Shown: one piece after another, positions 1 through 64,000 of the stretch
Position numbering within the stretch: the first letter of the stretch is position 1
Layout of the letters: each line of letters opens with the position of its first letter
Origin: Candidatus Sediminicultor quartus
Lineage (GTDB): Bacteria > Atribacterota > Phoenicimicrobiia > Phoenicimicrobiales > Phoenicimicrobiaceae
Reading direction: 5' to 3'
NCBI GenBank assembly: GCA_011056645.1
Contig: DSEL01000185.1
Coordinates: forward strand, 2,595-66,594
DNA: 64,000 bases
Made by a program: the position numbers and the translations under genes
Notes under the pieces: generated by a model
What the model saw: the letters and a program-made list of their open reading frames with translations, nothing else
Databases searched by the model: none
Told to the model about the DNA's origin: nothing

Positions 1-910
1 TAATGAGTTGTATCATTGTAGGATCTATAAATGAAAGGGTTAATCCGCGAAAAAGCACAGTAAAGGTCAACGCACCGAGTATCGTTTTTTGGGGCCCACC
101 GCTTCCACCTGTAAGTGGCGTTCCACCCAGGACTATTGCCACAAGCGGCCAAACCATGGTGTTTAGATTCAGTACAACTGGCACAGAACCTCCTTGATTT
201 TGGAAATAGATTACCGATCCTATACCTGTAAATAGCCCACTTATTGTGAAAGCCAAGATCTTATAGTTATCAACATTTATTCCGGCCAATCGAGCTCCTT
301 CTTCGTTTGACCCAATAGCGTATAGATATATACCTATCTTAGTGTACTTCATAATAAATACCGCTGCAATTATTATGGGAATAGTCCATAGAAAAGCTGT
401 GGGAATGTAAGGTATCCACCTCCTGGTTATAAACTCGTATCCGCGAACCGATCTGGAGATTCCGCCTGAGATGATACCGGTTAATCCACAGTATATTACC
501 AATACACTTAAAGTTAGTATAAAAGAGGGTATTTTCGCCTTGGCTTGTATTACACCAACGATGAACCCTGTCGCTAATCCCAAGAGTGGTATAACGAGAA
601 TTGAGACCATGCCTAATGTTGGCATGAGAACCCAAACCAGGATACCTCCCAGCATCCAAATTCCTACATAAGATAAATCTAAAGAACCGGTCACCACCAC
701 AATTGATGGGCCCAGTGCAAATAACATGAGTGACACAAACTGTCTTAGGATTGTCGATAAATTTAGGGGGGTGAGAAATTTACCTGGGTATAAGCTTGCG
801 AATAACACAACAAGAGCAAATAAAAATAGAGTAACAGGATAAATCTTTATCGTTTGAATTATGACGGATATAATGGAAGGTATCAACTTCTTTTTGTTTG
901 GGATCTTCAC
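1..910 (-). CDS. sugar ABC transporter permease (RbsC/AraH-type), partial; runs off the window start
   Basis: Hand translation of the minus strand from GTG at about 908-910 to position 1 is open with no stop. The product is a hydrophobic multi-TM protein with the ribose-permease signature YAIGSNEEGARLAGINV. It is absent from the ORF track because no stop lies inside the window. It completes the SBP-ATPase-permease order. The listed ORFs 3..197, 339..659 and 471..671 are other frames. Confidence 0.75.
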   Translation of the reverse strand, partial: MKIPNKKKLIPSIISVIIQTIKIYPVTLFLFALVVLFASLYPGKFLTPLNLSTILRQFVSLMLFALGPSIVVVTGSLDLSYVGIWMLGGILVWVLMPTLGMVSILVIPLLGLATGFIVGVIQAKAKIPSFILTLSVLVIYCGLTGIISGGISRSVRGYEFITRRWIPYIPTAFLWTIPIIIAAVFIMKYTKIGIYLYAIGSNEEGARLAGINVDNYKILAFTISGLFTGIGSVIYFQNQGGSVPVVLNLNTMVWPLVAIVLGGTPLTGGSGGPQKTILGALTFTVLFRGLTLSFIDPTMIQLI

Positions 911-2447
911 TTTTCCAGCTCCTCCTTAAATTTTTCACCACTAATCACTTTTTGAATCTTTCCATGCTTTATAAATATTATCTCGTCACATAGTATAGAA
1001 TATTCTTTAGGATCATCACTAATCAGAACCATTGAGATACCTCTCTTCTTTATCTCCAAAGTATTTTCGTAGATATCTTTTCTGGCTCCCACATCTATTC
1101 CGATAGTAGGGTCTTCTAATAAAAGTATATCAGGGCTTCTTTCAAACCATTTACCCACAGAAACTTTCTGTTTGCTACCACCACTTAGAGAGTAACAATC
1201 CGTATTAACCCCTGGAGTCTTTATTTTCAATCCCTGTACTATCTTTTCCGCCATCTTTTTCTCAGCGTTAAAATTTATCACCGGGATGAATTTTCGCAAT
1301 ATTTTTTTAATATTCACTATGGAGATGTTCTTTGTAATAGGCCAGTTGAGGAATAGCTCTTTCCCAGTTTCACCCGAAAAATATCCAATGCCCCTTGATA
1401 GCCTGATGTGAGGAGGTTCTTTAGTTTTAGCTTTTTGTCCCTTTATTGTTAAAGTTCCATTCTCAAAACTTATCAGTCCAGCAATTGTATTTATTATTTC
1501 ACTTTTACCTGATCCCGCTGATCCAAAAATTCCTATACACTCACCCCTGTGAAGTTCAAATGAGATATCATAGTAACATCCATTTTTAGTAAGTTTTTCG
1601 ACTGATAAAACTACTTCCTCGTTTTTTACTCTTTTAATTTCAGGTTTGTCAATATGTGCCAACGATTCTTTTCCGACTATTGCTCGGAAAAAATCTTCTT
1701 CCGTTATTCTATCCTTGGACAAGTTATAATGAGCAACCATCTTGCCATCTCGCAACACGTGTACTTTATCCGTGAATTCCATTACTTCAGGTATAATGTG
1801 AGACACAAAGACAAAAGAAGCATTTTTCTTCATGTTTAATATATCGTTGAATAATTCTTTACGTTCTTCGATGGTTAACGGTGCGGTTGGTTCATCAAGT
1901 ATGATGACTGAGGTAATATTGTTATCTTCATGTTCCAATCTTACATTTAAAATTGCTTTGGCTATTTCAATCATCTTCTGGGTGGAAAGTGGAAGTTCAT
2001 ACATAAAATTTTCAATATTGCATTTTACATGAAACTCCTCCAATATCTCCCTAGCATACTTTTTTATTTGGCCTATATCTAATCTAGAGTATTTTATGTA
2101 CTTATCCTCATGCCCCAGAAAGAGGAATTGATATACCTTTAAACAGGGTATAACTCCTTTTTCCTGGTAAACTATTGAGATACCTCTTTTTGCTGCCTCT
2201 TTTGGATTTTTGGGGAATGGTACTTTTTTCCCCTTATAGTACCATTCCCCATTATCTGGAGGATAAACGCCAACCAGAATCTTCATGAGCGTAGATTTTC
2301 CGGCACCGTTTCCCCTACCACGCCTATTATTTCATTTTTACCAATCGCTATGCTAACGTTATCCAGGGCATGCACAACTCCATTAAAGGTTTTAGACACA
2401 TCCTTTATTTCGAGTATTATATCATCTCTTGGCATCACCATACTAAT
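907..2447 (-). pseudogene. ribose/sugar ABC transporter ATP-binding protein (two nucleotide-binding domains) with a -1 frameshift inside the first Walker A motif
   Basis: ORF 907..2286 begins MKILVGVY..., which is mid-domain. Upstream, ATG at 2435 gives MPRDDIILEIKDVSKTFNGVVHALDNVSIAIGKNEIIGVVGE, then the frame breaks at GAAAC (plus-strand TTT run 2309-2311) where GENGAGKSTLMKIL needs GAAAAC. Restoring one A joins both parts into a canonical 2-NBD ATPase. Confidence 0.75.
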
Positions 2448-2511
2448 CCATCCTTTCTAACGTTAACCATCCATACAAATTACAGAAAAAGTAAATATAA
2501 CGATATGGTCT

Positions 2512-3906
2512 TTATTCCCAGTTAGGCTCTAATTTTAGTTCTGGTGGGAACTGTTTTGCATATGCTTCTGCCTCAGCCCAGGTATCTGCCCAGCTGGTAT
2601 CGAGGAAATATTTAAATAGAACAGTAACGTGCTTCCTAAGTGCATCAATGCTTCCAAACTTCTTGGTCATAGCTGGGAAGTAGTAATCATTCTGACCTAA
2701 CGTAAGATCCCCACCTGCGTGCTTGTCAAAGGTTAAGCCGAGCTCTTTACATTTTGATATGGAGGCTAGTCTAAAATCAAATGGATACTCTGGCGGTGTT
2801 GCCTTCATTTGCTTTAATATCTTATTCATATTTTCCTCTGTTGGACCTATCTTGAAGCTTGGATTATTGATTACACCAGAATCTTTGGCTAACTGCTCGA
2901 TTTCTCCTGGATAACCATAACAATCTATCCTGCCTGCTTGAATCATCTCATCAGGAAGCGGATACCATGCCCCAACACACATGTCGTATGCCATTGGAAC
3001 CATCCTTCCTCCAAAGTAGGGTACGGCAAATCCAGCGCTAACAATAAAGTTTTTATCGAGTATTGCCTGAGCTGTGGTTAATTCCATGTCTCTGGAAGCC
3101 GTATATGGACCTATCATTAAACCGCGGTCTTCAAGTGCTCTCAAGCCACCCATGGTCTGTGAGTCATTAGCTCCCCAGAAACCTTCATAATCCGTGCGCA
3201 TCGCCAGTGATGCCTCAGCAGCTTTTCGTCCTCCTTCGTAGTTCCATTCACCATATTGGTGCCCCAGTAATTGCATCTCCGGATATTCTTTCCAAGCTTG
3301 GAAGACTCCCAGGTTTATATAAACTGTGGAGACAGTAGCGGCTACCTTACTCGCTTGATGTATCAGCACTTTTGTTTTTCCATTCTGCTTCATCTTCTCA
3401 AACAGAAGCATTAATGGAAGATAAGTCTGTTCGTCTGATAGAGGAGTATTGTCTACAACCCATCTTGGTCCTAAGTCTCCTGGAAACATTTCCCCTGTAT
3501 ATCCGAAGTGTGTTAGCAAGAAAACGTTATTTTCATTACAAATTCTCGCCAGTTCAGGCATGACAGCTACAGATGGGCAATTTAAAATAATTGCCTTTGC
3601 ACCAGCGGCGATCATACTCTCGGTTGTGGTAATCCACTCTTCATCGCTACTAGCTAATGCACCAACAAACTCCAGACCAAGCTGCTTACAGGCCTGCTCA
3701 TCAGCCTGATAGACCATCATCGCATATTCTTGTGACAGATGAAAAGTTATATGGCCTATTAGGAACTTCTCTCCAGGCTCAGCATTCTTGTACTTCTGTG
3801 CTAGTTCATTCCTCTCTTTTTCCTGAGCTATTACTTCTGTAAAACCTGTTAGGACAAACATTGCAACCATAGATATAATAAGCAACCATAAAAGTACTTT
3901 TTTCAT
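2512..3906 (-). CDS. periplasmic sugar-binding protein (type I PBP, RbsB-like with a C-terminal extension)
   Basis: N-terminal signal peptide MKKVLLWLLIISMVAMFVL; PBP-like sequence; SD AAAGGAGGAT upstream; first gene of the SBP-ATPase-permease set. Confidence 0.75.
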   Translation of the reverse strand: MKKVLLWLLIISMVAMFVLTGFTEVIAQEKERNELAQKYKNAEPGEKFLIGHITFHLSQEYAMMVYQADEQACKQLGLEFVGALASSDEEWITTTESMIAAGAKAIILNCPSVAVMPELARICNENNVFLLTHFGYTGEMFPGDLGPRWVVDNTPLSDEQTYLPLMLLFEKMKQNGKTKVLIHQASKVAATVSTVYINLGVFQAWKEYPEMQLLGHQYGEWNYEGGRKAAEASLAMRTDYEGFWGANDSQTMGGLRALEDRGLMIGPYTASRDMELTTAQAILDKNFIVSAGFAVPYFGGRMVPMAYDMCVGAWYPLPDEMIQAGRIDCYGYPGEIEQLAKDSGVINNPSFKIGPTEENMNKILKQMKATPPEYPFDFRLASISKCKELGLTFDKHAGGDLTLGQNDYYFPAMTKKFGSIDALRKHVTVLFKYFLDTSWADTWAEAEAYAKQFPPELKLEPNWE

Positions 3907-4120
3907 TATCTTAATCCTCCTTTAATTAAATATATTTATTATTGAAAGAAATAATGAAATAACTTATTCACCTCCCTCCCGGTAAGATTTTTATCCATCC
4001 CATCTCGTTGAGAAGCTTCCAAGTTTCTGCCTCCGAATGTTTACAATCGATCTATCCGAAGCGGTCGCTCATCTCCTGTCTGCTAACACATATTACGCCT
4101 TTGTCGAGAACCGTGTTTCA

Positions 4121-4870
4121 CTACACCATTGAGTACCCACCATCCACGATTAGGGTCTGTCCGGTACAATATTTGGAGTCATCGGAAGCGAAATATAGAA
4201 CAGCACCGAGAAGCTCATCAGTCCTGCCGAGCCGTCCCATAGGAATACTCTGGGTTACCTGTTTTGTCCAATTAGGATCTGCCATCGCCAGTTTTGCCAT
4301 TCCAGTATCCGTAGTACCTGGAAGGATCGCATTCACTTGTACGTTCCACTTGCACAATTCCAGGGCAAAGACCCTGGTAATAGGTAGTATGGCTCCTTTG
4401 CATGAACTGTATGCACATAGTCCAGCCTGGGCACCAATTGCCGCGATAGAAGAAATATTAATGATTTTCCCGCTTTTCTGTTTTTTCATCACTTTAGCGG
4501 CCGCTTGACAGCAAAAGAAAAGTCCCTTTACATTCACCGCAAACATTTTATCCCACATTTCCTCAGTGGTATCTTCCACTGGTGCGGTAAATAAAATACC
4601 CGCGTTGTTCACTATGATGTCTAAACAGCCAAATTCTTTGATTGCTTTCTGAACCATTACCTCGGTATCTGTTTTTCTGCTCACGTCCGTCTTAACAAAC
4701 AGAGCCTTTCCTCCCGAGTTCCTTATTTGCTCCTCGACTTTATGTCCCGAAATTTCATCCACATCCGCGATAACAACGTTTGCTCCTTCCCGAGCCATCC
4801 CGATTGAGTAGGCTTCCCCAAGACCCTGTGCTCCACCAGTTACAATTGCTACCTTATTTTCCAATCTCAC
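4121..4870 (-). CDS. SDR family oxidoreductase
   Basis: VAIVTGGAQGLGEAY Rossmann motif, NNAG, and a YxxxK catalytic region; GTG start with a G-rich SD. Confidence 0.85.
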   Translation of the reverse strand: MRLENKVAIVTGGAQGLGEAYSIGMAREGANVVIADVDEISGHKVEEQIRNSGGKALFVKTDVSRKTDTEVMVQKAIKEFGCLDIIVNNAGILFTAPVEDTTEEMWDKMFAVNVKGLFFCCQAAAKVMKKQKSGKIINISSIAAIGAQAGLCAYSSCKGAILPITRVFALELCKWNVQVNAILPGTTDTGMAKLAMADPNWTKQVTQSIPMGRLGRTDELLGAVLYFASDDSKYCTGQTLIVDGGYSMV

Positions 4871-5149
4871 GGTAATTCCCCCCTTTTTTTCTTATAATCT
4901 TCTTAATGTGTACTATTTAACAATATATCTTAATTTTTTAACATAATACTATATTTATTACTTCTTTGTCAAATATCATTTGCTCTAAATTCCGTAGTAT
5001 TTAGTGTCAAGAACTTGTGGTGATTTTTCTTATCTTAATCTACCAGGTCCTCGCTGAGCAATCTCTTTAGGCTACCAGTTGTCCTATTCATTGTTTACCA
5101 TCTTCTGTCCTACTTTGCTCAAGCTGAGAACTCCTTTTTTTACTCCATT

Positions 5150-6106
5150 TCATCCCTTTTTTTGAACTCTATTTTTAGGTTTCCTCCCCTCTAAAACATC
5201 AATTAAATTTTGGGCAGCTTGCATGCCCATTTTTTCTATAGCTTCTTCTGTATAGGCAGCAATATGGGGAGTCATTATTACATTATCTAATTCCTTTAAG
5301 GGAGATTCCTCTGGTGGTTCTTTACTATAGACATCTAAAGCTGCTCCTTTAAATTGATTATGCTTCAGAGCTTTATAAAGGGCCTGCTCATCTACTATTC
5401 CACCACGTGAAGTGTTAATTAAAAATGCTTCTTTTTTAACTTTTTCCAGTTCTTTATAACTAATCATGCAACGTGTAGCATTGTTTAATGGAATATGTAT
5501 AGTGATATAATCTGACTTTTGAAGAAGCTTTTCTAAATTAACATACTTAATACCATGCCTTGAAGCAAATTTTTTATCCTTGATTAGATCGAAAACTAAA
5601 ATATTCATTTCAAAACCTTGAGCTCGCTTAACAACTTGTTTGCCTATTTTCCCAAGGCCGATAATTCCAATTGTTTTCTTCCAGACTGACTTTCCAATAA
5701 TTTTTTCCCATTTATCACTTTTCATTTTTTTATCTGCTTCCGGAATTCTTCGAGCTAAACTCAATATTAATCCAAAAGTTAAATCTGCGACAGCATCAAC
5801 ATTAGCCGTGGGAGTATTGGTTACTGTAATGTTCTTTTCTGTCGCTAAATTTATATCAATATTGTCCAAGCCTGTGCCATACTTGGAAATTACTTTTAAT
5901 TTATTTGCTTTTTCAATTATTTCGGTACTTAGTTCATCTATTCCAATGATAATCCCATCTATATCGCTTACAAGATTTAGCATTTCCTCTTTTTTATAAG
6001 GTCTGCTAGTATTATTTCTTTTTATTTCATAACCTTTCTCTGTAAGCATTTTTAAAGGCTTATCTGAGAACGAAGCAAAAGAGCGGGGAGTGATTAATAT
6101 TTTCAT
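5150..6106 (-). CDS. D-isomer-specific 2-hydroxyacid dehydrogenase (glycerate/phosphoglycerate dehydrogenase family)
   Basis: GIIGLGKIGKQVVKRA NAD-binding motif and catalytic His region (MTPHIAAYTEEA). Start moved to ATG 6106 (MKILITPRSF) with GGAGG 9 nt upstream; the upstream 18 codons of the listed ORF are probably not translated. Confidence 0.85.
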   Translation of the reverse strand: MKILITPRSFASFSDKPLKMLTEKGYEIKRNNTSRPYKKEEMLNLVSDIDGIIIGIDELSTEIIEKANKLKVISKYGTGLDNIDINLATEKNITVTNTPTANVDAVADLTFGLILSLARRIPEADKKMKSDKWEKIIGKSVWKKTIGIIGLGKIGKQVVKRAQGFEMNILVFDLIKDKKFASRHGIKYVNLEKLLQKSDYITIHIPLNNATRCMISYKELEKVKKEAFLINTSRGGIVDEQALYKALKHNQFKGAALDVYSKEPPEESPLKELDNVIMTPHIAAYTEEAIEKMGMQAAQNLIDVLEGRKPKNRVQKKG

Positions 6107-6196
6107 ATATACAAACCTCCTTTTTCCTAAATCCCAAATAAACTGATAACAAAATACCATTAAATAAAAGTTATAATACTCATTAATCCTAATAGA

Positions 6197-6460
6197 CTAT
6201 CCGCCTGAAATCATAGGCAAAATTATTATTTCATCGCCATCATTAAGAATGGTATTCTCTTTCTTTAGTTGATTAATTGACCTATTATTGACCATAACAA
6301 TTCCTGTAGACACTACATTTTTATATTCTATCTGATATTTATTATTAAGTACTTTAAATACATCCTTAACATTTACTTTATCGTTCTTAAAGAATAGTTC
6401 TTCTTTGGAATGTCCACTAATCTTTTTAAAATCCAGAAAATATTTTACGGTAATCTTCAA
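6197..6460 (-). CDS. MoaD/ThiS-family small sulfur-carrier-like protein
   Basis: 87 aa, ends in the diglycine ...PMISGG. TTG start with AAGGTGAG SD. Lies immediately downstream of the AOR gene. Confidence 0.6.
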   Translation of the reverse strand: MKITVKYFLDFKKISGHSKEELFFKNDKVNVKDVFKVLNNKYQIEYKNVVSTGIVMVNNRSINQLKKENTILNDGDEIIILPMISGG

Positions 6461-6479
6461 AACAACTCACCTTTCAAGC

Positions 6480-8297
6480 TTAAATATTATCAAGGTTTAA
6501 TTCATGTAATCTTTCTTTCGTTGGTCTACCATCCATGTCCCAGCCTCGGACTTCATAATACTCATCAAGCATGGTATTATAAATCTTATCACTAACCACA
6601 TGCCCTTTTGCTTGACCTTCTGGCATTTTCTCTGTTCTTAGTCGTTCCGGAATCATATCATCTTTCCTAAATCTACCTTCCCTGTTGATAATTAATCTTT
6701 CTAAATTATATACTCTTTCGCCAATAGTCATAAGTTCCGGAGTAAAATCATAACCGGTTAAATATTCTAAAGCCTTGCCTTGAGGTTTATTAGTAAAACC
6801 ATATCCGCTTCTAACTACAGTACAAATACCCAGTGAATCGATATAACCTCGGGTATCCTGAATAGATTTTATCAACTGACCCTTTCCCTCAACAGCAAAA
6901 CGATCATATTCACCTGATATAAGTTCTTCGCGAATGCTCCAACCCCCAACATTATGACAAGCACCGCGGCTTGAAGTTCCATAAGTCAATGCATTACCAT
7001 AAAAACCTCTTGGATCATAAGCTGCTAAAGGTAATCCTTTAACCTGCATTAGATATTTTTGCATTTTCGGCATTTTCTCCGCAATGCCTAACATACCTTC
7101 TGCAAGCAAATCTCCTAAATCTTCTCTTTTTGCTATTTTCTCAATCATATTTACCATTGCCACCCCATTGCCAAACTTAAGCTCAAGACCACCAGTATCT
7201 TTCTTGGTAATATACCCTCTTTCAAATAACTCCATTGCAAAACCAATAATCACACCTACTGACATAGTATCTATGCCCAGCTCGTCGCAAATTTCATTGG
7301 CCTTAATAATAGCGGCAAAATCACTCACCCCACAAACGGCTCCTAAAGTACCTATAGATTCATATTCCGGATCTGATTTTGCTCCTTTAAAAATACCTTC
7401 TTTAACTTCACATAACTGTGAACAGGCTACCGGGCAATGAAAACAGGCTTGGTTTTTTATAAAGTAGTGTTCTTTCATATATTCTGCTGTTATCGTGTTA
7501 ATCCCATCAAATACTCCGGTTTGGAAATTGCGGGTCGGGTAACAACCAAGTTCATTCATAATAGCAGTATATTGAGGAGTGCCATATTCAGTATGACTCG
7601 CTTTGGTTTTACGTGCGTAAGCAGTAGCTTCTTTGGACACTTCTTGAAATTTATTCGGTTCACTTACTGCTATTTCACCGGTTCCTTTTATCGCGATAGC
7701 TTTTAAATTTTTTGAAGCCATAACCGCTCCGGCGCCACCTCGCCCCATACTTCTTTCACCAATCTGAATACAAGATAATCTAACCCTATTCTCAGCTGCC
7801 GGGCCACAGGAAAGAACCTGATCTTCTCTTCCTGCCTTTTCTTTCAGTATTTTATTAACTTCTTTAGTGGTTTTTCCCCAAAGATTTCCCCCTTTTTCAA
7901 TTTTAATTTGATTATCTTCGATTAAAATATAAACGGGTTTATTCGCTTTTCCCTCAATAATAAGTCCATCATACCCACTTTTCTTCAGATGCGGGCCAAA
8001 AAATCCTCCCCCATTGGAACATAAATATTGCCGGGTTTCAGGAGATTTAGTTGCCACTCCTATTTTGGTAGTCGCCGGTCCTGATGTACCGGTCAATGGT
8101 CCGGTAAATAAAATTAATTTATTATCAGATGAAAATGGCTCAATATGATTAGCTATTTCATCATAATAAAATCTTGCTGCCAAACCGCGTCCACCTAAAA
8201 ACTTTCTCTGCCATTCAGGATTAATATTTTCCTCTTTTATTGTTTTATTGGTTAGATTTATTCTTAAGTACTTTCCCTGATAACCTCCAGAAAACAT
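6480..8297 (-). CDS. aor: tungsten-containing aldehyde:ferredoxin oxidoreductase (AOR family)
   Basis: 605 aa; AOR N-terminal signature YLRINLT...GGRGL and Cys ligands for the [4Fe-4S] cluster; GGAGG SD before ATG 8297. Confidence 0.85.
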   Translation of the reverse strand: MFSGGYQGKYLRINLTNKTIKEENINPEWQRKFLGGRGLAARFYYDEIANHIEPFSSDNKLILFTGPLTGTSGPATTKIGVATKSPETRQYLCSNGGGFFGPHLKKSGYDGLIIEGKANKPVYILIEDNQIKIEKGGNLWGKTTKEVNKILKEKAGREDQVLSCGPAAENRVRLSCIQIGERSMGRGGAGAVMASKNLKAIAIKGTGEIAVSEPNKFQEVSKEATAYARKTKASHTEYGTPQYTAIMNELGCYPTRNFQTGVFDGINTITAEYMKEHYFIKNQACFHCPVACSQLCEVKEGIFKGAKSDPEYESIGTLGAVCGVSDFAAIIKANEICDELGIDTMSVGVIIGFAMELFERGYITKKDTGGLELKFGNGVAMVNMIEKIAKREDLGDLLAEGMLGIAEKMPKMQKYLMQVKGLPLAAYDPRGFYGNALTYGTSSRGACHNVGGWSIREELISGEYDRFAVEGKGQLIKSIQDTRGYIDSLGICTVVRSGYGFTNKPQGKALEYLTGYDFTPELMTIGERVYNLERLIINREGRFRKDDMIPERLRTEKMPEGQAKGHVVSDKIYNTMLDEYYEVRGWDMDGRPTKERLHELNLDNI

Positions 8298-8472
8298 CCA
8301 ACTAACCTCCTCTGCCTCAAGTAATAAGATATTTATTTACTATATATTTCACTTTTTCTTCTATTCGTCTTTCCCTTTCAAATTTTCAAAATTCTTCTAT
8401 CCCTAATGACCAATCAATTATTATCATTTCTACACTTTGTACCTTGTAAAAATCATAATAAATATTTAACTT

Positions 8473-9558
8473 TTAGACAGCAAATCGCCTCCTTCGCCAC
8501 TGATCAAAAACAACAACACCAATAATGATTAAACCCAGAATAACTCGCTGCCAGAAAGCAGAGACATTGAGTAAGTTTAAACCGTTACCCAGTATGCCCA
8601 TTGTAAATGCGCCAATAAGTGAACCGATAACACCACCTTCACCACCAAAGAGATTTGTTCCGCCAATGACTACAGCAGCAATACTCTGCAATTCCGCTCC
8701 TTCTGCCATTAAAGCATTGGCTGAATTTAGACGGCCGGTTAGGACAATGCCTGCAACTCCAGCAAGTAGTCCCATAATGGTATAAGTGATGATTTTGGTA
8801 CGCACAAAGCTTATGCCTGAAATTCTAGCAGCTTCCCGGTTGCCTCCTACAGCATAAATAGCCCTGCCTAACGTAGTACGAGTCATAATCATCCAACCCA
8901 GAATAGTTATAACTACAGTAATTAGTGCTGGAACTGGTACACCTAAAATGTCACCGCTACCCAGCCAGATTAATCCTGCGGGTAAATATCCTACAAGTTT
9001 AAGGGCAGTGAAGTGAGAGGGAACCGGCAGGCCTTGTGTTAAAATCAGCGCTAAACCTCTTGCTGTAGTCATCATGGCTAGCGAAGCAACAAAATCAGGT
9101 ATCCTTCCTTTGGTAATGACGACACCAGTTATAAATCCCGTTAGTGCTCCAGTCCCCAGACCCAAAATTATACCAACTGCCATATTGAGTCCCCAGTACG
9201 ACACTGCTACCGCAGACATTGAAGCTGAGAGAGCAAGGACAGCACCAACAGATAAATCTATACCAGCACCGATAATAACCATTGTCTGACCTATAGCAAG
9301 GATGGCATTGATGGAAGATTGTCTTGTAATATTTAAAAAATTACTCATAGCAAAAAAATGTGGTGTAGCAAAAGCAAGGTATATAATCAGGAAAAGCATT
9401 GCTACAATTGGACCCCCTTTTAGCAAAATTTTCCTGATTACTTCACCCCCCATAGAGATCCACTGATTCTTTAAAGATACTGCCGAAGGCGCTCTTGAGG
9501 GTAACGAGCTTTTGGTATTATTTTTAAATGTAGATATTTTTTTTCTTTGTTCCCTCAT
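8473..9558 (-). CDS. sugar ABC transporter permease (RbsC-type)
   Basis: Multi-TM hydrophobic protein with ribose-permease motifs (GIDLSVG, ...GGNREAARISGI...); GAGGA SD. Confidence 0.8.
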   Translation of the reverse strand: MREQRKKISTFKNNTKSSLPSRAPSAVSLKNQWISMGGEVIRKILLKGGPIVAMLFLIIYLAFATPHFFAMSNFLNITRQSSINAILAIGQTMVIIGAGIDLSVGAVLALSASMSAVAVSYWGLNMAVGIILGLGTGALTGFITGVVITKGRIPDFVASLAMMTTARGLALILTQGLPVPSHFTALKLVGYLPAGLIWLGSGDILGVPVPALITVVITILGWMIMTRTTLGRAIYAVGGNREAARISGISFVRTKIITYTIMGLLAGVAGIVLTGRLNSANALMAEGAELQSIAAVVIGGTNLFGGEGGVIGSLIGAFTMGILGNGLNLLNVSAFWQRVILGLIIIGVVVFDQWRRRRFAV

Positions 9559-9594
9559 AATTTTTCCTCACTTTTTTCCTAACTTTTTTATATC

Positions 9595-11076
9595 TTAACT
9601 GGCACTTTTTAACAGTTGCTCCTGTGTTGTCTTTCCTCTTTGATATTCTGCAGTAACAGTTCCTCTTCGCATTGCGAAAATACGGTCAGCCATAGCCAAA
9701 ATTTCTGGTAACTCAGAAGATATCATAAGGATTCCTACTCCTTCCTTAGTCAACTGATTAAAAAGCTGAAAAATCTCGGCTTTTGTTCCTACATCAATAC
9801 CCCGTGTAGGTTCATCAAAAATCAAAATTTTCGATCCACTACACAACCATTTGGATAAGGCAACTTTCTGCTGATTACCACCACTAAGATAAGTAAGCTT
9901 CCGAGTCAGGTCAGAAGGATGGATACGCAGTTCATTAACGTATTTTTCTCCTATTTGCTGCTCTTTTCGGTGCTTGAGCAGACCTAACTGTGAGATTCTT
10001 TTTAGACTGGCTAAGGTTATGTTTGACACTACGGACATTGGGTGTATGAGGCCATCTTTTCTATCTCTGGTGAGATAACCCAATCCTAACCCGATTGCCT
10101 CTTCAGGAGAAGATATGGTTACTTTTCTACCATTAATATAGACTTTACCACCATCAATCTTTTCCAATCCAAATAATGCACGGACCAGGGTAGTACACCC
10201 AGCTCCTAACAAACCAAAAATGCCTACTATTTCCCCTTCATGTAAGGTGAAGTCTACATGATTGATGGTCCCTTTTATCTCCAGTCCTTGCACCTTCAAA
10301 ATAGGCTTACCAGGATTCGTTTCCTCTTTGGGAAACTGTTCTTTAAGCTCTCTCCCCACCATCATTTGAATAATAGTATCCTCGTCAGCTTCATTCACGG
10401 GTAATGTAGCAATCTTCTTTCCATCTCTCAAAACAGTTACTCGTTGGCCTACTAAGGGAACCTCGGACAAGTGATGGGAGATATAAATAATAGAGATCCC
10501 TCGTTCATGCAATTCATTTACGAGGTTAAAAAGTTGTTGCCGCTCCTCTTCTGATAGTGCTGATGTAGGTTCGTCAAAGAGTAGAATTTGTTCATTTAAA
10601 GATAAAACTTTAGCGATTTCTATGAGCTGCTGCTCAGCCAGACCAAGATGCCTTACAGGCACAGTAGAGTCAATATTTAAGTTTAGTCTCTTCAGAATTT
10701 GTTGAGCCTTTTTATATATTCCTGGCCAATCAACAAAGAAAAACCTACTTCTGGGTAATCTACCTAAAAAGATATTCTCAGCTACACTCAGGCTGGGAAC
10801 GAGACTCAACTCTTGATATACCATACCGATTCCCAATGTACGAGCATGATAAGGACTGGTTATTTCGATTTGTTTACCTCGGAGGCTGATACGGCCACTA
10901 TCTTTGGGCAAAGAACCGCTAAGGATCTTCACTAAGGTAGATTTACCAGCACCATTTTCACCCAAGAGAACATGGGTTTCTCCTTTATAAAGGTCAAAAT
11001 CAACATGATCCAGAGCATGAACACCCGGGAAACTTTTATCAATAGCTTCTAATTGTAATAAAGGCTCTTTTGGCAT
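9595..11076 (-). CDS. sugar ABC transporter ATP-binding protein (two NBDs, RbsA/MglA-type)
   Basis: Two Walker A motifs (GENGAGKST, GLLGAGCTT), LSGG signatures, Walker B. Start set to ATG 11076 (MPKEPLLQLEAID...) with GGAGAAGGAG upstream. Confidence 0.85.
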   Translation of the reverse strand: MPKEPLLQLEAIDKSFPGVHALDHVDFDLYKGETHVLLGENGAGKSTLVKILSGSLPKDSGRISLRGKQIEITSPYHARTLGIGMVYQELSLVPSLSVAENIFLGRLPRSRFFFVDWPGIYKKAQQILKRLNLNIDSTVPVRHLGLAEQQLIEIAKVLSLNEQILLFDEPTSALSEEERQQLFNLVNELHERGISIIYISHHLSEVPLVGQRVTVLRDGKKIATLPVNEADEDTIIQMMVGRELKEQFPKEETNPGKPILKVQGLEIKGTINHVDFTLHEGEIVGIFGLLGAGCTTLVRALFGLEKIDGGKVYINGRKVTISSPEEAIGLGLGYLTRDRKDGLIHPMSVVSNITLASLKRISQLGLLKHRKEQQIGEKYVNELRIHPSDLTRKLTYLSGGNQQKVALSKWLCSGSKILIFDEPTRGIDVGTKAEIFQLFNQLTKEGVGILMISSELPEILAMADRIFAMRRGTVTAEYQRGKTTQEQLLKSAS

Positions 11077-11316
11077 TCTTCTCCTTCTCCTTTTAGAAAA
11101 ATAAGTATACTGCTCTATTATAGGCACACAAGATAAACGAGTTACTATCCATTTTTATGGAACTTGACAATGTTCTATGTTGAAAAGCTACCCGTTCACT
11201 TATTCTGTACAGTAACTTTATCGAAAAATTTAAAAATCTCATATTGATAAGAGATATAATGCTAAATGTACAAAAAAGCAGATTATAGAAATCAACTTAT
11301 TTTAAGTTTGTTATAA

Positions 11317-11359
11317 AGAGGTAGAAGGGGCTTTTTATAGAGGGACCCCTTCTACCTCT
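11317..11359 (-). terminator. GC-rich 14-bp perfect-stem hairpin immediately 3' of the SBP gene (intercistronic terminator or stabiliser)
   Basis: AGAGGTAGAAGGGG (11317-11330), 15-nt loop, CCCCTTCTACCTCT (11346-11359). On the minus-strand transcript it is followed by UUUAUAAC. A 14-bp GC-rich stem is conspicuous in this AT-rich DNA. Confidence 0.6.
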
Positions 11360-11363
11360 TAGC

Positions 11364-12497
11364 TTATTTCGCCAGATATTCAGCCTTGATTGCATCCCAG
11401 TCTATAGGCTCAAGCTTTGGTTCAGGATAGAACTCATCCGCATTTTCCTTATACATTGTCCTGGGCCTGATGTCGAAAATCGGAGGGACATCTAGTCCTA
11501 GAGCTGCCCTAACCGCATATTCGACTCCATACCAACCCCAGTCCGCAAATCCATGAGTTGTTTCTGCTACCATTCTTCCTTCACGCACTCTCTCCGCTGA
11601 CTCCGGTGTAACATCATTGGTGAATATTTTTACCTCATCTTGCCTGCCAGCAGCCTCAGCAGCTAGCATTGCACCCATACCCATCTCATTAGATGCGGCC
11701 CACATAAAATCAAGCGTTCCTTTGGGATGGGCTGTGAGAAAGTCTTCCGCTGCCTTGATACCTTTTTCTCTGTTCCAATCTGCTGCCAAGGTGCCCACTA
11801 TTTTGATACCTGGATACTCATCAATCACTTTGTGAAAACCGACCAATCGAGCTGTAGAGAAGAAACCACCGGCAATCCCCTCGATAATGGTTCCGGTTGC
11901 TTTTATAGCTGCTTTTTCTTCTGGGGTGACAGTAGCATATAGGTTTTGCCACCATTTTAGGTCAAGGTACTCTCCTGGCTCAACCGCAACTTTTCTTCCT
12001 GTACCTAATACACCCGGTCCACCAAAGTAATCCAGCACAGAATAGGCAGAGATTTCAGCTGCCATACCATTATCGAAGCCGATATAAGAAGCTACCTCAA
12101 CTCCGGCAATAGGCTCTAACAAGTTTACAATGATCACCGGGATACCTGCTTCGGTAGCTTTACGAATAGCCGGAATAATCACTTCAACTTCTATCGGCGA
12201 GATGGCAATCACATCTACTTTCATCTGAATAAAGTCTTCGATAATTGCCACCTGATCCCCAAAAGCGATATGTGAGGCCGGAGCCCGATAGAGGAGAGTA
12301 ACTGGAATTCCATTAAGACTGGCATCGTAAGCACCTACCTCGAAGTAATGTGTTGCAGTTCTAAAGACCCCGGTGATATCAGGTGGTGTCCATCCTATAA
12401 CTATTTCCTTGGGTAATTCTTTTGCAAATATACCAAATGAACTTAAAGTTACTAACAAAGCGACAACAAGAATTATTAATAAACCTTTCTTTAACAC
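11364..12497 (-). CDS. periplasmic sugar-binding protein (type I PBP)
   Basis: Signal peptide MLKKGLLIILVVALLVTLSSFGIFA; PBP fold sequence; GTG start with AAAGGGAGGT SD. Confidence 0.8.
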   Translation of the reverse strand: MLKKGLLIILVVALLVTLSSFGIFAKELPKEIVIGWTPPDITGVFRTATHYFEVGAYDASLNGIPVTLLYRAPASHIAFGDQVAIIEDFIQMKVDVIAISPIEVEVIIPAIRKATEAGIPVIIVNLLEPIAGVEVASYIGFDNGMAAEISAYSVLDYFGGPGVLGTGRKVAVEPGEYLDLKWWQNLYATVTPEEKAAIKATGTIIEGIAGGFFSTARLVGFHKVIDEYPGIKIVGTLAADWNREKGIKAAEDFLTAHPKGTLDFMWAASNEMGMGAMLAAEAAGRQDEVKIFTNDVTPESAERVREGRMVAETTHGFADWGWYGVEYAVRAALGLDVPPIFDIRPRTMYKENADEFYPEPKLEPIDWDAIKAEYLAK

Positions 12498-12739
12498 CTT
12501 TCAATACCTCCCTTTAATTTACTAAAATTTATTTAATTATCCGTAAATAAACTAAATATATTTTAGTTTATAATCACCCCCTTCTTTTCAAATCTATAAT
12601 TTATATAGTTATTTATAACCACCTCCTTCTTTTTTATATTTAAGGTATGATTATAATTATGAGCAGTTTCCCTATATTCTCTTTCTGATATATATTATTT
12701 TCCTTCCATTTTATTTATTTTCTAAATTATAATATTTAT

Positions 12740-13300
12740 TTAATAATTAGGATTATCTATTACTTTAATTTGCCCACCTTTCTCAAGAATTAATTTACTA
12801 AATCCTTTACTTTCAATAATGCCATAATTATGTCCGGCTTCACCAGGATAAACCGCAAAAAAGATTAATGGTATATTCCCAGTATTTATCGTCCTATGGG
12901 CCCAATAGGGAGGAATATAGGATATGCTTCCTGATTGCATATCCAGGATCTTAACTTCTGTATCTTTCTTCTGCATTAATAATTTACCTGTTCCCTGTAA
13001 TACTAAATATATTTCCGCAGTATCTTCCTGTTCATGAAAATGTCCTTTGGTCATATGGTATTCGTCACCTACTCGTCCAGGATAAATAATGCTGGTGCAG
13101 TGCTGTAAATGCCCATGTTTCTCGGGAACATCGATATTGTAGACTCTATATATTAAAGGATCACCATCATTGATAATCTTTCTAGTAGCTTCTAAATCAT
13201 GATACATTCCTTCCATATCGCTCAAATGGCGAACTAATATAGCGCAATTTCCAAGAATCTCACCCGTATTAAAATTTAAATAATTATTAAAAGGTTCCAT
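12740..13300 (-). CDS. pgiA: cupin-type (archaeal-type) glucose-6-phosphate isomerase
   Basis: 186 aa. Closely matches Pyrococcus-type cupin PGI as recalled: RHLSDMEG, TKGHFHEQED...E metal site, YIPPYWAHRTINTG, YPGEAGHNYG, SKGFSKLILEKGGQIKVIDNPNY. Confidence 0.8.
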   Translation of the reverse strand: MEPFNNYLNFNTGEILGNCAILVRHLSDMEGMYHDLEATRKIINDGDPLIYRVYNIDVPEKHGHLQHCTSIIYPGRVGDEYHMTKGHFHEQEDTAEIYLVLQGTGKLLMQKKDTEVKILDMQSGSISYIPPYWAHRTINTGNIPLIFFAVYPGEAGHNYGIIESKGFSKLILEKGGQIKVIDNPNY

Positions 13301-13343
13301 TAAACCTATGCCTCTCCTTCCTTCTCAATTTCATTATGAGAAG

Positions 13344-14918
13344 CTATTTAACCTTCCCCGGTCCAGACCAAGAAGGTTCTTTTAATTGTGCAAGTCTTTG
13401 AAAAGTATTAGTAAGATTATCAATTAAACCAATATAGATTTCAGCATATTTTTTATAGTGTTCCTGATATTCGGCTCGGGGTTCTATTCGATCTTTGACC
13501 CGAACAAATTTTTGTGAAGTTTTAGCCAAGTCATCAAATAGCCCCACAGCATAGCCACCAATAATTGCACTACCCAGAATAGCTGGTTCTTGCTGGGTAA
13601 CTATGGCATAGGAAATATTAAGAGTATCTGCCTTTATTTGATTCCACAACTGACTCTTCGATCCCCCACCTAAAACCCTAACCTCCTTAAATTCAATATC
13701 GGGATAGAGATTTTTCATAATCTTCAAATAGTAGTAGTATTCATAAGCTATACCTTCAAGAATGGATCGGTAAAAATGATTTTTACTCTGCCCCCAGCTG
13801 AAGCCAACCCAACTCCCTCTCAAATTGGGTTGGGCTGGTAAGACTCTTCCTCCGAGATGAGGAATAAAGAGCAGCTTATCACTGCCAGGCGGAATTTCAG
13901 AGGCCAGCTTATCAAGAAATTTATAGGAATCTTGCCCTTTTGCTTCAACTTCTTCTGTTTCCTGATGGGCTATTTCATCTCTAAACCATCGCAGACAAAG
14001 CCCTCCACCATTTATAAAAGCAATGGGATTCCACAGATTTTGAATAACTGAGCGTGAACACATAACAGTACCATATTTTAAATCAGGGGAAAATTCATTG
14101 GTACAGCTGGCTAAAACCGATGCTGTACCAGCCACATCGAAAATAATCCCCGGTTTAACTATTCCTGCTCCTAAATAACTGGTAGTGGTATCCCCGGCTC
14201 CAGCTACGATAGGAATACCATCCACCAAACTACAATGATTAGCCGTTTCTTTACTTAAATGCCCGATGATATCCCAGGGTTTGACTATTCGTGGTAATTT
14301 TTCCTTGGGAATACTAAAGATATCACATAATTCATTATCCCAAATCATTTCTTGAATATTGGCTACACCAGAATAATGGAGATAAGTATAATCTATAAAA
14401 GCATCAAAAGAACTCAAGCCTGCCATCTTACCAGCAACATAACATCCCGGGACAATAAACTTGGCAATCTTTTTGAAAACTTCCGGACGCTCCTCTTTCC
14501 ACCATAATATTTTTGGGCCATGGGCATAGGTAGGTGGACAACCGGTCTTCTTCAGTACTTCCTTTCCTGCCCTTCTCTGCATCAACTGAATATAAGGTTC
14601 GCAACGAGTATCCAACCAGGAATCATAACGAGCCGCCGGATGCCAATCCTTATCAACCATGCCAATTCCTGACATCTGGCCATCTATTGTTATGGCAGCC
14701 ACTTTTTCTGGTTTTATATCTGCTTTTTCCATTATCCGACGGATAGTTTTTACTGCTGAGCTGTAAAAATCCTCAAGTTCCTGCTCGACCCAACCAGGCT
14801 TTGGATAATAGAGTGAAGATTCTTCGTAAGCCTCAGCCAATAGAACCCCTCCTATGTCAAAAAGACCTGCTTTTGTTCCTGCAGTTCCTATATCTACACC
14901 GATTAGATAGTCTGCCAT
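13344..14918 (-). CDS. FGGY-family carbohydrate kinase (xylulokinase-like)
   Basis: N-terminal IGVDIGTAGTKAG ATPase motif; 524 aa; FGGY N- and C-domain layout. Confidence 0.8.
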   Translation of the reverse strand: MADYLIGVDIGTAGTKAGLFDIGGVLLAEAYEESSLYYPKPGWVEQELEDFYSSAVKTIRRIMEKADIKPEKVAAITIDGQMSGIGMVDKDWHPAARYDSWLDTRCEPYIQLMQRRAGKEVLKKTGCPPTYAHGPKILWWKEERPEVFKKIAKFIVPGCYVAGKMAGLSSFDAFIDYTYLHYSGVANIQEMIWDNELCDIFSIPKEKLPRIVKPWDIIGHLSKETANHCSLVDGIPIVAGAGDTTTSYLGAGIVKPGIIFDVAGTASVLASCTNEFSPDLKYGTVMCSRSVIQNLWNPIAFINGGGLCLRWFRDEIAHQETEEVEAKGQDSYKFLDKLASEIPPGSDKLLFIPHLGGRVLPAQPNLRGSWVGFSWGQSKNHFYRSILEGIAYEYYYYLKIMKNLYPDIEFKEVRVLGGGSKSQLWNQIKADTLNISYAIVTQQEPAILGSAIIGGYAVGLFDDLAKTSQKFVRVKDRIEPRAEYQEHYKKYAEIYIGLIDNLTNTFQRLAQLKEPSWSGPGKVK

Positions 14919-14952
14919 TTAGTCAACCTCCTTAAAAAATTGATTCTCTTTG

Positions 14953-15705
14953 CTATTTTGCGGTATAACCGCCATCAATAGAAAGGACAGATCCAGTGGC
15001 GTATCCTAAATGATCAGAAGCCATGGCTAAAATTGCTGCGGCTATTTCTTCTGGTCTTCCTAATCTATTTAAGGGGCGGCATTCTTCAAGTTTACGTCTT
15101 TCATTTTCTGGATTTTTAGATCTCTTCAAAGCATTTTTAACTAACGGAGTCTCTGTTGTTCCCGGACATACTGCATTAACCCGTACCCCTTTCTGGGCAA
15201 AGTCTACAGCCATACTTTTAGTCAGAGAAATAACTCCCGCTTTGGAAACATTATAAGCTACCTGATCGGCAATGCCAACAAGACCGGCTTCGGAAGCAAC
15301 ATTAACCACTACACCGCTACCTCTCTCAAGCATAACTGGTATGACATAATGAGAACAAAGATACATCCCCTTTAGATTTACGGCCATCACTTTATCCCAT
15401 TCTTCTTCAGTCGTTTCAATTACATCACCTTGATAATAGATTCCAGCATTATTAACTAAAATATCTACCCTGCCAAATCTATTCATAACGTCTTTAACCA
15501 TATTATTCACACTTTTTCTGTCGGCTACGTTTAGTTCAATAAAAAAGGCGTCCCCACCAATGAAAGAACTAGTCTGTTTACCTTTTTCGACATCAATATC
15601 AGCTACAACGACTTTGGCACCTTTTTCCGCAAAAGCTATAACTGTGGCCTTGCCAATTCCCACGGCAGCCCCCGTAACTATAACAACTTTATCTTCAAAA
15701 CTCAT
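14953..15705 (-). CDS. SDR family oxidoreductase
   Basis: VVIVTGAAVGIGKA, NNAG, and YNVSK catalytic motif. Confidence 0.85.
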   Translation of the reverse strand: MSFEDKVVIVTGAAVGIGKATVIAFAEKGAKVVVADIDVEKGKQTSSFIGGDAFFIELNVADRKSVNNMVKDVMNRFGRVDILVNNAGIYYQGDVIETTEEEWDKVMAVNLKGMYLCSHYVIPVMLERGSGVVVNVASEAGLVGIADQVAYNVSKAGVISLTKSMAVDFAQKGVRVNAVCPGTTETPLVKNALKRSKNPENERRKLEECRPLNRLGRPEEIAAAILAMASDHLGYATGSVLSIDGGYTAK

Positions 15706-15785
15706 GATCTATCTCCTCCAATATAAATCTTTGAAGATCAATATAAAAATAACGCTTATTGTACAATTTATATACTTATAAAGCT

Positions 15786-16631
15786 TCAGGTAATACCTTC
15801 GAAATATTTCAAGCCCATGATACTTTCTGCAGCATATTGATCGAAAATATTTTCTGAAAATCCTCCTTCAAGAGCAAGGTATGGGTCAGAAATCGGTGGT
15901 AATGGTTCTAAAGTTAAAGCATATTGATAATTTATTTTCTTCAATGCCTTAATAAGGGCTTTAAAGTTTATATGTCCTCTTCCTACTGAACAACGATTAC
16001 TGTCTGCTATATGAATGTTAATCAGGTTATTACCGGCTATTCTAATTGCTTCTGGTATATCTCGTTCCTCTATATTCATATGAAAAGTATCAGCCATAAT
16101 TTTTACATGAGTTGAATTTACCTCGCTGGTAAAATATAAAGCATCCCGGATATTATTGACCAAATAAGTTTCATACCTATTTATCGGCTCTACTGCCAGC
16201 AAAATATCTTTTTTCTTAGCATATTTCGCTACTTCCCGAACTGCCTTCACGGAATTTTTCCAGTCTTCTTTTTTGCTTAGAGATGGACTTAATTTAGATA
16301 CAGCAGCGGGGACAATAATAACAAGCTTTGCACCTATTAACTGGGCATAATCTATACACTTGAACAAATATTTAATCGTCTGATCCCTGATTTTAATATC
16401 TGATGAAGCCAGATCTCTTTTTATTTCTTCTTTCCATAAATACATTCCAGCAATAGAAGAAACTTTAAGTCCATACTTCTGTAACATTTTTTTGACCTTT
16501 TTAGGTTCATATTTCGCCTTATCGGGTTCTCCTTCAAGTTCAACCGCATCATATTTGTATTTTGCTAACCTTTGAAGGCTCTTTTCCAAGTCTTCCGTTG
16601 CATATATCCAGTTGCTGATAGAATATTGCAT
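15786..16631 (-). CDS. sugar phosphate isomerase/epimerase (xylose-isomerase-like TIM barrel)
   Basis: 281 aa; AP-endonuclease-2/xylose-isomerase-like TIM-barrel composition with conserved metal-binding Glu/Asp/His positions. Confidence 0.7.
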   Translation of the reverse strand: MQYSISNWIYATEDLEKSLQRLAKYKYDAVELEGEPDKAKYEPKKVKKMLQKYGLKVSSIAGMYLWKEEIKRDLASSDIKIRDQTIKYLFKCIDYAQLIGAKLVIIVPAAVSKLSPSLSKKEDWKNSVKAVREVAKYAKKKDILLAVEPINRYETYLVNNIRDALYFTSEVNSTHVKIMADTFHMNIEERDIPEAIRIAGNNLINIHIADSNRCSVGRGHINFKALIKALKKINYQYALTLEPLPPISDPYLALEGGFSENIFDQYAAESIMGLKYFEGIT

Positions 16632-16667
16632 ATTTCTACCTCTTAAATTTTATATTGATAAAAATAA

Positions 16668-17681
16668 TTATAATTTAACTGGTTTACCGGTCTTAATCGA
16701 TTTATTTGCAGCAATAACTATTTCAATCGCTTTTTCCCCATCTTTAATACCAACTTTTGGATCTTCATTATTTAATATACAGTTAACAAAATGCTTATCT
16801 TCTTCTAAGTATGCATCCTTGAATAAAATCCTCCAGCTTTTATTGCCTTCTTTAATTAGTTGACTCTTATTATTCCATACTAAAACTGAATAGGCCTGTT
16901 GGGAACCTATTTGTAGCATTCCCTCTGTTCCTAAAATTTCCATCCTCGCATCATAACCATAGGTAGCAGGACAACATCCATCAATCATGCCCAAAACTCC
17001 GTTTTTAAATCTTAAATTAACTGCAGCAGTATCATAGAAATCAGGATATTTTTCCTTATATTGGGGGCATTTAAAATTATCAGCCATAGCAAATACTTGT
17101 TCATATTCACTGCCAACTAACCACCTCATAGAATCAAAATCATGGCTGTTAACCTCTGCTAAAAGCCCATTGCTTCTTTTTACATCACAGTACCACTTTG
17201 GTGGTAAACCGGGTCCTCGTCCTACAGATTTTACAAGAATGGGAGTCCCTATTTCTCCTTGTTCGATAATTTTTTTAGCTTTTAAGAAATTTTGATCAAA
17301 CCTCCTCATAAACCCAATTTGAAACTTCACCTGATTTTTTTTTATTGTTTTTTCCATTTGATCTGCTTCTTCCAAAGTAGAAGAAAGCGGTTTTTCACAG
17401 AAAATATGCTTTCCGGCATCAGCTGCTCGAATAACCGTTTCAGCATGAATGAAGGTCGGCGCTGCAATACAAACTGCATCAAATTTTTCACATCTTAACG
17501 CTTCTTCAAAGTCGATAAAAAAATTATTGGCACTTAGCTCTATGGCAGCTTCCTCAGCAATCTTTTTATTAGTATCCACAACTGCAACAATTTTTGTATC
17601 AGTTATTCCAAATTCATAGTTTCTTGCATGAACCATTCCTGCTCTACCGGCTCCAATTAAACAAAACTTTATTTTTTCCAT
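16668..17681 (-). CDS. Gfo/Idh/MocA family NAD(P)-dependent oxidoreductase (inositol 2-dehydrogenase-like)
   Basis: KFCLIGAGRAGMVHA Rossmann N-terminus, EKPL motif, 337 aa. Confidence 0.85.
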   Translation of the reverse strand: MEKIKFCLIGAGRAGMVHARNYEFGITDTKIVAVVDTNKKIAEEAAIELSANNFFIDFEEALRCEKFDAVCIAAPTFIHAETVIRAADAGKHIFCEKPLSSTLEEADQMEKTIKKNQVKFQIGFMRRFDQNFLKAKKIIEQGEIGTPILVKSVGRGPGLPPKWYCDVKRSNGLLAEVNSHDFDSMRWLVGSEYEQVFAMADNFKCPQYKEKYPDFYDTAAVNLRFKNGVLGMIDGCCPATYGYDARMEILGTEGMLQIGSQQAYSVLVWNNKSQLIKEGNKSWRILFKDAYLEEDKHFVNCILNNEDPKVGIKDGEKAIEIVIAANKSIKTGKPVKL

Positions 17682-17697
17682 TGAAACACATCCTTAA

Positions 17698-18453
17698 TTA
17701 TATTTCGTTATAAAGTTCAACCCTTACTTTCCCTTTATCTCCCCTAAAACGCGATTCAAAATAATCCATTGCTATATTATCCTTTGTATAAGTAATATTT
17801 TGCATTAAGTGCATCGGGGCTCCTAATTTAATTTTTAAAATTTGAGAATCATATTCTTCGGCGACAATCGGTTCCAGGGTAATTTTTGCCCTATATGGTT
17901 TTAATTCATACTTATTAATAAGTGTACGATAGAGTGACTTATTCTCTAAATCTTCATTTATTAAGCTCGGACATAATTTATAAGGAATAAAATTCATTAC
18001 GCTAACGACTGGTTCATTCTCAACAAATCTTATCCTGTTAAGAAAAATAATCTTTTCACCTTTCAGGATGTTTAACTTATTAGCTGTTGTTCCTCTCGCA
18101 ATCTTTACTTCCTGTTTAATGACCTTTGTTTTTGGTATATACCCTTTTTCTACCATATCATCGTAGAATGTAGTTAATCTTTGGATAAACCCATAATCTA
18201 TCTTAGGTTTTGCTATAAAAGTTCCTTTCCCCTTTTCGCGATAAAGTAAGCCTTCATTGATCAATCCTCTTAATGCTTGCCTAATGGTCGGCCTGCTAAT
18301 TTGATATTTTTCGGATAATTCTTTTTCTGAGGACAGTAAATCACCTGGCTGTAATTCTCCAGTTTCGATCCTCTCTTTTAATATCTCTTCTAATTGGAAA
18401 TATAATGGTATGGGTGAATTTTTATCTAATGTGTCTACATTTATTTTTATCAT
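17698..18453 (-). CDS. GntR/HutC-family transcriptional regulator (wHTH plus UTRA effector domain)
   Basis: HTH region SEKELSEKYQISRPTIRQALRGLINEGLL followed by a UTRA-like C-terminal domain; 251 aa. First gene of the 12.7-18.4 kb operon. Confidence 0.85.
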   Translation of the reverse strand: MIKINVDTLDKNSPIPLYFQLEEILKERIETGELQPGDLLSSEKELSEKYQISRPTIRQALRGLINEGLLYREKGKGTFIAKPKIDYGFIQRLTTFYDDMVEKGYIPKTKVIKQEVKIARGTTANKLNILKGEKIIFLNRIRFVENEPVVSVMNFIPYKLCPSLINEDLENKSLYRTLINKYELKPYRAKITLEPIVAEEYDSQILKIKLGAPMHLMQNITYTKDNIAMDYFESRFRGDKGKVRVELYNEI

Positions 18454-18633
18454 TCTAAGAGCCTCCGTCTTAATTATTTTTTAGTATACCCCCTCTTACA
18501 TTTTCAAAAAAAACTTAAACTATTTTTAGTTAAGTAATGCAGTTTCAGAATTTAAAATCCTACCTATTAAATCTCTAATTGCTTTCTTATTTTTAATATT
18601 ATTAAATCTTAATATCTCTACATGACATACTCA

Positions 18634-18651
18634 TGTAAACATGTCTTTACA
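18634..18651. promoter_or_regulatory. candidate operator: TGTAAA-N6-TTTACA inverted repeat (with overlapping ACAT-N4-ATGT) in the divergent GntR/SDR intergenic region
   Basis: TGTAAACATGTCTTTACA has perfect 6-bp arms. It lies about 180 bp upstream of the GntR gene start, within the 612-bp divergent leader. Confidence 0.3.
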
Positions 18652-19065
18652 TTCTATATATCTTTATATGACATTTATTTAAAAAATCCTTCTTTTTTTG
18701 GAAATATTTTAAATTTTTTTTATAATCCTAACTCTTAAGGCTGTGATCCCGGCTTAAGAAGGTATAAAATATGATAAGGGCAGCCATTAGGAGTAGAAGC
18801 GTGAAAGCATTTTGAAAAAGATTCAGGAATCAACATATAATTCATAGAATTATTAAGCATAATTTCAAAGTTAGCTGCCTAAGTAGGGGATATCTATTTT
18901 ATCTTCTACTCTGGAAATAATAAGCAATCTTTGGTCTTTGAACTTTTCTCTAAGGTTCGGTTAAAATTTTCTACAATTTAATAGATGTATAATCTACTGA
19001 AAATATTTTTTGCTTTTTATAAATAACTATATAGTTTTATTTTATAATAATTTGGGAGGTCAATT

Positions 19066-19884
19066 ATGAATATAGAAAAAAGATTGGAAGGGAAAGTAGC
19101 CATCGTAACTGGCGCAGCATCTGGAATTGGAGAAGCTGTCTCAAAGATTTTTTCCATTAATGCCTGCAAAGTTGCCTTGATAGATATTAATAAGAAACGT
19201 TTGAAACAAGTGGAAGCCGATATTTACAAAACCAATGGTATATCCCTTACTTTTTGTGCCGATGTAACTGATGAAGATAAGGTCATTAAGTTTTTTAAGC
19301 AGACTATAGATGAATGGGGTCATTTGGATATTTTAGTCAATAGTGCCGGCCGTGATTCGCTTTCTCCACCAGTTTCTGAAGTTACATTGGAGGAATGGAA
19401 TAAAACCATTGGTCCAAACATGACCGGCGTTTTCTTATGCTGTCGTGAGGCCTTCAGGTATATGGAAAAACAAAAGTCCGGCGGTAGAATTATCAACATG
19501 GGATCTACCTCTGCCATGCTTGCATCAGGTCCTGGCCATAGCCCCTACCGGGCTTCAAAACATGGTATGATGGGTTTTAGTAAAAATATTTTGATTGAAG
19601 GTAAGGATAAGAATATCGGTGTGACCGTGATCAATCCTTCTCATGTAAAGACACCAATGACCGAAATCATTGACCAGGGTCTTTATGATGGCTCTCTGAA
19701 AGCATACCTTGATGGATGGTTAGACGAAAAGGAATACAAAGAGGGAATTTATGCAAGCTGTATTGATGTTGAAAACGTGGCTGAAATAACCCTCTATATT
19801 GCCACAAGAACTCCTGATGTGACCATCCCACATATTACAATCTATCCTACTCATAAAATTCATCGCTACGGAATGGAAGTCTAA
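19066..19884 (+). CDS. SDR family oxidoreductase (long C-terminal tail)
   Basis: VAIVTGAASGIGEAV, NSAG, and YRASK catalytic motif; GGGAGG SD 7 nt before the ATG. The only plus-strand gene in the central region. Confidence 0.8.
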   Translation: MNIEKRLEGKVAIVTGAASGIGEAVSKIFSINACKVALIDINKKRLKQVEADIYKTNGISLTFCADVTDEDKVIKFFKQTIDEWGHLDILVNSAGRDSLSPPVSEVTLEEWNKTIGPNMTGVFLCCREAFRYMEKQKSGGRIINMGSTSAMLASGPGHSPYRASKHGMMGFSKNILIEGKDKNIGVTVINPSHVKTPMTEIIDQGLYDGSLKAYLDGWLDEKEYKEGIYASCIDVENVAEITLYIATRTPDVTIPHITIYPTHKIHRYGMEV

Positions 19885-20045
19885 TATAAAGAAAGCCTTG
19901 ATTTCTTTGTGAATATGCTTTCCAATTATATTTGGTACAATAAGGTTGTTTTTGTTATTTCAGTTAAGGCTAAATTAGAAATTAATTCAGGAAAAATATA
20001 AGCATTTTTTAAAATCCCTACTAAAATTTTATACTACTGAATCGT

Positions 20046-20852
20046 CTAATCCATATAATATCCACCATTGATATTAATCGTTTCTCCTGTAATAAAAGCA
20101 GAGGCATCCGATAATAAAAACAACACTGCCGATGATACATCTTCAACCGTTCCTAAACGTCTAACTGGTATTAACTCTCTCATCTTATTTTTCTTTTCTT
20201 CATCCCAACCATTCATGATAGATGTCATTATAGCATGAGGTGCTACTGCATTAACGTTAATACCATAAGGACCTAATTGCCTGGCTAATGATTTGGTTAA
20301 AGTAATTATTCCACCTTTTGAAGCCCCATAACATGGTGAAGTATTATTATCTCCTCGTTTCCCAGTGATGGAAGAAATATTTACAATTCGTCCGTACTGA
20401 TTTTTTTTCATGAAAGGCACAACTTCGCGAACACAATACATAACTCCTTTTAAATTAACTGACAATATTTTTTCTAGGATATCATCTGTGGTATCTTCAA
20501 TAGAAGCATAACTCAAAATCCCAGCATTATTTATTAATAAATCAATTTTACCAAAATAATTTATGGTTTCTTTTACTACCTTACTTACCTGATTACTTTT
20601 GGAAACATCAGCTTGAAAGATAATAATTTTATTATTATTAAAGTTAAGCTCTTCTTTTAAATTATTTACTTGTTCTTCCTTAATATCAAAAGCAGCAATT
20701 TTTGCTCCCTCTGAATACAAATCTAAGGCTATTTGTTTACCTATCCCTTGGCCTGCACCAGATATTATGGCAACCTTACCTTCAAAGCATCTCTTAAACA
20801 AGTTATCTTCCTTCGTTTTTTTATGAACCACCCTTTTTAAAATTAACCTCAC
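20046..20852 (-). CDS. SDR family oxidoreductase
   Basis: KVAIISGAGQGIGKQ, NNAG, and YGASK motifs. Last gene of the long BMC-associated transcription unit. Confidence 0.8.
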   Translation of the reverse strand: MRLILKRVVHKKTKEDNLFKRCFEGKVAIISGAGQGIGKQIALDLYSEGAKIAAFDIKEEQVNNLKEELNFNNNKIIIFQADVSKSNQVSKVVKETINYFGKIDLLINNAGILSYASIEDTTDDILEKILSVNLKGVMYCVREVVPFMKKNQYGRIVNISSITGKRGDNNTSPCYGASKGGIITLTKSLARQLGPYGINVNAVAPHAIMTSIMNGWDEEKKNKMRELIPVRRLGTVEDVSSAVLFLLSDASAFITGETININGGYYMD

Positions 20853-20854
20853 TT

Positions 20855-21574
20855 TTAATAAGTTTTTATCATTTTTCTAAATTCATCCATAATTTTTACT
20901 CCAGAATTAGTACCTATCCTGTCTGCTCCATTGCTTATTAATCTCAAAGTATCTTTTAAATTTTTGATTCCTCCCGCAGCTTTTACTTGGCAATAATCTT
21001 TTACAATACTTTTTATTAACCTTACATCATCCACTGTTGCTCCTTTTTTACCAAATCCGGTAGAGGTTTTAATAAAATTTACACCAGTATTCAAAGCACA
21101 TTTGCAAATATTAATTTTTTCATTCTTATTTAAATAACATGTTTCTATGATTAATTTTGTAGTCCTACCCTCTGCAGCTTTTACCAGTTCCTTTAATTCA
21201 TTCTCAATATAAAAATAATCTTGAGATTTTAATCTCCCAATGTTAATTACAAAATCCAATTCATCCGCTCCTGAATTAATAGCATCTTCTATTTCTACTG
21301 CCTTACAAAAAACTGAAGTTAACCCTAAAGGAAAACCGATAGCGCAGCATAATTTCGTATTACTTTTATTAGTAATACATTTGGCAATGGAAGCGAATCC
21401 AGAATTGACTGCTACAGAGGCAAACTGGTATTTTACACTTTGATGGCAAAAAGCCTCGATATCTGAAATCTTCATATTAGGTTTTAGAATAGCATTATCT
21501 ATTTTTGAGCTTAAATTTTCATAGGTAAGATTCATTTCGTTTATTAATCTAAACATCTGATTAGAATGAACCAT
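20855..21574 (-). CDS. deoC: deoxyribose-phosphate aldolase (DERA/DeoC), cytosolic form without N-terminal extension
   Basis: 239 aa; class I aldolase motifs ILKP...AVN, GFPLG, FIKTSTGF, and Schiff-base Lys region VKAAGGIK. Confidence 0.8.
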   Translation of the reverse strand: MVHSNQMFRLINEMNLTYENLSSKIDNAILKPNMKISDIEAFCHQSVKYQFASVAVNSGFASIAKCITNKSNTKLCCAIGFPLGLTSVFCKAVEIEDAINSGADELDFVINIGRLKSQDYFYIENELKELVKAAEGRTTKLIIETCYLNKNEKINICKCALNTGVNFIKTSTGFGKKGATVDDVRLIKSIVKDYCQVKAAGGIKNLKDTLRLISNGADRIGTNSGVKIMDEFRKMIKTY

Positions 21575-21629
21575 AATGAATTACCTCTTTGGTTAAAAAT
21601 ATAAATTATAAAAAAGAAAAATATTTACT

Positions 21630-23126
21630 TTAGTTAGCCCAATTTAAAGATCTCTTGACAGCTTTTTTCCAACCACTATATAGTGCTTCTTTTATATCTT
21701 CTTTCATCTTTGGTTCATATACTTTCTCTAATTTCCAATGATGTTCTAACTCTTCTGTGCTGTTCCAAAAATTAACTCCTAAACCAGCAAGGTATGCTGC
21801 TCCTAAAGCTGCCATTTCAATAATAGCTGGTTTTTCTACTGTAACACCTAATATATCAGCTTGAAATTGCATTAAAAAATTACTCTTCGAGGCACCTCCA
21901 TCTACCCTTAAAGTTTTTATTTCCTCACCGGAATCAGTCTTCATTGCTTCTAATACATCTCTGACCTGGTATGCTATAGACTCAAGAGCACTCCTGGTGA
22001 TATGTTCCTTAGTAGTACCTCGAGTAATTCCGATAATTAGTCCTCTGGCAAACATATCCCAATAAGGTGCACAAAGACCCGTAAAAGCAGATACAAAATA
22101 AACACCGCCTGTATCCTTTACCTTTTCAGCTAGTTCATCTGATTCTCTTGCGCTTTTGATTATTCTTAATCCATCTCTTAGCCATTGTATAACCGTACCA
22201 CCATTAAAGACCACCCCTTCTAATGCATAGGTCACCCTTCCCCCAATATTCCAGGCAAGATCAGTGGTAAGTCCATTTCTCGATAAAATCGGCTTTTCTC
22301 CTATATTCATCATTAAAGCAAGCCCTGTACCATAGGTATTTTTTACCATACCAGGTTTAAAACAAATCTGTCCTATAGTAGCTGCATGTTGATCTCCTGC
22401 ATCGCCAGCAATAGGTATTTCTTCTCCAAAAAATACCCGTTTATCAGTTTTGGCCAATATACCACTGGAAGGTAATACGTCAGGCATAATACCTACAGGT
22501 ATATTCAACATATTACATAGTTCATTATCCCACTGAAGTGTATGAATATTAAAAAGCATCGTTCGAGAGGCATTAGAAAAATCTGTCACATGATAAGCTC
22601 CTCCACTTAATTTCCATATAAGCCAGGAATCAATATTCCCCATATATATTTTACCGTTAGCAATCTCCTTTTTTACACCAGGTACATTTTCTATAATCCA
22701 TTTGATTTTCGTAGCCGAAAAATAGGCATCTATCACTAAACCAGTTTTTTTTCTAACTATTTTTTCATAACCTTTATTTTTTAAATCATCGCAGATATCG
22801 GCAGTTCGGCGACACATCCAGACAATAGCATTATAAACTGGTTCTCCTGTATCCTTATTCCATAATACAGTTGTTTCTCTTTGATTGGTTACCCCTATAG
22901 CTGCAATTTCCGCTGGTGAAACATTACCTTTTTTTAATGCTTCTTTTATACACTCCATGGTACTATCCCAATACTCTAACGGCTTATGTTCAACCCATCC
23001 CGGTTTAGGATATATTTGCTGTATTTCTTGATAGGCTATGGAATGTATTTCTCCATTCCGGTTGAATAAAATAACCCTTGTACCACTTGTCCCTTGGTCA
23101 ATAGCCATCACATATTTTTTATCCAT
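21630..23126 (-). CDS. glpK: glycerol kinase (FGGY family), paralog 1
   Basis: YVMAIDQGTSGTRVILF, PGWVEH, and full-length GlpK layout. Start set to ATG 23126 (MDKKYVMAIDQG). Confidence 0.9.
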   Translation of the reverse strand: MDKKYVMAIDQGTSGTRVILFNRNGEIHSIAYQEIQQIYPKPGWVEHKPLEYWDSTMECIKEALKKGNVSPAEIAAIGVTNQRETTVLWNKDTGEPVYNAIVWMCRRTADICDDLKNKGYEKIVRKKTGLVIDAYFSATKIKWIIENVPGVKKEIANGKIYMGNIDSWLIWKLSGGAYHVTDFSNASRTMLFNIHTLQWDNELCNMLNIPVGIMPDVLPSSGILAKTDKRVFFGEEIPIAGDAGDQHAATIGQICFKPGMVKNTYGTGLALMMNIGEKPILSRNGLTTDLAWNIGGRVTYALEGVVFNGGTVIQWLRDGLRIIKSARESDELAEKVKDTGGVYFVSAFTGLCAPYWDMFARGLIIGITRGTTKEHITRSALESIAYQVRDVLEAMKTDSGEEIKTLRVDGGASKSNFLMQFQADILGVTVEKPAIIEMAALGAAYLAGLGVNFWNSTEELEHHWKLEKVYEPKMKEDIKEALYSGWKKAVKRSLNWAN

Positions 23127-23295
23127 ATTACACCTCATCCTTCCTTACTTTAATAAAGTAATTAAAACTTTATTCAGTAAATGGAATTTTGAAATTATAT
23201 TAGATGAATAAAACTCATAAATAACTTATTGTATTACCGATCTTATCATTACGCCTTCAGCGTTATCTTCTTTAATATCTATATTCTAATTACCT

Positions 23296-24285
23296 TTAAG
23301 GCACGATTGAGATTTTTAGTCCTTTTCCAGAAATTACTTTCTCGAAGGCATTTTCAATTTCTTTCAAACCAAAAGTATGAGTAATTAACCCTCGAATATC
23401 AAATTCTTTTTTACTTAAAATTTCCATTGATTTTATAAATTGTAAAATAGTTGATCCTGTGGTTGCTGTTATATTTAACTGTCTGTAGTGAACAATATTA
23501 GACTTAAACATAATACTATCTTTACCTTCGGGTAGTCCTCCAAAAAAATTAATCCTTCCCAACTTAGCGGCTAAATCCAGGACCTCCTCTTGAACAGATG
23601 GAATTGAACAAGCAGTTATGATAACATCAGCTCCTTTTCCAGCAGTATGAATAAATACTTCCTCTTTTAAATTAACTCTCGAGGGATTTAAAATAATATC
23701 TGCTCCATATTTTTTAGCTAATTTTAATCTATCGTCACTAATATCCGAAATTATTAGCTTTCTTGCTCCAGCAATTTTAGAAAGAATTAAGTGAAGTAAG
23801 CCCATAGCGCCAGCACCTATAATTAAAACACTATCACTTGGGCCAATTCTCAGAGATTCATAAGCATTGTACACACATGATAAGGGTTCATTTAATGAAG
23901 CTTCAAGAAAATTAAGATTTTCAGGTATTTTAATTAAATTCCCACCAATAATTGCTTTATTTATCACTTTCATATACTCAGCAAATCCACCATTCAGATT
24001 AATTCCGAATGCCTCATAATCATTGCATAGGTTATTATATCCTGCTGCACATAAATAACAATGGCCACATCCAACATTGGGAGCTACAGCAACCCTATCC
24101 CCCAAATTAAATGTAGATATATTTCCCCCTTTTTTAACTACCTCTCCTACAACCTCATGTCCTAAGATTCTATGTTCTCCTTCTTTCATTTGGCGATATC
24201 CATATTTTAATATCTTAATGTCGGTACCACAAATATTACAGGCTTTAACCTTTATTAGTAATTCGTTTTCATTGATTTCCGGCAT
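23296..24285 (-). CDS. zinc-dependent alcohol dehydrogenase (MDR family; sorbitol/threonine-DH-like), paralog 1
   Basis: Catalytic Zn motif CNICGTDIK...GHEVVGEVV, structural Zn Cys cluster CGHCYLCAAG, GAGAMGL NAD motif. Confidence 0.85.
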   Translation of the reverse strand: MPEINENELLIKVKACNICGTDIKILKYGYRQMKEGEHRILGHEVVGEVVKKGGNISTFNLGDRVAVAPNVGCGHCYLCAAGYNNLCNDYEAFGINLNGGFAEYMKVINKAIIGGNLIKIPENLNFLEASLNEPLSCVYNAYESLRIGPSDSVLIIGAGAMGLLHLILSKIAGARKLIISDISDDRLKLAKKYGADIILNPSRVNLKEEVFIHTAGKGADVIITACSIPSVQEEVLDLAAKLGRINFFGGLPEGKDSIMFKSNIVHYRQLNITATTGSTILQFIKSMEILSKKEFDIRGLITHTFGLKEIENAFEKVISGKGLKISIVP

Positions 24286-24633
24286 GGGAATTTCTTCTAC
24301 ATCAATTATGTTCCTACCTTTATAAATTGCAGCTAATATTTTTTTTCGCCCCCTCTTAATTGAATAATAAAAAACGATAATTTAAGGAATTTCTATACTA
24401 AAATTTAGGGAATACTAAAAAGCAAATATATCTATAATTACATTACCACAATACATAATGAGCTAGACCCAGTACTTTAGAAGCATCTTAAGGTTAAAAT
24501 GATGAATGATTATCTTTTTAATTGATACTGATCCATTATTGTTTGAGTCTATCTGTGTCAACATCTTCTTTATTTATTAAATGACCATAATCCATAAAAC
24601 TTTCAATGGTAAATTTTACAGCTTTCATTTCCT

Positions 24634-26148
24634 TCATATACAAATATCTTCTTTTTTATCCCAAACAAGCGATCTCTTAACAGCTCTTTTCCATCCAGCG
24701 TATAATTCTTCTCTCCTATCTTCTTTCATTTTCGGTTCGAATACTTTTGATAACTTCCATTGTTTTGAAATTTCTTCCTTATTCGCCCAGAAACCTATTC
24801 CGAGACCGGCTAAATATGCCGCACCCAATGCTGCCATCTCGGTAACTAATGGCACTTCAATAGGTATACCAAGTAAATCGGATTGAAATTGCATTAGAAA
24901 GTCACTATTAGTTGCTCCACCGTCTACTCTTAATGATTTTGCATTTATACCAGAATCTACTGTCATTGTATCAAGTACGTCTCTTGTCTGATATGCTATA
25001 GCTTCCAAAGCACTCCTTGCGATATGCTCTCTACTAGTCCCCCTGGTAATGCCTATTATCAAACCTCTCGCATACATATCCCAATACGGAGCACATAATC
25101 CGGTAAAGGCTGGAACAAAATATACTCCTCCTGTATCTGCTACTTTTTCTGCAAGCAAGTCACATTCATGAGCAGTTTTAATTATTTTCAATCCATCCCT
25201 TAACCACTGGACTGTTGACCCACCCGCAAACACAACGCCTTCAAGTGCATACTCAACATTATTATTAACCACCCAAGCAATATTGGTGGTCAGACCATTC
25301 TTTGAAAATAAAACCTTTTCTCCAACATTCATCATTAATGCTAATGCAGTGCCATAAGTATTCTTTGCCATTCCCGGCTGAAAGCATACCTGTCCAAAAG
25401 TAGCTGCATGCTGGTCACCAGCATCACCCGCAATAGATATTTCTTCCCCAAAAAATACATCCTTATTCGTTGTCGCCATTATTCCACTTGAAGGTTTTAA
25501 CTGCGGTAAAATATTTACAGGAATATCCAAAATATCAAGCAACTCTTTATCCCACTCAAGAGTATGTATATTTAAAAGCATTGTTCTTGATGCATTTGAA
25601 TAATCCTCTACGTGATAAGCCCCCCCACTTAACTTCCATATAAGCCAGCTATCTATGTTACCCATGCATATTTTTCCTTGCGAAATTTTTTCCTTAACGC
25701 CAGAGACATTTTCAATAATCCATTTAATCTTCGTTCCAGAAAAGTATGCATCGATTAAAAGACCAGTTTTGTTTTTGACAGTATCTTCATATCCTCTTGT
25801 TTTTAACTCTTCACATATACTTGCAGTCTGGCGGCTCTGCCAAACAATTGCATTATAAACAGGTAGCCCAGTATCTTTATCCCACAATACAGTTGTCTCT
25901 CTCTGGCAGGTAATGCCTATCGCTGCTATTTCGCTTGCCTTAACGCCACCTTTTTCGAAAGCTTCCTTTGTGCAAACCATAGTTGTATCCCAATATTCCA
26001 TTGGATCATGTTCAACCCAACCAGGGTTTGGATATATCTGTCTTATCTCTCTATAAGCTTTTGAATGAACTTGGCCTTCATGATTGAATAGAATAACCCG
26101 TGTACCTGTTGTACCTTGGTCAATTGCCATTATATATTTTTTTTCCAT
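24634..26148 (-). CDS. glpK: glycerol kinase (FGGY family), paralog 2
   Basis: YIMAIDQGTTGTRVILF; closely similar to paralog 1 (roughly 70% identity over matched blocks by eye). Confidence 0.9.
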   Translation of the reverse strand: MEKKYIMAIDQGTTGTRVILFNHEGQVHSKAYREIRQIYPNPGWVEHDPMEYWDTTMVCTKEAFEKGGVKASEIAAIGITCQRETTVLWDKDTGLPVYNAIVWQSRQTASICEELKTRGYEDTVKNKTGLLIDAYFSGTKIKWIIENVSGVKEKISQGKICMGNIDSWLIWKLSGGAYHVEDYSNASRTMLLNIHTLEWDKELLDILDIPVNILPQLKPSSGIMATTNKDVFFGEEISIAGDAGDQHAATFGQVCFQPGMAKNTYGTALALMMNVGEKVLFSKNGLTTNIAWVVNNNVEYALEGVVFAGGSTVQWLRDGLKIIKTAHECDLLAEKVADTGGVYFVPAFTGLCAPYWDMYARGLIIGITRGTSREHIARSALEAIAYQTRDVLDTMTVDSGINAKSLRVDGGATNSDFLMQFQSDLLGIPIEVPLVTEMAALGAAYLAGLGIGFWANKEEISKQWKLSKVFEPKMKEDRREELYAGWKRAVKRSLVWDKKEDICI

Positions 26149-26280
26149 CTATTCTCCTCCTTAAAATTATTTAATGCTATTTTTGGGCAAGTTTACATTC
26201 ATATATGGGCAAACTCATGGTATTCTGCCCTTCGATTTTATAAAATTATTAATATTGTTTCTTTTTATCTTTGTTACTTT

Positions 26281-27333
26281 TTATAAATCCGGAATAAATA
26301 AAACTTTATTAAATATCTCTTTTTTATAGTACATCATTTCAAAAAATTCTTTACAATCCTCTAACTTTGCTCGGTGGCTTATTATTGGCTTCACTTTAAT
26401 TTTTCCTTTATCCATGAAATCTAAAGAGGATTTCCATTCATTAACCGGAAGAGGAACAATAGATGAATTCCACGAACCAATAATAAATAATTCTCCTCGG
26501 AGTATCTTATTCACTTCTTTACTGGGAAGCAACAGATCATCGTAAGATATTCCGCAATAAATCACCTTACCCATTTTACTTGCTGATTGAATTGCTTGTA
26601 ATTGAGTTATTTTGTTTCCCGCTAACTCAATAACAATATCTGCTCCTTTGTTATGGGTGTAATCCATTATTGCCTCAATAACATTGTTATTTTTTGCGTT
26701 AATTGCTAAATCGACTCCTATTTTTTTAGCTAAATCTAATTTTTCCTGAAAAATATCTACGGCAATAACTTCGGAACATCCTAAAATTTTTAACCATTGT
26801 ATGGCAATAAGTCCAATAGCCCCTAAACCAAAAACTACTGCTGATTGGCCAGCATTAATATTTGCTTTTCCTATGGCATGTAATGCCACACTTACCGGAT
26901 CAGTCATTGCGCCACTTTCATAATCTACATTTTCAGGTAATTTAAGAAGATTGCTTTCCTTTACTACAATATATTCCGCCATTGCACCGGGAATACGAGA
27001 GCCATAATATAGATAATCATCACAAAGATTATATTTTCCTATTTGACAAAATTCGCACTTTCCACAAGGAATTAATGGCATGGCTGTCACTTTATCTGAT
27101 ACCTTAAAAGAAGAAATGCTTTTACCTATCTCCACTACTTCACCACTAAATTCATGGCCGATGATAATCGGCATTTTGTGAGCTCCCTTAACCATTACTC
27201 TTGGTATATCAGATCCGCAAACCCCACAAGCTTTAACTTTTACAAGTACTTCATTTGAATCTTTTATTTCAGGAACTTCTGTCTCCACGCAACTTAGGTT
27301 TGCGGGAGCAAATAATGTTACTGCTCTCATCAT
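26281..27333 (-). CDS. zinc-dependent alcohol dehydrogenase (MDR family), paralog 2
   Basis: CGVCGSDIP...GHEFSGEVVEIGK, structural Zn site CGKCEFCQIGKYNLC, GLGAIGL NAD motif. Confidence 0.85.
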   Translation of the reverse strand: MMRAVTLFAPANLSCVETEVPEIKDSNEVLVKVKACGVCGSDIPRVMVKGAHKMPIIIGHEFSGEVVEIGKSISSFKVSDKVTAMPLIPCGKCEFCQIGKYNLCDDYLYYGSRIPGAMAEYIVVKESNLLKLPENVDYESGAMTDPVSVALHAIGKANINAGQSAVVFGLGAIGLIAIQWLKILGCSEVIAVDIFQEKLDLAKKIGVDLAINAKNNNVIEAIMDYTHNKGADIVIELAGNKITQLQAIQSASKMGKVIYCGISYDDLLLPSKEVNKILRGELFIIGSWNSSIVPLPVNEWKSSLDFMDKGKIKVKPIISHRAKLEDCKEFFEMMYYKKEIFNKVLFIPDL

Positions 27334-27402
27334 TGTTACTTATTCTCCTTATTAAGTACATTTTAATTTAATTGATTACTTTTTAAATATTAAAATATTG
27401 AT

Positions 27403-28074
27403 TTAATCAAAGAATTTTTTAATAACTCTGGCTAAACATTTGTTACCTACATTTCCGGCATTGGCTTCCTCTATATCTAAATGAAGTGCTAATTTACTTT
27501 TAGAAGAAACCCTGATTACTACATCCTTATAAATAACGCCATGCTCTCCTGATACTTCCACCTTGACTCGATCTTCATCTTTCACACCATAATGTTCTGC
27601 ATCTTCAGGAGCCATATGAATATGCCGCGCGGCTCGAATAGCTCCCTCTGAAAGAGCCAAAACGCCTTTTGGTCCGATAAAAATGATAGGTGGAGAGCCT
27701 TTTATATTCCCCGATATTCGAGTAGGAAGGTCTAATCCTAAAAAATAGCCATCGGTAATAGATAATTCTGCTTGCGTATATTCTCGCAAGGGTCCAAGAA
27801 TTCTTACCTTTTCAATCACTTTCATATTTGCGCTAACTATTCCCACCTGTTCATTGCTGGCAAATTCTCCGGGCTGAGATAAATCACGTAATTTAGTAAG
27901 CTTATAATCCTTTCCAAATAAAACATCCAGGGAATCTCTGGTTAAATGAACATGATGATTGGAGATCTCTACGGGAATAGAAAAAAGATGAGATGATTCT
28001 TTTTTCGGTTTTATTTCTTTATAAATCGTTTCAGTTATCATATCTACAAGTTTTTTATATTCTTGCTCTTCCAT
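27403..28074 (-). CDS. pduL: PduL-type phosphotransacylase (BMC-associated)
   Basis: 223 aa with two PduL/EutD-type repeats, and the signature SNHHVHL in repeat 1 and HIHMAPEDAEHYG in repeat 2. About 25-aa charged N-terminal leader (MEEQEYKKLVDMITETIYKEIKP) before the first repeat. Confidence 0.8.
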   Translation of the reverse strand: MEEQEYKKLVDMITETIYKEIKPKKESSHLFSIPVEISNHHVHLTRDSLDVLFGKDYKLTKLRDLSQPGEFASNEQVGIVSANMKVIEKVRILGPLREYTQAELSITDGYFLGLDLPTRISGNIKGSPPIIFIGPKGVLALSEGAIRAARHIHMAPEDAEHYGVKDEDRVKVEVSGEHGVIYKDVVIRVSSKSKLALHLDIEEANAGNVGNKCLARVIKKFFD

Positions 28075-28121
28075 TTTTTATCACCCTCGACTCATCTATC
28101 CTTTATCATATCAGAATAATA

Positions 28122-28937
28122 TCAGACACTGACAATCTTTACACTGGCACTACAACCCAGCCGGGTTGCCCCAGAGTGAATCATTAATAAAGCATCTTCG
28201 TAAGTACGGATCCCACCCGCTGCTTTAATTCCCATTTTAGGACCAACAGTCCTACGAATCAGAGCAACATCATGGGCAGTAGCTCCGGCGGTAGAAAAAC
28301 CGGTAGATGTCTTTACAAAATCAAAACCAACTTTTTTTACCAATTGAGAAGCTATTACTTTTTCCTCGTCTGATAATAAACAGGTTTCAATTATCGCCTT
28401 GGTAATCGTGGTCTTCCTGCAAGCCGTAAATACTGCTCTTAGATCAGCTTCTACCGTCTTTAGATCACCGTTTCTTAAAGCACCTACATTAATTACCGTA
28501 TCTATTTCACCAGCTCCGTTTTCTATAGCATTACGCGTCTCGTAAGCTTTGGTCCTGCTGTCTGTTGCCCCTAACGGAAATCCCACAACAGCACAGACCT
28601 TGACTCCACTTCCCCGTAATTTTTTAGCACAATAAGACACCCAGGAAGAATTAACACAAACCGTACAAAAACCATACTGAACGGCTTCTTCGCATAATTT
28701 TTTCACCTGAGCTTCTGTTGCGTCAGGCTTTAATAAAGTATGGTCAATATATGGTGCAAGGTCAGCAGGTGTATTAATTTGTATATTGCAACCCACAGAA
28801 GAACCCTGTATGTTTTTATTACCCAAATCAGATTTAAAAGAAAGATTATCAGAAGAAGATGTCTTCTTTAACTTTGATATTATTTCATCACTAATCTTAT
28901 CTATCAACTCTTTTTTATCCATCTTATCTATATCCAT
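28122..28937 (-). CDS. deoC: deoxyribose-phosphate aldolase (DERA) with N-terminal encapsulation-peptide-like extension
   Basis: The DERA core ([11 protein letters not shown]...VCVNSSWV...GFPLGA...VKTSTGF...IKAAGGIRT) is preceded by about 35 extra residues. These form an amphipathic helix [15 protein letters not shown] plus an S/N/G-rich linker. AAGAGGT SD. Confidence 0.85.
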
Positions 28938-28964
28938 AATTTTAAACCTCTTCTTTTCATATTT

Positions 28965-29528
28965 TTATTTATTTCTTTCTGCAGCCATTATTTTATTAAC
29001 TCTTTTCCAATGTCTTCCACCAGCAAAAGAAGTTTCCAGCCATAGTTTTACCATTTCGCGTAATTCATCCGGAGTGTGTAACGGGCCACCTAAAGTTAAA
29101 ACATTTGCATTATTATGTTCTCTGCTGTTTATAATCGTTTTTTGGTTATAACACAGGGCAGCTCTTATCCCTTTAACTTTATTACAAACCATTGAGGAGC
29201 CAATTCCGGCTCCATCAATCATAATTCCTCTATCGCATTCCCCGCTAGTCACCTTCCTGGCCACTTTAAGGGCAAAATCAGGATAATCGACGCTATCCTT
29301 ACTAAAAGTTCCGACATCTGTCACTCGATAACCAATGGTACGCAAATAATCTCTAATAATTTCCTTGGCCTCAAATCCACCATGATCTGACCCAATAGCT
29401 ACACAACCCACTTTGTCCCGAACATTATTGGGGATAGGTTGGATTTTTTCAGGGGCAGCGGTAGAATATAATCCACTCACCACATTCTGGATAATTTTTA
29501 TTCTATTTATACTATCAGTCATTTTCAT
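28965..29528 (-). CDS. rpiB: RpiB/LacA/LacB-family sugar-phosphate isomerase with N-terminal encapsulation-peptide-like extension
   Basis: RpiB core (VAIGSDHGGF...GIMIDGAGIGSSMVCNKVKGIRAA...ANVLTLGG) starts near residue 38. N-terminal INRIKIIQNVVSGLY helix plus Pro-rich linker. Confidence 0.85.
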   Translation of the reverse strand: MKMTDSINRIKIIQNVVSGLYSTAAPEKIQPIPNNVRDKVGCVAIGSDHGGFEAKEIIRDYLRTIGYRVTDVGTFSKDSVDYPDFALKVARKVTSGECDRGIMIDGAGIGSSMVCNKVKGIRAALCYNQKTIINSREHNNANVLTLGGPLHTPDELREMVKLWLETSFAGGRHWKRVNKIMAAERNK

Positions 29529-29545
29529 TAACCTTATTCTATACT

Positions 29546-29809
29546 TTAATTAATTGTATCAACAATTCCTACAATCATTGTTCTAATCGGGGCTGTCGAA
29601 TTATTTATAATCAAACGAGAAGAATTTCCTTCATCAATCACCAGGACCGTATCTCCCACCCCTGCCTGGACAGTATCCAAAGCCAAAACACTTTCTCCTT
29701 GGAGTTCTTCTTGGTCATTCACCGGCTGAACGATTAAAATCTTATATCCTTGATAAATCGGAAGCTTTATAGTTGAAACTACATTACCAATTACTTTGCC
29801 TAAAATCAT
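29546..29809 (-). CDS. BMC vertex (pentamer) protein, EutN/PduN/CcmL family (BMC-P) 1
   Basis: 87 aa, MILGKVIGNVVSTIK...VQAGVGDTVLV...MIVGIVD; canonical BMC-P. Confidence 0.85.
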   Translation of the reverse strand: MILGKVIGNVVSTIKLPIYQGYKILIVQPVNDQEELQGESVLALDTVQAGVGDTVLVIDEGNSSRLIINNSTAPIRTMIVGIVDTIN

Positions 29810-29811
29810 AA

Positions 29812-30081
29812 TTATTCTCCAATATTTACCTGATCAACTATACCCATAATAGTCAAATCAGAAGGGTTGAACCAATTTTTAAGTCCCAAAGCTGCCTCTC
29901 TGCCACCTTCATAAAAAACAATGTCATTTATACCTGCCTGAACCGTATCGCAAGCTACTACAGGATCACCAATTTCTTCTAATTTTTCATTAAGAGGTTG
30001 GAGTAATAACAGTTTTATATCTTGAAAAGATTCTACTTTCTGGGTACAAACAACATTACCAATAACTTTCCCTAATTTCAT
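29812..30081 (-). CDS. BMC vertex protein, EutN/CcmL family (BMC-P) 2
   Basis: 89 aa, MKLGKVIGNVVCTQK...VQAGINDIVF...IMGIVD. Confidence 0.85.
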   Translation of the reverse strand: MKLGKVIGNVVCTQKVESFQDIKLLLLQPLNEKLEEIGDPVVACDTVQAGINDIVFYEGGREAALGLKNWFNPSDLTIMGIVDQVNIGE

Positions 30082-30144
30082 CTCTATCCTCCAGACAAAA
30101 AGCTAATAAAAAATAAATTAATCGATAGTAAATAATCGTTAGTA

Positions 30145-30165
30145 GGACAGGCCTCTCGCCTGTCT
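30145..30165. repeat. GC-rich hairpin GGACAGGC-ctctc-GCCTGTC in the aldDH to BMC-P intergenic region
   Basis: 7-8 bp GC stem with 5-nt loop, followed on the plus strand by TTTAGTTTTTATT. Its orientation is that of a plus-strand terminator although the flanking genes are minus-strand. Confidence 0.4.
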
Positions 30166-30179
30166 ATTTAGTTTTTATT

Positions 30180-30238
30180 GTAGGGATCGGATTTATCCGA
30201 CCCGTTTTCATTGCGGGTTCGATGAATCGAACCCCTAC
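30180..30238. repeat. 59-nt structured repeat, copy A (cloverleaf-like: outer stem GTAGGG/CCCTAC enclosing three hairpins)
   Basis: GTAGGG-at-CGGATttATCCG-a-CCCGttttcattgCGGG-GTTCGAtgaaTCGAAC-CCCTAC. Shares tagggNNNGGATTTATCCGANCCGTTNTCATTGNGG...AATCGAACCCCTAC with copy B at 34090-34149. Both lie in the only two sizeable intergenic gaps of the BMC operon, each just 5' of a BMC-P gene. Confidence 0.6.
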
Positions 30239-30268
30239 GGAAAGAAATGCTTATATGATTAAAGTAAT

Positions 30269-31714
30269 TTAAACAATTCTAAAATAACCAACCAAGACAC
30301 AACGTCTTTCCCTGGTAAAGGTTCTTGCTCGGGTTAAGCCCTCCCCAGTAGGAGTAGCGATGGTAAAGGAAGTATAACCGGCACCTCCAAATCCCAAACC
30401 ACTATAATTGGGTCCATTTTTTATAAAGAGAGAACAGTTCATCAATTTAGCCATCCTGGAAAGTGTAGCAATATTCCGGGAATGAATAGAAGCAGTATGC
30501 CTGAAATTATGCTCACACTGCACGGCAAAATCTATGGCTTCATCGACATGGCTAAAGCGAACCAGGGGAATCACCGGTAAAAGCTGTTCAGTCCAGACCA
30601 AGGGATGATAAGGATCTACTTCGCAAAGTAATATTTTAGTTTGATCAGAAATATCTAGTCCTATATCCCGGGCGATTATACTGGCATTTTTCCCCACATA
30701 TTCTTTATTTGGTGCCCCTTCATGCCCGGGTTTGCCCGGGTCAGCGATGACTAATTTAGTAACCTTTTCAATCTGATCGTCTTTTAATTCATAAGCGCCA
30801 TTTTTTATCATTTCCTCTTTTAATTTATCGGTAATTTGAGAAACGGCTAAAATCTCTTTCTCACATATACAGACAATATTATTATCAAATCCTGCTCCGA
30901 TCACAATGTCGCGACCGGCTTTAACTAAATCGGCAGTTTCATCAACCACACAGGGAGGATTTCCGGGACCAGCCGCAATGACTTTCTTGTTACTGTTCAT
31001 AGCGGTTTTCACTACCGCCGGACCACCGGTTACTACCAGTAATCTAATTTTAGGATGTGTCATTAAAGTTTGGGCTGAATCAATAGTCGGATTAGCAATA
31101 GCACAAAGAACGTTGGGAGGACCACCGGCTTTTACAATCGCTTGATTGATCAAGGAAACAGTCAAGCAGGAACTTCTTTTTGCTGCAGGATGAGGATTAA
31201 AAACTACCGAATTCCCACCGGTAATCATACTTATTCCATTATTAATAACTGTAGAAGTAGGGTTGGTTGAGGGTATAATAGATCCAATAACCCCATAAGC
31301 TGCTCGTTCCATCAAGGTCATTCCATGATCATCGGAGTAGGCTGTAGGTTCGAGATCTTCTATCCCCGGTGTTTTTAAAGCTGCTAATCTATTCTTTTCA
31401 ATCTTGTCTTCTATTCTGCCAAAAGTTGTTTCTTCTACCGCTAATTTAGAAATTTCTTCCAGATGATCCATTATTATTTTGCGTATGCTCCGAATAATTT
31501 CTCTACGTTGATCCAGGGTTAATTTAATCAGTTCAAGATGGGCAGTCTCGGCAGCATCCACAGCAGCATTTATTTCTTCAAATATTCCATCCTGACCAGA
31601 AAAAGGCCTGTTTAACGAATCATTTGATATTGCTTTATCACTTTTTGTATCTTCTAATTTATTAAGTACGCTTTCAATGATTGATTTTAAATCTTTTTCG
31701 TTTATTTCCATCAT
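30269..31714 (-). CDS. CoA-acylating aldehyde dehydrogenase (PduP/EutE family) with N-terminal encapsulation peptide
   Basis: 481 aa ALDH-superfamily protein with catalytic Cys region. N-terminal helix EKDLKSIIESVLNKL plus linker precede the ALDH domain. Confidence 0.85.
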   Translation of the reverse strand: MMEINEKDLKSIIESVLNKLEDTKSDKAISNDSLNRPFSGQDGIFEEINAAVDAAETAHLELIKLTLDQRREIIRSIRKIIMDHLEEISKLAVEETTFGRIEDKIEKNRLAALKTPGIEDLEPTAYSDDHGMTLMERAAYGVIGSIIPSTNPTSTVINNGISMITGGNSVVFNPHPAAKRSSCLTVSLINQAIVKAGGPPNVLCAIANPTIDSAQTLMTHPKIRLLVVTGGPAVVKTAMNSNKKVIAAGPGNPPCVVDETADLVKAGRDIVIGAGFDNNIVCICEKEILAVSQITDKLKEEMIKNGAYELKDDQIEKVTKLVIADPGKPGHEGAPNKEYVGKNASIIARDIGLDISDQTKILLCEVDPYHPLVWTEQLLPVIPLVRFSHVDEAIDFAVQCEHNFRHTASIHSRNIATLSRMAKLMNCSLFIKNGPNYSGLGFGGAGYTSFTIATPTGEGLTRARTFTRERRCVLVGYFRIV

Positions 31715-31746
31715 TTACCACCTATGTGTAAATCTCTTTTTTATCT

Positions 31747-32301
31747 TTAATAAATAAAATAAGGTTTAATCTCCGGATGAGGGTTGGGGATAATGACCTC
31801 TTTACAAATCAGACCTTTCTCACTTATGGTCTTTACCGCTGCCCTGACTGCAGCTTCCACCTCGTCTATATTACCAATCATTTTAATATAAGATTTACCA
31901 CCCATCCCTGCAGCCAATCTAATCTCGTTAACTAAAACATTAGCAGTTTTGGCAGCTATATCGGCAGCCTCAATACTGGCAACAACTGAAAAAAATTCTA
32001 CTACAGCTACTGCATCCCAAATCTTACATTCAACCGTACCGACAATTGCCGGAATAATTTGAGAATGTAAATTGGGAATAAATAATTCATCAACGATATA
32101 ACCTTCTCCAATTTCCTTACCAGCGGTAAGGGAAGCATCAACTGCTGCCACATCACCGGTAAAAAGAATGACAAATTTTCCCGGACAAATCGTCCTGGCA
32201 TCTATTACTTTTACCGAGGCAGCTTTTACTATGCCGTCTAAAGCCTTTATTCCGACTGCTATACTGTTAAATTCTAATACTCCAAGAACGATTATATCCA
32301 T
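31747..32301 (-). CDS. tandem-domain BMC shell protein (BMC-T, PduT-like)
   Basis: 184 aa with two BMC (Pfam00936-like) domains. TICPGKF Cys is at the position of the PduT [4Fe-4S] ligand. Confidence 0.8.
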   Translation of the reverse strand: MDIIVLGVLEFNSIAVGIKALDGIVKAASVKVIDARTICPGKFVILFTGDVAAVDASLTAGKEIGEGYIVDELFIPNLHSQIIPAIVGTVECKIWDAVAVVEFFSVVASIEAADIAAKTANVLVNEIRLAAGMGGKSYIKMIGNIDEVEAAVRAAVKTISEKGLICKEVIIPNPHPEIKPYFIY

Positions 32302-32321
32302 ATCTTACCTATCTTTCATCA

Positions 32322-33644
32322 TTATTTTTTAATAATAATCTTTTGCTCGTCAATATAAATTATTTTACCTTTAATGCTCGCGTGTAACCGAGCACCCAAT
32401 TTCCCTTCAGGAATTTCTGCAATAAGATCACCCTCGTTTACTTGTTCATTAACTTTCACTACAGGTTTCGAAGGAACGCCCGTGTGTTGTTTGAGCAAAA
32501 TCTCCACCTGATCGGGATCATTTTCCATTACTGGTAATGGATGTCGATCATCCTCATCATACTTTTCTAATCTCAAGCGGTTTTTAATCCTCGAACTGGG
32601 TATTTTTCTGTAATCTTGCTGCTCTCTTGGACTTTCTTTTTTCTCCGAAAACTTGGCTTGATAGCCGGATACCAGAAGATTTTCCTTAATTTTTTGATTG
32701 ATAATGCGAGGGGATAATTCCATCGGACAAGCGAACACCTCGCAAAGCCCGCATTCACTGCATAGAAAAGCATTTTGAATCATTTCGTAAGGAATATCGA
32801 GTCCAAAGTTTATCTGTCTCATAATCTTATGGGGATAAAGCTCATGACCTAATAAATAACGAGGGCATAAGTCGGTACAATAACTGCATTGACAGCAAGC
32901 AGCTTTACTTTGCTTGATAATATATTCAATTCTTAAGGTCTTCCTTAAAACTAAGGGGTGGTCTCGAGGTAAAACTAAAATCCCGGTGGTAATTTTAGTG
33001 ACCGGTGAATCAAGGTCAAAGACTACTTTGCCCATCATAGGTCCCCCCACAATAACTACAAAATCTTCCAAGGTAGGTTCACAAAGATTGATAACTTCCC
33101 GGAAAGAAGTACCAATCCGAGCAATGATGATACTCGGCTTTTTTACTTCTCCTATGCAGGTGAGTGTCCTTCTGGTTACTGCATTACCTTTCTCTGCCAT
33201 AGACACATTTCTCAAGGTCTCTACATTATTTACCAAACAACCTATATCCGGAGGAATACCCCCTTCCGGAATAACTTTACCGGTAATTTCCTGTACCAGA
33301 ATGAACTCATCACCAACTGGATAATAATCCTTAAGAAGGAATAGTGATATATTTTTCTTTCCATTTATAGCTTTGTTTAATTTTCCCGCAATAGAAAGGT
33401 ATTTTTTTTTCAGGGCAATGACCCCTTTTTTTGCACCAGTCAATTGTATAATTAACTCTAAACCTTTTATTACCTCTTCTCCCTGTCTTTCAATAATATA
33501 TTTATCATTATAAAGAAGAGGTTCACATTCTGCTCCATTTCCAATGACTACATCATATTTATTGGCAACTTTAATATGAGTAGGAAAACCAGCACCGCCA
33601 GCTCCTACTACTCCCATATCTCTGAGCACATTTTCAAGTGCCAT
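32322..33644 (-). CDS. PduS/RnfC-like flavoprotein with two [4Fe-4S] ferredoxin-type clusters
   Basis: GVVGAGGAGFPTHIK nucleotide/flavin motif; two CxxCxxCxxxCP motifs (CCQCSYCTDLCP, CSECGLCEVFACP); C-terminal barrel-sandwich-like segment GDLIAEIPEGKLGARLHASIKGKI. Confidence 0.75.
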   Translation of the reverse strand: MALENVLRDMGVVGAGGAGFPTHIKVANKYDVVIGNGAECEPLLYNDKYIIERQGEEVIKGLELIIQLTGAKKGVIALKKKYLSIAGKLNKAINGKKNISLFLLKDYYPVGDEFILVQEITGKVIPEGGIPPDIGCLVNNVETLRNVSMAEKGNAVTRRTLTCIGEVKKPSIIIARIGTSFREVINLCEPTLEDFVVIVGGPMMGKVVFDLDSPVTKITTGILVLPRDHPLVLRKTLRIEYIIKQSKAACCQCSYCTDLCPRYLLGHELYPHKIMRQINFGLDIPYEMIQNAFLCSECGLCEVFACPMELSPRIINQKIKENLLVSGYQAKFSEKKESPREQQDYRKIPSSRIKNRLRLEKYDEDDRHPLPVMENDPDQVEILLKQHTGVPSKPVVKVNEQVNEGDLIAEIPEGKLGARLHASIKGKIIYIDEQKIIIKK

Positions 33645-33674
33645 AAATTATTCCCCTTCTTATAGACTATTCGC

Positions 33675-33962
33675 CTATTTTTTAAAAACAATTTTATTGT
33701 ATGCTTCTACCATATCGACAATTCCTACAATGACGCAATCGACTGGTTTTTGATGGGTAATTTCCGTCTGTCTAGCAGAACTTCCCTGAGAAATAATCAC
33801 TATCTCTCCTACTCCTACTCCGACCAGATCTACAGCAACCAGATAATTACCATCTGTTTGCCCTTTATGGTTGCAAGTTTGAACAAGAAGACACTTCTTT
33901 CCTTTTATTCCTTCATCCATTTGGGTGCTGACTACAGTCCCCACAATTTTACCAAATATCAT
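33675..33962 (-). CDS. BMC vertex protein, EutN family (BMC-P) 3
   Basis: 95 aa, MIFGKIVGTVVSTQ...VGVGVGEIVIISQGSSARQ...VIVGIVD; closely EutN-like. Confidence 0.85.
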   Translation of the reverse strand: MIFGKIVGTVVSTQMDEGIKGKKCLLVQTCNHKGQTDGNYLVAVDLVGVGVGEIVIISQGSSARQTEITHQKPVDCVIVGIVDMVEAYNKIVFKK

Positions 33963-34089
33963 CTTAACCTCTTTTTATTAATTTCTTAAAATTTTAGGAA
34001 TAAACAAACTAGACGTTATTGAATAATCGAGCCCTTAGTGGTTAGTTTAAAATTGAAAACTTTTTGCTATAAATTAATGTTTTTTTAAA

Positions 34090-34149
34090 TAGGGGTTGAA
34101 TTTATCCGATCCGTTCTCATTGTGGCGGGTCCAATAAATCGAACCCCTA
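34090..34149. repeat. 59-60-nt structured repeat, copy B
   Basis: TAGGGGttgAATTTATCCGAtCCGTTcTCATTGtGGcgggtccaataAATCGAACCCCTA. Conserved 5' 35 nt and 3' 14 nt versus copy A; the outer stem can extend (GGGGTTgAATTT / AAATcgAACCCC). Confidence 0.6.
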
Positions 34150-34178
34150 CAAAAAAGGAAGATCTCTAAACAATTTTA

Positions 34179-34469
34179 TTATTTTTTGTATACATATTCT
34201 CCTTTAATATCTATAGAATCAACGATAGATATTATTGTTGCATCACTCGGTTTTCCTTCGGTAGTTGCCGTCATCCTGGAACTACTTCCGGCCACAAAAA
34301 AGACTATTTCCCCTAATCCTGCTCCCACACTATCCATTGCTACCAGATAATCGCCTTTCCCCTGCATGTTGGTAGGATTAATTTTCTCCAGAAGTAAAAA
34401 TTTTATGCCCTCAATTTTCGGTTCTTTCCTGGTTGATACCACTGTACCCACTACTCTTGCCAGTATCAT
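34179..34469 (-). CDS. BMC vertex protein, EutN family (BMC-P) 4
   Basis: 96 aa, MILARVVGTVVSTRK...VGAGLGEIVFFVAGSSSRM...IISIVD. Confidence 0.85.
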   Translation of the reverse strand: MILARVVGTVVSTRKEPKIEGIKFLLLEKINPTNMQGKGDYLVAMDSVGAGLGEIVFFVAGSSSRMTATTEGKPSDATIISIVDSIDIKGEYVYKK

Positions 34470-34500
34470 ATTTTTTCCTCCCGTATGATGAATGTATCAA

Positions 34501-34824
34501 TTAATCAGTACTCATTTTATCTTTTTTGTTTTTACTCGGACCTCTGCCCAAAGGGAGAACACTATCTACATTACTGTGTGGCCGTGGAATAATATGAACA
34601 GAAATTACTTCACCAACTTTTTGGGCTGCTGCATTTCCGGCATCAAGGGCAGCTCGAACAGCTGCTACATCGCCACGTACAATAGCAGTATTGTACCCAC
34701 CACCAATTTTTTCATAGCCTACCAAATCTACCCTGGCTGCCTTTAACATCGCATCTGCTGCCTCTACCATTGCTACAAAACCTCTTGTTTCGATCATTCC
34801 CAATGCATCTGTATAAACGTCCAT
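34501..34824 (-). CDS. BMC hexamer shell protein (BMC-H, PduA/EutM-like) with about 15-aa C-terminal tail
   Basis: [53 protein letters not shown]...VHIIPRPH is a near-canonical PduA core. First gene of the operon; AGGAGG SD. Confidence 0.9.
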
Positions 34825-34880
34825 CTTTCTTTTTACCTCCTTAATGTTATTTTTCTGACAAATTTTTTTACTTTTTTAAC

Positions 34881-34909
34881 ATTTTAACATACTATTTTTT
34901 TCATGTCAA
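34881..34909 (-). promoter_or_regulatory. near-consensus sigma-70 promoter of the BMC operon (TTGACA - 17 nt - TAAAAT with upstream TGn extended -10)
   Basis: On the minus strand, TTGACA is at 34909-34904, a 17-nt spacer follows, and TAAAAT is at 34886-34881, preceded by TGt. It lies 57 bp upstream of the BMC-H ATG (34824) and 28 bp upstream of the AGGAGG SD. Confidence 0.65.
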
Positions 34910-35040
34910 TACTTTTTGGTTATTTTTTATAAAACAATTAATATTTTTTATAATTTTTAAATCTCTGCAAAGATATTTAAAAATTGTTGTTGGGTAGGCT
35001 GAAAAATTAACGGATTACTAAAGAAGTTAAAATAAAAAAA

Positions 35041-36231
35041 TTATCTTTTCCTTTGAATCTTTTCCAAATATCCACACTCTCTAAAAAATTCAAGAGGATT
35101 TAAAGGAACCTTCATCTCCTCTCTTACTTTAAATAAAAGAGGTGTTATATCAGTTTCAAAGGCTTCAGTGAGCACCTTCTCCGCCATAATTATATCTTCA
35201 TCTTGTTGGAATTTTTTCAAAGATCTTCTATCTACAATGAGAGCTTTTGCATAGATTTTATGAATATTTACAACACTTTGGATCATTTCTTCAATTTTTG
35301 GCTTAAGATTGTGACATTGGTCTATCATATAAGCTATGTTGGCTTTTATTCCATCCTCTTCTGCTGATACCAGTTCATTGAAAATAAGGAAAAATTCATA
35401 AGGATTTATAGAGCCCACAGTTAGGTCATCGTCAGCATATTTTTTATTATTAAAATGGAATCCTCCCAACTTTTCCTCATCTAAAAGATAGGCTACTATC
35501 TGTTCTATATTGGTGCCTAAAGCGTGATGTCCTAAATCAACCAATACCATCGCCCTATTCCCTAATTTTAAACACAAATTATATGCGCTACCCCAATCAG
35601 GTATATCGGTATTATAAAAAGATGGTTCAAAAAATTTATATTCTATAAGTATTCGCATATCATCTGGTAAATTATCATAAATTTCTTTCAAACTATCTTC
35701 TAATCTATGCTTTCTCTCTCTTATATCATCCTGCCCGGGATAGTTGGTTCCATCGCCTAACCAGAGAGAAATATCCTTGGATTTAAGTGTCTTGGCAATA
35801 TTGATACACTCCAGAACATGATTGATAGCTTTTTTTCTCACTTTTTTATCAGGATTACAAAGACTCCCCAATCTATAATCCGGGTCTTGAAATAAATTGG
35901 GATTTATAGCTCCCGGTTTTATTCCCAAAGAAAGAGAATATTCTAAAAGAGCATGCCAATTATCAGTGATATCCCAAGGGATATGTAAAGCTATAGACGG
36001 ACATATGCCGGTGATCTTATGTACTTCTGCTGCATCCTGAATTTTTTCCCTTACACTATTAGCAGCTCCTTTTTGCTTAAAAATTGCAAAACGAGTTCCT
36101 GAATCTGAATAACCCCAACTTGGAGTTTCAATCTTTAATTCCGTTAACTTTTTCTCAATTTTACTTACATTAATTCCCTTCTCTTCCAAAGAGGATTTTA
36201 ATATTTTATAACTTGTTTTATAATCTCTCAT
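35041..36231 (-). CDS. rhaA: L-rhamnose isomerase-like sugar isomerase (RhaA family TIM barrel)
   Basis: 396 aa. N-terminal GINVSKIEKKLTELKIETPSWGY resembles RhaA GIDVEEALRQL...HCWQG. Later blocks IALHIPWD, LGIKPGAINPN, LVDLGHH and GGFHFNNKKYADDDL fit RhaA-family metal/active-site regions as recalled. Confidence 0.6.
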   Translation of the reverse strand: MRDYKTSYKILKSSLEEKGINVSKIEKKLTELKIETPSWGYSDSGTRFAIFKQKGAANSVREKIQDAAEVHKITGICPSIALHIPWDITDNWHALLEYSLSLGIKPGAINPNLFQDPDYRLGSLCNPDKKVRKKAINHVLECINIAKTLKSKDISLWLGDGTNYPGQDDIRERKHRLEDSLKEIYDNLPDDMRILIEYKFFEPSFYNTDIPDWGSAYNLCLKLGNRAMVLVDLGHHALGTNIEQIVAYLLDEEKLGGFHFNNKKYADDDLTVGSINPYEFFLIFNELVSAEEDGIKANIAYMIDQCHNLKPKIEEMIQSVVNIHKIYAKALIVDRRSLKKFQQDEDIIMAEKVLTEAFETDITPLLFKVREEMKVPLNPLEFFRECGYLEKIQRKR

Positions 36232-36291
36232 TTTAATCAGGATAAATAACCCTATTCCTCCTTTCTTTAGAATATATCTTTGTTTTCTGTT

Positions 36292-37245
36292 TTATTGAGA
36301 ATGATTCTTTAAAAATTCTTCCACTTCCTGGCGATAAGGCATAGCAGGAGCAGTACCAATTTTGGTTACATTGAGACTGGCAACAGCATTGGCAAAATAA
36401 GTCGCATCCACTAAATTCTTTCCTTCAGAAAGAGCAATAGCCAAGCCTCCATTAAAAGCATCTCCTGCTCCCGTAGTATCCACAATCTTTACTTCCTGGA
36501 AAGTAGGTACATGGGTAATCTTTTTAGAATTTACTACTAAAGCTCCTTCTTTACCCAGAGTAACCACCACATCTTTTACTCCAGCAGATATCATTTCTTT
36601 TGCAGCTTTTTCAGCTTCTTCAATTGTATTAACATTTCGATTAGTAATAAGCTCTAACTCACTTCTATTGGGAGTGATTAAAGATACTTTCTTTAAAATA
36701 TCTTTCTCTAATTTCTTCCCCGGAGCAGGATTAAGAATAGAAATAGTATGGTTAGATTTATACACCAGGCTTATAACATGTTCTACGATTTCCACCGGAA
36801 TTTCTAACTGCAGTAGTACTATATCTGCACTCATAATGAGATCTCGGGCATTTTCTACCAATTGAATATCTATTTCCATGTTAGACCCAGGAGCTACTAC
36901 TATCATATTTTCAGCAGTTTTATCATCTACTAAAATAAAAGCCATTCCCGTGTGTTGAGTTTTGCTTACCTTAAGATAGTCAATGTTGATCCTCTCTTTT
37001 ATAAAATTATTTCGGGCAATCTCCCCGAAATAATCTTCCCCTACACAACCGACGAAACAAACTTCGGCACCTAATCTTGCCGCCGCCACAGCTTGATTTG
37101 ATCCTTTCCCTCCAGGGCCTAATTTAAATGGCCCTCCCAACACAGTTTCTCCGTGTTTTGGAAGCCAGGGAGTTTTGGACATCAAATCAGTATTATAACT
37201 TCCCACAATTACAATCTTATTTTTTTTCAAACGAATCACCTCCAT
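36292..37245 (-). CDS. rbsK: ribokinase/PfkB-family carbohydrate kinase
   Basis: IVIVGSYNTDL, GGKGSNQAVAAARLGA, and DTTGAGDAFNGGLA anion-hole motif; 317 aa. Confidence 0.85.
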   Translation of the reverse strand: MEVIRLKKNKIVIVGSYNTDLMSKTPWLPKHGETVLGGPFKLGPGGKGSNQAVAAARLGAEVCFVGCVGEDYFGEIARNNFIKERINIDYLKVSKTQHTGMAFILVDDKTAENMIVVAPGSNMEIDIQLVENARDLIMSADIVLLQLEIPVEIVEHVISLVYKSNHTISILNPAPGKKLEKDILKKVSLITPNRSELELITNRNVNTIEEAEKAAKEMISAGVKDVVVTLGKEGALVVNSKKITHVPTFQEVKIVDTTGAGDAFNGGLAIALSEGKNLVDATYFANAVASLNVTKIGTAPAMPYRQEVEEFLKNHSQ

Positions 37246-37248
37246 AAA

Positions 37249-38112
37249 CTATCCTTTTACCGCTCCAAAGGTCAAACCTCTTACTAAATATTTCTGGAAA
37301 AATACTACCAAGATAACTCCGGGGATAATTGCAACCAGAGAAAGAGCCGATAATTCTCCCCATTGAATTCCATGACCCCCGATTAACTCTGAAAGAACTA
37401 CCGGTAGAGTTCTTACATTGGATCTGGTAAACATAAGGGCAAAAAGAAATTCATTCCAGGCAAAAACAAATACAAATAGTGCTGATACTACCACTCCGGG
37501 AATAATTAAGGGAAAGGTAACTTTCCGAAAAGCCCCAAAACGAGAATAACCGTCCACTAAAGCCGCAAACTCGATCTCCTCGGGTAGGTCTTCAATAAAT
37601 CCTTTAATTAGCCATATAGCAAAAGGCAAATTGATCAATAAATAAGACCATATCAAAGCAAAGTAGGTATCCACTATCCTTAAATATCTAAAAATATTAA
37701 ACAGAGGTAATACAGCGATGATAGGTGGTGCAAAGAGTAGAGAAAGAACAAAAAAAGATAAATTTGGTCCTCCAAATTTAAATCTTCCTAATCCGTAACC
37801 GGCAAAAAGGGCGAGAACAACCACTAAAGCAGTACCGATACAGGCTACAATAAGACTATCTACTGTTCCTTTTGAACCACCCAAAGAAAGTGCACGAGTA
37901 AAATTATCAAATTTAAAATGAGTAATCCAAAAAATGGGAGGATAATGGAAAAATTCTCCTTTTTCCTTAAAAGCCCCTATAAAAATCCAATAAATGGGAA
38001 AACCAAAAAGTAGAACAAAAAAAGTAAGTAATAAGTTTTGAAACCAAGTGCGTAATTTTTTCCTTTTTTCTCTTTGCCTAAATTCTTTTAATTTTTTATC
38101 ATTCATACCCAT
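37249..38112 (-). CDS. carbohydrate ABC transporter permease (CUT1, MalG/UgpE-type)
   Basis: 6-TM permease with EAA-loop region ...FAALVDGYSRFGAFRKVTFPL... Confidence 0.85.
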   Translation of the reverse strand: MGMNDKKLKEFRQREKRKKLRTWFQNLLLTFFVLLFGFPIYWIFIGAFKEKGEFFHYPPIFWITHFKFDNFTRALSLGGSKGTVDSLIVACIGTALVVVLALFAGYGLGRFKFGGPNLSFFVLSLLFAPPIIAVLPLFNIFRYLRIVDTYFALIWSYLLINLPFAIWLIKGFIEDLPEEIEFAALVDGYSRFGAFRKVTFPLIIPGVVVSALFVFVFAWNEFLFALMFTRSNVRTLPVVLSELIGGHGIQWGELSALSLVAIIPGVILVVFFQKYLVRGLTFGAVKG

Positions 38113-39012
38113 TTACACTCTCCTCCTTTGCATAACCTTTCTAACAAAGATCGTGGCAATAATAGTCATTATTATTAATTGAACTAATGCTAAGGCTGAA
38201 GTATAGCCCACTTTCCAATATTTTACCCAACTGATGTAGGTGTATAAACTAAGTGTTTCGGTGGTAATACCAGGACCTCCTCCGGTAAGAATATACACCG
38301 GGTCAAAAATCTTAAAAATCCAAATGGTCCTAAAAAGAATTACTAGAACGAACATAGGACGAAGAAGAGGTAAAGTAACACGCCAAAAGGTCTGCCACCC
38401 CGTTGCACCATCGACATCAGTCGCTTCATAGACTTGATGTGGAATAGATTGCAATCCGGCAAGTAAAATTAAAGTTACAAAGGGAGTCCATTGCCAGGTA
38501 TCAACTAAAAAAATTGAAAATAGAGCTAATTTCGGATCAGCAATCCAAGATGATCCAGCTCCGCCTAAAAATCGAATAATGTAATTCAGAGGACCATAAT
38601 GTTCGTGAAATATTATTCTCCAGTTAAACCCCAACACTACCGGGGTAACCATTATAGGTAAAGCTAAAATGGTTATTGCAAGTTTTTTAAATCTAAAATT
38701 TCTATTAAGAAGAAAGGCAAGGATTAATCCTAATATAGATTGGGCAACTATTCCGGCTATCATTAATACTGAAGTATTTTTAAAAGCATTCCAAAATCTC
38801 GCATCTTTAAACACTAATCCGAAATTGTAAAACCAGGCAAAACGTGGGGGAACAGGCACTGTAAGGCTCCAGTCAAAAAAGCTTGCGTAGAGTAAAAATC
38901 CCAAAGGTCCTACAACGGTAACCACCAGGATGATAATTGAAGGTAGGGTTATCCTTTTTGCAAAACTATTTCTTCCAATTAGAATATTGGTCGATATTTC
39001 TTTCATATACAT
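38113..39012 (-). CDS. carbohydrate ABC transporter permease (CUT1, MalF/UgpA-type)
   Basis: Multi-TM protein; EAA-like ...EATDVDGATGWQTFWRVTLPLL... Confidence 0.85.
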   Translation of the reverse strand: MYMKEISTNILIGRNSFAKRITLPSIIILVVTVVGPLGFLLYASFFDWSLTVPVPPRFAWFYNFGLVFKDARFWNAFKNTSVLMIAGIVAQSILGLILAFLLNRNFRFKKLAITILALPIMVTPVVLGFNWRIIFHEHYGPLNYIIRFLGGAGSSWIADPKLALFSIFLVDTWQWTPFVTLILLAGLQSIPHQVYEATDVDGATGWQTFWRVTLPLLRPMFVLVILFRTIWIFKIFDPVYILTGGGPGITTETLSLYTYISWVKYWKVGYTSALALVQLIIMTIIATIFVRKVMQRRRV

Positions 39013-39037
39013 CCCTCTTTCTCACTTTAAATTTAAT

Positions 39038-39064
39038 AGGGGAACGAGAACCTCCCGTTCCCCT
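39038..39064 (-). terminator. GC-rich hairpin between the SBP and permease genes (AGGGGAACG - 9 nt - CGTTCCCCT)
   Basis: Perfect 9-bp stem in the 85-bp SBP-permease intercistronic gap. Likely partial terminator or mRNA stabiliser giving SBP excess. Confidence 0.5.
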
Positions 39065-39097
39065 AAAAAGAACATGGAACAATAAAAGCTCTAATCC

Positions 39098-40531
39098 TTA
39101 ATCAATTAATCCTACTTCTTTCCAGCCTACTAAGAGTTCATTGTAAATTTTAATTTGATTTGCTTTTCCTAAACTATCGGTAATACTGTTCCATTCTTTT
39201 GCAGTGGCATCCAGAGCTTCTTTTGGCGATAATTCTTTGGTATATGCTTTGCCCAAATTGACTTCTAATACATCGAGATATTGTGCAGTACCAGGCAAAC
39301 TTAAATCAGGAAAGCCATAAGTTAAATTATTCGCAATAGCAGCCAAATACTCTGCAGCTTCTTTTTCTGGTCCAAATGCTGAGAAAGCTGCCGGATTACT
39401 GAAATGAGATTTTCTAAATGGATCAAGACCAGTCTCGGGAGTAGAAACATCAGCTAAGGAAAAATCATCAGAAAGAAGTTTAGCTACATAGTAAGCTGCC
39501 TCCGGATTCTTGCTATCTTTGGCTACAGCTAGAGTTCTTCCACAAGGCATAGGAGCACGGTATTCCAGCTTTCCATCTTTCATGACTCCCGGAACATGGG
39601 TAACCCCGACATTTCCTACAATTTTTGATTGAGCAGGATCATTACCCTTCTTCCAGTTACAAGGCCATTGTAAACACATAGCTGTTCTTCCTAAGATTAA
39701 AGCATTGGTTAACTCATCATACCCATAAGAAAGAACGTCCGGTGGGCAATAAGGGAGAAGATCTACTAATCTTTGTAGGGCAATCACTCCTTCTTCCGTA
39801 TTTATCATAGCATTCATATCTTGATCAAAATATTTCCCACCTCGACTGGCAAATTCTGCTAACCACCAAGCATAAGCGAAACCACCTCTTTGAGCTAGGA
39901 AGGCAAAGCCATAGAAATCTGAATCTAATACCTTCCCTGCTAAGGTTTCCCCGGTCTTTCTGGTGAAAAATTCAGCTACATCCAATACTTCATCCCAGGT
40001 TTCTGGAGGAGCAAGTTCCTTATTATACATTTTTTTAAAATTACTTTTCTCTGTCTCATCATTAAATAAATCTTTACGGAAGTAAAGACTTAAAACATCT
40101 CCATCATAGGGGAGAGTATATAACTTGCCCCCATAATAGTCATAAAGTTTTAAGAAACCTGCTGCGATATCATCTAAACGAGGATCATATTTTTTCGCAT
40201 ATTCATCCAAAGGTTTGAGATATCCCATTCCTGCAAATTCACCCAGGTACATCGGGAATAGCACAACTAAATCATAAGCTCCCGTACCGGCAATAAATTC
40301 ACTGGTTAGCTTTTCATAGACATTAGCAAAAGGCGCAGTAACTACATTCACCTTGATTCCTGCCTTGGCAAATTCATCAGCATACCATTCAAAAGGACGA
40401 GCATTATGTCCTGCGTCACAGAAAGCAGTAATGGTAACATTGTTAAATTTTGCTTGAGCTTGAACCAGCATAGAGCAAGAAAAAACTAATAACAATGAAG
40501 TAATTAAAATAAACAAATATATTTTTCTCAT
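39098..40531 (-). CDS. ABC transporter extracellular solute-binding protein (family 1, oligosaccharide/sugar)
   Basis: 477 aa, N-terminal signal/lipobox-like MRKIYLFILITSLLLVFSCS; SBP_bac_1-like sequence. Confidence 0.8.
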   Translation of the reverse strand: MRKIYLFILITSLLLVFSCSMLVQAQAKFNNVTITAFCDAGHNARPFEWYADEFAKAGIKVNVVTAPFANVYEKLTSEFIAGTGAYDLVVLFPMYLGEFAGMGYLKPLDEYAKKYDPRLDDIAAGFLKLYDYYGGKLYTLPYDGDVLSLYFRKDLFNDETEKSNFKKMYNKELAPPETWDEVLDVAEFFTRKTGETLAGKVLDSDFYGFAFLAQRGGFAYAWWLAEFASRGGKYFDQDMNAMINTEEGVIALQRLVDLLPYCPPDVLSYGYDELTNALILGRTAMCLQWPCNWKKGNDPAQSKIVGNVGVTHVPGVMKDGKLEYRAPMPCGRTLAVAKDSKNPEAAYYVAKLLSDDFSLADVSTPETGLDPFRKSHFSNPAAFSAFGPEKEAAEYLAAIANNLTYGFPDLSLPGTAQYLDVLEVNLGKAYTKELSPKEALDATAKEWNSITDSLGKANQIKIYNELLVGWKEVGLID

Positions 40532-40651
40532 TAGTAAACCTCCTAAAAAATAATTTAACTTTTTATTGAACCCTACACCCTTACGGGTATAGTATGTATC
40601 CTTGCAGACTATGAATACTTTATCACCTCCTTTTACTTTTTATATTGCGGA

Positions 40652-41767
40652 TTAGGAGTAATTTGCTTTAATTCTTTCTCCGGTAGTGGGATTAAATATA
40701 AGAATTTTCTCTAAGTCAAAAGTAATGTCTACTTTCTCACCTAATTTAAAAGAATACCCCGGGCTAAGCTCGACTCTGATTAAAGCATCACCAATCTGCA
40801 CGGTTAATATACCGGACTCACCGATATCTTCAAAGACATATACTTCTCCACTTACTGTCTGACCTTCGGTAGGCTCAGAAATATAGATATAAATAGGCCT
40901 AATCCCCAGCATTATCTCAATGACATCTCCCTGGTAAAATTTTTCTATAGAATCTTTATAGTTTTCGGGAATCTTCAATTTTTGATTATATAATTTTGCC
41001 ATATATTCATTTTCTTCTCTTACTAGAGTGGCTTTTATAAAATTCATCGGTGGTTCTCCCACAAAGTCTGCTACAAAAAGGTTCTCGGGATACTCATATA
41101 CTTCTTCTGGTGTTCCGATTTGTTGTAAAACCCCTAAGTTTAAAACAGCTATTCTATCAGCTAAAGCTAAAGCTTCCAATTGATCATGAGTAACAAAAAG
41201 CATAGTAAGATTCTGGGTTTTTTGAATTCTTTTTATCTGTACTCTAAATTCCGTTCTTTGTTGGGTATCTAAATGAGAAAGTGGTTCATCTAAAAGATAA
41301 AGAGAGGCGGGGCGTATCAATGCACGTGCTAAAGAGGTTCGCTGTTGATGTCCTCCGCTCACCTCAGAAGGAAGTTTGCCTAAAACGTTTGTAATATCAA
41401 GTATATCAGCTATTTTCTTGACCTCTTTTCTCACTTCTTGATCTCTTTTTCCTCTTATTCGAAGGGGAAAAGCGATATTTTCAAAAAGACTAAGATGAGG
41501 ATATAAAGCATAAGTTTCAAAAGCCAAGGCAATATTTCTTTCTTTTGCAGATAACCAATTTATAATTTCCCCGTCAAGGTAAATTTCTCCTTTAGTGATA
41601 TCCTCTATACCAGCAATCATCCTAAGCGTGGAGGATTTGCCACAACCCGAAGGTCCCAATATAGCCAAAAGCTCCCCACTTTTAAGAGATAAATTCAAAT
41701 CCTTTACAGCCTCCACAGTTCCTTGTACGTAGTGTTTATATACGTTTTTTAATTCTAATTTTTCCAC
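40652..41767 (-). CDS. ABC transporter ATP-binding protein (MalK/UgpC-type) 2
   Basis: GPSGCGKSS Walker A, LSGGHQQR signature, DEPLSHLD Walker B, C-terminal TOBE-like regulatory domain. Confidence 0.85.
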   Translation of the reverse strand: MEKLELKNVYKHYVQGTVEAVKDLNLSLKSGELLAILGPSGCGKSSTLRMIAGIEDITKGEIYLDGEIINWLSAKERNIALAFETYALYPHLSLFENIAFPLRIRGKRDQEVRKEVKKIADILDITNVLGKLPSEVSGGHQQRTSLARALIRPASLYLLDEPLSHLDTQQRTEFRVQIKRIQKTQNLTMLFVTHDQLEALALADRIAVLNLGVLQQIGTPEEVYEYPENLFVADFVGEPPMNFIKATLVREENEYMAKLYNQKLKIPENYKDSIEKFYQGDVIEIMLGIRPIYIYISEPTEGQTVSGEVYVFEDIGESGILTVQIGDALIRVELSPGYSFKLGEKVDITFDLEKILIFNPTTGERIKANYS

Positions 41768-41778
41768 AATTTTGCCTC

Positions 41779-42876
41779 CTAGAAAATTCTATTTCCCGAA
41801 ATAGCATCGAAGAAATCAAGTTTTTCCTCCTTAAAATCTACGGATATCTTATCCCCCAAAGATGCTTTAAAGGATTTTTCTTCCCTAATTTTAATGATAG
41901 TATTATTCAATTTAATTGAAATGATGTTATAATGTCCTGCAATTTCACTAACGTACACCTCTGTATTGATAATTTTTGCATTTTCTTTTTGTTTTAAAAC
42001 ACAATGCAGATCAAAAGGTCTGATTCCAATAATTAATTTCTCTTGATTCATTTTCAATAAAAGCTTATCGGCCAAAGATTTTGATAAAGATATGGAGACA
42101 TCCCCAATCTGGAAAAAATATTGTCCGTCTTTTGCTTTTAGAATTCCTTCGATTAAATTTGTGGGAGGATCTCCCAATAAATTTGCTACAAAAATATTCG
42201 CAGGCTTCTTAAAAATCTCTTGTGGGGTACCAATCTGTTGAGTTACTCCCTTATCTAAAATCAGTACTTTGTCACCCAAGGAAAGTGCTTCTCTAAAATC
42301 GTGGGTTGCATAAAGTATGTTCATTTTACGTATATGTTGAATCCTCTTAAATTCTCCCCGCATTTGGTATCGTAATTTTGCATCTAAATGAGCTATAGGT
42401 TCATCCATTAAATATTCATTGGCTTTTTTAACCAATGATCTGGCTAACACTGTTCTTTGTTTCTGACCTCCGCTAATCATTGAAGGAAGTCTTGAAAGAA
42501 GTTCTTCAATTTGCAAAACATGCGCAATTTCTTTTACTTTTTTATCGATTTTATCTTTAGGCAGATTTATAGCCTCTAATGGTGAACTAATGTTTTTATA
42601 AACAGTTAAGTGTGGATAAAGGGCATAATCTTCGAAAACCATAGAAACATTTCTGTCCTTAGGTTCCAGTTGGTTTACTAACCTGTTTCTAAGAAATATT
42701 TTCCCCTCTGTAACCTCTTCCAATCCGCTAATCAATTTTAGTGTAGTAGTTTTTCCTGCTCCTGAAGGTCCGAGTAAAACAAATAATTCTTCCTCTTCAC
42801 AGGAAAAATTTAGATTTTTAATCGCTTCATTTTTCCCATATTTTTTATAAACATTTTCTAATCTTAAAGCTTCCAT
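41779..42876 (-). CDS. ABC transporter ATP-binding protein (MalK/UgpC-type) 1
   Basis: GPSGAGKTT Walker A, ISGGQKQR, DEPIAHLD; second MalK paralog in tandem. Confidence 0.85.
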   Translation of the reverse strand: MEALRLENVYKKYGKNEAIKNLNFSCEEEELFVLLGPSGAGKTTTLKLISGLEEVTEGKIFLRNRLVNQLEPKDRNVSMVFEDYALYPHLTVYKNISSPLEAINLPKDKIDKKVKEIAHVLQIEELLSRLPSMISGGQKQRTVLARSLVKKANEYLMDEPIAHLDAKLRYQMRGEFKRIQHIRKMNILYATHDFREALSLGDKVLILDKGVTQQIGTPQEIFKKPANIFVANLLGDPPTNLIEGILKAKDGQYFFQIGDVSISLSKSLADKLLLKMNQEKLIIGIRPFDLHCVLKQKENAKIINTEVYVSEIAGHYNIISIKLNNTIIKIREEKSFKASLGDKISVDFKEEKLDFFDAISGNRIF

Positions 42877-42891
42877 TCCTGCCTCCTAAAA

Positions 42892-43389
42892 TTATTTTGT
42901 TAGAACAATTTTTACTTTTTCCGGTAGATCTACTATCTCCAAATCTTTTTCTACGGTAGGTTTTTTAAGAAGAAGGGTAAATTTCATTTCAGGAGTAATA
43001 GTGAAGGGAAGCCAATGCCATACTCCCGGAGTTAAGAAAAAAGAAGCAGTACCGTCTATCCAAAAAGCTTCAATAGAATCTATATCCGGAACTTTTTTGT
43101 CAGGAGTTGCGGGAGCCAGACAAAAGATACCGACTCCTGATGTAGGAATAAAAGCTTCCAATGAATTTTGATGTCTCTCAATCTTATCCAGTATAAATTC
43201 TCTTCTCTTCCTTTTTATTTCTAAAAATCCTACAACACCCTCTTCCCCTAACTGAGAAATGTCGGCTACATTATGCCAGTAATTGTGGTTTTCTGAAAAG
43301 GTGGCAGGAGATTCTTTAAATGAAGGGACTACTATGGTACCAAACTTGGTGAAATTATCCTTTGTGGGATACTTTACTTTAATTTCCAT
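42892..43389 (-). CDS. cupin-fold protein of the ureidoglycolate-lyase (AllA) family, function unknown
   Basis: 165 aa. N-terminal YPTKDNFTKFGTIV and C-terminal PGVWHWLPF resemble the AllA-family pattern as recalled. First gene of the operon after a 397-bp AT-rich leader. Confidence 0.45.
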   Translation of the reverse strand: MEIKVKYPTKDNFTKFGTIVVPSFKESPATFSENHNYWHNVADISQLGEEGVVGFLEIKRKRREFILDKIERHQNSLEAFIPTSGVGIFCLAPATPDKKVPDIDSIEAFWIDGTASFFLTPGVWHWLPFTITPEMKFTLLLKKPTVEKDLEIVDLPEKVKIVLTK

Positions 43390-43786
43390 TTCTTTTCCTC
43401 CTAATTTTTATAATTTTTGCTTATACCGATAATATTGTTAATTAAAAAACATTTAAAAAGCTCTCTGGAACATTTAAATTTTTCTGGGGTTTTTAAAATT
43501 CTTTTCTTTTTTCGTATAGATTGGAGACCTTTAAAAATTCAATATTGCACTCTTTTAGGCAAATTAAATAAATAAATTGATCTAATTATATATTTTTTAT
43601 TTCCTTCTTTTTGCTTTTTATTATTTCATATCTATTTTTCATATACGACATATCTAAATAAAACCCTCTTTTTTTTAATAAAATAATTAAAAAAGTTAAC
43701 TTTATCACAATATTATTTAAAAATAGTACATAAAATAAAACATAAAACATTATTTTGATCAAAATAGTGCTTACGATTTGAATCCA

Positions 43787-45055
43787 CTATATGTGTTTTG
43801 CTTTTTCAAGTAAGTATTTTTCAGCTTCTGCCGACCATAGACCATTACTCTTTTCTACTATCTTCGCCAATTGAGTAAATAAGGGATTAATTTTTCCCTC
43901 TTTCTTAAAATCGGAAATTGCTGTTAGTTCCATTTCGATATTAGTATAAATCAACTTTTTGTTACCGGGTATTTTAGGAAGATTTAAAGTAGTATTCACC
44001 ACACAATTTAATCCACCGATATGAGTAATCATGGCAGCAGGGTTTATGAGATCTTTTCTCATCATCTCCAGAGACTCAATCATATCTTGAGTATTCCCCC
44101 CACTAGTTCCGACAATATGAGTCGAAGCATAATGGACATTATAAAAATTAAGCATTGCTGAAAACTCAGGATCGCTTGGACCAGCAAAAAAATTTAAACA
44201 ACCATCTTTTGATAAAATTCTATCACCCTGTTCTACTACTTCTTTGACCGGTGCAAAAACAAATACATCATCATATTTCTTCCCTTGAGCTACGGAAATA
44301 AGGGAGACTTCTGGATTTTCCATACCTTTAGTATTTATATATTTTAATTCAACTCCTTTCTTTTTAGCTTCATTCACGGTATGAATTGAGGAAGCCCTTT
44401 CCAATCTTGTTTTATCAACATCAGTTACTACTAATAATTTAGGTCTTCTATCACTATGCAAGGCATAATCTATTGCTCCAAGACCCATTGGCCCCGCTCC
44501 GGCTAAAATTGCCACATTTCCATTTTTTACAATACCCATATGATGAATATACTGACCCTGGATAGTATGATAGGCAGCATGAAAAGCGCCTATGATGCAG
44601 GACATGGGTTCAGCTAGAGATCCGCCGTAAAAGGCTTCCCCCTTATATTCTAATAAACAATCCATCTCCATCACTTCATTGGGTATAATGATATAGGTAG
44701 CATCTCCACCTACATAAGGGAAAGAATAACCGGGGGCATGAAGACTCCCTTGATAATTTAGAGCAGGCTGAATAGCAAACTTCTGACCTTTTTTGAATTT
44801 ATGTTGCCATTTTTTACCAACTTCAATAATTTCGCCACAAAATTCATGACCGATTATTACTGGATTTTCCGCCACATTGTGTGGCACTCTCTTATGGCCA
44901 GCTCCTTGAACTACCGCTTTATAAGAAGACATGCAAAGACTGTCGGAAATAATATGAGCAATAATTTCGTCATTCTTCATTGCTGGGAGATCAAATTCTT
45001 CCAACCTCAAATCATTTTTTCCATATAGTCTTACTGCTTTAGTCCTCATTATCAC
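43787..45055 (-). CDS. medium-chain dehydrogenase/reductase (alcohol dehydrogenase-like, long form)
   Basis: NPVIIGHEFCGEIIEVGKKW GroES-like region, ILAGAGPMGLGAIDYA Rossmann motif; 422 aa; lacks the structural-Zn Cys cluster. Confidence 0.7.
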   Translation of the reverse strand: MIMRTKAVRLYGKNDLRLEEFDLPAMKNDEIIAHIISDSLCMSSYKAVVQGAGHKRVPHNVAENPVIIGHEFCGEIIEVGKKWQHKFKKGQKFAIQPALNYQGSLHAPGYSFPYVGGDATYIIIPNEVMEMDCLLEYKGEAFYGGSLAEPMSCIIGAFHAAYHTIQGQYIHHMGIVKNGNVAILAGAGPMGLGAIDYALHSDRRPKLLVVTDVDKTRLERASSIHTVNEAKKKGVELKYINTKGMENPEVSLISVAQGKKYDDVFVFAPVKEVVEQGDRILSKDGCLNFFAGPSDPEFSAMLNFYNVHYASTHIVGTSGGNTQDMIESLEMMRKDLINPAAMITHIGGLNCVVNTTLNLPKIPGNKKLIYTNIEMELTAISDFKKEGKINPLFTQLAKIVEKSNGLWSAEAEKYLLEKAKHI

Positions 45056-45077
45056 CGCTCCCTAAAATTTAAATAAT

Positions 45078-46397
45078 TTATTTCAGCATGACCTGACCAC
45101 CGGTTATCGGTATGGCCTGGCCTGTTTCATATTTTTGATCGATGATATAATAAATAGCTTTTATAATATCCTCACCAGTACAACCCCTCCTCATGGGAAT
45201 CTTTGATTCGTAGAATTTCTTCACATCTTCAAGGGTCTTTGCGCCCGGAACTTTCCCAGTCCTAAGGTATTGGATAAAAAGACCATTTTCCGGATCTGCC
45301 CATAGAGGGCCTTCAAAGAAATTTCCCGGACAAACGGCATTTACTTTAATATTATCCGCAATAAGCTCTAAAGCAAAACTCTGTGTAAGACCTAAACCTC
45401 CAAATTTACTTCCCGCATAAGCACTATTTTTATCTGAACCTTCAAGCCCGGATTTGGAGTTTACTTGAATAATATCGGTAAAATATTTTTGGGTAGGTAT
45501 ATTTTGAAGTGCCATAATTTTGGAAGCATGTTTTGCACATAGAAAATAACCAAAGTAATTCACTTTATTGACAAAAGCAAATTCACTTAATTCCATTTCT
45601 TTTATACTGCCAGCTTTTAATACCCCCGCATTACTTATAAAAATATCAACACCACCAACTTTTTTTATAATCTCGAACATCATTTCTTTAACAGAATCTT
45701 CATCTCCTACGTCTACTTTTATAGGGAAAGCGATTTTCCTTTTGTATTCATTATTTAGCTCCCCTGCTAACCGGTTAGCTCCCTTTAGATTAATATCGGC
45801 AATAAATACCAAGCATTCTAATTTTGTCAACTCTCTTACTATGCTTTCTCCAAAACCCTGAGCGCTTCCGGTAACTACTGCTATTTTGTTTCTTATTATC
45901 TGATTTCTATATAATCTTCCGCCATGATGATTCTTTTCCAAACTTCGATTGCAGTTATAATCAGTTATTGTTTCAGAATTTTTATTCTCTGTAGAACTTT
46001 CAAGTTTAGTGATTTTACTTGTAATTATTATTTCTTTTTGGACATCATTAAAACCATTCTTTATATTCGCTGCCTGCTCATAAGATTCTCCCAGGTAAAA
46101 TACACCAATATTTTCCAGAATTACGATTTTTGGTTTTTGTTTATTTTTCTTGATATAATCTTGGAACTTATGAAGAATAGAAGGAATTATTTTTTCTACA
46201 AGTTTTCCTTGGTTTAGTTGATGGCTATTTTTAATTTCTTTTAAATAAAGAGGTATTATTCTATCTGATTTGATCTTGTTAAAAGCAACGTTCATTTTTT
46301 TTGGACTATCTTCAAAAATAATAATATTTCCTTTTTCCCCATCAAAGGTTAACCCGCGTAAAAGCGGAGCAATAGTTTCTATGTAAATTTTCTTCAT
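45078..46397 (-). CDS. two-domain protein: N-terminal about 170-aa domain of unknown function fused to a C-terminal SDR oxidoreductase
   Basis: C-terminal KIAVVTGSAQGFGES...NAG...YAGSK SDR motifs. The N-terminal 170 aa has no motif I recognise. The architecture is reminiscent of, but much shorter than, aldolase-SDR fusions of the YuxG/RhaEW type. Confidence 0.65.
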   Translation of the reverse strand: MKKIYIETIAPLLRGLTFDGEKGNIIIFEDSPKKMNVAFNKIKSDRIIPLYLKEIKNSHQLNQGKLVEKIIPSILHKFQDYIKKNKQKPKIVILENIGVFYLGESYEQAANIKNGFNDVQKEIIITSKITKLESSTENKNSETITDYNCNRSLEKNHHGGRLYRNQIIRNKIAVVTGSAQGFGESIVRELTKLECLVFIADINLKGANRLAGELNNEYKRKIAFPIKVDVGDEDSVKEMMFEIIKKVGGVDIFISNAGVLKAGSIKEMELSEFAFVNKVNYFGYFLCAKHASKIMALQNIPTQKYFTDIIQVNSKSGLEGSDKNSAYAGSKFGGLGLTQSFALELIADNIKVNAVCPGNFFEGPLWADPENGLFIQYLRTGKVPGAKTLEDVKKFYESKIPMRRGCTGEDIIKAIYYIIDQKYETGQAIPITGGQVMLK

Positions 46398-46432
46398 TTT
46401 TCTCCTCCGAGTAATAATATCAAAACATTATT

Positions 46433-47755
46433 TTAAAAATTTATTTGTTGATAACCAAGTTCAGGGTGTCGAACATCTATTTTCCTGCCAATTTCACTAT
46501 ATATGGTAATCCTTTCTTGTAATGATTTACTTTTTAAGGGATTTTTATGATTAAATAAAGCATATTTTTCATCATAATTCGCCAGTTTTTCATGGGCAAT
46601 AAGAGCCCAGGTTGCTTCAATTAGATGAGCAAACTCTGGCCTTAGAATGATGGGGTAATTAAAAGATTGTCGTGGGCTGTTTATATCCACACCACTTATT
46701 TCCATAAGTTCATATTTTTTACAGAGTCTTTGCAAACGTAAAAGTTGGCTTAGGGTATTACGTGGTGGCATATAAGTAATTGCCTTAAAACCTATTTTTT
46801 TTAATTCAGGAATCAGTTCTCCCAAGAAATCATCTTCAAACTTTTCATCTCTCTTATCACCGGTGGGCGATTCAGTCACATCCCCTAAATAAGCATAAGC
46901 GGGGATAGCGTTTATAGAATGACTGAATTTCACTGTTTCATATACAGATATGCATTCATCGTACTCCGGTTGAATGAAAATTTTATCTAAAAAAGAGCTC
47001 TTTAATATTCCCAAAAGGTCATATAAATAAAATGGATTATGGGTATCGAAGAGATATTTTTCCACTTTTTTGGAAAGCACCATACTAAAATCCTCTTTTA
47101 AGAAGGCAATAAGTTTTTCCCCTTTTCCTATTTTTTTAATAATTTTTTTAGCAAAAGCATAAAGAATATGACGTTCAGTTATGCTACCGCCTTCTTTCGC
47201 CTGGGAAATTCTGTAAACCTCTTTCTTAAAATCAATCTCCTCTATTCCATAACTTTTAATCAACTGATTCAGTTTAGCTAACATTTTTTTGTTTCTCTTA
47301 TTGCGAGCTATCTGTATTGGATCTAAAAATTTCATAGCTCTTGCTATCCCTATTTCAGGGATACCATGAACAGCAATATAGCCTATATTTTTAGAATCAG
47401 GATTATTCAGTTTTCTTCCTTCAACACGAGTTCCGGAAAAATTTACCCGTAATTCAAATCCTACAGTTGAGGCAATACCTAATATCTTGCATGCTTCTAT
47501 CAGCTCCTTACAGCCGGAAACAGAATCATGATCCATAATCCCTACAGATTGAAGACCCACTTTCCAAGCTAAATAAGCAGCCATAGAAGGTGAATAAGGA
47601 CTAAAAGAGTAGATAGTATGTATATGATTATTTACTTCTTCTGTTTTTTTGAACTGTTCTTTTTCTTTTTCTCTTAATTTATAGATTTTTTCCAATCCAT
47701 AAAGTCTGAACTTTTTATTACTACCATTTATTTCTTGAATAATTTTATCCTTCAT
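46433..47755 (-). CDS. PHP-domain (polymerase/histidinol-phosphatase-like) metal-dependent phosphoesterase
   Basis: N-terminal NNHIHTIYSFSPYSP and GIMDHDSVSG His/Asp metal-ligand motifs typical of the PHP fold; 440 aa. Confidence 0.65.
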   Translation of the reverse strand: MKDKIIQEINGSNKKFRLYGLEKIYKLREKEKEQFKKTEEVNNHIHTIYSFSPYSPSMAAYLAWKVGLQSVGIMDHDSVSGCKELIEACKILGIASTVGFELRVNFSGTRVEGRKLNNPDSKNIGYIAVHGIPEIGIARAMKFLDPIQIARNKRNKKMLAKLNQLIKSYGIEEIDFKKEVYRISQAKEGGSITERHILYAFAKKIIKKIGKGEKLIAFLKEDFSMVLSKKVEKYLFDTHNPFYLYDLLGILKSSFLDKIFIQPEYDECISVYETVKFSHSINAIPAYAYLGDVTESPTGDKRDEKFEDDFLGELIPELKKIGFKAITYMPPRNTLSQLLRLQRLCKKYELMEISGVDINSPRQSFNYPIILRPEFAHLIEATWALIAHEKLANYDEKYALFNHKNPLKSKSLQERITIYSEIGRKIDVRHPELGYQQINF

Positions 47756-47794
47756 CTTTTTATCTCGAACTAATTTTAATCTTTAATAAAAATC

Positions 47795-50251
47795 TTATAT
47801 CCCCAGTTTATTTCTTCTAATCTGCCCGGTTGTAGACTGATCAGTGGTTATTTGATGCCCCTCTAAAAGATAAAGACGTTCATGAATCGCATCAATAATC
47901 CACTCTTTCTGGGGGAAGAAACTAGATTCCATTTCAGCGGCAGGGGTAATCCAGTTGCGGGAACCAACTACCACTGCAGGACCATCAAGATAGTCAAAAA
48001 CAAATCTGGAAACATTTGAAGCAATAGTATGAAGGAAAGAACCTCGTTCACAAGCATCGGAAACAAGCACAAATCTTCCTGTCTTCTTCACAGACTCGAT
48101 AATCAATTCATAGTTTAAGGGATTAATAAATCTCAAATCGATTACTTCTGCCAAAACTTTATATTTCTTTTCAAGTTCTTCTGCAGCCTCCATTCCCTTG
48201 TAAAGAGTTGCCCCTATAGTGAGAAGAGTAACATCTTTTCCTTCTTTCCTGATAATTGGCTCACCTTCCGGTACTTCGTAATAATCTTCGGGAACTCCGC
48301 TGGGAACAAAGTACTCTCCTATATCATAAAGTCTTTGACTTTCAAAAAATACTACCGGATCTGTACCGTGTAAAGCAAGATTTAACATGCCTTTGGCATC
48401 ATAAGGCGTAGCAGGAAACATGACCTTAAGACCAGGGATATGGGCAAGCAGGCTAGTCCATTCTTGAGAATGTTGGGCACCATATTTATTCCCTACTGAT
48501 ACTCGAATGATAAGGGGCATAGTAAGGAGACCTGCTGACATTGACTGCCATTTAGCTACCTGATTGAAAAGTTCATCCCCTGCCCGTCCGATAAAATCAC
48601 TATACATCAGCTCTACTACTACACGTCCCCCACATAAAGCATACCCTACAGCTGACCCTACAATGGCTCCTTCAGAAATAGTCGTATTAAACAATCGATG
48701 ATAAGGAAGAGCTTCGGTTAACCCTCTATATACGGCAAATGCCCCTCCCCAATCACGATTATCTTCTCCGTAAGCTACCATTGTTGGATCCTCATAAAAG
48801 CGATAGAGCATGGCTTCAAATAAGGCATCACGATAAGTAAAGACTTTTACTTTGGGGTAAACTTTATTATTTTCATCCAAAGCAAAACGGTATTTATGGG
48901 TAATTGATCTAACCCGGGGATTATCTTTTTGGGAAATGAGTACTTCTGGTGTTCGTTTTTCCATTCTATCTTTGTGCCGATTTGAAAACATGACTGTTTC
49001 AAAAAAATCGGATTTTACCCTGGGCGAGATTTCTTGAGATACTGCTAATTTCAGGGCTTTCGTAATTTTCCAAGTTACTTCCTGTTTTAAGAACTCTACT
49101 TTAGAAGAGGTTATTACTCTGTTTTGTTTAAGGTAATCTTCATATCCTTTAATGCAGTCAACCTCTTGCCAGGCTGAAATCTCTTCTTTGCTCCTGTACG
49201 ATGATGCATCAGAGGGCGAATGACCTGAAATTCGATAGGTAATAACATCCAGAAGAACCGGACCCTTTCCTTTAAGAAGGATTTTTTTCTTTCTTTCAAT
49301 CGCATCAGCTACTGCCAAAGGATTATATCCATCCACTCGTTCAACATGCAAGTTTTCAGGGTTTACCCCGGCTCCTACCCGGGCAAGAATTTTGTAACCC
49401 ATCGTTTCACCCGAGGTCTGACCACCCATGCCATAGAAATTATTAAAGAAATTGAACAGAATAGGGGGAGCACCTCCAAGATCTTTATCCCAAAGTGTAC
49501 GGTATTGATCCATTGCAGCTAACATAATGGCTTCCCATACCGGACCACAGCCCATAGAGCCATCTCCGATATTACAGATTACTATGCCTGGCTTTCGATT
49601 AATTCTTTTAAAAAGAGCAGCACCTACCGAAATATCCGCTGCACCTCCGACAATAGCATTATTGGGCATACTGCCAAAGGGTGCAAAAAAAACATGCATC
49701 GAACCTCCCAAACCCTTATTAAAGCCGTTAGCCCGCCCGAATATCTCTGCTAAAACTCCGTATAGTACAAAATCTTGAGCAAGCGATTTAATATTACCTT
49801 TATGTTCCTTTTCTACTACTTTTAAGCAAGCTCCATCCATATAAGATTTCATTATCTTAAGAAGTTTATTCTCATCAAGTTGATCTATTGCCGAAAGACA
49901 CTTAGCTAAAACTTCTCCATGACTACGATGAGAACCGAAAATGAAATCTTCGATCCCAAGATTTACACACTGACCCACCGCAGATGACTCCTGACCGATA
50001 GATAAATGAGCAGGGCCTAAGTGATCATATTGAATCCCCTCATAAGAACCTTGGGTTTTTATCGCATTCAGCATGGATTCAAATTCTCGGATGATGAGCA
50101 TATCATAGTAAACCTTGAGGAGTTTTTCTTCTCCATACTTCTTTATTTCTTTTTTTATATCCGGTTTATACTGATTTAGGGGAATGTCATTTATTTTCAA
50201 TATCTGTGGTTTTCTGACTTCTTTGGGGTCAATGAAAATAGATTTAGGCAT
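47795..50251 (-). CDS. thiamine-diphosphate-dependent 2-oxoacid (acetoin/pyruvate-type) dehydrogenase E1 component, fused alpha-beta
   Basis: 818 aa. The N half has E1-alpha motifs ([20 protein letters not shown]...N ThDP fold). The C half has E1-beta/transketolase-like Pyr and C-terminal domains ([16 protein letters not shown]...). Confidence 0.8.
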
Positions 50252-50320
50252 AACTTTCTCCTTTCTGTAAAAGTTTTCTTACTATTTTCTCATCATGATA
50301 AAATCACATTCATTTTTCTA

Positions 50321-51556
50321 TTAGGCTAATTTTATATTGTCCAAATTAAAATTTGCTATTCGCCTAATAATTTCCTGCAGGAATTTAGCTGCCGGAGCAC
50401 CGTCTACTGCCCTATGATCGAAGGTAAGAGATAAACCAAGGTGAGGAATAAATTGTATTTTATCTTCTTTTAATAATGGTTTAAGAGAAAGATTGCATAT
50501 ACCAAGAATTGCTACCTGAGGAATATTTAAGATAGGAGTAAAGCTTTCGATGCCCATTGTTCCCAGATTGGTGACCGTAAAGGTCCCTCCCTTTAGTTCA
50601 TCCGGTAAGATAGTATCCTCTTGACAGGCAGCACTTAATCGTCTTGCTTCTTGAGAGATCGCCTTCAAAGATAAGAGATGGGCATTATGAATGATCGGTA
50701 CTATAAGCCCTCGTGGGGAATCTACTGCAAATCCCAGATGGACTGGTTCAAATTCAAGTATCTTATCTTTCAAGAAATGAGCATTCATGTTTTTAAATTC
50801 AGGAAGAAGGTGAGCAATAATATACAGCAGAAAATCATTGATATTAATTTTGCTTAGCTCTTTCATTGAGGCACTGGATTTTAGCGATTCCCGACCAGCC
50901 AGTAAATTAGAAGCGTCAGCAGAAGTATTTAAAGTAAGTTGAGCAGTGCTTTGCAAAGAAGTTAGCATTCTTTCAGAGATAATCTTCCGTACTCCTTCAA
51001 CTAAAATCTCTTTAGCGGGACCGGAAAAATTCTCACTAACCGTACTTGAAATAAGTGCTTCACCTTCAGATATTGCTTTTTCAATATCTTTCTTAATAAT
51101 CCTTCCTCCCGGGCCTGTACCGGTAAGCCGGGAAAAATCAATTCTTTTCTCCTCTGCCAAAAGTCTTGCTACCGGCGAAATGGATATTAATACAGTCTTA
51201 GGAGAAGGTGTTGTTTTTTTAAAAGCTTTATCTGGGACTTGGACTTTTTGCTTTTCAATATATTCACCCTTAGAAATGGAGACAGTTTTTTTGGGGATAA
51301 GATGGTCAATTTTTTCTCCCGGTTGCCCTATAATAGCGATAGTATCAAGAACTGGAACATCCTCTCCCTCCTTATAAAAGATTCTTAATATTGTTCCGGT
51401 TTCAGGAGCCTCCACTTCAAAAACAGCTTTATCGGTTTCTACTTCACAGATAGGCTCTTCAGCTTTTACTTTGTCTCCTTCTTTTTTATTCCATTTAATA
51501 ATGATACATGATTCAACAGATTGTCCTTGTTTGGGCATAAGTACTGCTATAGCCAT
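50321..51556 (-). CDS. dihydrolipoamide acyltransferase (E2 component) with lipoyl domain
   Basis: Lipoyl-attachment motif EVETDKA, peripheral subunit-binding region, and catalytic DHRAVDGAPAAKFLQ motif. Confidence 0.85.
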   Translation of the reverse strand: MAIAVLMPKQGQSVESCIIIKWNKKEGDKVKAEEPICEVETDKAVFEVEAPETGTILRIFYKEGEDVPVLDTIAIIGQPGEKIDHLIPKKTVSISKGEYIEKQKVQVPDKAFKKTTPSPKTVLISISPVARLLAEEKRIDFSRLTGTGPGGRIIKKDIEKAISEGEALISSTVSENFSGPAKEILVEGVRKIISERMLTSLQSTAQLTLNTSADASNLLAGRESLKSSASMKELSKININDFLLYIIAHLLPEFKNMNAHFLKDKILEFEPVHLGFAVDSPRGLIVPIIHNAHLLSLKAISQEARRLSAACQEDTILPDELKGGTFTVTNLGTMGIESFTPILNIPQVAILGICNLSLKPLLKEDKIQFIPHLGLSLTFDHRAVDGAPAAKFLQEIIRRIANFNLDNIKLA

Positions 51557-51665
51557 TTTAGCCCCTCCTTAGTGTACTTTACTGTTTTTCTAAATAATAT
51601 ATCAATAAAATAATCATTTGGTATTTTAAAAATAATTAAATATTTATATTTAACTAATTTTATCC

Positions 51666-53093
51666 TTATTCTTCAGGACAGTATTTTTTAATATCAAAAG
51701 ATTTCCTGATTATCTTTCTGCCCTCAACAATTGATTTAATTTGTCCCATAGATTTTGCCTGAATCATTAGATTCCCAATGGCAGTTGCTTCAACCGGTCC
51801 TGCAAAAACTGACAGACCTGTTACATTAGCAACAATTTTACATAGGAGACTGTTTCGACTTCCCCCTCCTATGATATATATCTCTTTGATAGATTTACCG
51901 GTGATCTCTTCTATCATTTTAATCGTTTTTGTATATTTATCTGCTAAACTCTCTATAATCCCTCTGGTAATCTCTGCCGGTGTCTCTGGTACTTTTTGCC
52001 CTGTTTCCCGGCAATAAGCTTTTATTCTTTCTGGCATATTATCATCAATCAAACCGGGTTTTAAGAATTTTGAGTCATCAGGGTCAATCCTAAAATTTGC
52101 AGGACCATATTTTAAAGCTATTTCAGTTAGTTCATCATAAGAATATGACTTTACCTTCTCATCCCAGAATTTTTTACACTCCTGAATAATCCAGAATCCG
52201 GTTACATTCTTTAAAAATCTAAAGCCTCCATCCGCAGAGCCTTCATTGGTAAAATTATATTTGTAGCTCTTTTCATTAATAATTGGCTCAGGGCTTTCTA
52301 TACCCACTAAAGACCAGGTTCCAGAACTAATATAGGCATATTGAATATTATCTTTCACGGGAATAGCAGCCACTGCAGAAGCGGTATCGTGACAGGCAGG
52401 AGCAATAATCACAACCTCTGAGCCTGCGCTAATTTCCCGTACAATAGTCGGTAAAAGTCTCCCAATCTTTGTTCCAGGCAAAATTATTTCTCCAAATATC
52501 TCCTTCCTAAATCCAAGCTTATCCATTATCTTGGTTGACCAGTCCTTTTTTATAGGATTATAAAGCTGAGTAGTGGTAGTGATTGAATATTCATTTTTTA
52601 TAATTCCAGTTAGCCAATAATTTAAAAGATCAGGAATAGTTAGGAAATATTTTGTATTTTCAAAGATTTGAGGTTTTTTCTTTGCAAATGAATATAATTG
52701 ATAGAGGGTATTAATCTGCATAAATTGGATGCCGGTCTCGGAAAATATTTCCTTTTTGGGTATTATCCTAAAAACTTCCTCCATTATATGGTCTGTCCTA
52801 TTGTCTCTATAATGATAAGAATTCCCCAGAAGATCACCATTATCATCCAAAAGAACATGATCAACTCCCCAGGCATCAATACCAATGCTCGCTATTTGAT
52901 GGGGATATTTTTTAAAAGCTTTTTTTAAACCTTTCTTTATCTCATTGAATAGTCCCAGAATATCCCAAAAAATACTATCTTTAATCCTTACTAAATAATT
53001 CGGGAAACGATGTACTAATTCCATTTTTGATAAATCACCAACAATAACTCTTCCGCTTTCGGCACCCAGATCAATCGCTACAAACTTTTTCAT
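51666..53093 (-). CDS. rhaB: rhamnulokinase
   Basis: Block-for-block match to E. coli RhaB as recalled: AIDLGAESGRV, IGIDAWGVDHVLLD, YRDNRT, GIQFMQINTLYQL, TTTQL, ACHDTASAV, SSGTWSL, NEGSADGGFRFLKN, IGGGSRN, AGPVEATAIGN. Confidence 0.9.
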   Translation of the reverse strand: MKKFVAIDLGAESGRVIVGDLSKMELVHRFPNYLVRIKDSIFWDILGLFNEIKKGLKKAFKKYPHQIASIGIDAWGVDHVLLDDNGDLLGNSYHYRDNRTDHIMEEVFRIIPKKEIFSETGIQFMQINTLYQLYSFAKKKPQIFENTKYFLTIPDLLNYWLTGIIKNEYSITTTTQLYNPIKKDWSTKIMDKLGFRKEIFGEIILPGTKIGRLLPTIVREISAGSEVVIIAPACHDTASAVAAIPVKDNIQYAYISSGTWSLVGIESPEPIINEKSYKYNFTNEGSADGGFRFLKNVTGFWIIQECKKFWDEKVKSYSYDELTEIALKYGPANFRIDPDDSKFLKPGLIDDNMPERIKAYCRETGQKVPETPAEITRGIIESLADKYTKTIKMIEEITGKSIKEIYIIGGGSRNSLLCKIVANVTGLSVFAGPVEATAIGNLMIQAKSMGQIKSIVEGRKIIRKSFDIKKYCPEE

Positions 53094-53173
53094 ACTATTA
53101 CCCCTTTTAATTTAGTTCTAAGCAAAGAAAAATACTGATCAATCTTTTTTGACTTTTTTCAACTTAAATTACT

Positions 53174-53962
53174 CTATTCTTTAAACAGGTTCTGTCGATA
53201 TTTTTCATCGGGTCTTCCCGATATATGTGTTACCATATCATTAGAAAGGGTATTTATGCCTCCTGCAAGTAATGCACCAAAACGAATTTCCGCTGCCTTA
53301 GCAGCAGTTAAAGTAATATTTTCTACTTCGGTCGGAGTAGATCCTAAAGCAACAAATCCATGGTTTTGAAAATAGATAGATTTAGGCCTCTCTCCATGTT
53401 TCTTTAAAAATATTTCAATTTCTTTTTTTACTTTTTGCGCCAATTGAACTCCCGGATCAGTATAAGGAATGAAGATCGATTCTTTTCCCAATAGTATAAT
53501 TTCATCAGGATAAATTCTCCCTTTCAGATTCGCCGGAAAACTCTTTGAACAAGTCAATCTATTTACAGCAGTGGGGTGAGTATGGCCAACAAAATTTACT
53601 CCCTCCAAGCTAAGGCAAATAGCATGCAACAGGGTTTCTACAGAAGGATTTGCTAGATGTTTTTTATCCACTTTTGCTTTTTCAAAGATGTAATTAATTT
53701 CTTTAGCATTCGGATTCTCCATATTAATAAGCTGCACGATTGGTGCAAAATAAACTTGAATAAAATCATTCTCGGTTACAGTGGCCAGCTGTGTCCCGCT
53801 TGCTTTTATAAAAAAACTATCAGAGACATCTTTTATCTCAACTTTAGCTGAGGTATTACCCTCTCCAATAATGGCAAGGTGATAGTCTATTCTTCCTAAA
53901 TTATTAGACAGTTTTACTAACTTATGTAATGCCTCGACCTGAACATTTTGCCATTCTTTCAT
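53174..53962 (-). CDS. rhaD: class II (Zn) aldolase/adducin-family protein, rhamnulose-1-phosphate (or fuculose-1-phosphate) aldolase-like
   Basis: GEGNTS phosphate-binding and HTHP zinc-ligand motifs. Start set to ATG 53962 (MKEWQNV...) behind a G-rich SD, giving 262 aa; the listed ORF carries 43 extra N-terminal codons. Confidence 0.65.
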   Translation of the reverse strand: MKEWQNVQVEALHKLVKLSNNLGRIDYHLAIIGEGNTSAKVEIKDVSDSFFIKASGTQLATVTENDFIQVYFAPIVQLINMENPNAKEINYIFEKAKVDKKHLANPSVETLLHAICLSLEGVNFVGHTHPTAVNRLTCSKSFPANLKGRIYPDEIILLGKESIFIPYTDPGVQLAQKVKKEIEIFLKKHGERPKSIYFQNHGFVALGSTPTEVENITLTAAKAAEIRFGALLAGGINTLSNDMVTHISGRPDEKYRQNLFKE

Positions 53963-54153
53963 TTTCCCTTCCCCCCTAGTGAATTGCTTTTTTGTACTTA
54001 ACCTTATATGCTGTAACGTCTTAAAAAAAAGTCCTTTTATTTGTAAAATATTTTCTAAAAGGAAACTACCTCTTATATGATCAATTTTCACTTTTTTGAA
54101 TAAATAAAATTGTTTTGATTATTTTCTCTTCATATATTTATTTAAAAATATAT

Positions 54154-54468
54154 TTAATCCATATGAAAAACCTCTTCCAAAGAGGTGATAACCGGGGAAT
54201 TATCTGGATTAGTTTCCATAATATCTTGCATATAATCCCACCATTTTTTCATTATCTCTTTAGAGGGGAGTTTTTCAACTGTATTATTTTCTTTTAATTT
54301 TTGCACCGCAAAGAGAGTAAGCGTTTCTTTATCAAGAAATATGGAATAATCATAAATTCCCGCCCTGGATAATTCTTCTTTAAGTTCAGGCCAGATTTCA
54401 TTATGTCTTTTTTTATACTCTTCTTCATAGCCCACCTTTAATTTCATTTTAAATACTGCTCTTTTCAT
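54154..54468 (-). CDS. rhaM: L-rhamnose mutarotase domain; possible independent initiation from an internal ATG
   Basis: ATG at 54468 is preceded by GGGAG 7 nt upstream, inside the permease frame. It would yield a 104-aa stand-alone RhaM identical in length to YiiL. Confidence 0.5.
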   Translation of the reverse strand: MKRAVFKMKLKVGYEEEYKKRHNEIWPELKEELSRAGIYDYSIFLDKETLTLFAVQKLKENNTVEKLPSKEIMKKWWDYMQDIMETNPDNSPVITSLEEVFHMD

Positions 54469-55482
54469 TAACCTGCTCCCAAAACTATTTTTAGGTTTTA
54501 ATCTTTCCAGTAATTGGGGAAGCATAATTGCTAAAATTAATAATAAGCCTATAATAATAGTCATTACCTTGCCAGGTATATTAATTAGGCCCATTCCGAA
54601 TTTAAGAAATCCAATAATAAAAATGGAAATAACTACTCCAAAAATATTTCCTTTTCCGCCGGTAATAGCTACTCCACCCAGCACAACTGTGGTGATAATC
54701 TCCAGCTCCCAACCACTAGCAATATTTGGACGTGTACTCCCGATTCTGGAAGTTAGCAAGATTGAAGCTAATCCTGAACAGAGTCCGGTAACGGTAAAAA
54801 TAGCAAGACGTACTCTGTTTACAGGTATCCCTGAAAAACGAGCAGCAGTAGAATTATTTCCAATGGCAAATACCTTCCGTCCTATAGTCGTTTTATGTAA
54901 AATGATACCAAAAATTATAGCAAGTATGAAAAAAAGGATCAATTCAAAAGGAATCATGGTGTTTCCTATGTATCCCTGCCCAAAAAAAGCAAAAGAGGTT
55001 GGGTACTTGGTAAATGCCTTGTCTCCGAGAATAACATAAGCAATCCCTCTAAACAAAGACATACTTCCCAGAGTAACAGCGATCGCAGGAATCCCAAATT
55101 TTGTTATAATGAAACCATTTAAAAAACCTGCCGCCAAACCCGCAAAAAGTCCTATCACAACCAACCCAAAAGTATTCACTCCGGCTTGGGAGGCCATACC
55201 CATAAAAACCGAAGATAAAGCTATAATAGAGGCAACAGAAATATCAATATCACCACATATGATCACAAACATCATGGGAAGAGCAATGATAGCTTTCTCA
55301 ATAAAATTAAAAGTGGTGTTCATAAGATTGGTATAATCTAAAAAATAAGGAGATAAATTTGAATTTATGATTACAACCATAATGAAAATAAAAGGAAGAA
55401 TGATTTCCCACTGCCATATAATATTTACCAGATAATTTTTTCTTATTTTTTTAATTTCAAGACTTTCATTTTTGTTATTCAT
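54154..55482 (-). CDS. rhamnose ABC transporter permease (RhaQ-like) fused in frame to L-rhamnose mutarotase (RhaM) at the C-terminus
   Basis: Residues 1-338 form a ribose-type 10-TM permease. With no intervening stop, the last 104 aa (MKRAVFKMKLKVGYEEEYKKRHNEIWPEL...KKWWDYMQDIMETNPDNSPVITSLEEVFHMD) match E. coli RhaM (YiiL, 104 aa) block for block. The start overlaps the upstream permease by 8 nt. Confidence 0.8.
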   Translation of the reverse strand: MNNKNESLEIKKIRKNYLVNIIWQWEIILPFIFIMVVIINSNLSPYFLDYTNLMNTTFNFIEKAIIALPMMFVIICGDIDISVASIIALSSVFMGMASQAGVNTFGLVVIGLFAGLAAGFLNGFIITKFGIPAIAVTLGSMSLFRGIAYVILGDKAFTKYPTSFAFFGQGYIGNTMIPFELILFFILAIIFGIILHKTTIGRKVFAIGNNSTAARFSGIPVNRVRLAIFTVTGLCSGLASILLTSRIGSTRPNIASGWELEIITTVVLGGVAITGGKGNIFGVVISIFIIGFLKFGMGLINIPGKVMTIIIGLLLILAIMLPQLLERLKPKNSFGSRLMKRAVFKMKLKVGYEEEYKKRHNEIWPELKEELSRAGIYDYSIFLDKETLTLFAVQKLKENNTVEKLPSKEIMKKWWDYMQDIMETNPDNSPVITSLEEVFHMD

Positions 55483-56455
55483 AAAAATTTCTCTTTCTTA
55501 ACATCAGTTGCTGATTACGTTTATCCATAACCGTATTTATTATAATTGCAAAAAGTATAATGAAGCCCTGAATCGCCATCTGCCAGAAGGGTGAAACATT
55601 AATCATAGTCAGAGCATTATAAACAATTCCCATAAAAAAGGCTCCCAGTACAACACCGATAATCGACCCAGAACCACCCATAATACTTACCCCTCCAATT
55701 ACACAAGCCGCAATAGTCTGAAGTTCGAAGCCGATAGCAGTTTCACTCTGGGCAGCGGCATAACGGGCAACCCAGAGAAATCCTGCAAGACCAGTAATTC
55801 CTCCGCATAAGGTAAAGACAATATATTGAATTTTCTTCAGGCTAATGCCCACATATTGAGAGGCTATCTTATTGCCGCCCACCCCGTAAATCTCTCTTCC
55901 AGTTCTAGTTAAATTTAAAAAAATTAAAAATAATACTACTGTTAGTATCGATAGATATATAAGACTGGATATACCTAAAAAACTTCTTCTGGGAAACATC
56001 CGAAAAACCTCGGTCATCTCATGAGCGCTAACCCAAGTTCCTTTACAAAGTACGAATACCAAACCTCTATATATACTCATGGTACCAAGAGTAGTAATAA
56101 TAGGGGGAATTTTAGCCTGGGAAACCAACAAGCCATTTATCGAACCAAGCAGGAGTCCAATGGCTATTGAAATCAAAATAATCATAAAGATAGGAATTCC
56201 AGGGTGATATTGATTTAGAAGGGCTACACTCATACCACTTAAAGCGAGACTGGAACCGACAGATAAATCTATGCCCCCTGTCACAATAATCATCAGCTGT
56301 CCAATAGCCACCATCGATAGAATTGCCGTATCATTCAACACATCAATAAAGTTGTTAATATATAAAAAGCTGGGGGTTCTCAAACTAACCCCAAATATGA
56401 TAAATAAAATAAAAACAAAAAGATTAAATTCTCTTTTCTTAAATAATTCCATCAT
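55475..56455 (-). CDS. rhamnose ABC transporter permease (RhaP-like, RbsC-type)
   Basis: 326 aa multi-TM permease with GGIDLSVGS and ...GGNKIASQYVGISL... motifs. Confidence 0.8.
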   Translation of the reverse strand: MMELFKKREFNLFVFILFIIFGVSLRTPSFLYINNFIDVLNDTAILSMVAIGQLMIIVTGGIDLSVGSSLALSGMSVALLNQYHPGIPIFMIILISIAIGLLLGSINGLLVSQAKIPPIITTLGTMSIYRGLVFVLCKGTWVSAHEMTEVFRMFPRRSFLGISSLIYLSILTVVLFLIFLNLTRTGREIYGVGGNKIASQYVGISLKKIQYIVFTLCGGITGLAGFLWVARYAAAQSETAIGFELQTIAACVIGGVSIMGGSGSIIGVVLGAFFMGIVYNALTMINVSPFWQMAIQGFIILFAIIINTVMDKRNQQLMLRKRNFYE

Positions 56456-56467
56456 TTTTAAATTCCT

Positions 56468-57967
56468 TCACTTTGAAATACTCCCGGTTGCAGCTTTAAT
56501 TATCTTTTCAGAATTTGCTTCTTCGCGAGTAAATTTAGCAGTGATAACTCCTTCATGCATTACTATAATATTATTAGACATACCGAGAATCTCAGGAAGT
56601 TCAGAGGAAACAAGAATTACTGCAATCCCTTGCTTTGCAAGTTCAGAAATAAAATTGTGTACAGTAGCTTTGGTTGCTACATCAATTCCTTTGGTTGGCT
56701 CATCCATAATTAATATTCTTGGCTTGGTGGCAATCCATTTAGCTAAAACTACCTTCTGTTGATTACCTCCTGAGAGGTCTTCTACCAACTGTTCCCAACC
56801 TGAAGCTTTTATTTCTATATTTTTTCCATATTCATCAGTAATTTCAAATTCCCTATTACGATCTAAAAAAATATGTCTACTTATTCTATCTATTATCGGC
56901 AAAGTAATATTTTCCCTAATATTCATAGCTAAAATAGCACCTTGTATCTGTCGGTCTTCGGGGAGATAAGCAAGACTATGATTCATTGCATCTGAAGGAT
57001 TGGTAATACTAATTTTTTCGCCATTTATAAAAACTTCACCTGAGGTCTTGGTATCAATTCCAAAAATGGTCTGCATTACTTCTGATCTCCCTGCTCCCAC
57101 TAATCCAAAAAATCCCAATATCTCGCCTTTATGCAAGTTAAAAGATATGTTTTTAAATACACCTATCTTGGTAAGATTTTCGACCTTCAGGATAATGTCA
57201 CCTTTCTCTGCCTCTATTTTCGGATACATTTGTTCAAGACTGCGTCCAATTACCATCTGGATAATTTTATCTACGGTAATATCCGCCATTCTTCCTTCTC
57301 CGACATATTTCCCATCTCTCAACACTGTAAAATAATCCGCAATTTCAAAAACCTCTTCAAATTTATGAGAAATAAAGATGATGGTTTTTCCTTCTGATTT
57401 CAATTTTCTAATAATTTTATATAAATATTCAACTTCTTTAAGAGTAAGTGCAGAGGTTGGTTCATCCATAATGACTATTTTTGCGTTGAGTGAGAGTGCT
57501 TTGGCAATTTCCACCATATGCCTTTGAGCAATACTTAAATTTTTTACTTTAGTATCAGGATGGATATCCAATTCAAGTTTATCGAGAAGTTTCTGGGTTT
57601 CACTCTTCATTTCTTTCCAAGAAAGCAGACCGTTAGATTTATTTCTAATATGATGACCCATGAAGATATTTTCGGCAATAGAAAGTTCCAGGAACATTGT
57701 AGCTTCCTGGTGTATAGCAGATATCCCAGCCTGTTGTGAGATTTGGGGAGATGGAAATTGGGTAGGTTTATTGTTAAGAATAATAGTACCAGCGGTAGGT
57801 TGATACACACCGGCTAAAATCTTTACTAGCGTAGATTTTCCAGCCCCATTTTCACCTATGAGAGCATGAACTTCTCCGGTTCTTACTTGAAAATCTACCC
57901 CATCAAGTGCTTTAACTCCATAAAAATATTTTTTAATCCCCTTCATTTCAAGAATACAGCTCTTCAT
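56468..57967 (-). CDS. rhamnose ABC transporter ATP-binding protein (RhaT-like, two NBDs)
   Basis: GENGAGKSTLVKIL and GLVGAGRSE Walker A motifs, two LSGG signatures; 499 aa. Confidence 0.85.
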   Translation of the reverse strand: MKSCILEMKGIKKYFYGVKALDGVDFQVRTGEVHALIGENGAGKSTLVKILAGVYQPTAGTIILNNKPTQFPSPQISQQAGISAIHQEATMFLELSIAENIFMGHHIRNKSNGLLSWKEMKSETQKLLDKLELDIHPDTKVKNLSIAQRHMVEIAKALSLNAKIVIMDEPTSALTLKEVEYLYKIIRKLKSEGKTIIFISHKFEEVFEIADYFTVLRDGKYVGEGRMADITVDKIIQMVIGRSLEQMYPKIEAEKGDIILKVENLTKIGVFKNISFNLHKGEILGFFGLVGAGRSEVMQTIFGIDTKTSGEVFINGEKISITNPSDAMNHSLAYLPEDRQIQGAILAMNIRENITLPIIDRISRHIFLDRNREFEITDEYGKNIEIKASGWEQLVEDLSGGNQQKVVLAKWIATKPRILIMDEPTKGIDVATKATVHNFISELAKQGIAVILVSSELPEILGMSNNIIVMHEGVITAKFTREEANSEKIIKAATGSISK

Positions 57968-58010
57968 TGAACTAAAATCTCTCTTCTTTATTTTAAGGTA
58001 TTTAACAAAT

Positions 58011-58037
58011 AAAGCGGGATATAATTAATCCCGCTTT
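58011..58037 (-). terminator. hairpin 3' of the rhamnose SBP gene (AAAGCGGGAT - 7 nt - ATCCCGCTTT)
   Basis: Perfect 10-bp stem 36 nt downstream of the SBP stop. On the minus-strand RNA it is followed by AUUUGUUAAAUA. Likely a partial intrinsic terminator between the SBP and ATPase genes. Confidence 0.55.
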
Positions 58038-58072
58038 ATCCAACAGATTTTTTTAATTCAAAGAGTAAACCA

Positions 58073-59080
58073 TTAGTAAATCTCAGCAAATTTATCTATA
58101 TTATCTTTTTCAAAAATAAATGGTTCACTCATTACAGCAACATTATCCGGGCCTATCTTAATTTCTCCCATTCTGCCAACTTTCATTACTTCACCCTCTT
58201 TGCCCTGGAATTCACCCTTAACTAATTTGTAGGCGATATAAGTGGATGAATATCCTAAATCAATGGGGTTCCAGAGAGACATTTGTCGGCAAGTACCATT
58301 TTTAATATATTGTTTCATTTCAGAGGGTAAACCAAGACCGGTTAGTTCAATTTTCCCTGATTTTCCAGCATCCTCTAATGCCTTTCCAGTAGCCGCGATA
58401 CCAACAGTTGTAGGTGAAATAATCCCTCTTAAATCAGGATAAGATTTAAATAACCCCGTTGCTTCCCGATAACTCTTGTCAGAAAGGTCATCACCATATA
58501 CTACAGCTACCAGTTTCATATCTTTATAAGCAGGCTCCTTTAATTCCTCTTTCATCCATTCAATCCATTCATTTTGATTGGTAGCCTGGGAAGAAGCACT
58601 CAAAACAGCAATCTCACCCTTATAGTCAATTAAATTTGCCAACATTTTTACCTGGCTTCTACCAATAAACTCACTGCTGGATGGTGCTAAATGCAGTATT
58701 CGTCCTTCTGGTGCAACTCCTGAATCGAAGGAAATTACTGTAATCCCGCTCTTCATTGCCCGTTGACAAACAGGAACCAGGGCATCTACATCGTTTGCTG
58801 AAATGACAATTGCATTTACTTTTTGAGCAATAAGCGAGTCAATAATTTCTATCTGACCCTCTGCAGTTGGTGTGGTAGGTCCCTGAAAAATAAATTCAAT
58901 TCCTCCAAGTTCTTTAGCTGCTTCCAAACCTCCATCTCTACAAGCTTCAAAAAAGGCATTCCCCAAGTTTTTAACTAACATAGCAATTCTAACATTTTCT
59001 TGTGCCCCTGCAAAAGAAACCACAGATAAGAGAAAAACTGCAATTAAAACCATGGTCAGTATAAATTTTTGCTTTTTCAT
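58073..59080 (-). CDS. rhamnose ABC transporter substrate-binding protein (RhaS-like)
   Basis: Signal peptide MKKQKFILTMVLIAVFLLSVVSFAGA; type I PBP resembling the rhizobial RhaS family. Start moved to ATG 59080 with AAGGAGG SD. Confidence 0.8.
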   Translation of the reverse strand: MKKQKFILTMVLIAVFLLSVVSFAGAQENVRIAMLVKNLGNAFFEACRDGGLEAAKELGGIEFIFQGPTTPTAEGQIEIIDSLIAQKVNAIVISANDVDALVPVCQRAMKSGITVISFDSGVAPEGRILHLAPSSSEFIGRSQVKMLANLIDYKGEIAVLSASSQATNQNEWIEWMKEELKEPAYKDMKLVAVVYGDDLSDKSYREATGLFKSYPDLRGIISPTTVGIAATGKALEDAGKSGKIELTGLGLPSEMKQYIKNGTCRQMSLWNPIDLGYSSTYIAYKLVKGEFQGKEGEVMKVGRMGEIKIGPDNVAVMSEPFIFEKDNIDKFAEIY

Positions 59081-59117
59081 TTTATTTACCTCCTTTTTTA
59101 ATATAATGAAAACTATT

Positions 59118-59133
59118 TGATAATATATTATCA
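59118..59133. promoter_or_regulatory. perfect 16-bp palindrome TGATAATATATTATCA overlapping the -10 of the rhaS-operon promoter; candidate DeoR operator
   Basis: Perfect palindrome. A second TATCA/TGATA palindrome, TATCATGATA, lies at 59161-59170. A minus-strand promoter has TTGACA at 59153-59148, a 17-nt spacer, and TAATAT at 59130-59125. The divergent plus-strand promoter has TTGACT at 59181-59186, 17 nt, and TATAAT at 59204-59209. Confidence 0.5.
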
Positions 59134-59271
59134 AGTTATTATCTTTATGTCAAGAAATTTTATCATGATATCTTCAATTATTGACTTTGTTTTCATCATA
59201 TAATATAATAAAAACGATAAAATGTTGTAAATAAAATTGAGCAAAAATCACTAAATAGGTGGAAATGGTTT

Positions 59272-64000: not shown

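Follow-up and report, generated by a model that had tools for sequence, protein, structure and literature searches.

A contiguous cluster of minus-strand genes, at positions 27403-34824 of the 64-kb stretch of DNA analysed in this study (the window), raises the question of which kind of bacterial microcompartment (BMC) it encodes and which chemistry that compartment would serve. The operon is of an already catalogued type, namely the sugar-phosphate-utilising (SPU) BMC of the Atribacterota. Atribacterial loci are founding members of the SPU class (Axen 2014, PMC4207490) and appear as SPU2 in a later catalogue (Sutter 2021, PMC8217296, Supplementary Data 2).

The operon comprises 11 genes, in the order BMC-H, two BMC-P, a PduS-like flavoprotein, a PduT-like BMC-T, an acylating aldehyde dehydrogenase (ALDH), two further BMC-P, an RpiB-like protein, DERA and, as the last gene, PduL. 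The same number was called on four public contigs by independent gene callers, and window proteins are identical to HER25104.1 (the PduS-like flavoprotein) and HER25129.1. These identities, like the names of homologues, point to the Atribacterota as the origin of the window, which derives from a MAG. All family calls were above the Pfam curated thresholds; PF00936, PF03319, PF06130, Aldedh, LacAB_rpiB and DeoC were all matched, and these searches recovered the complete set of shell and cargo proteins (one BMC-H, four BMC-P, BMC-T, a PduS/RnfC-like protein, ALDH, RpiB, DERA and PduL) named in the original prediction. The existence of a BMC operon, its families, promoter, N-terminal helices and rhamnose neighbours were thus upheld, but the claimed count of thirteen genes was not: genes 12 and 13 are probably two non-coding spacers (33963-34178 and 30082-30268) which hold repeat elements, and in which we found no operon-strand ORF of at least 20 aa.

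All operon features described below lie on the minus strand. The predicted promoter (34881..34909) consists of a -35 hexamer TTGACA (34909-34904), a 17-nt spacer and an extended -10 element TGTTAAAAT (hexamer at 34886-34881; the region reads TGnTAAAAT). With a score of 11/12 plus the TG extension, it is the top sigma-70-like site in positions 26000-36500 (10.5 kb), and it is kept in three related lineages (L207, L085 and L086) although their upstream genes differ, which agrees with the single near-consensus promoter proposed earlier. A ribosome binding site, AAGGAGG (34836..34842), precedes the BMC-H start codon within a conserved 5' UTR (...AATAACATTAAGGAGG) and is also kept in relatives. Five related lineages share the gene order, which extends as far as an A. 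laminatus-like locus.

The shell would be built of a BMC-H hexamer protein (107 aa, 34501..34824; PF00936, 106 bits; PRPH edge motif), a tandem BMC-T and four pentamer proteins. The latter are BMC-P1 (96 aa, 34179..34469; PF03319, 92.5 bits) and BMC-P2 (95 aa, 33675..33962; PF03319, 99.9 bits), which show 47% identity, and BMC-P3 (89 aa, 29812..30081; PF03319, 86.8 bits) and BMC-P4 (87 aa, 29546..29809; PF03319, 89.5 bits), which show 45%. The PduS-like NADH dehydrogenase (MNdh, 440 aa, 32322..33644; PF01512, PF13534 and PF13375) contains the FMN/NADH site GAGGAGFP and a pair of 4Fe-4S motifs of the CxxCxxCxxxCP type, and it ends in an RnfC barrel-sandwich domain. Its alignment with RnfC (7zc6_C) involves a circular permutation, which is the published MNdh architecture (PMC11626177). 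It adjoins the PduT-like BMC-T (BMC-T^SE, 184 aa, 31747..32301; two PF00936 domains), in which alignment to the PduT structures 3pac and 3n79 revealed a conserved TICPGKF segment and placed the pore cysteine, C39, in the CPGK motif, as expected for the claimed Fe-S cysteine.

Judging by these features, the two proteins represent the MNdh/BMC-T(SE) module for NAD+ recycling, already published and with experimental support from C. botulinum GRM1 (PNAS 2024, PMC11626177). It shares with that module and with Salmonella PduS/PduT the four-domain order with the C-terminal, circularly permuted RnfC domain, the two 4Fe-4S motifs, an adjoining tandem BMC-T with its pore cysteine in CP(G/S)K, and an operon devoid of an alcohol dehydrogenase bearing an encapsulation peptide (EP). 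It differs from them in BMC type and phylum.

The closest parallels of the operon as a whole are the SPU2 loci of Candidatus Atribacteria, with which it has in common DERA, an RpiB-type protein, an AldDH with an N-terminal EP, one BMC-H, the BMC-P triplet (with one extra copy, giving four), and a PduT-type BMC-T^S that has a cysteine in its pore and adjoins a PduS homologue. It also shares PduL with the loci of Atribacteria single-cell genomes (SAGs), which belong to the same phylum. The catalogue additionally lists a CcmP-like BMC-Tdp for typical SPU2 loci, whereas we found none in this operon or elsewhere in the 64-kb window. Other differences are the two REP dimers inside the operon and its location within a block of rhamnose and polyol catabolic genes, in contrast to the ParA/FtsZ-like...DeoR context of the closest relatives.

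EP-like N-terminal helices are present in the ALDH (481 aa, 30269..31714; PF00171; residues 7-20, nt 31655-31696), the RpiB-like protein (187 aa, 28965..29528; PF02502; residues 7-21, nt 29466-29510) and DERA (271 aa, 28122..28937; PF01791; residues 8-26, nt 28860-28916). Alignments of orthologues revealed that the helices are conserved and the linkers variable. Gene callers place the start of the RpiB-like protein two codons later. The PduL-type phosphotransacylase (223 aa, 27403..28074; PF06130, 230 bits) has a fourth helix, missed previously and likewise kept in orthologues (residues 6-21, YKKLVDMITETIYKEI, nt 28012-28059), ahead of a core which aligns to 5cuo from residue 31.

The statement that the first three helices are absent from housekeeping homologues was borne out by comparison with solved stand-alone proteins, which start aligning only after the extensions: at residue ~59 in DERA, 43 in RpiB (matching residue 3 of 3he8) and ~30-46 in ALDH. 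In an AlphaFold (AF2) model of DERA (mean pLDDT 83.6), a helix spans residues 8-26, residues 27-50 form a disordered linker, and the barrel begins at residue 57. Moreover, a comparison over 80 genome loci demonstrated that the DERA extension tracks the shell genes: all shell-linked DERA genes (24/24) have at least 54 residues of room before the barrel, in contrast to a median of 6 residues in the shell-less ones (n=32). A deoC paralogue without the extension is also located within the window.

EPs on SPU DERA, RPI, AldDH and PTAC have already been described (Dwyer, Sutter & Kerfeld 2024, PMC11585597), in a study of the SPU6 locus of Chloroflexi bacterium GWB2_54_36, the one SPU locus whose enzymes have been assayed in vitro. 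DERA of that locus was active on deoxyribose-5-P and a DERA-RPI complex was found, so the original description of SPU chemistry as experimentally unshown no longer holds. The two loci share a DERA with an N-terminal helix extension and the conserved D/K/K triad (D146, K180 and K209 here, invariant among orthologues), an RPI with an EP and the Cys66->Asp substitution, and an AldDH. The SPU6 locus differs in lacking PduS/MNdh and PTAC, in the C-terminal position of the AldDH EP and in the presence of BMC-Tdp; its DERA extension is ~70 aa long with two predicted beta strands, as opposed to ~55 aa in our DERA, where the model shows a single helix followed by a disordered linker. The cysteine replacement in our RpiB-like protein (IDGAG versus ICGTG in the alignment to 3he8) had not been noticed before. 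Cys66->Asp is common to all SPU RPIs, and the one assayed lacked R5P isomerase activity (PMC11585597); by analogy, this protein therefore probably serves as a scaffold and not as an enzyme.

Taken together, the domain content, catalytic residues, DERA model and 80-locus comparison support an SPU-type metabolosome with EP-like helices on its cargo. We place at roughly three in four the probability that this is an 11-gene SPU metabolosome operon of Atribacterota with one strong promoter, an oxidative deoxy-sugar-phosphate route and two insertions of REP/RayT-system repeats. The route we infer would proceed as follows. All 11 genes would be transcribed from the predicted promoter; a 2-deoxy-sugar phosphate (prototype deoxyribose-5-phosphate) would enter the shell of BMC-H, PduT-like BMC-T and four BMC-P paralogues, into which the amphipathic helices would recruit ALDH, RpiB, DERA and PduL. 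DERA, probably bound by the RpiB-like packaging scaffold, would split the substrate into glyceraldehyde-3-P and acetaldehyde; the trapped acetaldehyde would be converted to acetyl-CoA by the ALDH, and PduL would form acetyl-phosphate, recycling CoA. NADH would be reoxidised by MNdh, whose two 4Fe-4S clusters may pass electrons to the cluster in the BMC-T pore and thus out of the shell. Against this stand a published reductive model for Atribacteria, the BMC-Tdp that was not found, and neighbours other than nucleoside-salvage genes.

It is established enzymology that both DERA and acylating ALDH catalyse reversible reactions, and the opposite direction of the pathway has also been proposed. According to the model of Nobu et al. 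(2016), described for JS1/OP9 genomes as cited in PMC6281690, the ALDH turns acetyl-CoA into acetaldehyde as an NADH sink, DERA condenses glyceraldehyde-3-P and aldehydes to deoxy-sugar phosphates, RpiB rearranges these products, and the compartment stores carbon and balances redox in fermentation or syntrophy. The aldehyde:ferredoxin oxidoreductase gene needed by this model is present in the window (6480-8297). However, PduL (CoA recycling to acetyl-P) and MNdh (NADH reoxidation) suit the oxidative direction, SPU AldDHs group with acetaldehyde-oxidising EUT1 enzymes, and the RpiB step, in the form cited there, is removed by the lack of both the catalytic cysteine and isomerase activity in SPU RPIs (PMC11585597). 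We consider the reductive scheme unlikely for this locus. The ALDH itself has BMC enzymes (5jfl and 4c3s) as its closest solved relatives, and its catalytic cysteine aligns to that of 5jfl.

The source of the aldehyde could also lie in the neighbourhood, which consists of rhamnose and polyol genes. The flanking rhamnose genes were confirmed: RhaI (35041-36231; TIGR02635), directly upstream, and the RhaS binding protein (58073-59134) were above cut-off, and the window also contains a permease-RhaM fusion, a class II aldolase and a rhamnulokinase-like gene. The main aldehyde might accordingly be L-lactaldehyde from rhamnulose-1-P, as in PVM/GRM5 BMCs, with DERA being auxiliary. In the A. laminatus-like locus, the BMC operon is likewise preceded by genes for an FGGY kinase and a xylose-isomerase-like TIM-barrel protein (PF01261), and rhamnose, unlike ribose, supports growth of A. 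laminatus (PMC7736352). Yet the EP-bearing aldolase is DERA; the class II (rhamnulose-1-P-type) aldolase has no encapsulation extension when its likely start, M44, is used, and the YuxG-like SDR half (45078-46397) is a candidate cytosolic lactaldehyde dehydrogenase. Furthermore, we found no rhamnose genes near the operon in the closest relatives (L207, L085 and L086), so the adjacency looks like a lineage-specific block of sugar genes (~25 kb). Lactaldehyde as the aldehyde source, part of the original prediction, therefore remains speculative despite the nearby genes, and we regard a rhamnose-linked compartment as rather improbable. For the deoxy-sugar-phosphate route, pentose or deoxypentose phosphate could be supplied by the products of genes just upstream, which encode a ribokinase-family protein and a sugar ABC transporter.

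The two spacers each contain one REP dimer of ~60 nt. Dimer A (34089..34150; GTAG-tagged, head-to-head, REPIN-like; fold z-score -4.1) lies in the 216-nt spacer and occurs as the same insertion in L207, being absent in L085, L086 and L087. Dimer B (30180..30238), of the same family, lies in the 187-nt spacer beside a second palindromic module, GACAGGCGAGAGGCCTGTC (30145..30165), which also borders numerous REP copies on other contigs. Dimer B is missing from the orthologous spacers of L207 (90%) and L208 (87%), and thus the insertions are polymorphic among close relatives.

It may be asked whether these repeats have colonised a relic which no longer forms compartments. Shell genes, ALDH and RpiB have all been lost in a related MAG (L209), and electron microscopy of A. 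laminatus did not reveal BMC-like bodies (PMC7736352), which also counts against the metabolosome reading. Nevertheless, all ORFs (11/11) are intact with their catalytic and cluster-binding residues, the REPs are confined to spacers and disrupt no gene, and lineages of 62-92% identity share the gene order, the promoter and the EP helices; decay is therefore very improbable.

The only unreported feature of this SPU metabolosome operon is the two small mobile palindromic repeats between its genes. The family, found in at least 119 metagenome contigs, resembles the GTAG-tagged REPs/REPINs mobilised by RAYT (Di Nocera 2013, PMC3733652; Bertels & Rainey 2011, PMC3116915) in its 24-nt units (GTAG plus an 8-bp palindrome), the inversion of two units with GTAG outermost and a variable spacer, and the numerous extragenic copies, mostly between co-directional genes. 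No RayT was seen within the 64-kb window; a RayT transposase gene flanked by GTAG-REPs is present in another Atribacterota contig (L203), where the REPs form a sister subfamily differing in stem sequence. The dimers would thus represent an Atribacterota REP/RayT system, in a phylum missing from the 2013 list (PMC3733652), which has inserted into two intercistronic spacers and whose repeats would be carried in sense orientation on the operon transcript.

The bacterial microcompartment (BMC) operon of the window consists of eleven minus-strand genes, which were defined by listing open reading frames (ORFs) at two thresholds and by Pfam scans. In the order of transcription they encode BMC-H (34824-34501; PF00936), BMC-P1 (34469-34179; PF03319), BMC-P2 (33962-33675; PF03319), a PduS/RnfC-like flavoprotein (33644-32322; PF01512 and PF13375), a tandem BMC-T (32301-31747; PF00936), an aldehyde dehydrogenase (ALDH; 31714-30269; Pfam scan), BMC-P3 (30081-29812; PF03319), BMC-P4 (29809-29546; PF03319), an RpiB-type protein (29528-28965; PF02502), a DeoC-type aldolase (DERA; 28937-28122; PF01791) and a PduL phosphotransacylase (28074-27403; Pfam scan). 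All family matches lie well over the curated Pfam cut-offs. Genes for both shell folds (a single BMC-H, a single tandem BMC-T and four BMC-P, the latter sharing 37-47% identity pairwise) are clustered within 7.4 kb. The original prediction had named every one of these components, all of which were found by Pfam, but it had counted thirteen genes where we find 11. No ORF of at least 20 aa is present on the operon strand in either of the two long spacers, 34178-33963 (216 nt) and 30268-30082 (187 nt). This absence, together with the independent calling of the same eleven genes on four public contigs with an identical locus, rules out extra small genes at these sites.

The predicted near-consensus promoter (TTGACA at 34909-34904, a 17-nt spacer and TGnTAAAAT) proved to be the top sigma-70-like site across 10.5 kb, with a score of 11/12. 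The promoter and the 5' UTR (...AATAACATTAAGGAGG) are kept in three related lineages with different upstream genes, a conservation which may be read as phylogenetic-footprint support. No intrinsic terminators or internal promoters were predicted on the operon strand within the cluster, spacers included.

Our analysis supports the view that the operon encodes a sugar-phosphate-utilising (SPU) metabolosome with encapsulation peptides (EPs). The system is already known with respect to its class, its phylum, its EPs and its cofactor module. The SPU type was defined by Axen et al. 2014 (PMC4207490) from single-cell genomes including Atribacteria; these authors noted DeoC, RpiB, AldDH and PduL in SPU loci, and PduS only in those of Atribacteria. 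The survey of Sutter et al. 2021 (PMC8217296) distinguished seven subtypes among more than 280 SPU loci from 26 phyla and filed the Atribacteria loci under SPU2 (Supplementary Data 2), a subtype with a BMC-P triplet plus an extra copy, a BMC-T^S at times accompanied by PduS, and usually a CcmP-like BMC-Tdp. No double-stacking BMC-T gene is present in the locus or in the whole 64-kb window, where BMC-H and BMC-T^S are the only PF00936 proteins. The locus thus lacks the BMC-Tdp usual in SPU2, yet Atribacteria loci are catalogued there, and the assignment to SPU2 is provisional. As a microcompartment, the locus adds little: Atribacterota SPU loci belonged to the founding set of the class in 2014, and by 2024 publications covered its EPs, its inactive RpiB and the PduS/PduT electron relay.

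The window matches the JGI metagenome contig Ga0209206_10000007, and its PduS-like and FtsZ-like proteins are identical to HER25104.1 and HER25129.1 of a Candidatus Atribacteria MAG. DERA homologues at 62-93% identity carry the names Atribacteria, Caldatribacteriota or Atribacter laminatus. The gene order is kept in five related Atribacterota loci, designated L207 (90% DERA identity), L208 (87%; a partial contig starting inside the PduS-like gene), L085 (81%), L086 (75%) and the A. laminatus-like L087 (62%), the last of which carries an additional BMC-H and a triose-phosphate isomerase.

The enzymes agree with this classification in their details. The closest solved relatives of ALDH are the CoA-acylating BMC enzymes 5jfl (E 1e-138) and 4c3s (E 1e-128), with the catalytic Cys aligned, in keeping with the acylating activity originally ascribed to it. 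In DERA, D146, K180 and K209 are invariant among 13 orthologues, and the cores of solved structures are 59-60% identical to it; judging by motif, these residues correspond to E. coli D102, K167 and K201. In the BMC-type DERA homologues P0093, P0100 and P0113, the N-terminal helix is followed, ahead of the barrel, by a Cys-rich insert (C..C..C...; alignment columns about 65-100) that the DERA of the window lacks. The RpiB-type protein (PF02502 at 179 bits), whose gene adjoins that of DERA, has Asp in place of the catalytic Cys in its alignment to 3ph3 (IDGAG vs ICGTG), an active-site change that had been missed. In this it resembles all SPU RPIs, in which Cys66 is replaced by Asp; the SPU RPI that was tested had negligible R5P isomerase activity, yet formed a 1:1 complex with DERA, and an SPU6 DERA was active on deoxyribose-5-P (PMC11585597). 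With this SPU6 DERA/RPI work, in-vitro data exist for the SPU class (Dwyer 2024), and the earlier statement that its chemistry lacked an experimental demonstration is outdated for the class; it holds for Atribacterota.

The cofactor module was recognised correctly as well. The PduS-like protein has the FMN/NADH motif and two CxxCxxCxxxCP-type motifs, as foreseen for a two-cluster flavoprotein, and its Pfam domains (PF01512, a 4Fe-4S dicluster and a C-terminal PF13375) occupy positions 8-148, 249-311 and 376-436. Since its residues 4-309 align to RnfC 124-417 and residues 379-428 to RnfC 32-80, the order of the segments is swapped and the protein is circularly permuted relative to RnfC. The BMC-T gene begins 20 nt past the stop codon of the flavoprotein gene. 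Its product aligns to PduT structures along its full length and retains the Fe-S cysteine predicted for it, the pore residue C39 within TICPGKF, a CP(G/S)K motif. The PduS/PduT pairs of non-B12 BMCs have been renamed MNdh/BMC-T^SE, and functional assays, EPR and footprinting indicated that they regenerate NAD+, electrons being exported via three 4Fe-4S clusters; the same work described MNdh as circularly permuted relative to RnfC (PMC11626177). The pair encoded in the window shares with this module both the permuted domain order and the adjacent BMC-T with its CP(G/S)K pore cysteine.

N-terminal helices had been proposed for ALDH, RpiB and DERA, and these are indeed conserved upstream of the solved stand-alone cores. 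Solved stand-alone homologues begin to align at about residue 59 of DERA and at residue 43 of RpiB, and the alignment of ALDH with non-BMC AdhE-type enzymes begins at about residue 40-46. The core of PduL aligns from residue 31, and therefore PduL too has an extension, which had been overlooked. Across five Atribacterota lineages the helix of all four proteins is kept (DLKSIIESVLNKL in ALDH, IKIIQNVVSGLY in RpiB, YKKLVDMITETIYKEI in PduL); the linker differs between lineages in both length and sequence. AlphaFold, run on DERA with 13 orthologues, gave a model (mean pLDDT 83.6) with a helix at 8-26, a segment with pLDDT below 50 at 27-50 and the barrel from residue 57. The hydrophobic moment did not separate the EP helices from the background (0.51-0.67 in the EP windows vs 0.49 +/- 0.12, 90th percentile 0.65), so we relied on conservation, on position relative to the solved cores and on the link with shell genes.

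This link was assessed in a control set of 80 genome loci, obtained by a profile search of genome contigs with the DERA alignment; the search was permissive, so that among the matches listed housekeeping DERAs dominate and only two loci are from Atribacterota. Among these 80 loci, every DERA gene with a shell gene in the same locus (24/24) offers space for 54 residues or more ahead of the barrel, whereas the 32 listed DERA genes without a shell gene within 8 kb, which include those of Streptococcus, Bacillus and Clostridium, have a median of 6 residues. The exceptions are mostly Acidobacteriota-type MAGs, for which satellite arrangements are known (PMC8217296). In the window itself, the second deoC gene (20855-21574; TIGR00126 above cut-off) has no comparable helix. 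Since the extensions are not conserved in non-BMC homologues, the interpretation of the N-terminal helices as probable EPs stands. It agrees with the report of Dwyer, Sutter & Kerfeld 2024 (PMC11585597) that EPs or N-terminal extensions, which gene callers often truncate, occur on all SPU DERAs and all SPU PduL-type phosphotransacylases (PTACs), and on RPI and AldDH. The extension of the A. laminatus DERA was noted by Katayama et al. 2020 (PMC7736352), who did not see BMC-like bodies by EM. At position 3639-6258 of a related Atribacteria MAG locus (L209; DOTB01000042.1), the shell genes, MNdh, ALDH and RpiB are lost, and DERA and PduL come immediately after a DUF772 gene; this DERA has a decayed N-terminal helix (KKE-IDKNSNETMSESEKVP), which would fit a role for the helix only where a shell exists. 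The window offers a clean, complete and intact example with all four EP-tagged cargo proteins, usable for heterologous shell and targeting work.

The published SPU scheme is the best-supported reading of the chemistry of the operon. A deoxy-sugar phosphate would enter the shell, where DERA would release glyceraldehyde-3-P and acetaldehyde; ALDH would convert the latter into acetyl-CoA and PduL would make acetyl-phosphate, recycling CoA. MNdh together with BMC-T^SE would recycle NAD+, and the RpiB-like protein would act as a scaffold. A rival to this scheme is the model that Nobu et al. proposed for Atribacteria, in which the enzymes run in the reductive, condensing direction. An aldehyde:ferredoxin oxidoreductase gene (AFOR_N and AFOR_C; 6480-8297, minus strand) is also present in the window and bears on models in which aldehydes leave the compartment.

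Clues to the substrate come from the genomic context: a ribokinase, a sugar ABC transporter, rhamnose genes and the extension-less DERA paralogue near GlpK-like kinases. The ribokinase-family gene (TIGR02152, above cut-off) and the ABC sugar transporter are immediately upstream of the operon and could supply pentose or deoxypentose phosphate. The alternative, that the operon is linked to rhamnose and processes lactaldehyde, has real but limited support. RhaI is encoded directly upstream, and RhaS, a permease-RhaM fusion, a class II aldolase and a rhamnulokinase-like gene lie at 51-59 kb; the operon of L087 is preceded by an FGGY kinase and a xylose-isomerase-like TIM-barrel (PF01261) gene, and A. 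laminatus grows on rhamnose, not ribose (PMC7736352). However, the class II (rhamnulose-1-P-type) aldolase has no extension, and in the nearest relatives the operon directly follows a ParA-like/FtsZ-like/DUF772 trio, without rhamnose genes. An apparent 43-aa extension of the class II aldolase stems from an upstream GTG, the likely start being M44.

The rhamnose genes are located at 51666-59134 and 35041-36231 (minus strand) and at 59272-60036 (plus strand), with RhaI adjoining the BMC promoter; the set comprises the RhaS binding protein, an ABC ATPase, a permease, the permease-RhaM mutarotase fusion, the class II aldolase and a DeoR regulator. The rhamnulokinase-like kinase scores 490 bits vs a cut-off of 528, and half of a split YuxG-like SDR is found at 45078-46397. 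The trio, which encodes an ATPase of the ParA/MinD type, an FtsZ-like protein extended N-terminally by about 58 aa and a transposase-like DUF772 product, stands directly upstream of the BMC operon in four relatives (L207, L085, L086 and L209); the extended FtsZ paralogue was noted by Katayama 2020 (PMC7736352). In the window the same trio is at 60066-62898 (minus strand), so that about 25 kb of sugar genes separate it from the operon in this lineage. Directly downstream of PduL, the region 20046-27333 (minus strand) contains a tandemly duplicated module of a Zn-dependent dehydrogenase and a GlpK-family kinase (a 300-nt repeat at 74% identity, 22251-22550 vs 25273-25572), followed by the extension-less deoC and an SDR. 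Zn-ADH and FGGY genes are also found downstream of the operon in L087, and the module may be a clue to the native substrate.

The only unreported feature that we found in the operon is a pair of repeats in its two long spacers. Both spacers hold the same element of about 60 nt on the operon strand (34150-34089 and 30238-30180), and these are its only two copies in the window. As RNA, the elements are folded much more stably than shuffled controls (z = -4.1 and -4.8). When metagenome contigs were scanned for the exact pattern, at least 119 matched and gave 100 unique copies, and all 100 of these, among the matches listed, share a dimer architecture with a variable spacer. Unit 1 reads GTAG+GGGTTCGA-TTCA-TCGAACCC; the inverted unit 2 reads GTAG+GGGTCGGA-TTTA-TCCGACCC (also written GGGTCGGA-TAAA-TCCGACCC+CTAC). 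The spacer between them (TTT, CAATGAAAA, TAAATAAG and others) is clamped by G...C. Two stem positions distinguish the units, and in both cases the compensating change lies inside the same unit, so the selected structure is a pair of hairpins and not one long hairpin. A cloverleaf-like fold is, from the same within-unit compensation, better read as two REP hairpins. A riboswitch, a known sRNA and a tRNA-like element were rejected, as Rfam gave no match to the spacer elements at gathering score or at E<=1, and ARAGORN found no tRNA-like element in the spacers. The elements match the short (20-40 nt) GTAG-tagged imperfect palindromes, present as two inverted units, which define GTAG-tagged REP head-to-head dimers (Di Nocera 2013; PMC3733652), and by their sequence we identify them as dimers of this kind, or REPINs, which makes them a new representative of an element type already known. 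A full-text literature search for Atribacter together with 'repetitive extragenic palindromic' found no publication.

The copies are extragenic: among the matches listed, only 11/115 de-duplicated copies overlap a stop-to-stop ORF of at least 100 aa, and between co-directional ORFs 46 are in sense and 12 in antisense orientation (p = 8e-6). A second palindromic module (GACAGGCGAGAGGCCTGTC, 30165-30145 in the window) often occurs beside REP dimers, on either side, in many loci, which suggests BIME-like mosaics. The insertions are polymorphic among close relatives. L207 shares the first element (34089-34150) and has unrelated low-complexity sequence at the site of the second (30180-30238), L208 lacks the second element, and L085, L086 and L087 have short spacers with neither; a diverged copy is also present in L209. 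The ALDH-to-BMC-P3 spacer contains different low-complexity repeats (TAGTTAG..., GAGATACGA...) in L207 (8664-8857) and L208 (2854-3220), and is 21-35 nt long in more distant lineages; it seems to be an insertion hot spot.

A RAYT regular expression found no match in the window or in the other repeat-bearing loci (738 kb). With a RAYT-like ORF of another locus (L054) as the query, phmmer detected a 208-aa Y1 transposase in L203, a contig of Ca. Infernicultor aquiphilus (Atribacteria), at 8681-9307 on the minus strand. This protein (PF01797, 28.4 bits vs a cut-off of 23) has the HUH and Tyr motifs and is named 'REP element-mobilizing transposase RayT' by JGI. GTAG-REPs of a sister subfamily (GTAGGGGCGTATTGCATACGCCC) flank its gene on both sides (8600-8670 and 9330-9570), and a dimer of the subfamily found in the window is 2.6 kb from it, at 6004-6061. 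An apparent REP-flanked segment in another locus (L173) is not a transposase, but an inverted duplication or an assembly artefact.

These data led us to consider that an undescribed GTAG-REP/RayT system of Atribacterota has colonised the operon and that its hairpins split the transcript into three dosage classes, thereby tuning the stoichiometry of shell and cargo, a proposal we regard as improbable, at roughly 15%. The sense-oriented hairpins would serve as intercistronic RNA elements, either 3'-end stabilisers or attenuators, and the classes would be BMC-H with BMC-P1, BMC-P2 to ALDH (with MNdh and BMC-T between them), and BMC-P3/4 with RpiB, DERA and PduL. One possibility, by analogy with REPs in E. 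coli operons, is that the hairpins stabilise the upstream mRNA segments. The proposal is compatible with the data because of the 46:12 sense bias, the lack of internal promoters and terminators, and the retention of one insertion in the relative with 90% DERA identity. The sense bias could equally result from transposition being strand-specific in genomes whose genes are strongly biased to one strand, a bias seen in the window.

REP polymorphism inside a BMC operon can be used to ask whether REP hairpins set the stoichiometry of multi-protein assemblies. If confirmed, these elements would extend GTAG-REP/RayT systems to Atribacterota.

Follow-up and report, generated by a model that had tools for sequence, protein, structure and literature searches.

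Each of the two similar 59-62-nt copies found in the BMC operon analysed here is best read as a head-to-head dimer of GTAG-tagged REPs of the REPIN/BIME type, presumably mobilised by a REP-associated tyrosine (HUH/Y1) transposase (RAYT), a reading to which a probability of about 0.87 is assigned. The family to which the copies belong is large and dispersed in Atribacterota and other bacteria, where it occupies mainly intergenic sites. The two copies, a third REP (30142-30164) and short flank modules together form the repeat mosaics that fill two gaps of the operon. The copies have settled in these gaps and are not an RNA regulator specific to the microcompartment. The window referred to below is the whole stretch of DNA that was analysed, 64 kb in length.

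Operon setting and anatomy of the repeat units

The window has a G+C content of 35.8%, and close homologues of its aldehyde dehydrogenase (AldDH) carry Atribacterota or Caldatribacteriota labels. The genes flanking both copies all lie on the - strand, so that the transcribed form of the repeats is the reverse complement of the strand that had been folded in the earlier note on this DNA. Based upon Pfam matches, and in the direction of transcription, a promoter-like site (34909-34881) is followed by genes for a BMC-H protein and a 96-aa BMC-P protein (34179-34469, - strand; PF03319), gap B (216 nt), and genes for a 95-aa BMC-P protein (33675-33962, - strand; PF03319), an RnfC-like protein, a tandem-BMC protein and AldDH (30269-31714, - strand; PF00171), which ends at gap A (187 nt). 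Beyond gap A lie the genes for an 89-aa BMC-P protein (29812-30081, - strand; PF03319), an 87-aa BMC-P protein, RpiB, a DeoC-type aldolase, PTAC and further sugar genes. The description of gaps A and B as the only two substantial gaps of the operon agrees with these lengths, as gaps elsewhere in the core operon measure at most 47 nt. The statement that each copy precedes a pair of BMC-P genes does not fit the order of the genes: copy B separates two BMC-P genes, and downstream of it come a single BMC-P gene and then the RnfC-like gene.

Copy A extends from 30180 to 30238, as had been reported, and copy B from 34089 to 34150, one base more at each end than had been claimed. Alignment of the two gives 50 identities in 59 positions and one 3-nt indel. 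No difference is seen in the last 14 nt, in keeping with the 14 conserved 3' nucleotides described before; of the 35 nucleotides at the 5' end that had likewise been called conserved, 28 are identical. Both copies lie close behind the upstream gene and at some distance from the next one. Unit 1 of copy A starts 30 nt past the AldDH stop codon, with the 89-aa BMC-P gene 98 nt downstream of the copy, and unit 1 of copy B starts 28 nt past the stop codon of the 96-aa BMC-P gene, with the 95-aa BMC-P gene 126 nt downstream. The copies are thus 28-30 nt past the upstream stop and 98-126 nt ahead of the next start, and at this distance the hairpins could not mask the ribosome-binding sites.

Each copy divides into two inverted units, which were scored with R1, an independent covariance model built solely from unrelated metagenome contigs. 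Unit 1 of copy A (30212-30238, - strand) reads, on the sense strand, GTAG followed by GGGTTCGA-TTCA-TCGAACCC and a final G, forms a perfect 8-bp local hairpin and scores 38.9 bits (E = 1.1e-7). Unit 2 of copy A (30180-30206, + strand) is inverted relative to unit 1, reads GTAG followed by GGATCGGA-TTTA-TCCGACCC on the + strand (GTAG-GGGTCGGA-TTTA-TCCGACCC when divided into GTAG and palindrome) and scores 27.4 bits (E = 7.7e-5). With the 5-nt spacer at 30207-30211, these units form a head-to-head REP doublet (REPIN) at 30180-30238. On the sense strand, unit 1 of copy B (34124-34150, - strand) reads GTAG followed by GGGTTCGA-TTTA-TTGGACCC; its RNA contains two G-U pairs, and it scores 31.7 bits (E = 6.7e-6). 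The inverted unit 2 (34089-34115, + strand) has a degenerate head (ATAG) and a partly decayed stem, and scores 16.4 bits (E = 0.043); the two units and the spacer at 34116-34123 form the REP doublet at 34089-34150. A perfect 8-bp stem with a 4-nt loop is present in three of the four units, the exception being unit 2 of copy B. GTAG heads begin units at 30238 (-), 30180 (+), 30142 (+) and 34150 (-), and the degenerate ATAG head is at 34089 (+). Each unit thus comprises an unpaired GTAG tag, an 8-bp GC-rich stem and a 4-nt loop, and the GTAG tags are outermost in the doublet. The unit was expressed as the pattern GTAGGG-N-TYSGATTYATCSRR-N-CC.

An nhmmer profile made from the two copies, and circular as regards those two, found related copies in other loci. 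When R1 was run over the 64-kb window it returned exactly the four half-units (E = 1e-7, 7e-6, 8e-5 and 0.04) and nothing besides them below E = 0.5. The content of the window is two doublets and one single unit. The latter, found by a GTAG-hairpin scan, is the third GTAG-tagged REP (30142-30164, + strand), which has another stem (GTAG-GACAGGC-CTCTC-GCCTGTC). A second GC hairpin had been placed beside copy A at 30145-30165; it is real, and is this third REP. The same module is found in five non-BMC metagenome loci (for example L068, L121 and L161), and it resembles a terminator on the antisense (+) strand only. Next to it, the alignments of gap A and gap B revealed a short direct-repeat module with the sense-strand sequence TAACGATTATTTACTATCGATTAAT (30117-30141, - strand). 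Tandem repeats of the CTAACGA type, which occupy these gaps in relatives, are related to this module, whose version in the relative L017 matches 11-16 non-BMC loci. In gap B, the alignment revealed a diverged copy (34045-34088, - strand) of a flank module of about 47 nt (TTAAAAGCAATACTTTATACGAAAAAAGTTTTGAGTTTTGAAC in relatives).

Dispersal of the family and pairing in its stems

A metagenome scan with GTAGGGNTYSGATTYATCSRRNCC matched at least 120 stretches, and among the matches listed no locus encodes BMC proteins. Of 137 matches listed, 123 (90%) are extragenic, in that they lie outside ORFs of at least 120 aa, and 95 (69%) have an inverted partner within 130 nt. The classifiable sites among the listed matches comprise 50 codirectional, 7 convergent and 4 divergent ones. 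Within 500 nt of a REP, the listed matches include 245 ORFs, and no protein family was found to recur beside the repeats: the largest family common to different loci counts three members, so that nearly every REP has a different context. Contigs that host the same core range from 27 to 68% G+C. Units are also found singly, without a partner, and where units are paired their spacers run from about 5 to 70 nt across the family. In 215 kb of Atribacterota loci, which come from partial genomes, a rough density of about 10 sites outside the two BMC gaps was obtained.

Among the readings offered in the earlier note, a small repeat family was right in kind, and wrong in that the family is very large and dispersed, neither small nor specific to the operon. 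Many copies were found in unrelated contexts, the opposite of the absence of further copies for which that note had also allowed, and copies so numerous in such contexts make a dedicated role unlikely.

Variation within the stems was examined in 70 distinct partner units. These were chosen solely by their GTAGGGG head, and the invariance of the head in this set is therefore a result of selection. Across the 70 units, 88.8% of the cells of the 8-bp stem are paired, as against 73.2% in shuffles, none of 500 of which reached the observed value. Stem cells changed on both sides number 101, compared with 29.9 in the shuffles, and controls in which the partner column was slid gave 28-52% pairing. 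Four stem positions each show four to six types of standard pair. This compensatory variation indicates that the conserved feature is a simple local hairpin with its tag, and not a four-way junction. A local hairpin with a tag is the requirement of an enzyme that reads structure, or of an RNA hairpin.

Ten or more unrelated non-BMC loci carry the doublet together with its flank of about 47 nt. The block in one of these, L144, is 91% identical over 146 nt to the filler of gap B in L017, and is sited between a ferredoxin-like gene and a convergent glucosidase-like gene, the latter judged by eye from its translation. As it recurs with its flank at unrelated sites, the doublet, rather than the single unit, appears from these sequences to be what is copied. 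Further small modules from the gaps are likewise found at other loci, which identifies the gaps as BIME-like mosaics.

Gap occupancy among relatives and alternative readings

Orthologous loci were fetched with AldDH as the query, and 17 Atribacterota loci whose AldDH is 86-94% identical to that of the window were compared. Gap B, between the genes for the 96-aa and 95-aa BMC-P proteins, measures 53-54 nt in L008, L013, L014 and L015, and 193-229 nt in the window, L005-L007, L010, L016 and L017; it is filled in 7 of 11 loci and empty in 4 of 11. Gap A, between AldDH and the gene for the 89-aa BMC-P protein, is filled in 14 of 18 loci and empty in 4 of 18, with a length of 36-42 nt in L008, L009, L012 and L016. 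Three different repeat mosaics fill it. The doublet described here is present in the window, L006, L007, L015 and L017; a second GTAG-headed mosaic, with tandem repeats of CTCGATAC, is present in L010, L021 and L027; and a third filler is present in L005, L011, L013, L014 and L028. Both gaps are empty in L008, the closest relative of the window (94% AldDH identity). The states of the two gaps are independent: in L015 gap A is filled and gap B is empty, and in L016 gap A is empty and gap B is filled, by a single unit with another stem. The other gaps of the operon are essentially constant across the compared loci. In Spirochaete loci whose BMC shell and AldDH genes are similar, AldDH and BMC-P are about 15 nt apart. 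Since the gaps are polymorphic among relatives, the element is not a conserved part of the design of the operon. Neither a target-site duplication nor a simple insertion boundary could be defined between empty and filled gaps, because in the filled ones the added sequence does not simply interrupt the empty gap but takes the place of its 5' part.

Inserts are far more frequent in these two gaps than in any other gap of the operon, which is not predicted by pure neutral scatter. Such frequent filling may mean that inserts are tolerated there, that one old insertion was followed by turnover, or that a spacer hairpin before BMC-P genes is under selection.

The last of these touches on an unlikely alternative, in which a REP has been co-opted and retained since its hairpin punctuates the polycistronic mRNA at both gaps. 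In its variants, the hairpin shields the upstream segment from 3' exonucleases, or lowers read-through into BMC-P or its translation, such that the pentamer (vertex) protein is kept scarce. In its favour, a BMC-P gene follows directly on each of the two gaps, and repeated filling is seen at no other gap of the operon; four species per gap nevertheless have no insert, including L008 at both gaps, and the tight junction between AldDH and BMC-P in the Spirochaete loci, where the genes are similar, also speaks against it. The hairpins are stable (-24.6 to -26.6 kcal/mol, z about -4.6) and, like REPs that are thought to act as RNA, sit close behind the upstream stop codon and well ahead of the following start, yet the fillers are unlike one another in both sequence and structure. 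At copy B the evidence is divided, in that unit 1 stays paired by G-U pairs that work in the sense RNA alone, but unit 2 is decaying (R1 E = 0.04). The narrower proposal that the gaps before BMC-P genes are selected sites, where different REP mosaics have been retained repeatedly because a stable hairpin between cistrons lowers the message of the pentamer genes relative to the upstream shell and enzyme genes, is slightly more doubtful again.

Under the preferred reading as mobile REP doublets, an effect on the message may still arise in passing. Both copies are transcribed as part of the operon mRNA, in which their hairpins of about -25 kcal/mol may, as a by-product, delay the 3'-to-5' decay of the upstream segment, an effect that the data do not require. 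Slowing of 3' exonucleolytic decay is a role that has long been proposed for REPs.

It is very unlikely that the two copies represent a neutral duplicated spacer, that is, an intergenic segment copied locally with a BMC-P gene, whose similarity would then be shared ancestry. In favour of a local duplication, the similarity between the two gaps includes flank modules outside the 59 nt, and a BMC-P gene comes next in both. Non-BMC loci, however, also carry this doublet complete with its CAATGAAAA spacer and its flank, as in the 146-nt L144 block described above. The conserved part between gaps A and B is exactly the REP units, and the remainder of the gaps differs. The gaps are moreover empty or filled independently of one another, as L015 and L016 show in opposite senses.

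A dedicated, structured cis-regulatory RNA of the BMC operon, with a cloverleaf or four-way junction serving as a processing site or attenuator, is even harder to credit. The presence of two similar copies in the two large gaps of one operon would accord with it, as would folding that is significantly stronger than that of shuffled sequence: with ViennaRNA, both copies on both strands fold as one long imperfect hairpin of -24.6 to -29.4 kcal/mol (z about -4.6). The form that this folding takes is a different one from the cloverleaf. As drawn in the earlier note, the cloverleaf requires a hairpin loop of 2 nt, which is sterically impossible, and when corrected it reaches -18.3 kcal/mol on the sense strand and -20.4 kcal/mol on the + strand, 6-9 kcal/mol worse than the best fold. 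Copy A gives -26.6 kcal/mol (sense) and -29.4 kcal/mol (+ strand) as a single long hairpin, and -25.3 kcal/mol (sense) and -23.9 kcal/mol (+ strand) as two local 8-bp hairpins, the two forms being nearly equal on the sense strand. The copy B doublet gives -24.6 kcal/mol as one long hairpin. Two inverted units that face each other over a spacer of 5-8 nt can accordingly form either two local hairpins or one long imperfect hairpin. Covariation, which had been suggested as a check on the four-way junction, supports the two simple local hairpins instead, and these are also found as single units.

Other observations on the two gaps point the same way. The element had been tied to BMC-P genes as a processing or stability element that sets shell-protein stoichiometry, or as an attenuator. 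Close relatives lack it at the orthologous gaps, and it is present at more than 100 unrelated, mostly intergenic sites. The remark that it matches no recognised structured-RNA family was upheld by a scan of Rfam 15, with no match at the gathering threshold and none at E <= 1. A T-arm-like GGTTCGA prompted a tRNA/tmRNA scan, in which nothing was found. On the sense strand of both copies a T-run precedes the hairpin and an A-rich run follows it, for which reason the hairpins are not terminator-like. An intrinsic terminator or attenuator was considered and rejected, as no U-tract lies past the hairpin on the sense strand; the promoter and terminator scan found no intrinsic terminator on the sense strand of either gap, and terminator-like sites on the antisense strand only. 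There is no sign of a dedicated device for the control of BMC-P.

A DNA operator, in which a dimeric transcription factor would bind the tandem palindromes and govern an internal promoter, can be set aside for practical purposes: the two 20-bp palindromes have centres about 31 bp apart, as would suit such a protein, but their stems vary freely with compensation across the family where operators conserve sequence, the GTAG tags are conserved, the sites number more than 100 in unrelated places, and no sigma-70-like promoter is predicted on the sense strand of gap A or gap B.

Candidate transposase and known repeat systems

In the mechanism proposed for the REP doublets, the units would spread as non-autonomous elements. 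A RAYT would recognise the GTAG tag and the hairpin on single-stranded DNA and would spread the doublets, in line with the model of recognition between REPs and RAYTs (PMC2817692, PMC3479197, PMC8266576). A motif search found no RAYT encoded in the 64-kb window. Over all fetched loci, the search found two RAYT-like ORFs, both outside the window. Both match PF01797 (Y1_Tnp) above its cut-off, and score 66 bits with the NCBIfam model REP_Tyr_transpos, below its cut-off of 80; these matches are given for L153 (241-813) and L172 (10001-10591). The first of the two RAYTs (L153 and L172-L177) has homologues named Atribacteria by NCBI and RayT by JGI. On each of the six contigs examined, which come from six samples, this Atribacteria RAYT gene is found between hypD and hypE; a fixed chromosomal place is expected of a RAYT that is single-copy and vertically inherited (PMC5581495).

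Inverted GTAGGGGCAGACCTTGTGTCTGCCC units flank the Atribacteria RAYT gene, with the head GTAGGGG as in the units of the window. These flanking REPs (in L153 and L172-L177) are GTAGGGGCAGACC... units with a CAGACC stem, unlike the stems of the window. The RAYT-flanking REP thus has the same head and a different stem. The Atribacteria RAYT contigs also carry GTAGGGGTCGGATTTATCCGACCC doublets, which have the TCGGAT stem of the window. A cognate RAYT for the TTCGAT and TCGGAT stems was sought among the fetched loci, where the Atribacteria RAYT is flanked by the CAGACC-stem REP instead. RAYTs that go with a TTCGAT-stem unit are those of CPR/Moranbacteria, in which the unit is inside the coding sequence and not beside the gene. 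Because head and lineage are the same and the stem is different, the link between the RAYT and the two stem types of the window is indirect.

The anatomy of the units agrees closely with that of GTAG-tagged REPs as described by Di Nocera et al. (2013; PMC3733652). Those REPs are units of 20-40 bp with an unpaired terminal GTAG, a GC-rich stem (6-13 bp) and a 2-4-nt loop; they form sub-families by complementary stem changes with G-T pairs, and heterodimers with GTAG on the outside. They lie mostly between codirectional or convergent ORFs, near the 3' end of the upstream one, with occasional in-frame intragenic copies, and more than 100 copies are typical within one genome. The tag, the stem (here 8-9 bp), the complementary stem changes, the heterodimers, the codirectional or convergent siting near the upstream 3' end and the occasional in-frame copies are all shared by the present family. 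The consensus here, GTAGGGG-NNNGAT-TYA-ATCNNN-CCC, was likened by anatomy, and not by consensus, to the 24 families listed in that source, and Atribacterota is not among the 8 phyla that it reports. In the literature searched, no paper was found that links Atribacteria with REPs.

Head-to-head REP dimers are called REPINs when they are seen as a mobile unit (PMC3116915). The inverted REPs, short spacer and single long hairpin of the present doublets are features of REPINs and their RAYTs (Bertels and Rainey 2011, PMC3116915; Bertels et al. 2017, PMC5581495), as are the recurrence of the doublet with its flank and a RAYT at a fixed place, flanked by inverted REPs. Three differences apply: the RAYT-flanking REP has another stem, the spacer is very short (5-8 nt), and in the present case we infer transposition. 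With the BIMEs of E. coli, the mosaics share alternating REPs mixed with small conserved modules, a position inside operons and variability between relatives; the sequences are unrelated, however, and the binding of IHF, gyrase and Pol I and the effects on mRNA decay are features of E. coli. As small non-coding composites of about 100-150 nt that form hairpins and occupy many intergenic sites, they also resemble MITEs, but they lack the 15-30-bp terminal inverted repeats of a parent IS, and their ends are GTAG-tagged palindromes.

The kind of repeat described here is already well known, and the present analysis extends GTAG-tagged REPs and the RAYT to Atribacterota. For those who annotate Atribacterota (JS1) genomes or the microcompartment loci in them, GC-rich hairpins in AT-rich intergenic DNA are to be taken as REP/REPIN repeats rather than as operon-specific riboregulators. 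The close relatives with empty and with filled gaps constitute a natural experiment on the effect of a REP on the relative expression of shell proteins. If it were true that the gaps are selected, a selfish repeat family would have been recruited as a dosage control for the vertex protein in the microcompartments of Atribacterota.

Operon start and intergenic gaps

A sigma-70-like promoter close to consensus (TTGACA-17-TAAAAT with an extended TG) was predicted at window positions 34881-34909 on the minus strand. It precedes the start codon of the BMC-H gene by 57 nt and likely marks the start of the BMC operon. In Atribacterota relatives carrying the orthologous operon, the gap between the aldehyde dehydrogenase and BMC-P genes is filled by short tandem repeats adjoining GTAG-headed hairpins (L010 4641-4851, L021 1001-1208, L027 738-946, L015 11444-11642 and L017 7374-7584). 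These repeats are the 8-mer CTCGATAC, in up to 4 copies, and the 7-mer CTAACGA, in up to 3. The RpiB-DeoC gap is widened in two relatives, L005 (12874-13023) and L028, to 150 and 208 nt versus 27 nt. A GTAG-tagged hairpin lies inside the L005 gap; therefore, other gaps of the operon also receive REPs now and then.

The window also contains two paralogous gene pairs 3022 nt apart (21630-24285 and 24634-27333), each comprising an FGGY sugar kinase and a gene of 329 or 350 aa. The Pfam scan covered the 350-aa gene and the 504-aa kinase, and precomputed JGI calls identify the two remaining genes as a Zn-ADH and an FGGY kinase. The pairs are about 74% identical over 300 nt, and this similarity suggests that a sugar-alcohol module lying downstream of the BMC core has been duplicated.

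REP-derived peptides within RAYT-like genes

In several genes resembling REP-associated tyrosine transposases (RAYTs), the lineage's own REP, or a complete REP doublet, lies in frame immediately after the HUH motif (MPNHIH). Such genes were found at L153 241-813 (minus strand), L172 10001-10591, L109 725-1411 and L178 770-1465. In the Atribacteria RAYT the in-frame GTAGGGGCAGACCTTGTGTCTGCCC is translated to VGADLVSARNK, a peptide repeated 1-3 times across homologues, and in CPR/Moranbacteria genes the in-frame GTAGGGGTTCGATTCATCGAACCC ... CCCCTAC is translated to VGVRFIEP...GFDESNPY. Some palindrome-derived peptide directly follows the HUH motif in most of the 240 homologues listed (P0121-P0360). 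No description of an in-frame REP at this position was found in the consulted portions of PMC3733652 and PMC5581495.

The RAYT locus and the distribution of the REP core

The Atribacteria RAYT occupies one constant position, hypD-RAYT-hypE, on 6/6 contigs from six different samples (L172-L177), with inverted REPs on both sides. This fixed site and its inverted flanking REPs fit a domesticated, vertically inherited single-copy gene.

One and the same 24-nt REP core, GTAGGGG-TTCGAT/TCGGAT-TYA-...-CCC, was present on metagenome contigs spanning 27-68% G+C (L052-L171). Among the matches listed, 65 contigs were below 40% G+C, 35 were at 40-50% and 20 were at or above 50%, and this range of host compositions suggests that a single REP type is common to very different phyla.
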